From assembly GCA_044892525.1 (NCBI GenBank), contig CM097886.1, forward strand, positions 146,382,001 through 146,446,000: DNA of 64,000 nt. The letters are read 5' to 3'. Made by a program: the position numbers and the translations under genes. Positions 1-64,000 of the stretch are shown here, in pieces. Numbering within the stretch: the first letter of the stretch is position 1; each line of letters begins with the position of its first letter. Below the pieces are notes generated by a model. The model searched no databases. It saw nothing but the letters and a program-made list of their open reading frames with translations, and was not told the DNA's origin. The DNA comes from Schmidtea polychroa (lineage: Eukaryota).

Positions 1-639
1 AAAATCCCCCCCGGCGGGGGGGGGGGGGGATTTTGACCTTGATCCAAAGTAAGTATGTATGTATCTATAATGTACGATTATTGATTTTTTTGTTATATTA
101 TAGGAAATGCTTCTCAGTGGCGTTTGGTGTAAATACGGATTGAAATTTCACTTGAAAAACAGACTTTATCAGGAGCTCTCAATTTGCAGTGTATGCTATC
201 GCGGTAAGGTAAATTTGATTTTTTTTGTATGTGTAATGTAATTTTGTTACGTCTAATGTTATGAATTAATAAAATTTTAAATAGAAGTTAATTCTTCGTT
301 TATATTTTAATAATAAATATTTTACTTTTACTCGGTCATAATTTTATTAATAATTGAAGTTGAATTGATTTATAATAGATTTATGTGTCGATGCACTAGA
401 TTCAGCGGAATAGTTGTGAACTGATGACATTCATGTCGTTGGTCAGCAGATGTTTCGTCAGTTTGGTCCATCGGATAGTTTATGACCTTGTTTAGGTTTA
501 GAAAGTATAGGATGGCTCAGTCACTTTTACTTTTATAGGTATCACTGAGTTAGAAGAAATAATAGGATAGTTATGATCAGTTGTCGGTAGATGAAGTAGG
601 TTTAGACAATTTTATAAAGACCACGAAGAGTTAAGATGT

Positions 640-1140
640 CGGATAGTCCATAATTAGAAATACAGACAGATCCATGCTCAAATTTTTATGAGGAGTGTGG
701 AAACATGTGTATTAACTTGGGAATAAGGGCAGAACCCTACTCAAATTTTTGAAAATTTAAGTTATATTTTTTCACAAGAACCGCCGAAAATATGGAACGA
801 CATTTATCGACAAATATTATAGAAAACACATAATGATTTACGACAGAAAAAATAAGGGCGCATCCCTGCACGAAATTCTGAAAAGAAACAATAGAAAACA
901 TCTAGAAATGAGAACCATAGATGAATGAGATAGAAAAGTAGAAAATGATTAATGACGTAAGACCTTCTATCGGCCGTCTAGAACCCGAAGAGAAATTACA
1001 ATGAGGAGTAGTTTTAGCAATAGAGCTCACCTGCTCATTGTTTTTTCGCCTTTGTGTACAGTACCAACATGGTCCTCGCCATGGGTACACAAATGGTTTA
1101 AAGTACAATAGTCATGGAAGTGCTTAGGAAAGAGTCGAGT
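640..1140 (+). mobile_element. Heavily decayed Ty3/gypsy integrase C-terminal remnant
   Basis: Broken frames give TDR..F.EECGNMCINLGI (integrase SDNG..F...C..LGI-like) and VPTWSSPWV (P.W.GP-like); many stops. Confidence 0.35.
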
Positions 1141-1199
1141 GAATACCCGTGATTACCCCTAACGTATTTAAAATTTAAAAATGACACACCCCTAAGTAA

Positions 1200-1830
1200 C
1201 CAACATAAGTGATTTCTTGCTTTAATTTTTATTTGCAAAAGCGATTAAAATCCAATTTCCCACAGGTAGATAGTGTCAAATGGTAAAAGTGACTGCTATG
1301 TTCTTTTCGCCAGATGTGGAGACCGTCATAACTGCGTATATCATAATTGCTGTAATTCAAATTGTTCAAATTCTATTTTAATGTCTACAATCTCGTATTT
1401 CAACTAGATCTTTTTTTTTAAATAACAATCATACATGGAATTTAGGTCATATAGAAATGGATCCGATATTCATCCCTGAGTTTCGGTTATATTTCCAATA
1501 GAAAAATATCCATTGAATGATTCACCCAATCGTTTCAAATGTATTCTATTGTCAGGTATATTAGTATTTTTTTCATTTCCCAGAACAATTTAAACAAGCA
1601 AGTATGTAAAATTCCCATTTTCAACTCGAATTGTCCATATTTCCAATTTTCTAATAAATGAAGAGAATTTTTAACTAGCTATAAATATATTTTTACCAAA
1701 TATTCGGATTGATATTTTCAATTTATTCAGGTGGCTAAATAGATTTGCTAAGTAAGCTAGCCTCATTATTGCATCATTTTTCTCAAAATCTAACTAAATC
1801 ACAGTTCTGACTAGTCAGTAACTGAATAAT
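1200..1830 (-). mobile_element. hAT (Buster/Charlie-type) transposase remnant, 3' part
   Basis: Reverse translation gives IMRLAYLANLFSHLNKLKISI...SFIRKLEIW and LPFDTIYLWEIGF*SLLQIKIKARN, matching the Buster/ZBED5-8 LAYLADIF and LPF.TTYLCE.GFS motifs. Confidence 0.75.
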
Positions 1831-4800
1831 TTCTTCACCCAATTGAAAACCACTTACGATAACCAAAACAAAGGTACTCAAATAGAATATAAGGACAATA
1901 GGCAAAGCCAAATCTACTGTACTGTTTTGATGTTTAACAGCCAGTGTTGCCAGGTCGCAGGCAACGAAGAAAATATCTTGACGGGTGGCAACTAGTGTCT
2001 TGGGTCACGCAAAATAAAAGAAGCTTGACTATTACCATTACATTTACTCTTATTATAAAAAATTTAAATTTTCTACCTAAAATATAAATCGGCAGCTACT
2101 CGTAATGATTCCAACTAGTTCAATTTACAATATACTTTCCAACCATTGTCTTTATGTTTACAGTGAAAGTTTATAAATGTTATAACTGATTACTTTTGAA
2201 GCAATTTTTTTGACAGGTTAATGAATTACGATTTAAATGCTTACAGTTAACCATCTTTTCTTACCAGTCATGATCATATTTGATTTTTTAAAACCATAAT
2301 ACAAGGTTCTTATTTCATGTTTCTAATACATCTAAATAATATTCAAAAATATGAATTGTGTTAATCCAATTTTGATTTAACACGTTAAAAATAATATTTA
2401 TTAAAAAACAAGCATTTCGTGTGCTTTTATTACTAAAAATTCCGCAGCTATACAAAAAATTGCTGAACATTAGTCAACAATTTTAATTAATTCAGTTTAA
2501 ATATATCAATTATTTAACAATATCAAAATACTATATCAAAAAAGCAACAAAGAGAAATAAATAGGCTTCAAACTTTCTTTTTTATAAATCCAAAGCTTTC
2601 AAGTGTTTTCTGAGACGAAGAAATTAAGTTACTAGAATTTTGGCATTGGTCATGAGTCATTTCTCTGTCTGAAGGTTCGTTTGACATTTGACTGTAATAA
2701 GATTGAGCTCCATTCCTTAGTATTTCTAGTGTTTTCTCTAATATATAATAGATAAAATTCTAAAAATAATCCCACTTTCAATATTCTTAATATAATTATC
2801 TTTATTAGAATTAAAATAATGTTCGGATATATATTGTTTACAATGTCTTTCAATATTTAGTTCACCAAATTTTCTTTTCATGTTAATTGTTTTTTGATTA
2901 TTAAAACAACCTCTTAATAATTTATCTATAAGACCTTAGTAGAAATAATAACCATCAATTATTTAATGTATATATAATTTTAATTATTAATCTGTCAGTT
3001 TAAATGGTAGTGTAACCTAAAACTAAAAAATGTGGAAAATTGAAAAACATTAAATATAGGTTATTCCGAAAATTACTGGATGTTGTTAAAAATTTTACTG
3101 TTCCAAAACCATCTATCAAAAGAAAATTATTTTTCATTAACGGAAAAAATAAAAGTATAATATTTAACCTCAAATAAATAAGCATAAACGTCTCTAGGTG
3201 AAAAGCGCATCCTTAATTCATTTGTTTGTCTAAATGCAATCTCATTTGAAAGTATCTTTATGAAGTTAAAATATGAAAAGATCAAAAAGTATAAAAATTG
3301 GCAATTACCTGATAAAATACAAAAAAAAATATTATACTTTCAAAGAGTAACATATCAAAACTTATTACCTCAAGGGCGCACGAACCTATTAGGACGACCC
3401 TGAAAACCATATTAGATGAACATGTCATTTTACTAATTATAGGGTCCTTTTGACTCGAAGAAGTCCTGTGAATGAATAGCCTGTTGATTCGTGCACAACT
3501 GGGTATAATTATTAGTTTAGTCTAATAAGTAGAAAACTTGATACAAGATATTAATAATCAATAATTTCAAAATCCTTCATTCCAAAAAATTGAAATGAAT
3601 TGTAATTTTCAAAAGTTATTCATATTTAACTTCAATACAAAATATCGAATGGATATTTTCTATAATCGTAAACATGGGTTGTCCTTAACTTAATTGTATG
3701 AAGGATGGTGTAATGTAACTTCATTTCAGCTTATTGTTGACATTTCGATGCCAAATTAGATCTCTAATTCTAAGGAAGTTAGTTCTGCAATATTTAGTAA
3801 ACAATGAATTGCAACGAAATTCATCGACGGAAGCCGGATCTAATAACCTACGTTGTATATGGAATAATTACCGTTATCCCAATGATTGCCAATAGCGGTT
3901 GGTGTTATTTCCGTTATAATCGTACACGAAGGGCTCTCGACAAATCTAACATGATAGCAATACTCGTGAATCATTCTGATTTATTATAGAGAACATGAAC
4001 GAGGGTATAGATGAGAATATGAAGAGGAAAATAGCCGAGATTATAGACGAGAGTACAGAGAAAGTCATAGACGGGTATATAGCCGAAACTAAACGAAATT
4101 ATAGTGGGAAAAACCGAACAATGAATCTAGAATAGATAATAATGTAGAAAAAAATAAGTGAAAAGATAGAAATAACAATAAAGACTCTAATTAAGAATAA
4201 GTTGGAGAAATGACCAAAATCGAGTTAAATAGATATAAGAGTCGACGCAAGTACGACCGATGATACCGTTTTGAGTATAGTTACGATGTTGGGAGAGATA
4301 CAACTAAGTAGAGCAGTGAACTAAGTAGGAAAAAGAGCGACGATAATAACAGTAATGAATGGAAGAAATATAAAGGTCACCAAAATAGTAAATTTAAAGA
4401 AATGAATAAATGTAGAAACAAACGCGAGCAGAACAAAGACTACATTAATATGGAAAAAGTAGGATAGAATTAAGAATACAATCTTCAAGTTAATACAAAG
4501 AGATAAATCCAAAGAGATAGATAGTCAAAGCGGAGAAAACCACAGAACAAGGAAAAAATGCATTAAAATAAATAACGATCGAGAAAATTACGTACGAACG
4601 TGAGAACAGTGGTGTAAACAAAATGAACGAAGAAATAAATACCAAGGCATGACTAGATACCAAGAAAACAAAGTAATAACATGAAAGCAAATCGATCGTG
4701 ATCTGCTATATAATATATTAATTATAATTTATGAAAGTAATAAACGATATGGAGAAGTGATATTTTTCTATTTAGGTAATTCTAACAATCAAGCAAACCA

Positions 4801-5215
4801 CACAGTATCAACAATCAATAAGAATCAGCAATAAATTATTAAGCCAATCCCAGAGATATTGAGCCAATTGCGAAATATACCAGATCAAAAAAATCAATAA
4901 TAGAACCAAGTTTATTGAAAGAAGAAGAAATAAACGTTACAAAGAACGGAAGACGAACTATCAAACCCAAACAAGCGCAAAAGATCCAAACAGAAAATTA
5001 AACCAACATTTCGGAAACTAAAAGTCGACCTTTAAAAGTAAGCGGCAAAAATAACTCCGAAAAACACTGGTCAAGCAGTCTAACACACCTATTAGAACTT
5101 AAAGAAAGAGAAAAACTGTCCAAATAGGAATAAATAAAATTCCACCTAACCAAAAGAAAAGACAACCGGAAAAAGAATACTATTAAAAATGACGGACACA
5201 GCATCCTAAATAGAA

Positions 5216-5640
5216 ATGGTCCACAAAAGAGTCGATGAAATAGAGATACTCAATTTTAAAGAAAAATATCATGGTGAAAAATTCAATGGAAAATCGAACA
5301 AAATATCAAGTTTCGTCCAACAATTCGAATCATATTGTGACGCTCAACAATGGACACCTGAAATGGTAGTGAGAAGATTACACATATATCTATCAGGTGA
5401 CGTTTTTAATTGGTACGTCGGAATAAAGGAGTGTACTACCTCACCAAAAACCCGGAAAGGAATTAAGGAGGCCCTGATAAAAAAAATTTTGGAGAAACAA
5501 AAGACGCATAATATGAATTTCTTAAATTCTTCAATCAAGGACAAGCAGTGGACGAATCAAACATAATTTATACAAGCGCACTTAGACGTCTAGCCAAAGA
5601 GGTGTTCAGTAAGAAAGATATGGAAACACAACTGGTAACC
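5216..5640 (+). pseudogene. Ty3/gypsy gag N-terminal fragment
   Basis: ORF 5216-5566 KFNGKSNKISSFVQQFESYCDAQQW...LHIYLSGDVFNWY is the typical retrotransposon capsid N-terminal pattern; it is cut at ~5640 by hAT sequence. Confidence 0.7.
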
Positions 5641-5659
5641 CATTATTTCTCAAAAGAGC

Positions 5660-6170
5660 TTCTGCATTTTTAGAACAATTGATTCAATATATTGAAAAAA
5701 GATTTGATTTCATTAATAAATAAATACAAAGCTCTAAATGTTTTTAAATTGGTAGAAGTTCCTGTTTTTTAAGATTTATTAAATGTACTGAAGGTATTTC
5801 CTATAAAAAATATTGACGTAGATGGTTTATTTGACGAGTACATAATATTTAAAGAAATTATACAAGATATACAGAAATAAACATATGAAGATAAATGGTT
5901 AAAAATATTTAAAACATTTAATTCTCCAAATATGCTTAATATTGTAGAATTTATTTTTTCGGTACCTCATTCCAACGCGATGAGTGAACGCATGTTTAGT
6001 TTAATGTTTTATGCTTGGAGATCAGATAGAAGTCGTCTCCTTATTTAAAAATATAGAAGCTGAAATCCTCGTGAAGCATAATTTTAATATGAATTGCAAA
6101 GAGTTTTACAAATATGTGATTTAGAAAGATGAATTATTAAAAAAACTTAAAGGAAATGAAAAATATACCT
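5660..6170 (+). mobile_element. hAT transposase C-terminal dimerization-domain remnant
   Basis: Translates NMLNIVEFIFSVPHSNAMSERMFSLMFYAWRSDRSRL...EAEILVKHNF (hATC S.A.SER.FS motif). Confidence 0.75.
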
Positions 6171-6529
6171 AATCAAATTATAATTAAATGAAGTCCTTGT
6201 GATTTATTTTTTAAATTGTTATACTATTAATATAATTAATTTTAATATTTTATTGAAGTGATATAATTAATTTTTTGTTAAGGCAGAATTAAAGACCTTG
6301 TGATTTATTTTTTAAGTTATTTTATTTTTTAAAATAATTTAATAATTTTATATATAACATATTTACTGATAATTATAATAATAAAAAAAATTACATAACA
6401 TGTATCTTTAATTGTTTTCTTTTTTATGCTGATCAATTTTTGTATGTACGTTTTTTTCGAAATTTTTATCTGGCAAGCCTACCATGGGATCAGATTTTAT
6501 TCTAGGTTGTACAAGTTTAATTACACATA

Positions 6530-8060
6530 CTATAAAACGTCTGGAAATCCAATAATTCAAAATCATAGGCGCATGGAAATGCAGATGGAATCAAAGGTGG
6601 ACGATATGATTATTACATTATTAAAATTGGGCATTATCAGGAATCTACGTTCGTGTTAGGTAAGAAAGACTGATCAATCAAGATGTGTCAAGATTTTAGC
6701 AAGGTTAATGAAGTTACTGAAATATTCAGTTTTCCAATGGCTTTTCCCTAAATAATATTTGATTCTTTGTCCGGATCTTCAGTTTTTTGTATCTAGACTT
6801 GGAGCAGGCATATTATCAGGTATATGTTTGTATGAAGCGGCTAAGGGACATAAAAAAGATTAAAAGGAATGACGAGTGTGAGGAAAGTTTCCGAAAACTT
6901 AAACATGCATTATCGAGTGCATCAATATTTACGCTTCCAAATAAGGTCGATTACTTTATTTTTGATACTAATGCGTGTTTAAGTGGAATTGGTGCTGTTC
7001 TAAGTCAAGTTTAAAATGGTTGTGAAAAAAGTCATAGCATATGGTTCAAGACTTTTAAGTGCTCGCGAGAAAAGATATTGTGTGACTAGAAAAGAACTAT
7101 TAGCAATATACGAGTATATACGATGTATTTTCGACATTATTTATATGACAAAAAGTTTGATATAAGTTCGGATCATAAGGGTTTAAAGTCCTTAAAATCA
7201 ACTTCGAAACCAATAAGTCCACAATTATAAACATGGTTGTGTGAATTGTCAGGTTATGATTTTGATTTAAAATATAGAAAGGGTGAAAATCATAACAATG
7301 CTGATGGACTATCGAAGATATTGCTAAGTTATTATCCACAATGTCAAACCGAACACGAAGAAGGAAAACTTGAAAAGAGCCGAATAATATTTTTAAACGT
7401 GATTACTTCAAGTAATTTAAATATGCACGTATATATTGAGAATCAGGAAACAGATAATCTGCTGTCTACAATAAAGAAATATGTACTAAACCTGAGTCCC
7501 GAGATACCTCACTTGATTCGGGATTCACTTTATTTCAAAAGATTGGATTAGATATTGGTAAAAGACAATCTGTTATTAATATTAAATGATGATAAGCAGA
7601 AGGTAATTCAGCAGAAGATAGCGTCACAAGAAGTACAGCATATGCATAAAGAACTGTGCCATTTAGGAGTTAAGAAAACAACAAATTATATGAACGATTA
7701 TTTCTTTGGATACACATGGTAACCGATGTACGAGATATTATAAAAATGTGATGTATGCAAGAGAAGAAAAGTTTTGACAAGCCAGACAGCTGAGTATTTA
7801 ATTCCTAGGGTAATAATGAATTCGATAGAACAAATTGTAATCGATATTACTCATATGAAAGAAACCAGAAACCGTGACCGTTATTTGTTAGTAATAATTG
7901 ATCAGTTCAGTAAGATGGATAGTTTAATGCCTATTTCGCACCAATATGAAATGACTGCATATTGGGCACTTTAACAGAATTGGTTATACAATTGTTTCGG
8001 ATAGAGGTAAGGTTTTCGAGGGAAGTTGAATCAAAGGGTTACTTGATAATTTTATCATCG
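6530..8060 (+). pseudogene. Ty3/gypsy pol remnant (partial RT, RNase H, integrase)
   Basis: LLKLGIIR and YLDLEQAYYQV (RT); FIFDTNACLSGIGAVLSQ, IAYGSRLLSAREKRYCVTRKELLAI and YRKGENHNNADGLS (RNase H); HKELCHLGVKKT..CDVC and IVIDIT...LLVIIDQFSK (integrase). Order RT-RH-IN is gypsy type; multiple stops and frameshifts. Confidence 0.9.
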
Positions 8061-8139
8061 AATGGCACAGTTCTTTATGCATATGCTGTACTTCTTGTGA
8101 CGCTATCTTCTGCTGAATTACCTTCTGCTTATCATCATT
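7585..8139. repeat. Exact 79-bp inverted repeat (7585-7663 vs 8061-8139)
   Basis: 8061-8139 is the exact reverse complement of 7585-7663 (aatgatgataagcagaagg...gaactgtgccatt). Confidence 0.95.
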
Positions 8140-9789
8140 AAAGTTACTAATTTAATTAATCTTTTACGAATTATTTACCAAATATTTATTTAAAATATCC
8201 ATTAAAAGGCAATCCGAATTCGAAGACAATTTTTGCCATCAGATCCAGCTGCATGGAGGTGTAATGCAACGATCCGTACATTTTACCCGATTTCATTATA
8301 TTCCCTAATTGTTATAGGTGGCGAGATCGACACCATTTCTACACAGGTAATTTCTCTTATGTTATTAAATTGTTTATTTTCAGCAAACTGGCTTTTCTTG
8401 ATAAAAAAAATTGACTGCCGAGTGGTTTTATTTCTACTCTTATGGGCTTGGCTGAGATATGATGATGGATCTTTCTCGGTGATGCCTTCTATGGTGATCT
8501 ATCCTAGTAAACAGATGTGAGTTTTGAATAATGTTTATAAAAATAAAAATTTTCTTTTTTCGTATTAAATTAAATTTGACTTTTATACGGTGATTAGCCA
8601 TGTGGAAATCTAAAAATTTCAAATTTGCGTTTTTAGTTAAATTCAACAGTTACAAAGTGGCTAACCATGGGATAATTAAGGCTAAGAGTGTTGCTGGAGG
8701 ATTAATGTTAAGGTTGGCCTGGCAAGCTGCCATGAAGATCTTTTGTCTCTCGTCCGTGGTAAGTGTAAGTCGATTTATGATGAGATCGAGTGTTAAAGTG
8801 GCGATTTCTCTTATGGCCGACGGTGATTGATCGGTTCATGGGGTTGACGTGTCGGGTCGGTTACATAGTATATGAATTTGCAGTTAACACATTATGAAGG
8901 GTATGTTACTCGCTTATTGGTCAATATTGAAAAATTTTTAAAAATCGATAATTTTACTTAAACTTTAATCAATAAAATAAATAATATAGTTTGAATATTT
9001 GAATTATGGGTTAGTTCGTGGTATTTACCTGGGGTAGGTTTTGCTGTTAACAATTTTAAAATGATTTATACAATTCAAGCAATATAGCTATCAGCTAGGT
9101 TGCAACACGTACACAGGGTAAGATAGTAATTATAACCTTTTTAATCAAATTAATTGGGGTCTATCATCATTCAGTTTGTGGTATTTTGTAGGACCTTGAT
9201 GAGGTGGGTTTATTACAAATTCAATGGTTTGAATGTGAGATAAGATAGTTTAGTGATAGTTGATGATGGATTTAGTGTGAATAACATAATTAGGGTGAAA
9301 TATAAGTCATTTATCATGTTTGTACAAGATAGGGTATTGAGGACGATATGGTTAGTATAAATAATGTCATCTGAATATTATTAAGGTATGAGTTAATAAT
9401 ATGAGGCTAATATGATAAATTGAGGTAATTCTAATCTAAGTTGAGAATGCCATAAGTTGATTGGTGTGGCTAATATAATCAAAGTGACCATAATGTACGT
9501 TAATAATGTGAGGGCAATAAGATACATTAAGGTAATAATAATATAAATGGTTAACGATGCAAGTGATAGAATTCGAGTATGGTAGAAGTTAATGATAATG
9601 TGGATTAATAATATAAGGTTAATAAAATCATTTAATAACAATATAAGTTGTTAACTATATAAGTTAAATAGTATGAATGATATAATTTGATTGTAATATA
9701 ATTTGATAATAATGGTCGTTAATAATAATAATACAAAGTTTATAATATTATGAATTATAATTTGATGATAAACATACACTAATATGTAA

Positions 9790-10630
9790 ATAATAAACAA
9801 TAAACCATCAACCTTACTATTAGTTTTCGAATTAGTTCGGTTCAATTCACGAAGACAAGTTTTGGCATAAAAAGTGTAAAGTCTTTTCAGTGTTTTTTTG
9901 ATCAAAATGTGGCGGTATATATACCTAGTTTTCGTGTGTGCGAATGCATAAGTGTGCATTGATGCAGTAAAACAAACTCGAATTCTTTTTAATTCTGGAA
10001 AATTCTACTTTTTATTTTCACTGATTTTTATGGAGATTTTTTCGTAATAATTTTTGTTTTTATTTTTCAATTATTTTTTATTACATATACCTCCATGATG
10101 GATTTACGCATTTCTAGAAAATTCCACACTAAGTTTAATCTAATTCTTATTTTAAAATCGTTTTTTGGTGAATTGTTTTTTAAAGATTTTTATATGTTGA
10201 ATTAAATTATTTTTTTTTAAATTTTATTGTGTCGCTTGGCGGCCATGATGGGTTTTGCCATTTTCAATGATTAATTTGTGTTTTTGATTATAATTTGGAT
10301 AAAATTTTCTCTATTTCAGATTTTTGTGAGATATTCGTTTAATTTTTTCACTAATTTTTACGAATCGCCTTTATTCGAGTTTGTTTCTGCAGTTCTATGC
10401 TTTTCTGTTGTATTTGAGTCGGTTTTCGTGCAATACTTCTTGCAATGTTTTAGTTTATTATTATTTGGGTGTTTTTAGTTTACGTTTTATTTTCTCTATT
10501 ATTACTGTTTAATTGGTGTTGTATTATGTTTTAATTTTAATTATACTTAATGCTGGGTATGTGTGTTGTGTGTCACCATATTTCGTCACAATCTCAAGAT
10601 GTGGGTCAAGTATTCAGTTCTAGCCCAATA
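9790..10630 (-). mobile_element. LTR-like sequence, family D (diverged copy, inverted relative to 14701-15460)
   Basis: Minus strand starts tattgggctagaactga and shares blocks with 14701-15460 (aaatccatcatgga, agaattaaaagaattcg, actaatagtaagg). Confidence 0.55.
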
Positions 10631-11196
10631 TTATATAAATGGGAAAAAATAAAAGTAACGTTTGAATCTTTTTAAAGAAAATAAAATATTTAAACTAAAC
10701 AAATAATCCTTTAAATAAAAAAAATGCATTAAATAAGTCATAAATGAAATTCACTTGAAAACAAAACAATTATTTATTTTAAATGAAATTAAACAGAGAA
10801 AAGAAATCCACTTTTTTTCAACAATTATTTATTATAAATGAAATAAAACAAATAAATCTAGATCTTTTAAATAAATAAAAAAATTCAATTTAATAAAGTT
10901 AAGTAAATAAATCAGAGACTGAAACCGAACTCGAACCCAGATGGGTTCAGGTTCGCTGTATTTTTAACCATGAACCGGAACCCTGTTGAAAACAGAAACT
11001 CATGCAGGTTATTCTGAATTTTTTTAGAAAAATAAAGGACAAAAAAGTAGTAAAGTTTTCGTATTCGTTAATGTTGCCTAGCTTATTTTCTTACGATACA
11101 AAATACAAAAAAAATGTCAAAAAAATAATTTCAATAAAAATTGATTCTGCTTCTCGTCTTGGAAGATGTATTGTAGGAATAAATACTCAATATATT

Positions 11197-11848
11197 TGTT
11201 GAGGATACCTAAATGAAAATTAACATAATAAATAAATAAAATACCTGGGGAAGATCGTCATGACAAATTGGACGATCTATGGGAACTCAGAAAAGAAAAC
11301 AGAAGTAAAAAGAAATTAAAAATGAGAAAGATAAATCAAATAAAAGGAAACAAACAAGAAATTAAAACAAAGGTCATTGTTAATTAAGAAGTAAAAATGA
11401 AGGTGGAATTTCAAAAAACAAAATAAGGGAAAAAGCCGTATCTTGACAGCCTGTCAAAGATAGCGAAATAGCCGGGAGAAGGCGGCTTAACAGAAAAGGA
11501 AAATGGGAAAATATCTTGACATCTGTCAGAGATAAGGCTGATTGAGAGGAAAAGGAAAAGGATAAACAGAATCTGTCGCCAGTGCCACAAACAAAACAAC
11601 TATATAAGGGAAAACTGGTGGACGAGAATCAGGACAGATTGAGAAACAAAAACAGAGCGAAAAGTAGAACGGAAACAGAACGAAGTTGAGAGCAAAACGA
11701 AACGAAATTAGAGGCAAAAAAGTAGAGTAAAATTAGAGACGACAGAGTAAAAAGGGAAATCAACACAGAGTGAAAAGAGAAGTGACAAGAATCTTTTATA
11801 AAATTGAATATAAAGTAAAAGTGGAGTAAATAAATTGTGTGGTCAAAG
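11197..11848 (+). mobile_element. LTR-like purine-rich fragment interrupting the hAT transposase
   Basis: Starts tgttgagg like family A LTRs, exactly where hAT-like coding stops; purine-rich U3-like composition; no matching end found. Confidence 0.4.
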
Positions 11849-12960
11849 TGTTGGGGTTCAGTAAGAACCGGAACTAAAAGTTTTAGAGTTAAATAAAAAT
11901 AGTGTTAAATAATTACCAAAAATAGAATTAAAATTACCAACTTTAGAATTTAATTATAAATAGTAACAAACAATTACTAAATTTAGATTTTTAACAAAAA
12001 TAGTATTTGAATAAAAAAATAAGTAGTATAAATAGTAATTAAATAATTACTATTAATAAAATAGAGTAAATAAAATGGTATTGTAAATTTTAGCTTAAGG
12101 ACGATATAAAATAGGTCAAACGAAAAGAAAAGAAAAAAAAATTATTGGGGCTCATCATTTTTGATTCAGTACAACGACTAAGATATAAATAGATTCGTTT
12201 AAAGATTTCATCAATTAAGAAATTTGGTTTAGTATCGATTAGAAAGATAGATTGCACCAATTGACAATTTGGTATCATCGATTAGAAATATAGCTTTCAA
12301 CAATCGACTATTTGGTATTTACTCATTATTATCGACTTGGAAATATAGCTACCAACAAGAAGAAATTTGGATTTAATAATCATTAGCCAATCAATTGGGA
12401 ACTTAACTCCAATAATTATCTATTGGAGTTGGAAATCAAAAGGAAAACAGACTATAGCATCGATAAAGAAGCTCAAAAACCAATTCGCGGTTTCGCTATT
12501 ATTGATTATTAATTAGTTAGTTATTACTTTTGAATTGTATATAGATTATTTCTAAAATTAAAGGGACACAGTCACCAGCCAACACTTTTGTAGCTGTTCT
12601 GACTGTTATAATTCCAACTATTAACCAATCATCTGGGTTAATAGTATAGCGATAAAACTTCGGGAATCCCTCCTCTTTATCCGTTCACCTATATCGGGCT
12701 GTTGGCGCATTTAGGGCCAGCCTTGATCCTTTGAAATAATCTTTAGGGCGGTTTGTATAACCGACATCTGAGCTTTAGCGTGCAGCCAGTTTTGCTAATT
12801 GTAATTGTATCAATTGTTTGTAAAATACTTCAGTTTTAAATAAATATTTAAAAGCATATTTGTTATTTATATCCAAACTACCTACACGCGTTATAACTAA
12901 TATTTGTGGAGTCAGATTTTCGATTGTGTTAGTTCGAGTACCTACCCATCGAACCTAACA
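11849..12960 (+). mobile_element. Solo LTR, family B copy 1 (1112 bp)
   Basis: tgttggggttcag...gaacctaaca (TG..CA), 4-bp TSD aaag on both sides, homologous to 22483-23560. Confidence 0.92.
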
Positions 12961-14700
12961 AAAGCAAATAGAACAATCGATCAACATGTTCTAGTCCTGC
13001 TTTTAAGAAAATACTAGATGAATGCAGAGCTATTTGAAAAAAATTACGAACACCAAATATTTCTTCTTTAGCTAAGAACCTAAACATGAAAAAAGCCATA
13101 CTAGACTGTCCAACTAGGTGGAATTCGAGCTATGACATGATAAAAGTCCTATTGGAATACAAAAGTTTTTATTCGGATTTAATTAATGTTGAATTAACTA
13201 TGAAAAGTTTTATAGAAGAAAAAGTTTTTTCAAATTAATTCGGAAAATATAAATTCCACATCTTCCATTGATAGTTCAGTTAAAAATGAGATGTAAATAT
13301 ACGAAAATTATCCAAGGCTAGCAAAAGAAAAAATTATTTTAGAATTTTGGAACCGACATAAAATACAAACCCTTTTACTATATCAGGTGGCCCAAATAAT
13401 ATTAGCAGTCCCTGTTACGCAAGTTAGCGTAGAGATCGCTTTTTCAGCTTTAAAATGTATACTATCACCACAACGAGCAAATTTAACAGAAGAGAACCTA
13501 AAAAATATTTTAACTGTTAAGTTAAATGAAAAATAAATAAAAGATTGTGGTTTTTTTTTCTAAATTTTGAACCCGAAATTGAACCCTGGACCGAACCTGA
13601 ACCCGAATTTTTTATTTTGATTAACCCGAACCTGAACCTGAACCCAATTTTTTAAGGTTTCAGTCTCTGAATAAATCATAAATGAAAATAAAAGAACAAT
13701 TATTTAAAACAATAAAATAAATATTTTTTAGTATTAAGCACTTAAGAAATTTAGTATAAATAGCGTTGGTAAATTCAATTCAATCAGCCAGACTTAGCTC
13801 CAGAATTTCTTGAAGTCAATCTTCTCGAAATTTAAAAATAATACAGTAATAATATAATAACACTAATATTTGAGAATCTTTATATCCTTGAAGTTAAACA
13901 AACCTACTTAGATTCTGAAAGTGCACATTTAAAAGTGAATTTTTGTTTAATAAATAGTTAAAAGAAGTCTAGTTAATTGATTTATATAAGAAACAGTAAG
14001 TTGAGAATCTCCACGAACCGAGTCTTTAAAATCAATTATTGAATATTTTATATTCGGGGGATAGGAATTAAAATCAGAGGGATAGTGTAGCATATATCGG
14101 GAAATTTTCTTTATACAATTAAATTATTATAGACTATATAAAATATTGATTGATATAGATCGTTCGTTTAAAGATGTTACAAAACTTTTTGGAGAGTTCT
14201 CTTATATCTGAAGGGATACGCACTATAGGCATATAATCATTTAATTATTTGCCTCTGGTACAATAGCAATTATCTGTACAGTTCATTATTTTCATTAGAA
14301 ACACAGTTGGGTTTTTGAAAAATTTAGCAGGTATTCGTCCTTATATTATTCCTGTATTCCTTTAAAGTTAAAATAGAAATTAATGTTTGAAAATTTTTGA
14401 TAGGGATCGGCCCTATCTCTCATATTCATTGATGTTAAAACGATTCTAATCACATTGCATTTTGTGTTGATTTTGCGTCAATAATGATTAAATGCTCGTT
14501 TTCCTCAGACCACTGGACGTTTGAGAAACGAGCGCTTAGTGTTCTATATAGTAAAATTAACTCTGTATTTTGAGTGTTTATTTTGCGTATGTAGTCGTTG
14601 TGCGCTATAGGTCGATTACATTATGTTAAAAGAGGAAATTGTTCATTACACACGGTCCACTGGAGTGTTATATGTTCAGAACTTGGCACTACGAACAAAC

Positions 14701-15300
14701 TGTTGGGCTAGAACTGATTTCTAGACCCAAAACTCTAAGTTGTGACTGAGGTGTGTTGGTACATAGCACGCAAATAGCAATAAGTTCAGTTAAATATAAA
14801 AAATACATCAAATAAACAAAATTAATTAAGAGGAAAAACAACAAAAAATGTAAACACAGAAACTAAATAAAATTATACAAATGAAAGAAGTATTGCAAGA
14901 AAACTAACTCAAAAATAACAAAGAAACATAAAAATTACAAAAAACAGACTCGAATAGCTTCGAAAGATATTAAAACAATAAAAATTCTAGAAAAATTCCA
15001 GAACACTTCATAAGAATGGCGACATCCATCATAAAAGCCATATAGATCAATAAAAGTTAACAAAAATAAATAAATTAGTTATAAAAATAAAAATTCGAAA
15101 AAAGAAATTAAGAAAAGCATCATTAAAATAAAAATTAATATGGAATGTTCTGGAATCGTTCCAAATCCATCATGGAAGTAAATTTAGCAAAAAATAAATA
15201 GAAAATAAAAATTTAAAAAATATCAAAAATAGAAAATTCTAGAATTAAAAGAATTCGGGTGTGTTTTAATGCATCAATACATACACGTGTACTTGCACAC

Positions 15301-15385
<85 letters not shown>

Positions 15386-15460
15386 AATGCATTTCGGTCA
15401 CAAAAAAACTCTATGCCAAAAATCTTTTCAACGCTATTTGGAAACACTACTAATAGTAAG
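14701..15460 (+). mobile_element. LTR-like sequence, family D
   Basis: Starts tgttgggctagaactga; homologous to 9790-10630 (minus strand); interrupted by an (AT)n tract. Confidence 0.55.
15305..15382. repeat. (AT)n microsatellite, ~39 units
   Basis: Directly visible; a shorter tract lies at ~19678-19709. Confidence 0.98.
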
Positions 15461-15936
15461 GGATTTTTGTTATGTTATTATAATTTTATGATTTTTTTTA
15501 TTCTATTATTAATATGGCCATGACCGTTTTTTATTTTTTTTTATTTTATTTTATGCTTAAACAAGAGTGACCACCGTCGTTGTAGACGCATTTTGCTCGC
15601 GACGTTAATCAGCCTTGTTTCCAACTAATAATTTTGCATACACCAGAAAACGGGTCTACGACCCTACATGTATTAAACTAAATTTTTATAACCAGAGGTC
15701 GCCACGAAGTAATGGTGTTCAACCAGGAGTAGAGCGGGTAAAATCCATCTTGGTAGTTGGCATAGTCACAGGGACTATGCGGACAAATTAAAATTTGGGA
15801 TATTAATCATGGGTGCATAACACAATAGGGTCTATCGCACCGTATTCAGTGCAATCGGGAAAATAGGTAAATTTTAATTAATTTGACTTTTTCATAATTT
15901 ACATATGTAATCTGTACACTCAACTTCACTATAGAG

Positions 15937-18496
15937 CAGCGATTCTCAACCGCCGGGTCGTGGAAGATTTTGTGCGGGTTGTGAGCAAATTTGAAAAAAA
16001 ATTTATTTAATGCTAATTTTTTACAATTAATCAATAAATATAATTTAAAAATTGCTAAAAATTAATCAAGTTTTTAATAATCGAAAATAATATCATTATA
16101 ATGAAAATTATTTCTTTTTAAGTATTTTAAGAATTTCATCAAAAAATGTTTATTGTTGCATAATTGTAAAAAAAAACTTTTTCCAGTCCTAAAATGAAAC
16201 GTAAAAAAAGACAAGCGACATTAGACAATTTTGTTATAAAGGTTAACAATAACAATTCAACAGCTGTTGAAAACAATGATGAAGAAGAAGTTCAATGTCC
16301 ACCCGAAAAAAAGAAGAGGTCAAGTTTTGTTCGCAAATACAACATTACTTGTTTAAGATTTGGATTTATTTCTTGGCCTGGATCAGATGCAAGTTGTCCC
16401 AAACCACAATGTATCATTTGTGGCGAAGTGCTGTCCAATGAAAGCATGAAAACAAATAATTTATCACGACATTTGAACTTAAAACACAAAGAATTGGAAT
16501 CAAAACCAATTCTTTGAGAGAAAAGCTTCTGAGATAAAAAGCCAAAAATATTCATTTCAAAAGTCCCTTTTAGCCAACAAATCACTTTTAAAGGCTTCTT
16601 ATTTGGTTGCTTTTCGAATTGCCGAATGTAAAAAACCATTTTCAATTGCTGAAAAACTAATAAAACCATGCTTGGTGGATGTTTGTTCAGAGATTTTGGG
16701 TTTAACCACTTAATGTACGTTCCCGTGATATATACGGGCGCATCTTACTAGCATTTTGTACGCGCCCGTGACATAGACGGGCGAACATTATATTTACTTA
16801 TAATATTTACGTATAGCGTGTTTATAACGTGTTGTTTGAATTGTTTAATTATTTAATCGTCTGGATCAACACCTTCATGACTATCCAACCAGATACAAAA
16901 TTCAAAATAAATGTGTACATTAAGCTGGTGACAAAATGAAGGCCATTCCTTTATCCAATGACACAATTGGAAGAAGGATTGAGGAATTATCGGCAAATAT
17001 TGAAGATCAACTCATCGAAAAGGTCAAGAAGTCAGAGTCATTTGCAATCCAAATGGATGAGTCAACAGATGTTGCAAACAAAGCAGTTCTTTTATGTCAT
17101 GTTAGATATATTGATTATGACAGCAGCGACCTCAAAGAAGACCTTTTGTGTTGCAGTGAGATTCCCTCTTACACAACCAGTTCAGAAATCTTTCGCATCA
17201 TTGGTGAATATGTGAAAAAAAATTCTTCGAACTGGAAATTGTGCATTGGATTGTGTACAGATGGTGCAGCAAACATGGTTGGCAGACTTTCAGGTGTAAG
17301 AACAAGAATCCAAGAAGTTGCTGGTGATACATTTAAATTTACTTACTGTGTTATTCACCGTGAGCATTTAGCAGCAAAAAAAATGTCTCCCGAATTACAT
17401 GAAGTTCTTTCAGTTACAATTCAGATTGTTAATTTCATCAAGAGCAACGCACTCAATTCCCGATTGTTCACAATTCTGTGTGATGAAATGGATTCAGGAA
17501 ATTCACAGTTGCTACTTCACGCTGAAGTGCGCTGGCATTCCGGAGAGAGAGTTCTTACAAGCCTCTACGAGTTGCTTGATGAGGTGAAAATCTTTTTAAG
17601 TCAAAAAAATTCAGATCATGCCAAACATTTCTTTGATGAAGAATGGATTGCAAAACTTGCTTATTTATCAGACTTCTTTTCTCTGATAAATCAGCTAAAT
17701 CTGAGTCTACAAGGTCCAATGACAACTTTCTTCAGTGTCTGGAATAAAATTGATGCTTTTAAGAAAAAAATAAAAACTTGGTTAAACCGCACACAAGAGC
17801 AGAATTATGAAATGTTTCCTTCATTTAACGATTTCACAGAATCTTTTAACTTGAATTTGGATAATGTTGTTTCTTGTATCACTCAACATTTGGAAGTGCT
17901 TGCTCAAATGTTTGACAGCTACTATCCACCTAATGACGATGTTCGATTTGGAAACATGTGTATATCCAATCCATTTCTTAATCACCAACAAAACAACCTT
18001 TGAAACACAGAACCAGAAAAATTGATTGAGTTATCATCAGATATGGGATTGAAATCAATGTTTAACTCAATGAGCATTACACAGTTTTCGATAAAAGTCA
18101 AGGAGGAATATCCAGCCCTCAGCAAAATTGCCATTCACATTTTATTACCCTTTTCTACAACTTGTGTGAATCAGCATTTTCAGCAATGTCAATTATTAAA
18201 ACGAAGCAAAGAAACAGGTTATTTACTGACCCTGCTTTGCGACTTGCTATCAATTCTTTAAAACCAAGAATAGACAAACTGGTACGAGAGAAAGAGCAAC
18301 AACAATCACATTAATTTATAAAATTATGTTTCTAATTGTTTTGATTTCGTTATTGTTAATCCTTTTATAATAAATATTTTGTTCATCTGTTAACTTTTTT
18401 TAAAATTATTAATTTTATTAGATTGTAAAGTCAAACTGAATTTACGGGTCGTGAAAAAAAATTGAGATTATTTACTTTTTGGGTTGAGAAACACTG
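15937..18496 (+). mobile_element. Near full-length hAT Buster/Charlie-type transposon (BED finger + DDE transposase pseudogene)
   Basis: TIRs cagcgattctcaacc / ggttgagaaacactg. ORF 16194-16517 has a BED finger (PQCIICGEVLSNESMK..LSRHL..KH). ORF 16936-18003 has FAIQMDESTD, CTDGAANM, HC-equivalent YCVIHREHLA and HAEVRW; C-terminus 18022-18310 has LLPFSTT. Confidence 0.95.
16702..16928. mobile_element. ~220-bp MITE-like insertion inside the Buster transposase
   Basis: Splits ...CSEILG / AGDKMKAIPL; ends ttaa-tgtac...gtaca-ttaa; two internal palindromes cccgt(N)acggg. Confidence 0.6.
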
Positions 18497-18519
18497 ATCT
18501 AAATGATATGGTTTCTAAT

Positions 18520-19553
18520 TGTTTTTGGTTAATTTAAGTCGGTTCCCTCTGACTCCTCGTGTCCTTTAAATCAAAACAATAACGACCCAACGTATATTGA
18601 AATAACAAAATTCACAACCTTTTCTCACCACTTTACAATTAATAATCAAAGTTACGTTTGACCGATTCTCCGCTCGACGTTGATGCTTTGTAAATAGATA
18701 ATATTCACCTTTTATTTCTTTAGATTCTCTTGACCCACGTTTTCCTCTTTTTCACCTTTCCGTATTCCTATTCTATGTATTCTTTTCCCTAATCTCCTAA
18801 ATTTGTTTTGCCTATTCTTAAATCGGTTTCTTCTAACCCTAGCTGAGGCAAAATGCCGATTTGCTCTGATTTTCCCTTTCCTTATATACTTCTCGAAATT
18901 GGGATGACAAATGGTTATTGCCGAGCCAATCTTTCACTTGACATTTGCTTCCACGTATCTGCTTCGGCTTTCACCCATAATGGTCCAACGAACCAAGATA
19001 ATTAATATCCCTTCCGGCCTTTCTACACACACTATCTTCTCCTTCCTCTTTTCCAAATAATCATTGTGTCAAGCTAATGGGCCCAAATCTTCCTTCTGTT
19101 TACTTTCCTTCTTGTTTACACAGCTCGGGTTTCCTTCATCTCTCGGGTTCTCCATTGGCTCAGGTTTCCCCTTAGCTCGGGTTTTCTATTAGCCAATAAA
19201 TTAATTAATTAACTTTTCTGTTTTCACACATTTGAATGCTTTTCGACCCTTCCTAACCATTTTCTGATAAATCCCTAACCATCATCTTGTTGACCATTAG
19301 CTACTCTATACTTGTCCCGTTTTCCCCATTCGATTTCGATGATTTTACCATTTATTGATTTTTCTCGCATTTCCGGATTCTTGCCTTTCGTAATTGCTTT
19401 TGGCATTTATTAATACTGCTTCCATCACACTTTCCTTTACTATCGATTCTGTGCATGATCCCGCTTTTATTTGTCTTTTGTCTTCACTTACTTTTTATTT
19501 AAATTATTAACCTAAATTTCATTTAAATTTATTTTAATTTACGGACTTCAACA
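18520..19553 (-). mobile_element. Family A LTR (3' LTR of the gag-only element, 1034 bp)
   Basis: Minus strand TGTTGAAGTCC...AAAAACA, preceded by a G-rich PPT (19554-19567); homologous over its full length to solo LTR 59470-60529; TATA (ccttatatact), CCAAT and ctcgggtttcc repeats. Confidence 0.92.
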
Positions 19554-19672
19554 TATCCCCCCCCCTTTAAAATATTTTTCGTCCTCGAAATCTATTTTGA
19601 TGTGATTTATTAAAACTTATTAAATAATTACGTATTCCACAATAAACAATTAAAATTCCCATAGATTAAATT

Positions 19673-19713
<41 letters not shown>

Positions 19714-20336
19714 AAGAGAGATCTTGTTTTGATTAAATTAATTAGACAGTTCTGATGATATAAGTCACGAGCTATTTAAAGGAAACAGTGTACACCGAAA
19801 AATGATTATACTTAAATGATAATTGGGGTCCATAGACATTTGTCAAAACGAATCATAATTGAGACTAACTTTTAAGTTCAACTTTTAGTATAAGGTTTGA
19901 AAATAATTTTCCAATTTTCGTAAACATTATTATCGTGTCGATAAATTAAATTCCAAATTATTCATACTATTTTTAAAATAAAATTTTGTGTTTCATCCAT
20001 TTATTGTTTTAATTTTTCTCGTTAATCTATCTGATTTATTTTTTTATTAATCAGAATTTCCTTATCCCAAATAATGTTCGGCAAACTTTGATTTAGCCTG
20101 ACAATGATATCAAGTAATTATCGTAATTAATTTGTTTACCTTAATGAAATAACCTCTTTATAGAAAAAATTAAGAAACCACAACTGGCGAATGATGGATT
20201 CCTTGTACATACAACTTGTCCTAAAACACACGCATGCATTAATTTCAGAGAATCAACACCAATCCTTCATCATCCAATCAAAACTCTAAATATTTCCTCA
20301 CTAATGATTGTTGGATGTAAGCCAATGATTTCAGTT

Positions 20337-21343
20337 TTAGATTCTATGAAATTTGAATTTATTGATATTCACTTTGTCCCTTTGTGGTGAAGGTGACGTT
20401 GACGATGATCTTGATCTAGTGAAACAGTTTCTGCTAATATGCCCTTTCTTTCCACATCGATAGCATTCGACATCACTACTGATCCTTTTGTTTTCTGTGA
20501 ATCTATTGTTAGGGCTGTGATTTTTCCCATATTTGAACCAACATTGATTTGAGTAGTGTCCGGACTTTTTGCAATGTTCGCACTGAGGCTTATTTACCTG
20601 TCCATTTGATGGCACGTTCATGGCTGATCTGCTGGTTTGAAATCTATTATTTGGTCTCAAAATTGGACTACTGATTTGGTTTATTTTCTTTTCATCCCAT
20701 GGTGCTCTCACAGGAGTAATTGACCGCTCACGTCTCTCCACATTAACTCCAAAAGCATCTGATCTTTTCGCCCTTTTTAAATTCAGCTCTATCTTCATAG
20801 CTTTCTTCTCGAGCTCATCGAAATTAGAAAAATCCACATAACATAGGGCCTTTTTGATTTCGGAGTGGACTCCGGTTATAAACTGATCTTCTAACAGCTC
20901 TTTAACCTGCTTGGCCATATTTACTTGATCTGGTTTGACTTCAAAGGCTTTATCTGCTAAAGTGGAGAGATGATAAGCAAACTCACTGACCAATTCCTCT
21001 GAACCTTGAACTCGATTATAGAATTTCTGTCGCATAATTCTTTTGATATCTCCACCAACCAGTTTCAGTGTCATTGCATCCTTCAATTTGGTCCAATCAT
21101 TGCCAACGTTCCGTTTGTCGACTTGCTGCCAGGCTTCTCTTACCGCACCCTTCAGATAGAGTGGGAATCTCTGAACCATAATGGCTTGTGTCCATCAGTA
21201 TGCTGAGGCATACATATAATAATCTCCCATGAAATCCACGAATTCAACAGGGTCTCTCCATATTGATTAACGGGTAATTTTTGGAAACTTGCGAAATCAA
21301 TCATCTCTCTATTGAGAGGCATAATAGCATTATCATTTGCCAT
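20337..21343 (-). pseudogene. Ty3/gypsy gag (capsid + two CCHC zinc knuckles), one frameshift and one stop
   Basis: ORFs 21152-21343 and 20337-21179 join via GDPVEFVDFMGDYYMYASAY*WTQAIMVQRFPLYLKGAVREAW; RQKFYNRVQGSEELVSEF; knuckles CEHCKKSGHYSNQC and CYRCGKKGHISRNC. Confidence 0.93.
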
Positions 21344-21643
21344 TTGGACTTCTGAGGTTGTATCGGTTCACTTTAAGCTAAACTTCAAACGTTAAACAAT
21401 AATTTAAATTACTTTTCAACTTCTTTTAAATCTTCCAATAATAGCCTTTAATATCTATCTCGTCAGCACTATTTTCCAAAAATTTTCCACCACTTTCAAT
21501 AATTTTCAGCCGACTTGCAATCACGTCTGTACTCTTTTTCCCAAATATTTTTGCAATAACTTTCAATAATTCTCTGCTGACTTTCGATCACGTCGGTACT
21601 ATTTTTTTGTCACTAACTTTCAATAATTCTCCACCGACTTTCT

Positions 21644-21661
21644 ATCACGTCGGGCTCACCA
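21644..21661 (-). promoter_or_regulatory. Primer-binding site, tRNA-Trp-like
   Basis: Minus strand TGGTGAGCCCGACGTGAT matches the canonical tRNA-Trp PBS TGGTGACCCCGACGTGAT at 17/18 positions; it lies 7 nt after an LTR end. Confidence 0.85.
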
Positions 21662-21668
21662 GAATATA

Positions 21669-21937
21669 TGTTGACCATTAGCTACCCTATACCTGTCCCG
21701 TTTTCCCCATTCGATTTCGATGATTCTTCAATTTATTGATTTTTCTCGGATTTCCGGATTCTTGCCTTTCGTAATTGCTTTTGGCATTTATTAATACTGC
21801 TTCCATCACACTTTCCTTTACTATCGATCCTGTGCATGATCCCGCTTTTATTTGTCTTTTTTTTTCTTCTCTTACTCTTTATTTAAATTATTAACCTAAA
21901 TTTCATTTAAATTTATTTTAATTTACGGACCTCAACA
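21669..21937 (-). mobile_element. Short (269 bp) family A LTR with PPT upstream and PBS downstream
   Basis: Matches the first ~265 nt of LTR A (19290-19553); TG..CA ends; PPT aagaggggagata at 21938-21950. Confidence 0.88.
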
Positions 21938-22482
21938 TATCTCCCCTCTTAAAAAAATTTTTTTCGTCCTCGAAATCGATGTTTTGCTGTGATTATGTCC
22001 TTGGATGTAATTTTAAATACATTTAAATATTATTAGATTGTATTTTATACTTTAAATTTATTACCTTAAAATTATTTCTTGTCTGTTGTTTAAACAGCCC
22101 AATTTAATTATTGTTATTAATCAATAACTAATAAATTTTATTTAATCAATTTGATCAATAATTTTAACTTTGGCCTGTAACAGAAAACATTGACGAACGG
22201 AATGGGTTAACTTTTTCTAAACCAGTTGCCAAATTTTATTATTATTTTATAAAAATTCCAGCTAATAGTTAGCTGGTAAATATAAATATATAAGTTAAAT
22301 TATTGACATTAATTTATTATTTCAATCCAATTTAATTTTTTTCTTAATAAACTCTCATTATAACAAACGGATATCTTAATCATCTTAATCTTAAATTTTT
22401 AATCATATAATAATTATTTGGACAGACGGATATCTGTCCCGCTAGACATCAATGGAATTTTTAAGATAAGCCCATAAATTTC

Positions 22483-23560
22483 TGTTGGGGTTCAGTAGGA
22501 ACCGGAATTTGAAAGGTTTTGAAATTAAATAATAATTAATTACTAAAATTAGAATTATAATATAAATAGTATTTAAAAAATTACTAAAATTGGAACTAAA
22601 ATATAAATAGTAATAAATAATTACTAAAAATAGATTTGTACCAAAAATAGTAATTATTTAAAAAAAGATATAATAAAAATAGTAATTAAATAATTACTAT
22701 TAATAGATTTAAAATAAATAAATTTTTATAAATACGAGATGAAAAATTAGATGAGGGGACGAATTTGAGACAAGTAGACCAGAAAGAAACATAGCCGCAG
22801 TAGTTAATATTGGAAAAGAAGCAATCGATTTGATTTGAAACCAATTCGCGTCAGTTGACATTTATTTTGCCGTCTAATTGGGAATTTAACAGTAGACAGA
22901 ATTTCATCCTAAATATTAATCGATCGAAAAATTAATTTTTGCAATTCTGATTTTTGGAATATTCTTTATTCTAAATTACAATATTCTTTGGAAATATTTA
23001 AATCAAAGGAAGAAAATTATTAGAATTTAATTCAACTGTGGTTTTGGCTATTTTCTGGGAGAAATTTAAATAAGCAGGAAATTATATTAGTTAGTATTTA
23101 TTATTCTTATCTAAATAATTATAAATATAAATATCTATATAAAAATTTATTCAATTAAATAAAACTTAAACAAGAGAAACAGTAACGTCAGCACGTATTT
23201 TTTGTGCTGTTTCGTTGCTAATATTGTTTGAAAAAGGGTTAACCAATTTCTAGGTTGACTCCATCGCGTAAAATTTGGTAAACTTCCCTATCTCTTTTCC
23301 GTTCACCTATATCGGGCTGTTGGCGCATTTAGGGCCAGCCTTGATTCTTAATAATACTCTTTAGGGCGGTTTGTATAACCGTTTTTCTGTACTTTTAGAA
23401 AGCATCGTGTTTTATATAAACAACCGTGTAACTAACTTTTATTTGTTAATAAATATTTAAAACATATTTCTTATTTATTTACCGACGCGCATTTTATATT
23501 ATTTGGAGTCAGATTAAACCTTTTTGTGTTAGTCCGAATACATACCCATCGAACCTAACA
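22483..23560 (+). mobile_element. Solo LTR, family B copy 2 (1078 bp)
   Basis: tgttggggttcag...gaacctaaca with 4-bp TSD tttc. Confidence 0.92.
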
Positions 23561-23838
23561 TTTCAAGAAATTCTTAATTATCTAATAATTATTTAGACAG
23601 ACGGATATCTGTCCCTCTAGACATCAATGGGATTTTAAAGTTAATTTTTACGATAAGCCCATATGTATATATTATTTTTATGACCATAATTGTTAATTTT
23701 TTTCATTTGTCTTTAATTATCATCGTCCGTGTGTATTCATTAATCCAACCAATAAATGATTGTGATTTTTGATTACAAATACCAATTTAACAAATTATTT
23801 TCAGTTTTTCCCAAAAAATATGCAATAGCTCAAGGATT

Positions 23839-24345
23839 TTGTTTTTTATCGTCATATTAGAAAATGACCAGCGAGTCAAGAGATTAGTGCTCAGCCATGC
23901 TTATCTAAATAGAAGATGGACAATCAAACCAGATACCGTGACAAAAGCGAACATTTCGTATTTAGAATTCACTGAGAGAACGGGTTGGTATATGATACAT
24001 CACGAAATAGTAGATTTAATACCTCCTGCAAAGGGAAAACTAACTAGCAAAGGAAAGGCTAGATTAGTAAATACTCCTGGTTGTAGAGGAATAAATGCTT
24101 TGGATTGGTTTAATATTAGAAAGGTAGCGAGTGAAAAACAGTCCCGTATGAATAGATTAATTAATAATTGTAGTTGTCAAAATATATTAAAGGGAACAAC
24201 AGGAGATAAAACGCCAACTTGGCTATTCTTAGTTATGATAGGGGGAGTGATTTGCATGATTTTAACCTTAATATTAGCTATCCTATGGATGTTTAGATTA
24301 ATGATGAGGGATATTCGATATTGGGAAAATATTTACGAAACCTAG
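23839..24345 (+). CDS. LTR-element cargo ORF1: small predicted single-pass membrane protein (5' end probably damaged)
   Basis: 168-codon ORF with Cys residues, an NIS sequon, the hydrophobic C-terminal run WLFLVMIGGVICMILTLILAILWMF and a short basic tail. Confidence 0.6.
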   Translation: MFFIVILENDQRVKRLVLSHAYLNRRWTIKPDTVTKANISYLEFTERTGWYMIHHEIVDLIPPAKGKLTSKGKARLVNTPGCRGINALDWFNIRKVASEKQSRMNRLINNCSCQNILKGTTGDKTPTWLFLVMIGGVICMILTLILAILWMFRLMMRDIRYWENIYET

Positions 24346-24531
24346 GTATAGGGGGAAAGTCTCACTATATACTAGGAAGTGTAAATATATATAATTATTT
24401 ATTCGATGTTTATTTATATTAGTATGTAAACTAATGTGGCCTCAACAGAGCATCGGTAAAATCAGACATCAAAGTATGTCGACTTTGGTTACCCTGCGAT
24501 AAAAGCTGTTAATCATTTTATTTTTTTAGAA

Positions 24532-25650
24532 ATGAATTACAACAGAGAACCAAAGCCACCAGTCAAAGCAAATCGACGACACCCGTTGGCAACGTATAAT
24601 TCCCAGACTCGAGATGAAACAGAGGTATACAGTACATATAAAGAAGAATACTTATACAGGTTCATCGGAAACACGGTCGCAGCGAAAATGAACCATCTTA
24701 CCTCAAACTATTGGTATTATCCTAGGAGAGTGGATATTCCAAATGATTTTAAATTCCAAGGAGGGCCTCGAAGGCAAATGATGGTGACGGTTATAAACAA
24801 CCAGTGAAGATTAAAACTGGCGGAACTATGCAGAGAATATGGTTCATGTCAGAAATTAGAAAACATTTGGATCCATGCGATCAATAGGCAATTCACTGTA
24901 TTTATGGCGGGATTAGAGTTACCTGTTTAATTGGAAAAACAGTGTACTCTAGAGATATACCATGCTGATGGACGAGAACGAAATATTATGATCCAGGCAG
25001 CAGCAGTTGATACCATAATCGCAGTAGAAATTTTGGACTTCAGGAAGCCATACCCAATAGTTAGCAAAAATGAACAATGTAAATCGTTTGTGAGGAAAAA
25101 ATTGAACAAAGCCGAGGAGAATCCAGTAAAACACTACCAAACGCACCAATACAAGTTAAAGGAACCCGATATTAGAGGAAACCTCGACGAAGATGATTGT
25201 TATCATCTGATAAGGAAGATTTGCGATAAGAAAATACTTGTAGGTATTTTGCTTAAAGATCTAATCTCGGTAGCCAATCTACCTGTGCAGCGAATATTGG
25301 GTATTCGTGACCTTTCTGCAAATAAACTATTGGAAACCAGAGGAGTCCCTAAGATTCATGGTCATTACAGATTGGGATTCCTGACAAAGACTTTCCTGCG
25401 TACGGTTCCCGGAGAACCAAGGAATTTAGTGGTCACCAATGAGGCACTGGCAATACGTGCAGTTTATTTACCTATCAGAAACGAATGGTTAGGCCATATC
25501 ACGATACCCCAGGAGGAATTCATTTCCGCAACTACAGCAGCAATAGTTGAACAGGAAATGACGCAGAAGACAAGATTACCCGAGCAACCCCAGCCTAAGA
25601 GGAAATCACCTGTGGACCTACCACCGCATCCAGCCATATCAATTTGGTAA
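24532..25650 (+). pseudogene. LTR-element cargo ORF2: ~372 codons with a C-terminal REX4/ISG20-like DEDDh exonuclease fold (two in-frame stops)
   Basis: ORFs 24532-24807 and 24931-25650 are in one frame, joined across TGA 24805 and TAA 24928. NPVKHYQTHQYKLKEPDI...KICDKKILVGILLKDL...IRDLS...RLGFLTKTFL...NEALAIRAVY..IRNEW parallels the REX4 pattern PVTDYRT..SGIRPEDL...LLKGRILVGH.L..D...IRDTS...SLK.LAK.FL...EDARATM.LY....EW. Confidence 0.7.
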
Positions 25651-25654
25651 GAAG

Positions 25655-26407
25655 ATGAGTACGAAACATGCGTTAGTAAGGCAGAGACGAAAAAAACACC
25701 CAAACAATCATCTGGTGCTGCCAAAGTCGGAAAATGCAGTAAGAAAGGAAAATCCAGAAGGAGGCAAGGTGAAAAAGATGTTAAAGAAAATATTACCCGT
25801 AAAAAGAGACAAATCTAAGCTAAAGTTGAAAAAAGTTGTTAAACAGGCGGAAGGAACGACAAAGGTGACACCCAACAATTTGGAAAATAGAAAAAGTAAA
25901 CCCAAGAAGATATTCAGTGAACCAGATGATGACATTGTGGAAGTTGCCTTTCAACCTCCGGTTAAGGAGATGCAAGAAGTAATAAAGGTTAAGTCGGAAC
26001 CTGTGGTTAGGCAGAAATTGTTGAAAATTACGAAGGAAAATATTATCAAGAAACCAGTTTCGGTTGATGTGGATGGCTTCGAACCAATGTGGTACAAACG
26101 CCCAGATAGTAAATGGAAACCCAGAGCCAAAGAGTATGACTGCCTACCAGTCACGGGAATGGCAGTAATTAACAACCAAAAGTATGATATTTATGACGTA
26201 GACTGAATCCCTTACGTAGTGTCTACGGTCATATTAACAAGCGCTCTGGATGGCAAGGCTCTGGCAGTGAGTTTTGAGCCAGAAGTCTTGCAGAAGAGGA
26301 AAAAGAAGTTGCAGCAGCAATATGTGGTTGCAAATAGCTACAGTACAAAGGAGTTACACCTCTACAAAATTTGTCGCCGAATTCATTGTGTGTATAAAGT
26401 GACTTGA
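25655..26407 (+). pseudogene. LTR-element cargo ORF3: Lys-rich ~250-codon ORF with one in-frame TGA
   Basis: ORFs 25655-26206 and 26219-26407 share a frame across TGA 26204-26206; basic low-complexity N-half and globular-looking C-terminal part. Confidence 0.6.
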
Positions 26408-26620
26408 TTATTATCTGACATTGTGACAATTTAGTCATTTGACATTTGATATTTATGATTCAGTTATTGTGATTTGATACATTTATTTTATTTTTGTGTA
26501 AAACTGTCTTGTCTTATTTGATAAATTTTTATGTTTTATTGTTATTGCTGTTTATCTAAAGCCTTTCACTTGAGTTACTTATCTTGTTTTCGAGACGAAA
26601 ATCTTTTAGGGGGTAAGACC

Positions 26621-27605
26621 TGTTAGGGATAGGCCAGGAGCCTGAAAGTTAAAATAATAAAAATTACTATATTTGGAAATAGGATAAATAAAAATAATAA
26701 ATAATTACTTAAAATAAAATATAGGTTTAATTAAATATTATAAATAAAAATAAGTTGTACATAGTAATATTTAATCATACTGATACTATAAATAGTAATT
26801 ATAATATTACTTATAATATTACTTATATTATACAAATATTATTTATTATAAATACTGGTTCAAAAACGAGAACCAGGGAGAGAAATAATTAGGAGAACAA
26901 TCAGACGAGAAAAATAAACGAGTTCACAGGAAAGGAAAACGATTGAGATTAAAATCTGAAGAGAAATTTTGGAGAAGTACTTTAGTCGAGTTTTAGACGA
27001 AAAACAGATTTTGTGGATATTGTACCAGTGGTAGCATATTGCAGTGACGTCTTAGAGGTGAAAATAAACTATAAATTGAAAACTGAACAATCAGAAAACA
27101 GGATAGAGATAATTCAGAAAATATTTTGAACCTGAAAATTCGTGTATTTGTAAAAGCAGATTAATTCCAAGGTAGAGTTTCATTAGTGAAGGATAATTCT
27201 TATCCTTTTGTGTTGATCATTTTAAAATTAAGCGAATACAATGTAGTGTTAACTTACTTTAGTATTCCCTCGGTGCCCCAAAATAATTAGCACTTACTTA
27301 ACCAACTCTTTCGTCGACTTTGCGATCGTTATGCTACATAGGAGCCATCGATCTCTTGCAGGCTGATATAAACAGCAGGGATTAACAAATCCATTGTCTT
27401 GTATTTTTATTTCTACACATACTTGTAAATTATCATTTGTAAATTATTGATAAAAGTTTTGTAAAGAGGAAGGAGTTTGTTTTTAATTCATCATTCTATT
27501 TAATTTAAATACGCGCAACCACATTAAATATATTATATTTATACCTAGTTTTATTTATTGGAGTCATAGTGTTGAGATCAGTACCCCTTCTTTTCGATCT
27601 TGACA
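26621..27605 (+). mobile_element. 3' LTR, family C (985 bp) preceded by PPT
   Basis: tgttagggata...cttgaca. Upstream ttttcgagacgaaaatcttttagggggtaagacc resembles the PPT context of family A. No PBS follows. Confidence 0.75.
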
Positions 27606-29439
27606 GAAGAATAGAAATTTTGATTGGTAATTTTTATTTAATAAATATTTTGAACATCAAACTTTGTCTTTTTGTGTTGCGATATATAGATAGATAACAC
27701 CAGTGCAACGTTGAGAATCTCAATTCCCGTTATCGAGATCTCAACACATCTATAATACAGGTTGGTGTGTAAATCAATTATAGATGACTCACCATTTGTG
27801 ATGAAATTTAATTTATAAGTTAATAATGGTTTTAGCCATTTTGGAAATGGTTTTCGAGTAAAATTTTTAATTTTTTAGTAAATTTTATGGTTTGAATTTT
27901 GATTTTTTATATAAATGAGCTCATTATTCAAGTTCTTAAATATTAATTTTAGTCAAAATTTGTATTATAATTTATTTTTAATTACTTTTCAGCTTTTATA
28001 AGGAATTCATACATGATATTTATTTAGGAATTTTTTCGATATAATGTAAATTAGATATATTTCTAGCTATCATTTATTAAAGAAATTAATCGCCAAATAC
28101 ATTTATTTTTTAATACATTATTTTCCCTGTTCTCCTGAAATAGTTTGTATGCTGCCACCTTTTATTCCTTTGGAAATTTATCCACATTTTTTGCATATGT
28201 AAATTATAGTTCCATTCACTCAACATTTTAAACAGTGAAGTTTTATAATCCTTTTATTACATGTGTTGGGCAAAAAGTTAGAAATTAAATTAATTTTTGC
28301 CTAAATCGAAAAGAACTATGAAAAATTGCAAAAATTCAAATTGAAAGAAAAAAATAGTGGTAAAGTACAAAATAGAATGAGAAAAAAAAGAAAATATAAT
28401 ACAAAATTGAATTAAAAAACAAAAAAGGTAAATAGAATAAGATTGCAAATAAGATGCAAATTATTATATGCTGTGTTTGTGAGTTAAATGAATTTTTTCT
28501 TCCACTTTCTCACTTTCTATAATATATGCTTTTATTCCATGCAATATAAAAAAATTCTACACAGACAAATTTTTGTGTTTTAATAATATAAGAGAATTGA
28601 CTTTTTTATATTATAGATGCTTTTATTCCATGCAAACAGGTGTATCATGCATACATAACATTTGACCACAGAACTAAAAACTCATTTTTGTTGAAGTAAA
28701 CATCTAAAGTTATATTTCGAAGTTGTAAAATGCAAATTGTAAATTTTGATACTTAATAAATTTTATATATATTGCATTGATAATTTCAAATCATTTTATT
28801 GAGACTTCAACGAATAAGCCAAATTTGAACATAATGTATGACTCACTTTCAGCTCGTGAGACTTCAGAATTTTTAATTTTACAAGTTTATCCCCAAAATT
28901 GAAATCTATTTTGGGAAGTTTTCTTTTAAGTTTAAATCATGATTTAAGTTGTTTAGTAATTCAGGATTTTTTCTATGTACGCTGTGAAACATAGATCCTG
29001 GATGCCAGGCATCATTTTATAAAGATCTTTTAACTCTGATTGTAAAATATCTGAGGACTTTAACCCTTTCAGGCCGGGTGTGCGTAATTATGCACTTTAA
29101 CTTCATTATTTTTTAGAGAACTAGAATCAATATGTTTTAATCACGCTTTTATTATTTAATGCTGACAATATTTATAAGCATAACCTAAAATTTATGTTAG
29201 TGTGTGTCAAGTTGTTCCTGAGATACTCCATAATTAAATGATCATAGCCAAGCAATTTTCAAAAGTACAAGGTTAGTATGATTTAATTTTATTTTTTATA
29301 CAGAAAATATAATTAAAATTAAAATATTTATATACAATAATGCAGATATAGATCGCAGCTGATCAGCCATGTCTTTTCCCTAACTTAAATTCAAAATTTA
29401 ACAATACAATAGATTAAAAAACTATGTGCATATATATGA

Positions 29440-30420
29440 TTAACTTAACTAATATCTCTTTATTCGTTTTCCCCACCAAAAATCGATTATTTTTCTCATG
29501 CGCCGGCGCTCTATCATTATTTTTCCTTAATCATTATCTCTTTGTCGCGCTTAATCTATTTCCTTTTAATCAATTTTCATTTTAATCATTTATCCTTTTT
29601 CAATTTATTTATTTGGTCCCTGACCAATCATCAACGCTCTAGTTATGAATCTCCACGTTGGCATTTATCTACCCTCGGCTTCCTTGCCGGTATAATCATG
29701 TTTTAACTCTCCAAAGTCTTTTACGACTCCTAGACTCCTGGGTTTTTATACCATTACGCCATATAATTCACTGTTAACCATCAACGCTTTGGTTTGTTAG
29801 ACCTCCGCATCGGTATCTGCTTCCGGCCATTTAATCATACTTTTAATCTCTGAAGTCTTTTACGACTCCTAGGCGTCTGGGCTTTTTTTGTCAGTTGACT
29901 TTTGGACCAATAAAAATTAGAGTTTCAATCTTAAATTCCCAATTAGCTGAGGCCTCACAACTGGCTCAATTCTTAGCCGCTTATTGAAAAGAGTCTAATA
30001 CCGGTAACTCCAATTTCATCGCCGTTTCACTGGGCTTGCGCGTCCGGGTTTTGATTCGATTCCTGCTAGCAATAATCACGAAGAAAAAAACATCCTTCCT
30101 AGTACTGGTGTGGTATCTGGGTTTTGTACCAATCAGGATTTAAAAAACACGGAAATGGCTAGTGGACTCTCGACCTTGATCCCCAAAAAGTGGTTAACAT
30201 TGATCTCACGACTAGTGAAGATAAAAGGATATTGGAGACTTTCGGCATTCTACCTCACAACTGGTCCGATCTTGGTTGCCTTTTGAGAACGAGCCATTTA
30301 CCGGTTGACTCGCATCTCACAACCGTTTCACTGGGCTCCTTGATAGTCGGTGTGGGTATATGGGTTTTGTATTGGGTGATCCAGCATCATCAGTCCCAAG
30401 GCTGATAATTTCCTGGACAC
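29440..30420 (-). mobile_element. Diverged LTR-like sequence with two pairs of internal repeats
   Basis: Duplicated blocks aagtcttttacgactcctag (x2) and ctcacaactgg...ccgtttcactgggct (x2); composition like family A LTRs; termini not resolved. Confidence 0.4.
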
Positions 30421-31539
30421 TACACTCGGGTATCTCGCCACTCGCTAGGGGAAAATTTCATATCAATGGGTACCTCTCTTTTACTCTCTGATTTGAAGTA
30501 CCAAAATGGTTTCTTCAAATCCGCAGCTGCTCTCGGATAGCTAAATTTTGACCTTCTGTGAGCATTTTTCAATTTTTATTTTTTAGTCAATCCCAGTCTC
30601 ACAGATTAATAAATATAATAATCGCGTTGGTTCATTTCCCCACAAGTGGTGATCAGTCACTCGACAGAAACTCCCCAACATTTGCGAAGGATCGTACTAT
30701 ACTCTCTCATAGGGTTATCAGGATTTCCCCATCCGGGTAAATGTTGTAAGGACGAAACACTTCTCATCCCCATACTATCTTATCTCTCTTTGCCAAAAAT
30801 TAAAAGAACAAGAAGAAAAATATGGAAATGGAAGTTGCACTGATCTTGTAGATCAGCTCATTTTACAGGATCTCGGCCAGTTCTGCATCCAATTTGACTT
30901 TGGTTGATTTAATTGCTGTGTTACTTGTCTATTTATTTAACGTATTTTGTGTCTTTCGCATTTCTATGTTCATCTTATGTTTTATACCTTTCGGTTGCTA
31001 TTATGGATTTTATTATTAATCCCTTTACCGTCAATTTCTTTTTCTGAAATCGAACCTTAATTGGCGGCTTTATTTGCGGCTATAAAAAAATTAATTTTTT
31101 AATTATTTTTCAAACATCTTTATCAACAATAACGAACAACTAATAACGAATAACAGTTAACTAATTAATAACAAATAAAGCAGTTTTTAGTATTGTTGTA
31201 AAGTAATGAGTAGTGGATAACAAGGTACTGAATAAGATGAACAATTGTTTTGCAACCTTTTGTAAGATATTTTTTGTATTGTCTTCAATTTTATTTATAT
31301 GACACAATAGAACAGCATAATAATAGTTGTTGTGATGATTTAGCCTATAGCGATGGGGTAATACAGCTACATTGAGGTTTGAAACGTTTTCTGAGATTTC
31401 ATGGGAAATGTTTTTTGTATAATTTTTTATTTTGTTTAGCCCTGCCATACATTCTTGCCCTCAGTAGGGCTAGAGTTGTGGTAGAGTGCATGGTTATTAT
31501 GGTTTGATGTTTCTAAATGACCTAGAATGACGTATTTAC

Positions 31540-31624
31540 GTTTAGCCGAGTATACTCGGGTCTACCGGTTATCAGCCGGTTTCGGCTTGACGAGTATCCC
31601 CGGGTCTACCGGTAAAGGGGTTAA
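31540..31624. mobile_element. piggyBac-like terminus
   Basis: Two direct repeats gagtat..cgggtctaccggt ending accggtaaagggg-TTAA. Another TTAA-CCCTTT terminus lies at 29060. Confidence 0.45.
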
Positions 31625-32639
31625 TTATTACTTATTTTATTACTTCGCATTTATCCACAATTTGCTTCGTTATCGCTTATTTAATCACATCTCCTTAAGG
31701 GAGATGTATTACAACTTACTCTCTAACATTTATCGACTATTCATCAACACGGAAGAAAATGACGATAGTTTGTGCGATAATCTAAGTAATTTTCGTTGGA
31801 GATCGAACGTAATCGACGAATATCTATTAAATCACCCTAGTGGGCATTCACACAAAGTCCATACGACTATATCGATTATCTACAGGTATAAACATCACAA
31901 AGTAAATTCACCGCGGACGTTCGTAGATTTCATTTCAAGTGTTTATTCGATCAATTAACTAGGCATAGAATTCTCTACGCGTCCAAAAACATATGATAAA
32001 CAAATACAGATATGAGTCATTTTGATTAAGTTAACACAATATTTAAATTAAAATTCGGTTATATTTTCTCTTAATAAATTTTTGCTAATAATGAATTAAA
32101 AGATTCACTAAATTACCGCAACTCGATAATGATGATGAAACCTATTTTTTTATCCTCCGACATTCCCCGGTCAAATCTAGTCCCTTGCGCCCTAAAATCT
32201 AAATGTCTGAGATACCATAAATATGAAGGTGGGAACGATATTCTGAGTTGAAATTGAGAAGTTTGTCATAAATCTCTTCGTACCTGCGAATGTAAGTCTG
32301 GGTAAGGCTTGAGACCGTTAAAAAGATCTATGAACCAATTATCCACCTTTTTTGTTTGAATCAAGTTGTTTTATTAACGCGTATGGATGCTATAATAGCC
32401 GAACTGTGGAAATGATTGCGCAATAGAGATGGTGCGTCATGGTATAGTCGAAACGCTTTGTCGTACACAGAAGTTGTTATGAAATTTATAGTTGTTTGTA
32501 GATTGGCCGCCATCATAAAAATTATAAAATTGCTAAGGAACTAATATTTTCTAAGAGACTAAAATATAAATATAGCCCTAAAGAGGAAATTTCTAAAATC
32601 CTCAATAATAAATTTGAATTTCATAAGCCTATGATGAAC

Positions 32640-34055
32640 GACATTACTCCAATACTCCTCTCACCCTGAGCTCTTCTATTCCTCTCCCTTTGACATTAAT
32701 GATATTAAACTTATCTTCACTCAACTAGACAATACCGCTTCGAGTATTGACAAAATTTCCCTCTCGGATTGAAAAAAATATTCACCCTTCGCAAAAAATT
32801 AACGCCCTTAAAATCTTCATTCATTCCCGTTTTATCTTTACATTTCGAAACTGTGTCATTAACCATAACATATTTAACTCACTTCGTAACATCCATCGCA
32901 ATTCTGAAATCCAACAATACGGATTTGACCTACAAATTAATCAAGCGATTAAAAACTCTATTGGGGATAGAGTAGTAAAACTCAATGACAACTTCTTTTA
33001 TGCTTCCAGCAAACTTGGGGTCTAGGACTAGTATCTTCTATCGATGAATATTTAATCCAAAGTTCATCTTATAAGAGCCCTCAACTCCAAAGATATTGGT
33101 TTTAAAAATTTAATAATCAATGAAATAAAAGAGGCTAGAGGACAAAGTGACCTACAAAATGCATTATCTTGGCTCAATGGTTCAATCTATACTAGTTAAT
33201 TAACATTCTCAATCTTCGCTAAATTTAAAAAATCTTCTCGCCGTCTCCTACACCAATACAGTATATCAACAAAAATTATATTTCTTAATGACCACCTTCA
33301 ACTGGAAATAAAACATAAAGATCGAATCAACTACTTCCCTGGTGGGAACTTAAATGATACTTCTTCTGAAATTCACAGTATCATTGGCTTTATTCAAGCT
33401 GAACGATGGTCCTGGATGAAATTCCAAGGCTACATTGCAAAAGCTATTGGTGAGAGTAGTATCGCTAATTACTTTAAAAATGACATTCTCCCAGATGTGC
33501 TCGAAATAACATCCTAAAACTCAAATACTCACCCCACCGCCTCAAAATCAACAAATCCATTCTGTGCAGGTATTGTCATGCTCATCCCGAAAACCCTGCT
33601 CACATTTTTAATCACTACCAAGCTAAAATTAACGCACGCAGAAATAAGCATGAAAATGTTCTACAAACAGTAGTTGATTTCTTTATTGCACACAACTTTA
33701 ATGTTGACATTTAAAAAGTCCCTGGGGGAACAGCCTCGAACCTCAGGCCTGACCTATTGATTAAATCCTCATGCAACAAATCAATTCATATCCTGGACAT
33801 TCAAGTCCCTTTTGACTCAAGAGAAAACTATAAAATGGCGAGAACCAATAACTATGCGAAATATAAAGAACTCACTGATGAAATTGGACACTTACATAAA
33901 TGCTCTCGTTGTCGATACTCTCGGCTCATGGGATAAAAAGAATGACCCAATACTTAGGATCATTGGCCTCTCCAATCCTGAGATTAAATGTCTGGCTAAA
34001 ATAGCCTGTATTGCTGCCATCAATAGCAGCTTTCAGATCTACCAACAACACATTT
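32640..34055 (+). mobile_element. Non-LTR retrotransposon remnant, R2/NeSL type (restriction-like endonuclease), RT core deleted
   Basis: Pre-RT NTASSIDKISLSD; thumb HPSQKINALKIFIHSRF; GGLGL-like KLG.LGL; RLE motifs LRPDLLI, LDIQVPFD, AKYKEL, DTLGSWD and SSFQIYQQH. Ends at an assembly gap. Confidence 0.85.
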
Positions 34056-34216
34056 NNNNNNNNNNNNNNNNNNNNNNNNNNNNNNNNNNNNNNNNNNNNN
34101 NNNNNNNNNNNNNNNNNNNNNNNNNNNNNNNNNNNNNNNNNNNNNNNNNNNNNNNNNNNNNNNNNNNNNNNNNNNNNNNNNNNNNNNNNNNNNNNNNNNN
34201 NNNNNNNNNNNNNNNN
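34056..34216. other. Assembly gap (N run)
   Basis: 161 N. Confidence 1.
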
Positions 34217-37200
34217 GGCCATGAGGGCCATTTGACTCAGGCCCCGAGTTGTGAAAGGGCCTCTATTTATTTCCTAATTTGGTCACAGTAGGTGCGGAAA
34301 AATTAAGTTGAAATATTATTTTGAGTATTAATTTATTTTATTTTAACCAAAGATTTATAAAATATAACGATACAAAAGTTATAGTAAAAATTTCAAGTTA
34401 TTGTTATATGTATGTATAAAACTTTTTTACGTAGTAGGCCAATTGCATAAAAAAGAATATTTAATTTTCAATTATTAAAAATTTAACTATATTTCATATT
34501 CAGTACAATTTTAATTTTCCTATTGAGTATAGCTTTTGGTTCCGTACTATAAATTTTAGTGATTATAAAATTAGTATTTTTTTTATTGTTTAGTGATATT
34601 TGTAATCTGTAAGTTTAAATGGAGTTAATATTAAAAAACTTTCTATTTAATTCATAAGTAATTAATTTTAGGAATATAATGAAAAGAACATATCCGAGTG
34701 GCGCAAGCAAGAGACGACAGAAAAAAAGAACAAGAACAAGCCAAGCAAAGTCTGCCACGATTAACGAAATTCTTTAATAAAAAAACATCACTGCACAGAT
34801 TATCAATCAAACAGTCAATCCTGAAAATGAAACTACTCATGCTATTTCACAAATGGCAAATGTTATTGCTGATGTTGATACTCAAATTTCGGTGGTTGAA
34901 AATATAACTTCAGAACAAATAGAAGATACTTTGTCACCATTACAGATAATTGTTGATGATACAAACATGGAAGAAAATTACGTGTCATCTAATCTACCCA
35001 ATATTCAAAGAATTGAAGCAACAACTTCAATACCTGTTTTCAACGATGACGTCGCCTTACTTAACAAGAAAAATATAATGCAAATGGAAGATTTTTTGAA
35101 AATTGAACATTTTAAAATACCTGAAAACATCCCAAATGATGCTGAAAACAATAAATTTCCATATCGTCTGACGAAGAAGGTTTTAGCGAATGGAGAAATT
35201 TGCAACAGAGATTGGCTATGCTGGAGCAATTCAAAAAAATCATTATTTTGTTTTCCGTGCTTCCTACAAGATACGAAATTTGATGCATCAGTTCTCGGTA
35301 GCCAATCAGGATGGGATATTTTAAGAGGATGGAGGAAATTGAAAGATCGCGTACCCGCACATGAAAATTCAATTATTCATAAAAAAAATTATGTCCATTG
35401 GAAATCAGCAAGTAGATCTGCATTATTAAAGTCGTCATTAGGATCATCTCAACTTAAACAACTAAACTGTGAGTCAAGTAATTGGCAGAAAGTTCTTCAC
35501 AGAATTTTGGATGTTATATTTTTCCTAAGTGAGCGTGGTTTGGCATTATTTGGTTCTAATGAGAATATTGGAAATTCGCGGAATGGAAACTTTTTAGGTA
35601 TCATAGAATTGCTCAGTAAGTATGATCCAGTTTTATACGAACATGTAAAAAGTGTTCGTGAGTCACAAGACAAACACAAACGTCTTCAAGTTCATTATTT
35701 ATCATCAAGAATTCAAAATGAATTCATTCAGATTTGTGGAAAATTTGTGCAAAGAAAAATTATTGAAGAAATTCTTGATTCTAAATATTTTTCTATTATT
35801 GTGGATGCGACACCAGACTGCTCACACCAAGAACAAACGTGTCTTGTAATTCGTTATGTAAAATAATAAATCGTATTCAATTGAGGAAAGATTTATTACA
35901 TTTGAATCATTTACACAAAAAAGAGGAATCAAAATCGCTACACGAATTATTGAAATTATTGAAAATTTTGGCCTTGATTTTAATTTATGCTTTGGGCAAG
36001 CATATGATAATGGTGCTAATATGGCAGGACAGTATAACGGTGTGCAAGCTGTGCTGCTTGAGCGTAATCCGAATTGCATTTTTTCCAGTTGTGGAAATCA
36101 TACTCTTAATCTTGTTGGAGTTGACTCTGCTGAATCATGTAAAGAAGCAGTTACATATTTTGGTTGAATTCAACAGATGTATTTTAAAGAAATATTTAGC
36201 TGTGTCACTTCACACAATATCAAAGACAAGATGGTCTGCTCGAATTGATGCTGTTAAACCAATTTACAATAATCAGTCAAATATTCTGGCTGCTTTAGAG
36301 GAGTGTAAGTCACTAAACCTTCCACCGCACGCACGTACCGAACTTCAGTCAATTTTTCAATATTTGGATACATTCGAATGCATTGTGTTGACAACAATAT
36401 GGCTTGAAATATTAACGTTATTGCAACAAACTAATTTAATTATTGAAGCACGCAATGCAACACTTGACGTAGAAATGGAAAATATTAACAATCTTATTGC
36501 CAGGATGAAGATAATGCGTGAAGAGTGGGGCAGATTACTCTTAAGTTCAAAAGAGATTGCCGTACTTTCCAAAATTTCAACTGATTTTCAATTAACTCGT
36601 CATATTAGGTCACAGTTTGATGCTGAAGAACATTATAGAGTTAATGTTTTTATATACATTATTGATTCGGTTATTTCAGGCTTGACACGTCGCTTTGAGT
36701 CTTTACGCAAAATTTGCCAGACTTTTGGATTCCTTTGGAGTTTTCAAACTTCATCAGATGAGGAAATAAAATCGAGAGCAAAAAATATGCACTTAAAATA
36801 TCCAAAGGAAATTTCAAATGAAATATGTTATGAAATAATATTTTTAAAAAATATTTTTGAAGTAAACTTTGATATAGAATCATCTCCAGCTAAGTTGCTG
36901 CTAAACATTTTAGAAAAAAACCTAATTGGATTGTTTCCAAATATATCAACAGCTTTAAGAATATTTTTAAGTCTACCTGCCTCCGTTGCTTCAGCGGAAC
37001 GCAGTTTCAGTGTGTTGAAAAGGGTTAAAAATTTTAACAGATCGGCAATGAGCCAAGAACGGTTGAATGGGCTAGCCATTTTACATATAAATTCAGATAT
37101 TGCACGAAATATTGATTTTTCAACTATTATAAAAGATTTTGCTACAAATAAAGCTCGAAAAGCTTATTTGTAATTTAATTATTAATTTCATACTTTTGAA

Positions 37201-37309
37201 ATAAATTAAAAATAATAAAAGAACTATGTAAATTTGTTTTTTTTTATTCAAACCAGAGGCCCCATATTTTTTATTGGCCTGGGCCCCCTCTCAGCTCTGC
37301 AAGGCCCTG
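34217..37309 (+). mobile_element. hAT transposon, Tip100/ZMYM1-like (TTF-type zinc finger, DUF4371-like, hATC), frameshifted
   Basis: MKRTYPSGASKRR start at 34679; WLCWSNSKKSLFCFPCFL; GNFLGIIELLSKYDP; FSIIVDATPDCSHQEQ; GQAYDNGANM; TRWSARIDAV; LPASVASAERSFSVLKRVK. Right TIR ...gcaaggccctg; left end lies in the gap. Confidence 0.93.
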
Positions 37310-39764
37310 TATATATATATGTATAATATGTACTCAATGCATCTTTCATATCTATTTGAATTCTATGGTTATTATAATTATACTCGTGCTGTTTATCGTT
37401 CCACTAACTTATTTTCAAATAATAATACCAATTTAACCATATAGTATGAGTATATATGTATGCGTTACAAAGCTTCTAATTTATCTATACTCCCTAGTTT
37501 TTATAATCTACTTATAAACTTAAAACTTAATAACATGATAACTGTACTATTCTCAACCTTATTATTCTTAAATTTAAGATCAATATGTTGTAACTTAATT
37601 ACTACATCCTAACTGTGTAAATATATGTATATAAGATCAGCACTGGGCTGAAATCCATAAGTGTAATTTATTTAATCAACTCTGTAACTATTTTGCAGGA
37701 AAAAGTTATTTATCGGATGAAGAAATATTGGAATACTGGAAACAAATTGGATACAGGATTCGAAAAGCTATTATAAAAGCTTAGAATCATGCCTGCTGCT
37801 TGGTTATGCCCCAAAGCAGAGCAAGAATTTTTAATCAAAAAGAGAAATCTATATTTATGAACATTATGTTTAAAATAAAAAACACATGGGAAAAGAAGGT
37901 AATTTATGATCAGAATTACTTATTTAATTATCACTGTAATGATGATAAACAATTAATTTATTCCAACTATCCCAATAATGCGGATAAAAATAAATTTTTT
38001 TCAAAAAAATATAATAATAGTTTTTTAAATAAAGAAAACGTTTTTTATGATATTAATAAGAATTTTTTAAATTATGAAAGAGATAAAAACGTTTTTATGA
38101 CTTTAATAAAGATTTTTTAAATGATGAAAAAGATAAAAACGATTTTCATGAAGACTCTAACATGAAATTAAAAATTATAATTATAAGAAAACTAAAACCT
38201 TTTTTTTATAATAAAAAGAATACTTTTTATAATGATAAAAAAAATGATTTTAAATATTTTAAATATATGTAAATAATTTTAAAAATGGAGAAAAGATAAA
38301 AGAAAAATTTTTTAATAAAAGGAATTTAAAATTGTTTGAAAAGGATTCAGATAGATTTAAATTCAATGAAGCCAGAAAAAATTTTCGTCCTCCTGTGTAG
38401 GACGAAAGGGATAATGTACGCAGCTCGTCGTCCGGAGGCCGACTCCCAGATAATGTAACCTTTGAAAAGGTTTCTAAGCAAGATAAATAATAACTTGTCA
38501 ACCAATCGCCGAATTAACCAGAAATACCTAACAATCGAAAATCTTAATAGGATCCCTCTAACCAACCCGAGCTTGGAGTCCAACGATCGACTTGCACTAA
38601 ATCCTAGCAAAGCCGCTAACCAGATTAATTTCTTATACCTTGGAGATATAGGAGACAATTTTCTTAGGAAATTGTTAAACAATTTATTTTTCTTAAAAAG
38701 ACAATATAAGAGTACTTCTAAAAATATATAGATCAATTTTTATCGATCTTAATAAGAACTATTCTCAGTTAATATTAAAGGTCAATAATACCAAAGAAAC
38801 CCCGCCTTTTAATACTAAAATAATCACAAATTTATATAATACGAGAACAAAAATTAACCAAAATTCATATGATATCATAAAAAATTTAATCAGAAATCTG
38901 TTTAAAGACTTATATTATCATTTAAAAAATAATAATAGAACTACCATATTATAAAGAATATCTTCTATATTTTATCCATTAATTATAGGCAATTCACATC
39001 TTTCTTATTTTCTAACATAGGATATTTGGAAAGTAATGATAAAACGGGTCGAATAAATAACCCTCGATAATATAGTTAATATCCAGCATTTTAACAACCC
39101 ACCTACCAGTAAACACGAGAAAATACGCAAATTGCCGGTCTGCGTTATTGATAACAAAACAAATTATTACTACCTATATGAATGATGATGGACCCCTGAC
39201 AACTGGGAAATCTGACACACCCCTAATCGCCCAATAGTACCAACGTTGATCACTCAACGGGTATCAAGCGGAGACATTTTTTTGTATTCTGGGTTACACT
39301 GGAAACAGCACGACAAGGTAAAATGTATACTTACCTGTAACCCACCACTGCTTTCAAAACCAAACATGTCTACAACGTGTAAAGAAAAGACATAAAAAAA
39401 ATTTCTGTAGTAAGAAACGAGAACACACTTTAATTGTTGGGAATCGTTGCACCGTGCTCAGAACTACCCCAACAAGGATAAATAAGCCCAAGATTTATCA
39501 AAAATAAAATTAACAACAAACGCTACGATTGAAGTTTGAAAATCAGCAACAACCAAAAATTGATATGCTGTGGAAAACGGAACCTCCAATAAGTCAACTA
39601 ACAAAAGAATGCAAGATCAGTAAGGAATCGAATGGTAAAGATTACATAGTGTATATGAACGTCTTTCTAATTTGAGATGTTAAAATACGAAATCGAACAA
39701 TACAAAACAACAATAATAGTAACTTTATTGATTTTTTCAAATTTTATTCATCAAAACAAATATT

Positions 39765-42700
39765 TTATTGAATAAAACGCAATAAAAAAGAATTAAGAAT
39801 TTCTTTCACTTTTGCATTCATAGGCATGTAGTGGCCTCCATCGTGGATAATTAGAGTCTTATCACCGTATTTGTCTAAAGTTTGAACTGTTAATTCTAAA
39901 GAAATAAATTGGAGATATTAACTGGACGAAAATAATTAGAAAACTGACCAGATGGAATAACTTTGTCAGTGCTTCCATAAATTACCAAGCAGGGTGTATT
40001 AATAACATGTTTGTATAAATCAGTAAATTGAGATGATTTTGCATAAAATGGTGCAACCAAAATAGCAAATTTTATATTAATAATATTGAATAACTCTAAA
40101 TGTACTGATAAGTAGTAAAAATAAAAACTAATTCTTCACCTAAATCCATTTCAATTAAGTGAAGTAAGATTTGTGCGAACGCAGCACCCTGGCTGAACGA
40201 TAAAATACCAGCAAAAGGTCCCTTAAGACAAAATTCAATAATGACCAAAGAAATGTCAATACTTTTTCTCGGAATGTTGATTTTATTAATTCCAAAGATT
40301 CAATAAATCCTTTATTGCAGTTAGATGAATCTAGTGCGTTGAAGTAATTATTTTCATTTGAAAACCACCAACTATATTCTAAAGGTACGTGCAATTATTA
40401 CATAATGTTTGATTTTTTAAAAATTTAATTGATAAACTCATTAACTACCAGATTTCTTTTTAAATTTTGTAATAGATATTAAATATTTTTGTTTAGTGCA
40501 CTTGTACAGGTCGGCAAACGGTCAACTTAAAAATATATTATAATATACAGTGTGTATTTCAATGGATATTAATTTAGTTTCATAAAATTAAATTGAAAAA
40601 TAACATCGGAATCCGAATTTGAGGATCAGGGAAGCTAATAAGTTAGCTTTAAGTAAACATTTTTATTTTAAATGTTAATTAGTGTTGAAGAACGAGGCAG
40701 GGCCCATAGACACATGTATACTGTCTAAGTACTGTCGAAAAGGGCCAAATAGATTCAGTTTAAGTACACTCAGAAGGCAAATGAAAAAACCAACCCAAGT
40801 CACAATCCAATACAATATCAAAGAGCATATCCTATTGTTAATTTGTACATTTGACTATCCTTGTGAATATTTAACTAATTATCCTATTAATTGTTATTTG
40901 TATGCTTAGTAAGTCGGTGTAATTATTCATTATTTGTTCTTAAAATTACTTATTTTATCAGTATAGTTGAAATTCTTATTCTATTTAATCTTATGTATAT
41001 CTGGCATTTTTATGATTTTTTATGAAAAAAATTACATATTATTTTGTGGTTAACGGTTGGTGGATAATCACTTTGATAGTCAAATGGTGTTTTTAAAATT
41101 TTCAGGAGAAAATTATTGTTTTACTGTATTATCTGCTATGAAAATACATTCAACATTTTTGAAATGAAATTAATCAACTAGAATGGTAAGATTATTGGTT
41201 CCATCTGATCCTATCTTCCTCGGATTATCTTCACCATTCGAAGCACGGCCTCTCGATCTACCCGTATGTGCTCGAGTAATTGGACATAATTCACTTAATT
41301 TATGATAGTGATTCGAACATATTTGAATATTTAGAAATTATGGAATAAAATTACGTACTTATTGCAACTCAACAAGAGTAATAGACCTGGAATAAAATAG
41401 CCCTTTACACATTCATACCAACACACAAACTACTCGCCATTAAGGACGCGAAGAACATGAGATACATACATCCAAGTTGAATAACCCTTCAGCACATCAA
41501 AGCAAAATGTATAGATATATAATGACTTTATAATAATAAATCTAAATTAACCGTATAACTTTATTATCCTCTCATAATTTCTATAAATATAATATATGAA
41601 CAGCAATGCTGAGTTATACACGGTTGAATGGGTCAATGTAGGGATTCTTGTAGGAATCCCGCCTATTTGACAGTATCTTTTAGTTGTTTTTTATATATGT
41701 CGTAGGCAAATGGTAATTTTAGGAAAATAACATTTGGCTAGGCAAATGCTATTTGCCTGGTCAAATAGCTTTAGCTATTATTTCATTTCCATTTGACTAG
41801 GAAAATAGCATTTGCCCAGGCAAAAGCCATTTGGCTAAATCTTTGTTGGGCAAATAATTCTAATGTTATTAATTTCGAGGTTACAAAGATATGAAGAAAA
41901 AAATTGAAATAACCATTAATGTATTATTTATTTAAATATATTGTTCCTCGGTAACTAAAACCACTGCAACTGTAAACATTTACAAAAATAATTCAAATAT
42001 TTTTTGATGTTTATTGTATATTTAACTAACTTCAGCTTGCTACAACACTACAACTTCAGTGCAGTTTTTATTAAAAATAAATAAATTATAAGAATTTAAT
42101 ATTAGATTAGATAATAGTAAATCGATTTTATAAGTAAGTAAATACTTCATTATTTTAGTGATGTTACCATATTTTAATTATAGAATTGTATATTGCTCAA
42201 ATATCAGATTTTAAGGTTATGTTGTTAACAGTTGTTAATTTGTAAATAAGTTTTTTAGGCTATGGTTGACAAGGATGAATTTTATCTTCATTTAAATGAA
42301 AAATATAAATCCACAACTGTAAAAAAACCATGAAATTCTGAAAAAATAGAAATTATAATGATTTTAAAACAGTGTCAAACAAAAATGCCACGAGAGATGT
42401 CTTCACTCGAGAAATATTATTCATCTAAATATGGTCTTCTAGAAATTTTCTGGCATAACAAAAATAATATTAAATACAAAGACTACCGATCATGACATTA
42501 TTTACATGACACCTATTGAAGAATTTTATGATAAAATTTCAGAACAACATTTGGCGATGGGACATGGAGGAAGAGATAAATTTTTACATATGCTAAAGAA
42601 AAAGTACAATGTTCCAAAAATTGATGTTGAAATTTTTATTCAACTATGTCATACCTACAATTTAAAAAAAACTCAGAAAAAAAGGGTTTAGTAGTAAAAC

Positions 42701-45700
42701 CTATAAAATCTAGAGATTTTAATGTAAGAGGACAAGTAGATCTTATTGACTTAAGTTAAGTTGCCTATGAATTGCTAAAAAAATTTTTAGAGCAGGGTGC
42801 CCCAATAATTTTACAGAGCGACAATGGCAGAGAATTTACTGCTGGAATAATAAAAGAGTTAGTAGCACTTTGGCCTGACTGCAAAATAATTCATGGACGA
42901 CCAAGACATTAGTTGAACGATCTAATCAAGATGTGGAACAGATGCTAAGAATATGGATGACAGAAAATAAATCCTCAAAATGGTCAGTTGGTTGCTACTT
43001 TGTTCAATGGCAAAAAAATATTTCACATCATCGTATTATTGGAAGGTCAACGTACAAGAGTTTGTATGGACATGACCCAAAAATAGGTTTATTATCTTCG
43101 GATCTGCCATCAGATTTGATTGACAATATCTTAACAGAAGAAGACTTACAAGATTTATACCAATCCGAAGATGTACCAAACTGTGGAATATTATCTGAGG
43201 AGTTATTAGATAATGTACCCATAGTCATTGAAGAATCAGTACCTAGTACATCAAATAATATAAATTTTACAAAAATATTAGACGAAAATGTTTGTGAAGA
43301 TGAAATTAATTTTTATTGTTGTGTTTGCGGCAAAGCATGTATGGATCGTTCATGCTTAAAGTGCAATAAAAACGTTCACTTAATTTGTGGTAAACCAAAA
43401 AAAGATTTTGATGAACAAATAATTTGTTACCATTGTCTCCGTGAAGAGGACATTGAAACAAATCGAGTAAAATCATATGAAGGACAAATAAAAGCTGCCG
43501 AATTAATGGTAAATAAAAGTAATACTATTTTTAAGGAATTAGAAATCGGAGCTTTCGTAGTATTGGCAGTTCCAAAATTTGATAGAGGACCACTAGACCA
43601 AAAAAATATAGAGGGCATTATTATTGATAAAAAAATGGTGTTTATCGAATTGGGACCAACGTTGGTGTTAAAAAATTGGTTTACTCGAAATGAACTAACA
43701 AAAGTGTCGTCAATAAGTTTTGAACAAAGTGATATTCCCCATGAAAATTGTATATCTTTACGAGAAGCATGTGCTTCAAAATCCATGTTTGCAGGCCGGG
43801 GATTTACGAAGTGCCAGTGTCAGCCTTCGAAAAACCAATGCAATACTAAAAGATGTGCGTGTTTTAAAAATAACCATGTATGTAATAGTAGATGTCATTC
43901 AAGTAATCCTTGCCAAAATAAATAAATATTTAAGATATAACCTAACCTAAAAATTCGAAACCCAAAATGTAAATTCCAGCTGTGTTCTTTAGCAGTAAAA
44001 TATATCAATAATTACTTATGTACATACTTATTTTAATTTTATGTAGAATTTTGAGATTAGAATTTTAAATTTGTTTTGCGTGTTTTTTTTTATTACATAA
44101 AACATAGAGGTAGGTACTTTGAAAAAAGTTAATTATTATGGTTTAATAATTCATTATAATGGTTATTTCAATTTTTTTCTTCATATCTTTATAACCTCGA
44201 AATTAATAACATTAGAATTATTTGCCCAACAAAGATTTAGCCAAATGGCTTTTACCTGGGCAAATGCTATTTTCCTAGTCAAATGGAAATGAAATAATAG
44301 CTAAAGCTATTTGACCAGGCAAATAGCATTTGCCTAGCCAAATGTTATTTTCCTAAAATTACCATTTGCCTACGACATATATACTATAATTATCTCCACT
44401 TCAACTAATCTTTCTATAACATATTATACTATATTATCCATCGCCAAAAAAGAGTCTACCACAAACATTTATCATTTTTTTCTAGAAATCATTCTGATAA
44501 ATTTTTCTACATGACGACAAACCAGATGGATCTCAACCTCTTCAATCCAAGATTAAAGAAATGATGAATCCTATTATTTAAAATCTAAATCATGAAGGCC
44601 ATGGCAACGCCATGTTTATCCGCAACTGCCAAATGATCTCAAATTCCCAATGTTTCACGAAGTGTAACGCAAGGAGCATTGCTCTAGCGTTCGAAGAGTT
44701 ATCAATTGAAAGCTATAGAATACAGAAGGATGAGAAGTTCTCCCCTTAGGCCATATGGCCAGAATGTTATACTAAAATAAAATTTGATTTTTTTTAAAAA
44801 AGAAGTGTTGGAGTTATCAGGAAATTATGCGTTAATGACAGTTGGAAATAAAGGAAGACAACCGAGAATATGGATATACAGTAGGTTTCGCTTATAGAGA
44901 ACTTGCTTAAAGAGAACAAAATCGGTTAAAGAGAATTTTTTGGTTTAAAAACGGCATTTACCCCAATTTTTCAGTGTAAATGTTCTCTTTAACCGATGAT
45001 TGGTTAAAGAGAACATTTTTTTATTTTGGGTTTATTTTTTATTTTTGATTTAAAAAGGTAATTGATTAAATGATAACCTGATTAAAGGTTATTTGATTAA
45101 TTGAAAATATTATTTTACTTAAAAATTTTAGGCCATAATGAAATCAAGTTTTAGGACAATTCTAACACTCAAACAGAAATTTGAAATCATAGCACTTTTT
45201 GAGAAAGGAGAAAGCCAAGCATCATTGGCCAGAAAATATAAAATATCACCTTCATCAATATCAAACATTTGTCACAAGAAAAGGGAAGAAATACTTGAGG
45301 CCTACAGTTCCAGACCTTCATCAACCAAGAAACTGAAACAATCTTTTTATGATGATTTAGATATTCAGTTAAGGGATTGGTATTTGCTGCAACGATCCAA
45401 AAAGATTCCCATTAACAGTGTATTACTTATTGAAAAAGCTGATCAAATTGCCAAATACCTAAAGATTCAAGATTTTACTTGCACAATGAGTTGGATCCAA
45501 CGTTTTAAAACTCGGCATTCTCTTGTTTTCGGATCTATTTCTGGAGAAGCTGGTGATGTAAATAATGAGTTGGTGGCGTCGTGGCTTAAAAATGAGTGGC
45601 TGGAAATTAGGAAAGATTATGGTAACAAAGATATTTTTAATGCAGTCGAAACGGGATTATTTTACAGGCTTTTACCAAATAAAACAATTAAGGTTAAAAG

Positions 45701-48700
45701 TGAAAGGTGCGTTGGAGGTCAGTTATCTAAGGATAGGATAACTTTGTTATTTTGTGCAAGTATGGAAGGTGAAAAATTGCCTCCATTAATAATTGGAAAA
45801 TAAAAAAATCCCCGATGTTTTAAAAATGTTGATATTACTTCCCTAAATTATAAAAACAATGCATGGATGACGTCAATACTTTTTTCAAATTGGATTGTGT
45901 CATGGGATTCTAAATTAAGAAGTATTGGAAGAAATATTATTTTATTAGTAGATAATTGTTCTTCCCATCCTCCGTTAGGTCAATCTTTAACAAATATTGA
46001 TCTATTTTTTATGCCTCCAAATACCACAAGTAAGTTACAGCCTTTAGATGCCGGGGTTATCAATGCTTTTAAGCAGTATTATAAAAAAGGAATTGTTACA
46101 AAAATGATTCATTTTTATGATTCTTATCCAGAAGAAAAATTTAAAGTAAGTATTCTTGATGCAATTAGTATGGCTAAAACGGCTTGGTCAAAAGTTAGCT
46201 GTAATACTATAAAAAATTGTTTTAGGCATGCTGGTTTCGGCGAAGTGGTTGAAGGAATGGCAATAAATGAAAAATTTTCATCTGATATAGAGGAATATTT
46301 TGAAAAGCAACACTCGTTTACTGATTTTGTTAATGCTGAAGAAAATTTAGTAACAAAAAATGTCACTGAACAGGAAGTAGAATTAAATTTGTCGCTATCT
46401 GATACGTCAGATAACAATCAATGTGTTGAGCTTCCCAACATTCATAAAGCATTTGAGTGCATGCAACAAGTAGTTCTTTTTTATTCAAATCAGGATAAAA
46501 CTGGCCATTTACAAGAAAGTTTAATAGCAATTGAATCAGATTTGGAGAAGATTTTACTCAAGAAAAAAACCAGGCAACGGAAAAAAACTGAGTTTATTTT
46601 CAAAAAATAAATGTGTTAGTTAGTAAAATTTTTTGAATATTTTTAAAATTATCCTTATTAAAAAGTATCGGTTATAGAGAACATTTTTTCAAGTCCCAAA
46701 AATGTTCTCTTTAAGCGGTATCTACTGTAGTTGAATAAACATAAAGTTGAAGTATTACTGAATTCAGGCTCAAGCAATACAATATTATGAGATAAATTAT
46801 TAAATTCAGGTGAAAGAGCTTAAATGAAAAGCAGAGGAAGTTGTACGATCAATGAGTTAAAAACAAGTTAAATATCATTGGATATAAGAGTAAAATTTAA
46901 TATCGAAAATAAAGAAATTGTCCATAATGCTCTAGTAATGAAAAATAGTTCAGTGATGTGTTTAGTGGAAATGGATGTTTTGGAACAATTGGAAAGAATC
47001 TCTCCAGACTTGAAAACGGGGAATTTAATTGTGGCGAAAACTAGAAACGGGAGATGTATTTCTAAATCAAACATTAAAAGTTCAACCTCAGAGCGAAGTT
47101 ATTTGTCATGTGAATACGATGTGAGTTCTAAGTGAAAAATTTATATTTCAACCAGGTGAAAAATTGATTGAAAAATATAACTCTAATATGTGATTAAATA
47201 GTGAAGGTTCAAGAACAACTAATTCCTGTGTGTATTAATAACGACAAAGAAGTGTCACTGAAACCTAAAACAAAATTCGGGAAACTACCAAAAATTCAGA
47301 AATATCCAACTCCATTGGGTTATATGGATAGTTTTATTTATAATCACTGTTCTATTGAGTATGATAACAATTACAAAAGGGATGGAAATTGATCTACATT
47401 ATGCAGTCAACAAAGTACTGCTAGGGCTGGATCTGGGCTCGCCTGAGGTTTGCTAGGGGTACAGATTAAAATACTATAAATAGAATGTATATTACAACAA
47501 TTACCTTAAATAGAATAAGAAATAAATGAATATATATTTAGTAATTAAATAATACTGGAAATAAGCAAAAATTATGAATAGGAATTGATAAATAAGGAAT
47601 GGTTAAAATTAGTAATTAATTATTAATAATAATTTTAAATTATTTAACTTATATAAAAGGTAATATTTCACAGGCCAGTCGATAGAATTACAAGAATTGA
47701 GTTTAAAAAATTCATCGTTCAGACAGTTAATTATAGCGAGTGGAATCAAATGGCGAGTGAAATCGATTTGGTATAAGGAGTTAAAAAATTGAAACTTCAG
47801 TTGAAAATTGGTGAAAGGTTTGTCAAGCTAATAGAAACTTAAGCTGAAAAAAATGTCTAAATTAATGTTTTAATCGTTATTTTATCTTTTCAAGTAAAAT
47901 TAATTCATTAGTAGCCATTTGCGAAAAACAGAAACTGGTTATCAGATATTTGATAGATCAGTTTTAAAAGTTCTACCAAGGATCATAGTATGACTTTAGG
48001 AAAAGCATAAGTTGTCTAGAGAAGCTGTTTTGTTTTTGTTAAAATAACATAGGGCAGGCATCTAGGAAAACAATATTTCCAGGTAAAAATCATTCGCGGT
48101 GAATTTCGGGTAACTTTCGTCTTTTTCCTGTCTTTGTTGAGCGGTGCTGTTGATCAATTAGGATTTTGTATTCGCCGTCTTAGAAATATCTTAGGACGGT
48201 TTGTATATAAGATATGCTGGAGTATTCTGATTTGGAAACATATTGTAGCCACATTGACGCCCTTATTGAAGATATGATAATACGATTCAAAGACTTGCAT
48301 GAACTTTCAATGCCGGATTAGATAATTAATCCATTTTTATCAGATGTAGAAAGTGTCAGTCAAAATTTAAAAGAGCAGCTTACTGAGCCACAAAATGACT
48401 GTGAAGCTAAATTAATATTTAATCAATGTGATTATGATGTTTTCTGGGTTCATTTTTGCTATCAATACCCTCTTCTGTGGAAAGAGGTAAAATTACCCAT
48501 CACAGCATTTTCCTTCATCGTATTTAGTAGAAAAGGGTTTTAGCGCAGTAACACATATTAAAATAATCACGAAATCAATTACAGATAAGCCAGAGAGGAG
48601 ATTTGAGAATGTATTTAACTAAGCTTGAACTTAATATTACGAAAATAGCGCATTCACATGAGGCTCAAGGATCTCATTGATTTTTGTAATGTAATTGATT

Positions 48701-51700
48701 TTTTTGTATGTAATGTTTATATGTCAATAAATACTTAATGTTTATAAACATGTGTTTTATTTATAATTTATATATATTTTTTTTGTTGTAGAAAATCTAT
48801 TGCATGAAATACATGCATAGAGAAGAATTTAATTTTAAAATTTCGATTTTTTTGTGTGTGTGAGTGAGGGGAGCTGGATAATTTTACTGTGACGATTCTT
48901 TCAATATGATTAAGAAACACTGGATTAGAACTTAACGCAGTCAGCGAAATTGTAGGAGATGGGCATATAGAGTATTCTTTTCTATAGCATATGAATGTTG
49001 CATTGTTGCATGCAAGTTGTGTTCAAAGAATGAAACGCACTATGATTTCAAGGGGGACCTTTGAAAAGAAAGGTGCATGCAACTCATATATCAAAGATCA
49101 AAACTCCCAAACTTGACAACCTATGTGAAAAGTTCAATAGTCATTTTAGGAGTTTCTGAAATTGTAAAGAATGTGATAAACGTAGAAAATAGAAATAAGA
49201 GAGGAAGGTGTCATGTTTGTCCACGATCACAAGATACTAAGACGAAGTTTCTGTGCACAGCCTGTCAACACTACGTTTGTGATGTTCACTAAGTAATCGA
49301 AAAACGAATTAAGTGCCAGCATTGCTAAAAGTTAAAGAAAACCATTGCATATTCTTACTTTTTTCCCTCTTACTCATTCAAAGAGTTGTCGTATTCATAT
49401 GTTTTGTGTCTCTTTGTTTCTTTATTTCCCTTTGTGTCTTGTAATGTTTTAGAGTGGGGTCCTTAAAGGCAATAGTTATAAAAGCAATGCTTACCGAAAG
49501 TCTACAACCTTAGAGTTTACTATAGCAAAAAAAGTATGTTTATGTGGAAAACGTCATAGAAATTTGTTTGAAAATTTATTTTATTAAGTTTTATGTACAA
49601 AGTGCTCTGGGAGTCCCCCGCAACACCCGCTAGTCGATAATTTGGTTAGATTTTAACACAAGGATAACTAATGTAAAAAATTAAAAATTAGAAAATGAAA
49701 ATAAATCATTATTATTATTTAAGAAAAATTAATTTAAGTGTTGAAGTTAGGCGAACAGGTGAATTATATCACACAATAATAATGAATTAAAACAAGAGGT
49801 AATTATAATCAAAAATATGCAAGCATATAAACGCATTAATAATAAAATAAATTATAAATTAAATGTCGAAAACTTAATCTTAGTATTCATTACACAACAC
49901 GCATTACAAATATTACAAAAAAATTACTGTGGTTTTTGTCCTAATTTTCACCCAAAAATTTTTTACCTGAGCTATAGTAATTTCACAGAATTAATCTTTA
50001 CGAGATTTCAATACAAGACAGACAGAAATGTCGAAAACTTAATCTTAGTATTCATTACACAATACGCATTACATAACATACAACAATTATATATCATTCA
50101 TTTGGCAGATGTTTATAATAAATAATAATTAATGTAGGGATTTGTTTAAAGTTTGGTCTTGAAAAAGATATTATGTATACACATTGGTGTCATGTGAATG
50201 TTGGATCATTCTGCAAAGAGATTTTTTGATTAAAGACGCTTTGATTTTCAGGGTGAACGTTTCCATTACTATTGGCGACCCCTTTGACTCACTTTTTTTA
50301 CAAAATTTATTAATCGTGGTATAAATTATAATTTTTGTGTAATTTTATGTAAGTACGTTAATAGCTTTCTTATGCAAAAACATTTTCATTAAAATTGTAT
50401 TTAAAACTCAATTTAACTCTAATTTGACATATATTTTTATATTCTTAAAATTAAGTAATAGTTATGAATTCAGTTGTGAGATTGAATATTTCAAGTTTCA
50501 AGTATGTGCAAGTATGATGCAAAATCTTAAACATCCAATTTCTCTAAATTTATTACAGACCATACACGATCTCGAATTAGTACAATCGTATTAGAACATT
50601 TTTGTTGCTTTAAGAATATTTCTAACCCTACCAGTGACCACCGCTTCTTGTGAGAGTTTTAGTAAACTGAAGTGAATTAAAAATTACTTAAGATCAACCC
50701 TCACAAGAGCGTTTATTTAATCTGTTAACTGTATCTATTGAAAATGATATAGTGCATTAAATATATTTTAATGATTTAATTGATGAATTTGTAGAAAAAG
50801 CAATAAAAATACAACTTAAATAAATTTATTGTTTTTTCATAAATATAAAATGAAATTAAAATTACGTGCAGAAACAATTGAAAGAATAAAAATTTTGTGT
50901 TTATTTATTAACTGTTATCAAACTTTAAAAATATCAAAGAAAGGGAGCTTCAGAACTATCTTGTATGTTAAAGGGGCCCCAATTTGAATGTCTTGCCAAG
51001 GTCCAACAAAAAGCTAGTTACGGCCCTGTGTATACCAAAGTAATTAATTTGACAGAATTTATCACATAAACTGGCAATAATTAATGATTCACATAAGCTT
51101 ATTTTAAGAATTTTACCCTCAAATACGATCGATAATTTAAACAAGATTTAATCATAAAATCAATCTGTTAAAACTAACAAGGGAATCATCGGTTATTTAC
51201 AAGAAAAGAGTATTATTTACCTGTCGAAAGTTAAAGAAATTAAGGAGAAGGAATGTGGCAAAACTCCTGAAGAATATCAACGAATAGCAAGATATGATTT
51301 TATAGAAATTGTTAATGTTGAAAAATTCATTTAACCTGTAAAAATGAAATAGAACCGATTAAATATTACCCCATTTTAGAAGAAAATAATTTTCTTAATA
51401 ACACTTAATATCCGAACTTATTATATTAACAGCATGTGACCTTGGGGAGTGGTCTACAACAACAAAAGCGAATTCGAATTGATTCGGAATGGGCAGATAC
51501 CTAGTACTAATGTGGAGCTGTAGTAACACCAGAACCTAGAAAGAGAGCAGGAAGCGTCCCACAAAGAAGTAGTACTCCCAGATGGCATGTCCATTACGGC
51601 GGACTCCGAGTCGATTTTATGATTAAACAAAAGTGATTTTTCGAATTTTATTAACGAGTATCGCGTGTACAGTGAGCAAAAAAATATGAAAACATGAGAT

Positions 51701-54700
51701 AAAAATTTGTTTCTTTTTTAACCATTTTGTTTTACTAATGCTTAGGATCCTCTCCTTTTATATACCAACACAGTTTTATGTGGGCTTTCAAATGGGACTA
51801 TTTGTGAAAAAATACATTTTTAAGACTATATTTTTATTGCTATTTTGTAAACATACTAAATTTTGAATTAAAAAAGTATGGAAACATTTTACATTTCCAT
51901 GATTTTGTTTAAATGCATCAATTATAAATGTGTTTCTGGAATTTTCTACGACAGTATAAAATCAGCATTGATAATTTCATTTCTATTTCGAGCGAACTTT
52001 CTTTACAACTCATCAGTCTCATGTCTACAAGAAAGTATTTGTCAGACAATATTCGAGAAAGAATGGTGGACCTTTATATTAATGGTGCAAGGAAGAAAAT
52101 TGACATTGCAAAGGCTTTTTAAGTGCAGCGCAGTAGTGTGACTGAAGTTATCAAAAAATACCAAAACTATGGAAGTGTTCAAGATGCAAAAAAAAGTGGG
52201 AGACCTCGCAAAACAGACGAACACAAGGATCGAACTATCGTGAAAGAGGCCAAGAAAAACACATTCATAAATGCCAAAGCCATTTAAGAAAACTTAGACT
52301 TGAACAAGCAAACTGTTCGAAACAGACTGATGAGTGTTGGACTTCATGCACGTAACGCTGCCAAAAAGGCATGTTTCTGCTAATAATCATCGGGAAGGAA
52401 TTGCCTTTGCCAAAACACACATTGGCTGGACTACATAGAAATGGTCTACTCTGGTCTGATGAATTCAAGTTCAACCTTTTTGGTTCCGATTGTCGATGTA
52501 AAGTTTGGCGCCCAAATCGAGAAAAGTACAAAACTCTGTACCAAAATCCAACTGTTAAGCACGGAGATGGCAATGTTCTCGTTTGGGGAGTTTTCTCGAG
52601 ATCTGGAACGGGTACACTAACACAGATCACTGGCAACATGGGCAGATTTGTGTACTGTGACATCCTTGAAAAGACAATGTTGCCATATGTTAGGGTAAGG
52701 ATGCTTCATAAATGGATATTTTAACAGGACAACTATCCGAAGCATTCCTCAAAAGTCATACAAGAGTGGTTCGTGAAGAAAAAGGTCGATGTCCTGAAAT
52801 GGCAATCACAATCTCCGGACCTTAATTCAATCGAGCATCATTGGAATAAGATGGGAAGACGTCTTGGAGCTCAACATTTCTCGAACGCGAATCAGTTGTA
52901 TGAGAAACTTCAGAAAATTTGGTCTGAGATTCCTGTTAGCATTTGTGAGCGTCTTGTGGACTAAATGCCACGCCGTTGTCATGCAGTTTTGGATGGTGGT
53001 GAATATCTTACAAAATATTAATTATTATCTTGTTGTAAACTCTTGTTGACATTGTCATTTATTCAGTACAACAGAAAATTAAAAAAATGTTTCCATACTT
53101 ATTTGATTCAAAATTGGGAATATTTTAAAACAAATTACGAAAAAGGTGTCAAAATTTTCTCCCATTGTTTCACTGATTGTACCTTCAGAAAGCCCACATA
53201 AAACTGTACCAAGAAGCACTAGCGGGAAAATTCAAGTCATTCGCGCAATAAAATGATAAAAGAAACAAATTTCTATCTCATGTTTCCATACTTTTTTTGC
53301 TCACTGTATATGTTTATCTAAATATTCACTTATTGATTAATGCTGTTTCGTTTATAAAAACTAATTTCTTATAAATGAAATGTTTATTTCCGTATTTCAT
53401 ATATAAAAATAATGAAACTTAAATTTTGAATAAATATAATAGAGTAATAACAGAATAAGTTAATTATTGATTGAAAAATAATGTTTTTAATTATTGTATA
53501 ATACAGACTTTCTCAAAGTGGGCGATAACACCCCCTTGTGGGCGTTTGAGACCTAGATGGGGGCGTTGACGTGGGTTAAGAGGGCGATGGTAAATTTGTA
53601 ATTTCATTTACTTTATATTTTAAATTTCACTAAAATTAAAACCTACCTACTACACAATAACGAATAATTAGTTTATATTTCTACCCTGTATGATGGTATA
53701 AAACTTAAAATACTTAACATAGATTCCGTAGGATAGCCCGCACGCCGTACGCAATCAAGTTGTAACAAGTTTCTGTTAAATAACGCTATTGGAGCAATCC
53801 GGTAGCAATCAGCTGGTTCATCGATACTTGTGCTAACTTGCTCAGTACGATTGAGCGTCGAAAGAGATATTTATATATTATATAACCTCCTTTTTACTAA
53901 TCACTAACTCCCTTATTAGTGCCATCATTACCTATCTTGATCATCACTTTCCATATTTGTTAATTATTCCCCATTAGGGAATCACTTTCCTTTTCTGATC
54001 AATCAGATTCTTTTAGAATATGCAACTCATATATATTTTTGATCCAGGGGGCGCTAATTAATATTTTTTTGTGGAAAGGGGGGGGGGGGGGGCGGTAGAT
54101 CAAATAAGTTTGGGAACCAATGGTATAATACAAGAAAATAATTTTCAATCATTATCATTTTATAATCCAAAAATCCCATCTATTCCCGAAATACCTAAAG
54201 ATTATTATTACTATTTCATGTAAAAAAATTAATGAAATTTAAAAGATATTGCGAAACTAAAGTAATCAGAGAAATCAATTTCCTTTGCCCTTGCAATATA
54301 GAATGAAAATATTATCAATAATTTATGAAATTTAGAAAATGAGTGAGATAATTATCAGTTAAAATTTTTATGACTTATTTAGGTTAACTGTTTTATCAGG
54401 CCGAAAATTACTTTTATCATCGTCCCGACTTTCGGGATTTTTGAACTTTAATTGGAGCACTCATCTCCATAATTTAGAAGCTTCAGCTCCAAATATACAT
54501 GTGATTTACCCGGCCAATCAGAGGAAATGATGATATCGTATAAATTGTAAATTTTCGAAGCTGATACTCGTTAAGATTGTTTTTCTAATGCCAAAAACTT
54601 ATTACAGGAGATGGCAGATCAAACAAACTCATATGCTTCTCATGTGCTGCATCAAATCAATCCTGTCAATTAAGACACTGGGACCCAACTTCAAAAGATG

Positions 54701-55507
54701 AAATTAAGAAAAGGTTTATACATTTTTAACATTATTACATTTAAACACCAATTCCAGGAATTCTACGAGCTAGATATTTATTATAAATTATCTTGTCGTG
54801 CGAAATAACTTTCTGGAAGTGGTACTTGTCCTTTTTACATAGTTTTACATTAGAAAACATAAAAAGACACGAATCACTGGCGCATGATCCTTATCGGCTA
54901 GAGAAATAAAGACTGCGTCCGAAAAAAGCAAAATTACTGGAGTTCTGTAAAAATCAATTTCCTGGACAAAGAAAGACTAGACCAACTTACTCTTCTCGGA
55001 CGAGACGAAGGTGCAAAACTTACATATTCCGCGTACACACATATACAAACTTGAAGATGTACTGCACCATTGTCAATAAAGTACTGTTGACGAGCACCAT
55101 ATATCAAAATATTAATGAAATAGTGGAGTAATTTAATGATTCATTTCATTCAAAAACAAATTGCGAAAAGTTTAATTTTAGGTTCACTTAATATTATTTA
55201 CAATTTTAAAAAATAATAAAGTGTTACTTACCACTCACATTTAAGTCTTCAATTTTATTAGATGCGTCAATAAAAACTACAATATGATTAAATTTATCAG
55301 TAAAATACAAATAACCACCGAATTCATATTTTCCTTTGAATGCTTTCCTGAATCCTCCTGATTTTTCTCTAAATATTGTACCGCTTTGACTAAATTGCAA
55401 TATTTCAAGTAAAAAATTAAAAATTAATACTGATATCCATGAAGGCAAAGGATCTAAAATTAAAAATTAACAGCTTAAATTCATTAGAAAAATACCTTGT
55501 TGGTCAT
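39765..55507 (-). CDS. OVCA2: OVCA2/FSH1-family serine hydrolase (esterase), 8 exons, 208 aa
   Basis: Exons 55507-55496, 55453-55431, 55389-55319, 55276-55232, 40378-40263, 40221-40140, 40095-39949, 39895-39765. All introns are GT-AG and phases are compatible (627 nt total). Protein MTNKILCLHGYHQSGTIFREKSGGFRKAF...VFIDA...EYSWWFS...GPFAGILSFSQGAAF...GSTDKVIPS...HDGGHYMP has an intact Ser-Asp-His triad. Confidence 0.93.
41698..44377 (+). mobile_element. Ginger-type (KRBA2/SCAND3-like integrase) DNA transposon, defective
   Basis: ~221-bp TIRs beginning TGT, 4-bp TSD tata. Coding remnants: H..MGHGGRDK (zinc-binding), RGQVDLID, LQSDNGREF, VERSNQDVEQML, PHD-like CCVCGKAC...HLIC, and C-terminal CQC...CNTKRCACFKNNHVCNSRCH. 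Confidence 0.9.
44879..46727 (+). mobile_element. Tigger/pogo transposon (CENP-B HTH + DDE_1), one in-frame stop
   Basis: TIRs cagtaggtttcgcttatagagaac / gttctctttaagcggtatctactg with TA TSD. ORFs 45138-45803 and 45867-46610 are in one frame (WIQRFKTRH, IFNAVETGLFY, LLVDNCSSH, PPNTTSKLQPLDAGVI). Confidence 0.95.
46860..47390 (+). mobile_element. gypsy protease/linker fragment
   Basis: ALVMKNSSVMCLVEMDVLEQL (protease C-terminal ILGxDxL-like) and IPVCINNDKEVSLKPKTKFG linker. Confidence 0.45.
47419..48240 (+). mobile_element. Truncated LTR, distantly related to family B
   Basis: Starts tgctagggc with an AT-rich U3; tcttaggacggtttgtat resembles the family B core tctttagggcggtttgtat. Confidence 0.5.
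48241..48922 (+). mobile_element. hAT Buster-type 3' fragment with right TIR
   Basis: RFKDL...IINPF...YPLLWKEVKL..AFPSSYLVEKGFSAV...RGDLRMYLTKLE; TIR ttaagaaacactg. Confidence 0.85.
48990..49650 (+). mobile_element. piggyBac 3' fragment (Cys-rich C-terminal domain)
   Basis: KRGRCHVCPRSQDTKTKFLCTACQHYVCDVH. Confidence 0.8.
50480..51028 (+). mobile_element. hAT 3' fragment with right TIR
   Basis: LLRIFLTLPVTTASCE.SFSKLK*IKNYLRST; terminus ctagttacggccctg. Confidence 0.85.
51180..51350 (+). mobile_element. Ginger/KRBA2-like N-terminal fragment
   Basis: KTPEEYQRIARYDFIEIVNVEKFI resembles the KRBA2-type Y.+RYD+..IG..EKLI segment. Confidence 0.45.
51670..53306 (+). mobile_element. Tc1 transposon (DD34E), IR/DR type, pseudogenized
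   Basis: TA TSD; TIR cagtgagcaaaaaaa..tatg.aaacatgagata with inner repeats at ~51872 and ~53085; GRPRKT, WSDEFKFN, TVKHGDGNVLVWG, QDNYPKH, SPDLNSIEHHW. Confidence 0.95.
53504..54122. mobile_element. hAT-family MITE (619 bp)
   Basis: Imperfect TIRs cagactttctcaaagt / agtttgggaaccaatg with exact 8-bp TSD gtataata; no coding capacity. Confidence 0.85.
54600..55110 (+). mobile_element. Heavily deleted piggyBac remnant
   Basis: ADQTNSYA...RHWDPTSKDEIK (N-terminal part) followed shortly by RRRCK...MYCTIVNK (degenerate Cys-rich domain). Confidence 0.5.
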
Positions 55508-55869
55508 GGTAATTTTATAAATTATATATTAAACATATAAGATATTAAAATTACATAATAATAAACTTTATTAAAACACGTTAATATTATTAAAGTTATA
55601 AATTTTAATTACATTTAAAAGATTTATTAATCATTTTCAATGAATAATGAAATAGTTTTATAATAGTGCTAATTTTTGTTCTCATTTTCAAATACAGTTT
55701 TAAATATTATTTTATTAAAATTATATATTATAAGTGCCCTATTATGTCATTTTAATTTATTTTAGATTTTCAGTGGTTCCCGTGGGCCTGGTGAAGTCAG
55801 CCGTTAGACGGTTCCATTGAAATCCATATAAATATTATATGAGTGTAAACCTATCAGATTTATTGCTAG

Positions 55870-56305
55870 TAAACTATATACTAAAATTTCGCTAAAGAAG
55901 TTGTTGTCACAGCAAACGAAAAGGGATGAGTGGACGTGAATATGATCAGCTATTGGTTAGAAAAAATTTGGCGTAAACGCAATAATTCATTATTTTGCCA
56001 GAAATCAGTTATAATATATGATTCGGCTCGACCTTACATCACAGAAGAAGTCAAAGAAACAGTGAAAAGTTTTCAAAATTGGCTATTATTCCTGGAGGAC
56101 TGACATCTAAATTACAACCACTAGATCTAAGCGTTAATAAATCAATTAAAATCAAAATACGTGAGAAATGGGAGGACTGGGTGGTCTATGGATGACGAAG
56201 AAGAATCTGGAGAAGAATCCGAAAATCAAATCGAATCTGAAATTGCAGAATTTTTGGACGAGGTGTTTAAACTCTTTAATATTGAATCTAATGAGGAATT
56301 TGTTG
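55870..56305 (+). mobile_element. pogo DDE transposase fragment
   Basis: VVTANEKG*VD..YWLEKIWRKR...IIYDSARPY...IIPGGLTSKLQPLDLSVNKSIK..IREKWEDW, then an acidic tail. Confidence 0.85.
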
Positions 56306-56357
56306 TAGTTGGGGCAATCCGATCTGGTAATTTGGCAATAGAATTTTCAGTAAGAGC

Positions 56358-56546
56358 ATCGTCTAAATAACCGCCTTTCATATCATGACATAAGAGAACT
56401 TTATTGCGTTGCGAATTATGATTTTCGACAACTTTCATTCCATTCATTTCTTGGAATATTGGTTTCTGGTAATCAAATATACATTTGTTGCTAGTATTAA
56501 CTGGCTTCCAATTAATTAATTCCTTATATGTATATAATGGTCGCAT
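56358..56546 (-). pseudogene. ENGASE: 5' fragment of cytosolic endo-beta-N-acetylglucosaminidase (GH85)
   Basis: MRPLYTYKELINWKP...RNKVLLCHDMKGGYLDD matches the ENGase N-terminal LxCHDMxGGYLDD motif; similarity stops abruptly after DD. Confidence 0.8.
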
Positions 56547-57286
56547 TTTTCTACAAATTGGCTGATAAAATTGAAAACTTATAAAATAAATCATAAAGAG
56601 TTAATGTCAGTTTTTATTTAAATTACCAAAATTTTTAATTTGAATTACCAAGTTTTCATATATAAGTAAAACAAAAATATATAATAGAAACTACATAAAA
56701 AATGTAAATATAATCAGACCAGATAAACATATTCAACAGCCATTTCTCATTTACAAAATGTTAACTAAATATAATAATTTCATATAGTCCGATTATTTCT
56801 AAAGATTTTACAGCCTGCCGATTTGTCTATGAACCAATTTGACCATTGTCATTCGCATACAATATTTGAGGAAATGTATATCCTTTGCCGTTCTGATCCT
56901 TTTTTGCATTATCACATTGATCAGAATTTGTAAAGACGTGTGGTGGTTTGATAAAAAGATCTTTTCGGGTTCATATTATTGTTAGGATTTGTTCCGTATT
57001 TCGCGAATTGTAATGGATGAGGGTGTTGGTCTATGAGAGCCAACACTAAAACTATTGGGAGCCGTATACAGTTACTCTTGATAATGATAACATGGCATCG
57101 AATTTGCTTTACTCGTTTGAGATTGATTAATAGCGCCTGATTGATAAGTAGAAGTATTAGCTGATCGCACGAATTTCGATTGACTGTAATTGTGTTCTGC
57201 TTGGTCCTTATTCGCTAGTGACCGCGCATTTATATATATAATATAATATAATATAATATAATATAGTATAATAGATATATAGATAT

Positions 57287-58000
57287 TGTTAGGGCCGTGT
57301 AACGGCTCACTACAGAATTTGATGAATTTAATTAATAAAAATTAATTTTTAAAAATGTATAACTTTTTTTAATAATCTNNNNNNNNNNNNNNNNNNNNNN
57401 NNNNNNNNNNNNNNNNNNNNNNNNNNNNNNNNNNNNNNNNNNNNNNNNNNNNNNNNNNNNNNNNNNNNNNNNNNNNNNNNNNNNNNNNNNNNNNNNNNNN
57501 NNNNNNNNNNNNNNNNNNNNNNNNNNNNNNNNNNNNNNNNNNNNNNNNNNNNNNNNNNNNNNNNNNNNNNNNNNNNNNNNNNNNNNNNNNNGAATCACTG
57601 TCATCTTCAGGTAGAATTGAAATCAAACTAAATCAGTATAAATTGCTCTTTTGTTTATACAAACTAATTTACTAATTCATTAATTAATTTAAAATTAATT
57701 TCGCTAAAATTTTACAAAATTCTGGTTTTTATATTCAAACTTTAAAACTTTTAAAACTCACAAAAGTTGAAATCAAGCAAGATTCTAATAAATTTTTCAC
57801 AAAATTGTGTTTACTAATATTAATCAATTGCTTCAGTCGATAGTGATCAGGAACTTGAAAACGGAGATGATTGACAGTAATAAATTGATTTTGTGTATAA
57901 GTCGGACTTATGTAGAAGCCAATATTCTAATTTTTCTTTTTCACGACTTTTTTCCTTCGCGACTTATAGACAAAGACTTAGAGTACTAATAATCAAAATT
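57287..58000 (+). mobile_element. LTR-like sequence spanning the second gap
   Basis: Starts tgttagggccg after a TA-rich tract, with an AT-rich U3-like body; 3' end not resolved. Confidence 0.35.
57379..57591. other. Assembly gap (N run)
   Basis: 213 N. Confidence 1.
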
Positions 58001-59469
58001 TAAATATATTGATAATAATCGGAAAAATGACCTTTGCAATAATAATATTAATAGAAAAAGGCAACATTGATAAACATTTTTTAATGGAAGCAACTCCACG
58101 GCATACTCCCGACTTTCATATCCCAAAACAGTCACATTTCACACAATAGATGGACTAGATAATAATATTTTCTCCCCCATTACAGACAAACTATTACATA
58201 AGTAATCTCAACATCTTAGGGAATGAATTATTTGCGGATACACTAACGCAATTCGTAACCATATCTAAGGTAAATGACTATTCACTCGCAGATGCTTTTT
58301 CAGCCTTTTTTGATACGTTAAATAGAAACTATGCCCGCCTTTCAAAAATAATTTACCAAAATACTGAAAACAATGACCCAACGCGACCTTTCCCCCATAC
58401 CTAATACCAAACACACTCCAGACTCTTAACAACCTAGGGAATCAACTTTTTTATGACATACATAAACGCAACAATTATGTAACAATAGTAAGCAGCACAA
58501 TTATAATATCATAACCGACTATTTTTTATTACTAGTTTTTAAATATAAGCAACTAATAAAATTCCTTTTCAAAAAACAACACCCGCAATATATAACACTA
58601 AACATCCAACAACAAAACCTACAATTATTACAAAACCACATATTTAACCTAAAACATCCGCCCAATCGCAACTACCACAACAACTGCCACTACATCTATC
58701 ACCAAAATCACCACTTCAAATAAAACAAAAACCTATATTCCAGATTAGAAAACCTATTATAAACAATAGTGCACATATTATACCACAATAATTACCTCAA
58801 ATTCCACAAAATATTATTAAATCAACAACATTAAATAAGCACAGCACCGCACAAAACTCATACAACAATGCATCAAAAACAAACTCACATAACATTAATA
58901 ACTCACGCAGACCGCACTACACAAAACTTATACCATTAACACAAGAGCATAACGAAATTCAGAACACTACAGAACCAGATAGATTAGAACTTAATATCCC
59001 AATAAATTTTATAAACTTAGAAACATCCTCTAACACTGATCCAGGTGATGAGACTTTGAATAAAATACAATACACTGCAAATAACAAACATACTCCTATA
59101 GAAGCAACGGAAAACATTTAACAAGAAAAGTTCACAAAAAACCACAATATATGTGCAATATTAGTAGAATTAGACCAACAAGTAAATACCCCATTACATA
59201 AGGTAAATAAGTCTGTAAGGCAACACTAAACGAAAAAAAATTTCAAATACACTACCAGCTACAAACAAAGATTATATATAAAAATTACAAATATACAACT
59301 TGACGATTCAGAAACGATGAAACGACAAATAGGAAATGAAAAAAAAAACAATCACCAATTGAAACACAAATAACCCACAAGATTGATTTATATGACGATA
59401 ACCATTACATCGATACTAACGCAATAAAATTTAACTTTTAACCGGACATAATGTTTTGTAACATAAATG

Positions 59470-60529
59470 TGTTGGGTTTTCAGTTAATTTAAGTCGGTTA
59501 CCTCTGACTCCTCGTGTCCTTTAAATCAAAACAATAAACGACCCAACGTATATTGAAATCAAAATATATTTTCTCTCAATAATACACAATCAATAATAAA
59601 TAGTCCAACAGTTCGAGTTTGACCGATTCTCCGCTTGGTGTTGATGCTTTGATAAAGTTAATATTCACCTTTTATTTCCTTAGGTTCTCTTGACCAAAGT
59701 TTTCCTTTTTCTCTTTGATTTGATCCTTTTTCACTCTTTTTATTCTTATTCTATCTTTTCTTTTTCCTTAATCTCCTAAATTCGTTTCTACCTTTACCTA
59801 AGCTCGATTTCTTCTAACCCTAGCTGAGGCAAAATGCCCGATTTGCTCTGACTTTCCCCTTCCTTATATACTCTTCGAAATCGGGAGGACAAATGGTTAT
59901 TTCCGAGCCAATCTCTCACTTGACATTCGCTTCCACATATCTGCTTCGACTGTCACCCATAATGGTTCAACGAACAAAGATAATTAATGGCCCGTCCGGC
60001 CTTTCTACACGCACTATCTTCTCCTTGCTCTTTTCCAATTAATCATTGTGTCAAGCTAATGGGCCCAAATCTTCCTTCTGTTTACTTTTCTTTTTGTTTA
60101 CCCAGCTCGGGTTTCCGTCATCTCTCGGGTTCTCCATTGGCTCGGGTTTCCCATTAGCTCGGGTTTTCTATTAGCCAATTAATTAATTAATTAACGTTTT
60201 CTGTTTTTACACATTTGAATGCTTTTCGACCCTTCCTAACCATTTTCTGATAAATCCCTAATCATCGTATTTTTGACCAATTGCTAATCTATACCTGTTC
60301 CGTTTTCCCAATTCGATTTCGATGATTTTACAATTTATTGATTTTTCTCGGATTTCCGGATTCTTGCCTTTCGCAATTGTTTTTGGTATTTTCTAATACT
60401 GCTTCCATCACACTTTCCTTTACTATCAATTCTGTGCATGATCACGCTTTTATTTGTCTTTTTCTTCATTTACTTTTATTTAAATTTTCAACCTAAATTT
60501 AAATTTATTTTAATTTACAGACCTCAACA
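59470..60529 (-). mobile_element. Solo LTR, family A (1060 bp)
   Basis: TG..CA ends, 4-bp TSD aatg, homologous to 18520-19553. Confidence 0.93.
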
Positions 60530-62275
60530 AATGGATTGAAGAATTCGAAGGACTCTCAAGCTGAAAATTTAATGAATACATAAGAAATCCCTTAAAATTA
60601 TAATTATAAAATTATTTATTGTTCAAATCTTTTTTTAAAACAAAAATAACATAATTCAAGTCATACATATTTCATGGAAATAAAAAAAATAATACATATG
60701 AAACAAAACCAAACATTAATTTATAAAGAACAAGAACATTGAACCTATCAAATACAAACAATATATAACACACAATTTTGGCAAAAAACTGCATTTTGTG
60801 AATGTTCTTTGCATGTATTCATGTATTCAAGCGCAGCTACGCCGCTAACATCAATCAAATTCTGAAAAAATACAGAAGGCCACCTATTAGTTTTTCGTCT
60901 AACAGTAAAAGCATGACATAGTTTGTCCATGGTATCCACTCCTCCTTTTGTAACGTTATAAAACAAAATTTGATCAGGTTTCCATTTATTTTCAGTATGT
61001 TGATGTTTCGTAGATAACAATAAGACGAATCTATTTTTGTGGTACGTACGAAATTATTGACATTGTGTTTTTAAATCCGAAACTTGTGCTTTCAACTTCT
61101 CTAGATGGATGTCGCATGAATAATTGAGGTATACATATCTTATTTTTGCGAAGTGTTCCAACAGTAGTTAAGCCTTTAGACAACAAAGAGTTGGCTAGTT
61201 TGTAGTTTGTAAAATAGTTATCGAAAGTTATGTTTCTATTTGAACGATGAAACGGTATGCTTCAACAACATTTTGGGCTAAATTTAATGCTCTCGTGTTA
61301 CCCTCTTTGCCCAAATATGGAATTCCTTTCAAAGGATAAGCCGTTTCATTTTCAACAATCCACCAAATTTTTATTCCATATTTATCTGGTTTACTGGGTA
61401 TGTATTGCTTGAAACTTACTCGTCCAAGAAATGGAACCAACGGCTCATCAATTGTTAAGTTTTGACATAGAATATAATATTTTGAGAAATATTTATTTAG
61501 GATTTCCCAAACATCCCTAATTGGAGCCAATTTATCATTGGATCTGCGCACTGACCGAGTCTCCTTGTCATCAAATCGGTGAAATCTTAAAATTGACTTG
61601 AAACGCAGCATACTCATAGTAGCGCGAAATATAGGGCTTTCAAAAAGAGGATCCCAAAAACCTTCATAATTCACATTTCTATTGCGGTAGGTAGGAGTCC
61701 TTTGAATGCAACTATTTCTATTGGGGTAGTATTTTTCCATTTACCACCAATTTTTCTTGTAGCTTCAATATTTGTATGTTTTACAATTGTTTCAATTACT
61801 TCGTCGTTGAAAAATAACGAAAAACAATCAACAGGTCTATCGATTTTATAACTAGAAGAGAGCTTCACATTTTTGCGTGGGTTTTTGAATGGATGTGGGC
61901 GTCTGTGATATAGTGTTGGTTTCGATTCCCATTGAGTCCCATCCTTTCCCATAAAGGTTTCACTTTCATTTTGTTCTCCATTCATCGATTCATCTTTGTA
62001 ATATAACGTGTCATCTTCCTCGGAATCTCTTTCCGTATAGTTAGATTCGCTATCTGATACCGAATCCACATCAGAATTTTCTTCTTCAATAGTATCTTCA
62101 TTTTCTAAATCTGATTCTACTTCAATTGCACGACGAATTTGTTCCTCATTCAAACCTCTTTTCATATTTATAGCAACACTTTCTTCTGTAAGAGTATCTT
62201 CATTTTCTTCATTTGTTTCTACTTCAAATGCACGACGAATATATGAATCATTTAAACCTTTTTTTATTTTTGTTA

Positions 62276-62357
62276 CTTCGACTTATACGCGGGTTTCCAA
62301 TTTAAGACTTAAAAACCTTTTAAAATTTACTCGACTTATACTCGAGTATATACGGTA
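62276..62357. mobile_element. pogo/Tigger-type terminal fragment inside the piggyBac 5' region
   Basis: tcgacttatactcgagtatatacgg-TA plus an internal tcgacttatacgcg repeat, the typical pogo TIR. Confidence 0.65.
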
Positions 62358-62789
62358 ATTTTATTTTTAATTATTTGATGAGCCTTTCAGACTCATCTGT
62401 CCGTTTATGTTATTTTTTTTTGAAAACACGTTATTTTAAAAACTTCGAAAAAATTTGAATATTGTTTTAAGAAAATTCATGATTCAATAAAACAATGTGC
62501 AAAAAAATTAAATTTGAATTAGTATTAATTCTGGTTTACGTATGGTTAAAAAAAGAGTGCAAAAGACTCTTCTGTCCGGTTAAAGGTTAATAATGAAATA
62601 AACAATGCAAAAAAAGAAACAACAATTAACATAATAAATATCTCCTAAAGAATCTACCTGCTATTAAACAAAACAAACCATTATAAATGTAAAAGATACT
62701 ATTAAGAAAATCGACTCACAACCTACAACAACTTCTTATCAACAAAAAACAACAATTGTGTCAAAGGATGTTCTTCTCGAATTAATCAG

Positions 62790-63430
62790 ACTTCATAATA
62801 GGTTCGCATTCTGTCTTTGAATGGTTTATTTGCAGATACATCGAGAAGTTGTAGTTGACTTGTCATTCCTCCTGGGATTATTACGACATCACATTATTTT
62901 CTTTTTATTTTTTAATTTACGTTATCAGTCAAGTGTCCTCGGAACGCATCCATTACTAGCATGCTTCGTCTCTTTAAAAGAGCACCAAGTCTCTTCTTCC
63001 AAACGTTTCTACCAAGTCTTTCATCAATTCTGACGTCATCCAGGCATTTTTTTGTGTTCGGATTACAACACCTTTAGGAAAATTCTCTTTGGGTATGGTT
63101 TCTCTGTTTAAATAATGAAAGGTGGCAATTTATTTCCGTCAGCTGTTATAGACAACATTGCGGTAATGCGCGACTTTTGACATCCAGTAGTTAATATTTG
63201 TATTTGTTTTTTATCTTTTCTGGTTTACTGTATAGTTTTTTTGGCATATCGAAGAAGATTGCTAATTCATCAGCGTTTCCAATTTGACTAAATGAATAAT
63301 TATGCTCTTTTCTCAAGTTGATAACATGGTACTGAAAACTGAGTAAATCTTCAAAATCCGATGGTAACTTTTGAATGATTGTCGTTCTTCTTCGTAGTGC
63401 TAATTCTTCCAGTTTCATGAAATTCTTGTA
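62790..63430 (-). mobile_element. pogo transposase remnant
   Basis: FMKLEELALRRRTTIIQKLP, IGNADELAIFFDMP, and KENFPKGVVIRTQKNAWMTSEL. Confidence 0.85.
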
Positions 63431-64000
63431 CTAATCCAAATATCTGCAGTTATTTATTTAATGATTTAACGTCATCCAAAAATCTTTATTTTATCAACAG
63501 TTAAAATAAAATTAAAAATTTAACTAATAGAAAAATGCAAGTCAAAATAAAAACAAATTTAATTACAAATTTATTTCAAGATACATTTAAATGTTTTCAA
63601 CTCTTTTCCACTGTTATCAATCCATATTCAGCCATTTTTGAATAATGAGCGCTGTAGCCCTCGGTAATTAGAAGATTAATAAATCTTTTCCGCCTATCTC
63701 TTTTATAAATCTCCTGTCTAATTGTTTCCAACAGTGGGTCTTCTAAATTCCAATCCCATCGACTTAGATTAACTCGATCCGCAATTATTTGCTTAACCTA
63801 AACATAATTTTTTATTATTTTCGAAATTTAAATTTTATATATTTACTTTGTTGATGTTGTTTTCAGAAAATCTCTTCAGAGAATCATTTTTTAAGTCATA
63901 GTAGTCTGGAATGGTTTCATAATTGATGCTGGGATCTGATTCAATGGGATTTTCATTGGATAAAGTTGTTACGTTATCTTTGATTAATTTGTTATTTGAA

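Follow-up and report, generated by a model that had tools for sequence, protein, structure and literature searches.

A decayed 3′ end of a planarian Ty3/gypsy element carries one accessory gene that combines two apparently disabled enzyme folds

Positions 23845..26620 of the window (the whole 64,000-nucleotide stretch of Schmidtea polychroa contig CM097886.1 analyzed here) are the 3′ end of a Ty3/gypsy element from a multi-copy family, truncated on its 5′ side and decayed. A first-pass annotation had described three co-oriented accessory genes. The shared orientation is borne out, with coding DNA at 23791-26404 all running in one direction on the + strand, and this DNA comprises two coding units, both decayed. 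The downstream unit is a single accessory gene of roughly 600 codons when intact, whose product, judged from structural models, combines two apparently disabled enzyme folds. We consider it rather probable that this region is the 3′ end of a Burro-like GAG-ENV-POL errantivirus, with two coding units and an accessory protein that would be made by readthrough and act as a non-catalytic RNA-binding protein. The annotation had also proposed an undescribed gypsy lineage; the element is probably of the GAG-ENV-POL errantivirus/Burro kind, which is already known, and it is the accessory protein alone that appears to be undescribed. The window copy itself is dead and is of value only as a pointer to its family.

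The 3′ boundary of the element is marked by three features.
26589..26601, + strand, conserved pre-PPT motif (3 matches in the window)
26608..26618, + strand, polypurine tract (PPT), visible in the sequence
26621..27746, + strand, LTR C, with a TG start and candidate CA ends at 27604, 27699 and 27746

The PPT and LTR C junction reported earlier is thus present, with TG at 26621 and a recurrent motif before the PPT. This motif occurs three times in the window against 0.01 expected (0 of 100 shuffles), each time directly before a PPT and LTR start. LTR C is ∼1.0-1.1 kb long, is only distantly similar to the LTRs at 11849-12960 and 22483-23561, and has no second copy within the window at E 1e-8. 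Approximately 4 to 24 diverged contigs cover each listed site (DNA-type runs from two studies), indicating a dispersed multi-copy family; contig counts were used for this purpose, as summed depth does not equal copy number. The family sequence is apparently cut at ∼23845: in three runs contig ends reach at most 49 letters from site 23894, and contig joints fall at 23843. No bridge between the cassette and LTR C was found among the listed contigs (32 of 20,930 pieces), and neither RT, env nor a 5′ LTR is linked to the cassette in the window. The lack of a linked RT would suit a single-copy host gene region next to which an LTR had inserted. We find this scarcely credible: each listed site is covered by numerous diverged contigs in both studies, which largely refutes it, the PPT and pre-PPT motif are in place, and a homologue of the cassette, in the relative L001, lies inside a retroelement. 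The multi-copy contigs and the pre-PPT motif instead uphold the original assignment to a gypsy-type LTR element, at its 3′ end and with accessory coding capacity, and the single-copy, PPT-free host locus named at the time as its refutation is not what we observed.

The accessory gene spans what had been called ORF2 and ORF3 and divides into three parts.
24532..25070, + strand, N-terminal double-stranded beta-helix (cupin/AlkB-like) domain (homologue tblastn, frame +1 from 24583)
25071..25515, + strand, ISG20/REX4-like DEDDh pseudo-nuclease domain (Atlas, profile and alignment gaps)
25516..26404, + strand, low-complexity linker and C-terminal tail, comprising ORF3 and an open stretch at 26207-26404 (tblastn and profile)

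Contrary to the claim that ORF2 is open from 24532, stops at 24805 and 24928 interrupt the beta-helix part of the window copy. Alignment gaps show a loss of ∼56 codons near 25071-25123, the ExoI strands among them, and one family contig has 382 letters where the window copy has 214. The tail is broken by a stop at 25648, a frameshift between ∼25614 and 25733, and a further stop at 26204. Homologues of the accessory protein numbered 18 at E ≤ 1e-3, or 19 with P0020; eight of the 19 are single ORFs of 485-609 aa that span both domains, and identity across at least 19 sequences is 23-48%. All homologue matches on 24583-25614 are in frame +1. In tblastn, residues 240-390 of P0020 match frame +1 and residues 396-533 match frame +2. 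A profile built from three homologue C-termini placed the ORF3 tiles first of 2532 (0 of 1000 shuffles); a five-sequence profile was weaker (31 of 1000), and in pairwise comparison with nine scored homologues ORF3 matched only P0003 (p 0.03) and P0017 (p 0.047). The stretch 26207-26401, taken alone, had no match among nine homologue C-termini.

These matches bear on the possibility that the cassette holds three distinct accessory genes with individual starts. Such an arrangement would make use of the ORF3 ATG at 25655, which lies 4 nt past a stop and opens a 183-codon frame. We judge it very improbable, given that ORF3 matches the C-termini of single-ORF homologues, that P0020 spans both frames, that ORF2 is broken, and that ATG 23820 does not share the frame of ORF1. 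ORF3 was accordingly rejected as a separate Lys-rich gene and is the frameshifted C-terminal tail of the ORF2 gene. The 4-nt spacing reported between the two holds as a measurement (stop at 25648-25650, ATG at 25655), but the gap is a product of decay. A word-index protein search with the C-terminal part of ORF2 returned 0 of 307 candidates, and among viral contigs the L001 RT region gave 0 of 3 candidates and alignment A5 gave 0 of 24. The accessory protein is undescribed in the retroelement literature searched; annotations in Grohme 2018, Sacco 2022 and Repbase may bear on its novelty.

The earlier identification of a DEDDh-like protein in the ORF2 region was confirmed at the level of fold. 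An RNase H-like DEDD fold is present in natural homologues, and a DEDDh-like fold was also detected in the window segment, where the Atlas search returned RNase_T with a score of 0.93. In structural comparison, natural homologues aligned with ISG20 (Z 17.7, rmsd 3.2, 161 aligned), the family profile matched ISG20L2 (E 5.5e-14), and Exuperantia was among the structure matches (Z 10.3). The homologue models also contain a double-stranded beta-helix core: an alignment with ALKBH6 was obtained (Z 11.7, rmsd 3.6, 138 aligned), and a shorter N-domain model aligned with cupins at Z up to 9.3, without AlkB being singled out. With catalytic positions judged by eye from the alignments rather than mapped by script, the D-E-D-D plus His set is not present in the alignment rows, and the window copy is devoid of the ExoI strands. 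The ExoI D and E are both kept in 0 of 12 natural rows with the motif (D in one, E in two), and H-x4-D is kept in one of 11, that of P0017, whose ExoI part is absent. We saw no conserved HxD in the alignments; in our reading the sole conserved His sits on a different strand of the model, and none of the 2OG-oxygenase Pfam families matched. The intact protein would then consist of the beta-helix domain, an ISG20-like DEDDh domain lacking catalytic residues, a disordered linker and a small C-terminal domain, in that order. Like other dead DEDD proteins, the accessory protein most likely acts as a non-catalytic RNA-binding module, one that would hold or shield the RNA of the element.

Upstream of this gene lies ORF1, for which membrane association had been claimed and is now supported by a predicted transmembrane (TM) segment.
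23845..24345, + strand, ORF1 remnant, consisting of a 5′-truncated ectodomain and membrane anchor (frame open 23791-24345)
24229..24285, + strand, predicted TM segment of ORF1 (hydropathy 2.97 over 19 residues)

ORF1 is probably what is left of the C-terminal tail that follows integrase in a gag-env-pol polyprotein, since in L001 the accessory homologue lies directly behind a polyprotein that has a C-terminal membrane tail. L001 contains one 3184-codon frame with Pfam matches to zf-CCHC, UBX (weak), Monjiviricetes_fusion (E 1.4e-90), protease, RT and RNase H, as well as to integrase; its env lies in frame between gag and protease, and the C-terminal part of its polyprotein consists of a signal-like segment followed by an ectodomain and a TM segment. 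L001 is the only one of 19 homologues with a readable context, and it is ∼24% identical to the window protein, both of which count against our reading. Also counting against a shared identity, ORF1 has no BLASTP similarity to the L001 tail (E 4.3). A word-index search of ORF1 against proteins of 323-2000 aa, a range that excludes 3000-aa polyproteins, gave 0 of 359 candidates; the Atlas search with ORF1 yielded no usable match, and Pfam searches of eight window segments found no curated match for ORF1-3. Type I topology, five Cys and three N-glycosylation sequons, together with the dissimilarity to the L001 tail and the small TM ORF3s of rotifer elements (PMC5408684), would fit a small, stand-alone envelope-like gene that in intact copies has a start codon and an acceptor to itself; the 3′ cassette behind an ordinary gag-pol would then hold two genes. 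This alternative is unlikely: there is no in-frame ATG in ORF1 before 23992, the family sequence is apparently cut at ∼23845, and the single known context has a polyprotein tail in that position. The start proposed earlier, ATG 23820 with an acceptor ending at 23804, was rejected, as the ATG is out of frame with ORF1 and meets a stop two codons on. That acceptor is ordinary (8 of 14 pyrimidines, when 289 + strand sites in the window have at least 9), and both it and the ATG apparently lie upstream of the family sequence, as judged from contig ends.

Stop-codon readthrough from the polyprotein is the most likely source of the accessory protein, which it would supply at a low, fixed level. In L001 the polyprotein and accessory gene are joined in frame across the sole TGA-CGG among 841 stop triplets on that strand. 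The 159-nt spacer is open, as it is in 32 of 5000 shuffles, and a stem, first in rank among 60 windows (z -4.1), begins 7 nt past the stop; the signal fits the type II readthrough signals of PMC3159437. In the window, the frame is shared as well and a hairpin occupies the corresponding position, which suggests such a signal.
24341..24376, + strand, stem-loop over the ORF1 end (z -3.05, 1 of 200 shuffles for 24340-24460)
24435..24496, + strand, spacer segment kept in a distant family contig (run X5, depth 448) that skips both flanks
24513..24529, + strand, polypyrimidine tract-AG, candidate splice acceptor (12 of 14 pyrimidines, 2 nt before ATG 24532)

The stem-loop is the strongest of 54 100-nt windows across the cassette (z -4.1), and the spacer at 24430-24531 shows no folding beyond that of shuffles (169 of 200). 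Several observations count against readthrough in the window family. There are six stops between ORF1 and ATG 24532, none of them TGA. Most contigs have an insertion at 24409 relative to the window copy, and those over 24498-24803 have 2-11 gap letters, which we counted against an open linker. In addition, P0002-P0005 and P0020 were called with starts just upstream of the conserved domain, a position that suits an own start codon more than readthrough.

The close alternative is splicing to the AG at 24529, and both routes may be used. That the same element expresses its single accessory gene only from a spliced subgenomic RNA, joining a donor in the 5′ leader to this AG, is a real but minority possibility. 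The T-tract-AG is the best of the cassette and the only + strand site in 23700-26620 where 11 or more of the 14 letters before YAG are pyrimidines. Its end at 24529, 2 nt before the ATG, is as the first-pass annotation had it, although its letters were misquoted (position 24520 is an A). L001 has a comparable T-rich AG (L001:10080) 13 nt before an in-frame ATG, one of five such sites in 11.9 kb, homologues are called with starts near the domain, and ORF3s of LTR elements typically come from spliced messages (PMC5408684). However, no GT..AG joint was found among the joints listed (15 of 140), no matching sequencing run is listed as RNA, the two presumed to be RNA yielded contigs that contain the T-tract, as fits unspliced RNA or DNA, and splicing alone leaves the in-frame TGA-CGG and stem of L001 unexplained.

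Among known elements the nearest are the GAG-ENV-POL errantiviruses of Platyhelminthes, including Burro/GYPSM1, with which L001 shares an in-frame gB-type (Monjiviricetes_fusion) env and the ubiquitin-like match (PMC13524379, PMC6431247); the env of L001 resembles that of Smed_errantivirus_1, by eye only. A gag beside the cassette (20424-21254) is homologous to that of L001 (E 4e-31), and the element carrying it has the same pre-PPT motif as the cassette. At 3184 codons, L001 falls short of the 4873 aa of Burro1, and it has no Pfam match to BIR, BCL2, MATH or ankyrin families. Strict Burro elements are of giant size, with multi-kb LTRs and cargo from those families; LTR C is ∼1.0-1.1 kb, and the internal region of the window element is missing. 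It has been proposed that the planarian GAG-ENV-POL elements are integrated proviruses, and PIWI holds Burro1 down (PMC6431247, PMC8532177); in the texts consulted, the 3′ genes of these elements are unannotated. A post-integrase membrane tail, a 3′ DEDD/beta-helix gene and readthrough likewise go unmentioned in the available portions of PMC13524379 and PMC6431247; the main text of the former has 0 matches for exonuclease, DEDD and readthrough, and seven of its supplements have 0 for exonuclease.

As a conserved pairing of two nucleic-acid-handling folds that have lost their chemistry, the protein is a candidate for RNA packaging or counter-silencing. Tentatively, in envelope-bearing GAG-ENV-POL elements of flatworm-type hosts the polyprotein might end in a second membrane protein to which readthrough appends a cytoplasmic AlkB-like plus ISG20-like double pseudo-enzyme, tethering genomic RNA to the budding membrane or shielding it from m6A, exonuclease or piRNA defence. 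If true, this would be a matrix-like or counter-defence job undescribed for any retroelement in the literature searched, and a recoding signal at the polyprotein end rather than the gag-pol boundary would be an unusual expression strategy. The type II signals of alphaviruses and furoviruses (PMC3159437) share with L001 the UGA-CGG, 7-nt spacer, long stem and large loop. The L001 signal differs in following the end of a gag-env-pol polyprotein and leading into an accessory gene, and the window copy has the hairpin at the same place without an in-frame TGA.

Elements with related 3′ genes are known. Bdelloid Juno/Vesta are LTR retrotransposons of gypsy type that likewise have a DEDD-fold gene 3′ of pol, together with extra ORFs that encode TM segments, but their ORF3 is RNase D-like DEDDy with intact catalytic residues (DEED) (PMC5408684), whereas the DEDDh domain of the present accessory protein is ISG20/REX4-like, has lost the catalytic set and shares one protein with a beta-helix domain. 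Maelstrom and EXD1 keep an inactive DEDD fold without catalytic residues and retain RNA binding (PMC5408684); they and Exuperantia are host genes, whereas the closest structures to the accessory protein are ISG20/ISG20L2. A large Ty3/gypsy element of Phalaenopsis likewise has a 2OG-dioxygenase-like fold as an extra ORF, and its product is an active m6A demethylase with clear AlkB sequence similarity (PMC9289625), whereas here the likeness is by fold only and AlkB is not separable from cupins.

A truncated 3′ end, now dead, occupies the locus and holds two coding units: ORF1, and an accessory gene that most likely spans ORF2 and ORF3. The first-pass annotation had described three + strand genes (a membrane protein, a DEDDh-like protein and a Lys-rich protein) packed ahead of a polypurine tract (PPT) and LTR C and expressed from spliced RNAs; its observation is partly confirmed and its interpretation partly supported. 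ORF2 is not an open frame from the ATG at 24532, as stops at 24805 and 24928 lie ahead of the stop at 25648. ORF3 (25655–26206) does begin 4 nt past that last stop, and beyond the stop of ORF3 itself the frame runs on for another 65 codons without interruption. Searching with the ORF2 frame, stops read as X, recovered 18 homologues of the accessory protein, and a profile search added P0020, giving 19; eight are single ORFs of 485–609 aa spanning both domains, the remainder being fragments or of other lengths. All homologue matches on 24583–25614 fall in frame +1. Residues 240–390 of P0020 likewise match frame +1, and residues 396–533 match the ORF3 frame. A profile of three homologue C-termini, containing no window sequence, ranked ORF3 tiles first of 2532 and above 1000/1000 shuffles; a two-sequence profile ranked them likewise, a five-sequence profile gave ORF3 only 31/1000 shuffles, and pairwise comparison with homologue C-termini was weak (two of nine at p<0.05). 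From the homologue, P0020 and C-terminal profile matches, ORF3 most probably belongs to the accessory gene as its tail, severed by a stop and a frameshift. The separate gene first proposed does not fit, as ORF3 matches the C-termini of single-ORF homologues and P0020 spans both frames. The stretch after 26207 was without support when tested alone against homologue C-termini. Past an acidic patch, ORF3, P0002, P0003, P0005 and P0020 share a motif that we take to be SUMO-consensus-like.

Public contigs from four of 15 listed sequencing runs were aligned to positions 21400–28200. The cassette sites listed are each covered by ~4–24 diverged contigs (two DNA-type runs, two studies), which indicates a repeat family and rules against a single-copy host locus, the alternative against which the earlier reading had been set. 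Across 24908–25123 one contig is longer than the window (382 letters against 214), in agreement with alignment gaps in the DEDDh domain. No piece bridging the cassette and LTR C was found among the contig pieces listed, a selection too small for this to carry weight. The PPT and the TG start at 26621 are present, and the motif just upstream of the PPT occurs three times in the window (0.01 expected), the other two copies preceding PPT–LTR junctions of a minus-strand element. A second copy of LTR C was not found within the window, and the exact position of its 3′ end is ambiguous. The region of this uncertain end, 27570–27746, holds a 10-nt inverted repeat pair and a small palindrome.

In a six-frame reading, ORF1 is open over 23791–24345 on the + strand, with a membrane segment at ~24229–24285. 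The ATG at 23820, formerly paired with an acceptor ending at 23804, lies in a different frame with a stop two codons on; the first in-frame ATG is at 23992, and the acceptor is ordinary (8/14 pyrimidines). In three runs, contig ends reach at most 49 letters from site 23894, and contigs join tandemly repeated DNA at 23843; these ends and joints suggest that the family sequence has its 5′ boundary at ~23845, so that the acceptor and the ATG at 23820 would lie outside it. The first stop of ORF1 is absent from the contigs listed at that site.

L001 is a relative with a gag-env-pol polyprotein followed by an accessory-protein homologue. Its polyprotein continues ~340 residues past integrase (L001:8900–9934), with a signal-like segment, ~270 residues and then a membrane anchor; this second membrane protein, an ectodomain and transmembrane segment, has no Pfam match. 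ORF1 stands in the equivalent position and shares this topology; since BLASTP found no similarity between the two, the identification of ORF1 as a membrane tail is based on position. The L001 polyprotein also has a ubiquitin-like match. The lineage, envelope-bearing gypsy of the GAG-ENV-POL type, is already known: Burro has env in frame and gag-env-pol order (excerpts of PMC6431247), a layout shared by GAG-ENV-POL errantiviruses of Platyhelminthes, Nematoda and Bryozoa (excerpts of PMC13524379).

The accessory frame of L001 runs on directly from the polyprotein stop, a TGA-CGG without a second example among the strand's 841 stop triplets. The spacer of 159 nt between this stop and an ATG behind a T-rich AG was open in 32/5000 shuffles; counting only its initial 66 nt, as far as the first in-frame ATG, the figure was 445/5000. 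A stem that is G/C-rich amid very AT-rich DNA starts 7 nt past the stop; among 60 windows it ranks first in folding strength (z −4.1; −1.86, 8/200, for a longer 132-nt stretch). The stop and stem fit type II readthrough as outlined in PMC3159437, and L001:9932–10030 is a well-supported candidate for programmed readthrough at the polyprotein end, from which the accessory protein would be produced. The window copy likewise has ORF1 and the accessory gene in frame with each other, and of 54 windows compared, the one that folds most strongly lies on the ORF1 stop; the linker to the ATG at 24532 carries six stops in this copy, none TGA, and has indels in other copies. For this family, splicing to the acceptor ending at 24529 is a close rival of readthrough. 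The tract noted in the first-pass annotation is indeed strong (12/14 pyrimidines), the sole + strand site with at least 11 in 23700–26620 (46 across the 64-kb window). L001 has a T-rich AG 13 nt ahead of an in-frame ATG, one of five such sites in 11.9 kb, and the start called for five homologues lies immediately at the domain. No GT..AG joint appears among the 15 listed of 140 contig joints, the runs having no RNA label; so short a listing carries no weight against splicing.

The AlphaFold model of the homologue P0003 has two domains, with pLDDT mostly >80 over residues 20–365 and low past these. Residues 198–365 resemble ISG20 (Z 17.7, rmsd 3.2, 161 aligned; Foldseek E 1.1e-7), and the family profile matches ISG20L2 (E 5.5e-14). 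Residues 10–156 resemble 2OG-dioxygenase folds (ALKBH6, Z 11.7; ALKBH7, 11.2; prolyl hydroxylase, 10.9), whereas a shorter model without the first strand and helix favored cupins (Z 9.3) over ALKBH6 (7.7); the N-terminal domain is thus safely described only as a predicted double-stranded beta-helix, AlkB-like or cupin-like. In alignments read by eye, both ExoI acids are retained in none of the 12 natural sequences that contain the ExoI motif, His-x4-Asp is retained only in P0017, and no conserved HxD was seen in the first domain, so both domains look catalytically dead. P0017, the only Pfam RNase_T match among 16 homologues scanned (E 3.3e-6), may mark a lineage nearer the active ancestor. It retains the ExoIII His and Asp. 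The folds, together with Maelstrom/EXD1 as given in excerpts of PMC5408684, suggest an RNA-binding role for the accessory protein.

Active enzymes are reported as extra ORFs 3′ of pol in rotifer LTR elements (DEDDy exonucleases; PMC5408684, in part) and orchid elements (AlkB; PMC9289625, in part). Published descriptions of a beta-helix fused to a dead ISG20-like domain, of a post-integrase membrane tail or of a readthrough site at the polyprotein end were not found in the literature searched or, by selected terms, in the text and supplements of PMC13524379; other published or repeat-database annotations could hold one. What the locus indicates is a family of accessory proteins, apparently not described before, in envelope-bearing gypsy elements.

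The window holds the following other elements.
18521–21994, − strand, gag-only, internally deleted LTR element
18521–19556, − strand, PPT and LTR of the gag-only element
20337–21194, − strand, gag of the gag-only element
21669–21938, − strand, short LTR of the gag-only element
7582–8142, element with terminal inverted repeats
9916–15319, element with terminal inverted repeats
41692–44383, element with terminal inverted repeats
51668–53308, element with terminal inverted repeats

The minus-strand gag, taken at 20424–21254, is homologous to that of L001 (E 4e-31). The primer-binding site of the gag-only element presumably resembles tRNA-Trp; a second PPT at ~21945–21990 shows a tandem arrangement, and a further LTR copy lies at 59476–60532. 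ORFs elsewhere resemble what we take to be hAT, Tigger/pogo, Tc1 and piggyBac transposases, and a host-like exon at 56226–56594 (− strand) presumably resembles, by motif, endo-beta-N-acetylglucosaminidase. A solo LTR at 22483–23561, with a short direct flank repeat and related to 11849–12960, is inserted with a 77-nt repeat on either side (22393–22469 and 23568–23644); in other copies this repeat is a 104-nt tandem unit.

Follow-up and report, generated by a model that had tools for sequence, protein, structure and literature searches.

At positions 24532-25650 of the 64,000-nt window analysed here (the whole stretch of Schmidtea polychroa DNA), two called open reading frames had been read in an earlier note as one ~372-codon frame broken by two stops, ~1 kb upstream of a polypurine tract (PPT) and a 3′ LTR, and coding for a REX4/ISG20-like DEDDh exonuclease fold with a dead active site. 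What gene does this frame represent, and what might an exonuclease fold without its catalytic residues do for a mobile element? We observed that 24532-25650 is indeed a single reading frame, with in-frame stops at 24805 and 24928, and that a PPT and a 3′ LTR lie ~1 kb downstream of it. The gene is larger than had been supposed. In intact copies it is a 690-codon ORF2, of which the 372-codon frame is the damaged front, and the stop at 25648 is, in the alignment to an intact copy, the third nonsense codon of the window copy. Further damage to the window ORF2 (88.5% identical to the intact copy in pairwise alignment) consists of three in-frame deletions (39 nt after 25072, 129 nt after 25119 and 18 nt after 25581), a frameshift of 14 nt that follows 25722, and the loss of 58 nt at its end (after 26371). 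From 23848 on, the window is 87% identical in DNA to an intact element (element A), and the sequence upstream has no internal match; the copy is 5′-truncated, with the last ~500 nt of ORF1, ORF2, the PPT and the 3′ LTR remaining. Hence, 23848-27605 is what remains of a 15.3-kb Burro-like gypsy LTR element, decayed and truncated at its 5′ end. As a locus it is a fossil; the finding is the family to which it belongs. Its features are as follows.

23848..24345, + strand: 3′ end of the Gag-Env-Pol frame ORF1, a C-terminal extension that includes a hydrophobic helix; 87% DNA identity to element A
24515..24531, + strand: T-rich tract and AG directly before the ORF2 ATG, a likely splice acceptor, with a like arrangement at other ORF starts
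24532..26371, + strand: decayed ORF2, from pairwise alignment with an intact copy
24574..25044, + strand: N-terminal domain, predicted from the model of the intact copy to be a double-stranded beta-helix similar to AlkB/2OG-Fe(II) oxygenases but lacking the HxD...H triad
25073..25503, + strand: remnant of the ISG20/REX4-type DEDDh pseudo-exonuclease domain, from alignment, Foldseek and VIA-align
25240-25263, + strand: ExoII in the window copy
25426 / 25441, + strand: ExoIII Leu / Glu in the window copy
26608..26618, + strand: PPT, with the same sequence as in intact elements A and N, where it likewise precedes the 3′ LTR
26621..27605, + strand: 3′ LTR, diverged, 74-77% identical to the element A LTR in aligned parts

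The segment 23050-26766 is present three times within 0.5 Mb on C2 (also at L001 and L003; 3717/3717 and 3712/3717 bases identical), from a recent segmental duplication or as an assembly effect. On the minus strand, at 20337-21665, the window holds a related-element remnant in the opposite orientation, with a CCHC-knuckle Gag and the same primer-binding site (PBS).

A search of the genome (781 Mb, AT-rich) with a 239-aa piece gave 213 matches, and among the 150 listed at least 11 loci hold a 775-codon open frame, inside which the 690-codon ORF starts at the same ATG as the window frame; many other listed ORF2 copies are broken. Six copies were fetched with 30 kb of context. All six are 15.3-kb elements with both frames open, 99.3-99.4% identical to the first, and each has a pair of 1.08-kb LTRs that are 99.8-100% identical. 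They have TG...CA ends, a PPT, 4-bp target duplications and a PBS, which we take to be of the tRNA-Trp type. ORF1 is a single 3,516-aa Gag-Env-Pol frame, where Pfam recognizes, in order, a Monjiviricetes fusion glycoprotein (mononegavirus-type, E 5e-82), RVP, RVT_1, RT_RNaseH and rve, so that Env stands in frame between Gag and Pol; Gag knuckles and ubiquitin-like and Bcl-2-like parts were read by eye. ORF2 is a separate gene, behind the gypsy pol and before the 3′ LTR in 6/6 intact elements. The family is assigned to Ty3/gypsy and, from its domain order, described as Burro-like, and the element carrying ORF2 is recently active.

Several further arrangements of these elements were observed. 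At C3:106.49-107.22 Mb, a tandem array with a ~2.87-kb period contains dozens of copies of the 3′ part of ORF2 and is thus a satellite made from the element, while at C2:100.87-100.90 Mb (L129) three intact elements stand in tandem with a spacing of 14,218 bp and share LTRs. Four of the six young copies lie in (TAA)n microsatellites and Polinton-like genes flank several (L031-L048, L189-L194), possibly reflecting a target preference. Capture of ORF2 by a Polinton-like element, which one copy had suggested, was rejected, as the element polyprotein lies upstream in 10/10 further copies (RT/integrase in 8/10). Between elements A (L031-L033) and N (L097-L098), dS increases from 0.13-0.2 (gag, RT) through 0.7-0.9 (Env, integrase) to 1.4-2.2 (ORF2), a gradient which indicates that the subfamilies are mosaics with swapped 3′ modules.

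Next, we asked what ORF2 encodes. Neither the window ORFs nor the intact ORF2 alone matched any Pfam family or related PDB sequence, and a direct search of 5.8 billion proteins with dead ORF2 (lengths 379-1208) gave no match; the assignment therefore rests on sister families, profiles and fold. A genome scan with PF00929 gave 32 matches, and of the 30 loci inspected 29 are multi-copy relatives of one ORF type and one is, by reading, an ERI1-like host gene. The best of these sister ORFs aligns with ORF2 across both domains (E 1e-23). The sister ORFs have the motifs D-x-E, GHDLxxE and H-S-A-x-E-D, and match ISG20L2 and ISG20. In five elements the sister ORFs lie behind Gag-Pol and between near-identical LTRs, the other stretches being partial, nested or too short for both LTRs. 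A 63-row family profile matched ISG20L2 (E 3.8e-30) and ISG20 (E 1.4e-19), and PF00929 was matched singly by 31 of these rows.

AlphaFold on the natural ORF2 residues 1-401 reached a pLDDT of 63 with 8 alignment rows, and 89 (pTM 0.86) with the 63 rows; since the latter include catalytically intact homologues, the ORF2 fold is partly inherited from them. In this model, residues 208-382 form a predicted RNase H-like DnaQ fold closest to ISG20L2 (VIA-align Z 13.8, rmsd 2.6, 158 aligned; Foldseek E 2.7e-7) and ISG20 (Z 13.4), which rank above all other DEDD enzymes. The ISG20/ISG20L2/REX4 enzymes (PDB 1wlj, 7yw5) are thus the best matches by both profile and fold, and the sister families keep their D-x-E, D/E, H and D. 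RNase D-like DEDDy enzymes with an ExoIII Tyr are a different type: intact members here have H-x4-D, and the Z score is 9.5 for RNase D vs 16.0 for ISG20. Exuperantia and Egalitarian, dead DEDD folds kept for RNA binding, were also among the fold matches. These two and Maelstrom and EXD1, dead DEDD folds that bind RNA according to the accessible part of PMC5408684, are host genes of other subfamilies, with Z scores of 8-10 vs 13-16 for ISG20. The core motifs TPR, KILVG and GIRDL are kept in ORF2, and the pI of its dead domain is 9.3 vs 9.1 in the intact sister domain, basic values being common and weak evidence. The earlier placement of the C-terminal part in the ISG20/REX4-type DEDDh group is thus borne out by sister-ORF homology, profile and fold matches, and ORF2 is almost certainly an accessory gene with a predicted metal-free AlkB-type barrel and an ISG20-type exonuclease domain without catalytic residues.

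The state of the active site was read in 52 loci of two subfamilies, picked from the matches listed. The ExoI Asp is Ser in 45/52 loci and never Asp (3 deleted, 3 uncovered, 1 frameshifted), the ExoI Glu is Gly in 44/52 and Arg in 2/52 and never Glu, the ExoII acid position is Leu in 51/52, and the ExoIII His and Asp are Leu and Glu in 52/52. The five catalytic positions of this lineage are therefore S, G, L, L and E. In 50/52 loci an Asp directly precedes the ExoII position, and with this residue and the Glu at ExoIII the domain may still bind some metal. Concerning the window copy, the ExoIII His and Asp had rightly been read as Leu and Glu, while ‘DTI’ had been mistaken for ExoI: the true ExoI was lost through the 129-nt deletion, is S-x-G in other copies, and DTI belongs to the N-terminal domain.

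This dead domain is under strong constraint. Between the two subfamilies, its dN/dS by the Nei-Gojobori method is 0.037-0.045 (bootstrap about 0.02-0.08), with dN of 0.065-0.069 and dS of 1.4-1.8, the dS being near saturation and the four pairs compared sharing one partner. Its amino-acid identity is 88-89% vs 58% in the linker, and the 300-aa C-terminal part of ORF2 ends in a constrained tail of 77-80% identity. Other parts of the element gave dN/dS values of 0.05-0.07 (barrel), 0.045 (Env) and 0.017 (integrase). A ratio of about 0.04 excludes neutral decay between the subfamilies. Sequence profile, fold, element context and selection all support a REX4/ISG20-like DEDDh fold that is carried by an LTR element and has a dead active site.

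The N-terminal domain was modelled with the exonuclease-type domain, and a double-stranded beta-helix core, flanked by N-terminal elements, is predicted for it in the two-domain model. Residues 12-173 aligned by VIA-align with ALKBH6 (Z 10.1, rmsd 4.2, 147 aligned) and OsALKBH1 (Z 10.0, rmsd 3.3, 140 aligned), and ALKBH6, OsALKBH1, ALKBH3 and prolyl hydroxylases were tied within 1 Z. AlkB-family/2OG-Fe(II) dioxygenases are thus the top fold matches, joined in the viral library by plant RNA virus replicases; the ESM Atlas gave no usable match (best 0.79). An HxD/E...H iron triad was present with both parts in the expected segments in 0/54 rows, the segments being our choice from AlkB topology; conserved instead, at other places, are one His (His115), one Glu (Glu166) and an IPN motif. 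As the triad and any Pfam match are lacking and identities are 5-13%, the AlkB resemblance is a likeness of fold only. ‘TVFMAGLE’, suggested earlier to be an RRM-like strand, lies inside this barrel together with DTI, which is in its last strand. No RRM was found in Pfam or among the listed fold matches for residues 12-173, and the match obtained is a different fold.

We then turned to the wider family. Sister LTR families S1-S4 in the S. polychroa genome keep D-E-E-H-D. A profile search of 1.84 billion protein representatives gave 1,960 matches, and among the 150 listed there are ~54 further family clusters, 35 intact (D-E-D/E-H-D) and 19 dead. For the tree, rows with gaps at the five catalytic positions, short fragments, five rows judged unreliable and 35 of the 60 host-like rows were left out; 60 family rows entered it (39 intact and 21 dead), six of them from the S. 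polychroa genome. A long starred branch (100/100; SH-aLRT 100 in a second tree) separates the host-like REX4/ISG20 rows, among them the host's own intron-containing gene, from the element proteins, including the window lineage devoid of catalytic residues. An ORF2 that is merely a host pseudogene was rejected, because the host REX4-like gene is separate, intron-containing and on another branch; the homologues do not occur only as host genes. The 21 dead rows group at 93/91, which is not a starred branch; this dead group is neither shown nor rejected by the tree and may reflect long-branch attraction.

Most relatives have an intact active site, a point that the earlier note lacked. The dead form is therefore derived within a nuclease family already carried by the elements, and does not go back to the direct capture of a dead host gene. 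A partly dead 591-aa ORF2 at C1:206.877 Mb (L176), where the first Asp alone is kept, falls outside the dead group, and catalysis may therefore have been lost more than once. At C1:79.753 Mb there is a further ORF2 family with a degenerate site, represented by a broken ORF behind Env-Pol.

How ORF2 would be expressed was considered from its position. It starts 200 nt after the ORF1 stop, and a T-rich tract with AG within 8 nt of the ATG is present at 10/14 ORF starts inspected and missing from 4/14, in a genome that is AT-rich. From these two features we infer a spliced subgenomic RNA, from which ORF2 would be made. Frameshift or readthrough from pol was rejected, as the ATG is preceded by 85 open codons in one subfamily vs 6 in the other. 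Among contigs of four runs of unrecorded type, compared with an element array, no splicing to ORF2 was seen; a single contig covered the putative acceptor, and a loose contig end at L129:9318 has no match in the element. In one of the runs, a single contig ends loosely in an oligo-T stretch within the LTR, ~22 nt after ATTAAA; this was not counted as evidence.

Among known systems, the planarian giant gypsy-like LTR elements Burro and GYPSM1 come closest in overall plan. The accessible part of PMC6431247 describes them as having Gag, CCHC knuckles, ubiquitin-like and Bcl-2-like parts, Env and PR-RT-RH-IN in one frame, a domain order common to the elements here. They exceed 30 kb, whereas the elements here are 15-17 kb with ~1-kb LTRs, and that part of the paper does not mention a downstream exonuclease-fold ORF2 such as these carry. 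The bdelloid rotifer Juno and Vesta LTR elements and Terminons have, according to the accessible text of PMC5408684 and, for the DEDDy exonuclease ORFs in LTR elements, that of PMC6338049, an RNase D-like DEDDy ORF3 with intact residues. ORF3 resembles ORF2 in being an extra 3′-5′ exonuclease ORF downstream of pol, and its change of DEDD to DEED is likewise found in most intact members here (PMC5408684). It differs in that the accessible description gives DEDDy without a fused barrel, in contrast to the ISG20/REX4-type DEDDh domain with an AlkB-type fold, the dead lineages and the dead and intact pairs of the present family (PMC5408684). Arenavirus NP ExoN, which suppresses innate sensing (PMC7968707, accessible part), is active and part of a nucleoprotein, unlike the dead ORF2, which is a separate accessory protein. 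In the literature covered, to which Grohme 2018, Lee 2026 on Burro1, Repbase entries and supplements did not belong, we found no ISG20-type, AlkB-fold-fused or pseudo-enzyme exonuclease ORF in an LTR element. The ORF2 family is real and, apparently, an undescribed form of accessory exonuclease ORF. It extends the capture of accessory exonucleases from the rotifer DEDDy ORFs to an independent ISG20-type lineage, and offers a case of pseudo-enzyme evolution inside a mobile element.

What this protein might do is best considered from its intact relatives. The ancestral, intact protein would have been an ISG20-like 3′-5′ exoribonuclease with a nucleic-acid-binding barrel, perhaps used against host RNA surveillance in the way of arenavirus ExoN. 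The dead version would keep the RNA-binding surface and bind RNA without cutting it, and it could then shield the ends of element RNA or act as a decoy against 3′-5′ decay and small-RNA/dsRNA sensing. For such an RNA-binding shield or decoy, our analysis leaves a chance slightly below even. Since the dead-only family has many young, near-identical copies, its elements replicate without catalysis; this speaks against proofreading and in favour of a function directed at the host. The wider form of this proposal is tentative and on balance doubtful: a two-domain anti-defence family in Burro-like enveloped elements, derived from two captured host RNA-modifying folds and split into active and pseudo-enzyme paralogues, sometimes in tandem, would shield element RNA from piRNA/dsRNA surveillance in stem cells. 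In planarians, dsRNA elicits an RLR-type response (PMC8797187) and transposons are under PIWI control (PMC8532177), as far as the accessible parts of these papers go. If the proposal is true, an antiviral fold has been turned on the host, giving a nuclease/pseudo-nuclease system that shields element RNA. The countermeasures of animal LTR elements to piRNA control and antiviral RNA sensing are, to our knowledge, largely open, with few element-encoded antagonists known. Matched natural active and dead pairs, in hundreds of copies within one genome and in tandem elsewhere, make this question directly testable in an RNAi-tractable kind of animal.

The dead protein could instead regulate an active paralogue as its partner. 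In this view the pair goes back to an ancestral duplication and both members persist in some elements, whereas the window family has only the dead member, which would act in trans on the active ORF2 of sister families. We consider this unlikely. It would fit the genomic context of outside proteins, taken from one clade, in which 7 of 12 metagenome loci are family members and in all seven the intact ORF is immediately preceded by a complete or partial dead paralogue (L153:6861-9923, L154:7268-10374, L152:49-3021), with gypsy pol upstream in the two long loci, L153 and L154. The dead paralogues of these loci group with the window lineage (93/91), and intact and dead families live together in one S. 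polychroa genome. However, none of the elements inspected in that genome carries both genes, the grouping is the unstarred one that may be long-branch attraction, the seven loci are a single clade with two near-duplicate records, and a pol tree gave no clear order for the lineages with the pair, with the dead gene alone and with the intact gene alone. The metagenome contigs with tandem pairs show no LTR, and a search of viral contigs gave no relative. By eye, the L154 polyprotein seemingly has a second aspartic-protease-like motif and ankyrin repeats after the integrase, and a further ORF of ubiquitin-like appearance occurs in both L152 and L154.

The RNA-binding shield or decoy has also to be weighed against a protein whose effect comes from contacts with other proteins, serving as a scaffold or decoy towards host factors or the particle, with RNA binding incidental. 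The loss of enzyme signatures in both domains, the constrained tail of ORF2, and the ubiquitin-like and Bcl-2-like host-interaction modules of the element (read by eye here, and given for Burro in the accessible part of PMC6431247) are consistent with this. But the closest matches of both folds handle nucleic acids and the core motifs are retained, and we regard this reading as improbable. A service to replication is more improbable still, namely proofreading or end-trimming during reverse transcription of large genomes, the dead form being a primer/template chaperone. The elements are unusually long (15-17 kb in S. polychroa), nidovirus ExoN is tied to genome growth (PMC7968707, accessible part), and end processing has been proposed for the rotifer ORFs (PMC5408684, accessible part). 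Yet ORF2 lies outside the polyprotein, and the dead-only family multiplies well, with many near-identical 15.3-kb copies, so catalysis is unnecessary at this size. That ORF2 of the window lineage has no function and is simply carried along, or that it is still an active enzyme whose site has been rebuilt, as the many broken copies and the acidic residues near ExoII and at ExoIII might suggest, is scarcely credible, because the dN/dS rules out the former and the missing ExoI acids and general-base His speak against the latter.

Further rearrangements were noticed around ORF2. In sister elements at C1:32.338-32.339 Mb and C3:30.469 Mb, minus-strand kelch-like BTB/BACK pieces, recognized by eye, lie between ORF2 and the 3′ LTR and read like a captured host fragment in antisense. 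At C1:169.441 Mb (L109), Env continues in frame, through a deletion, into an intact exonuclease domain, and the resulting open frame is 820 aa long.
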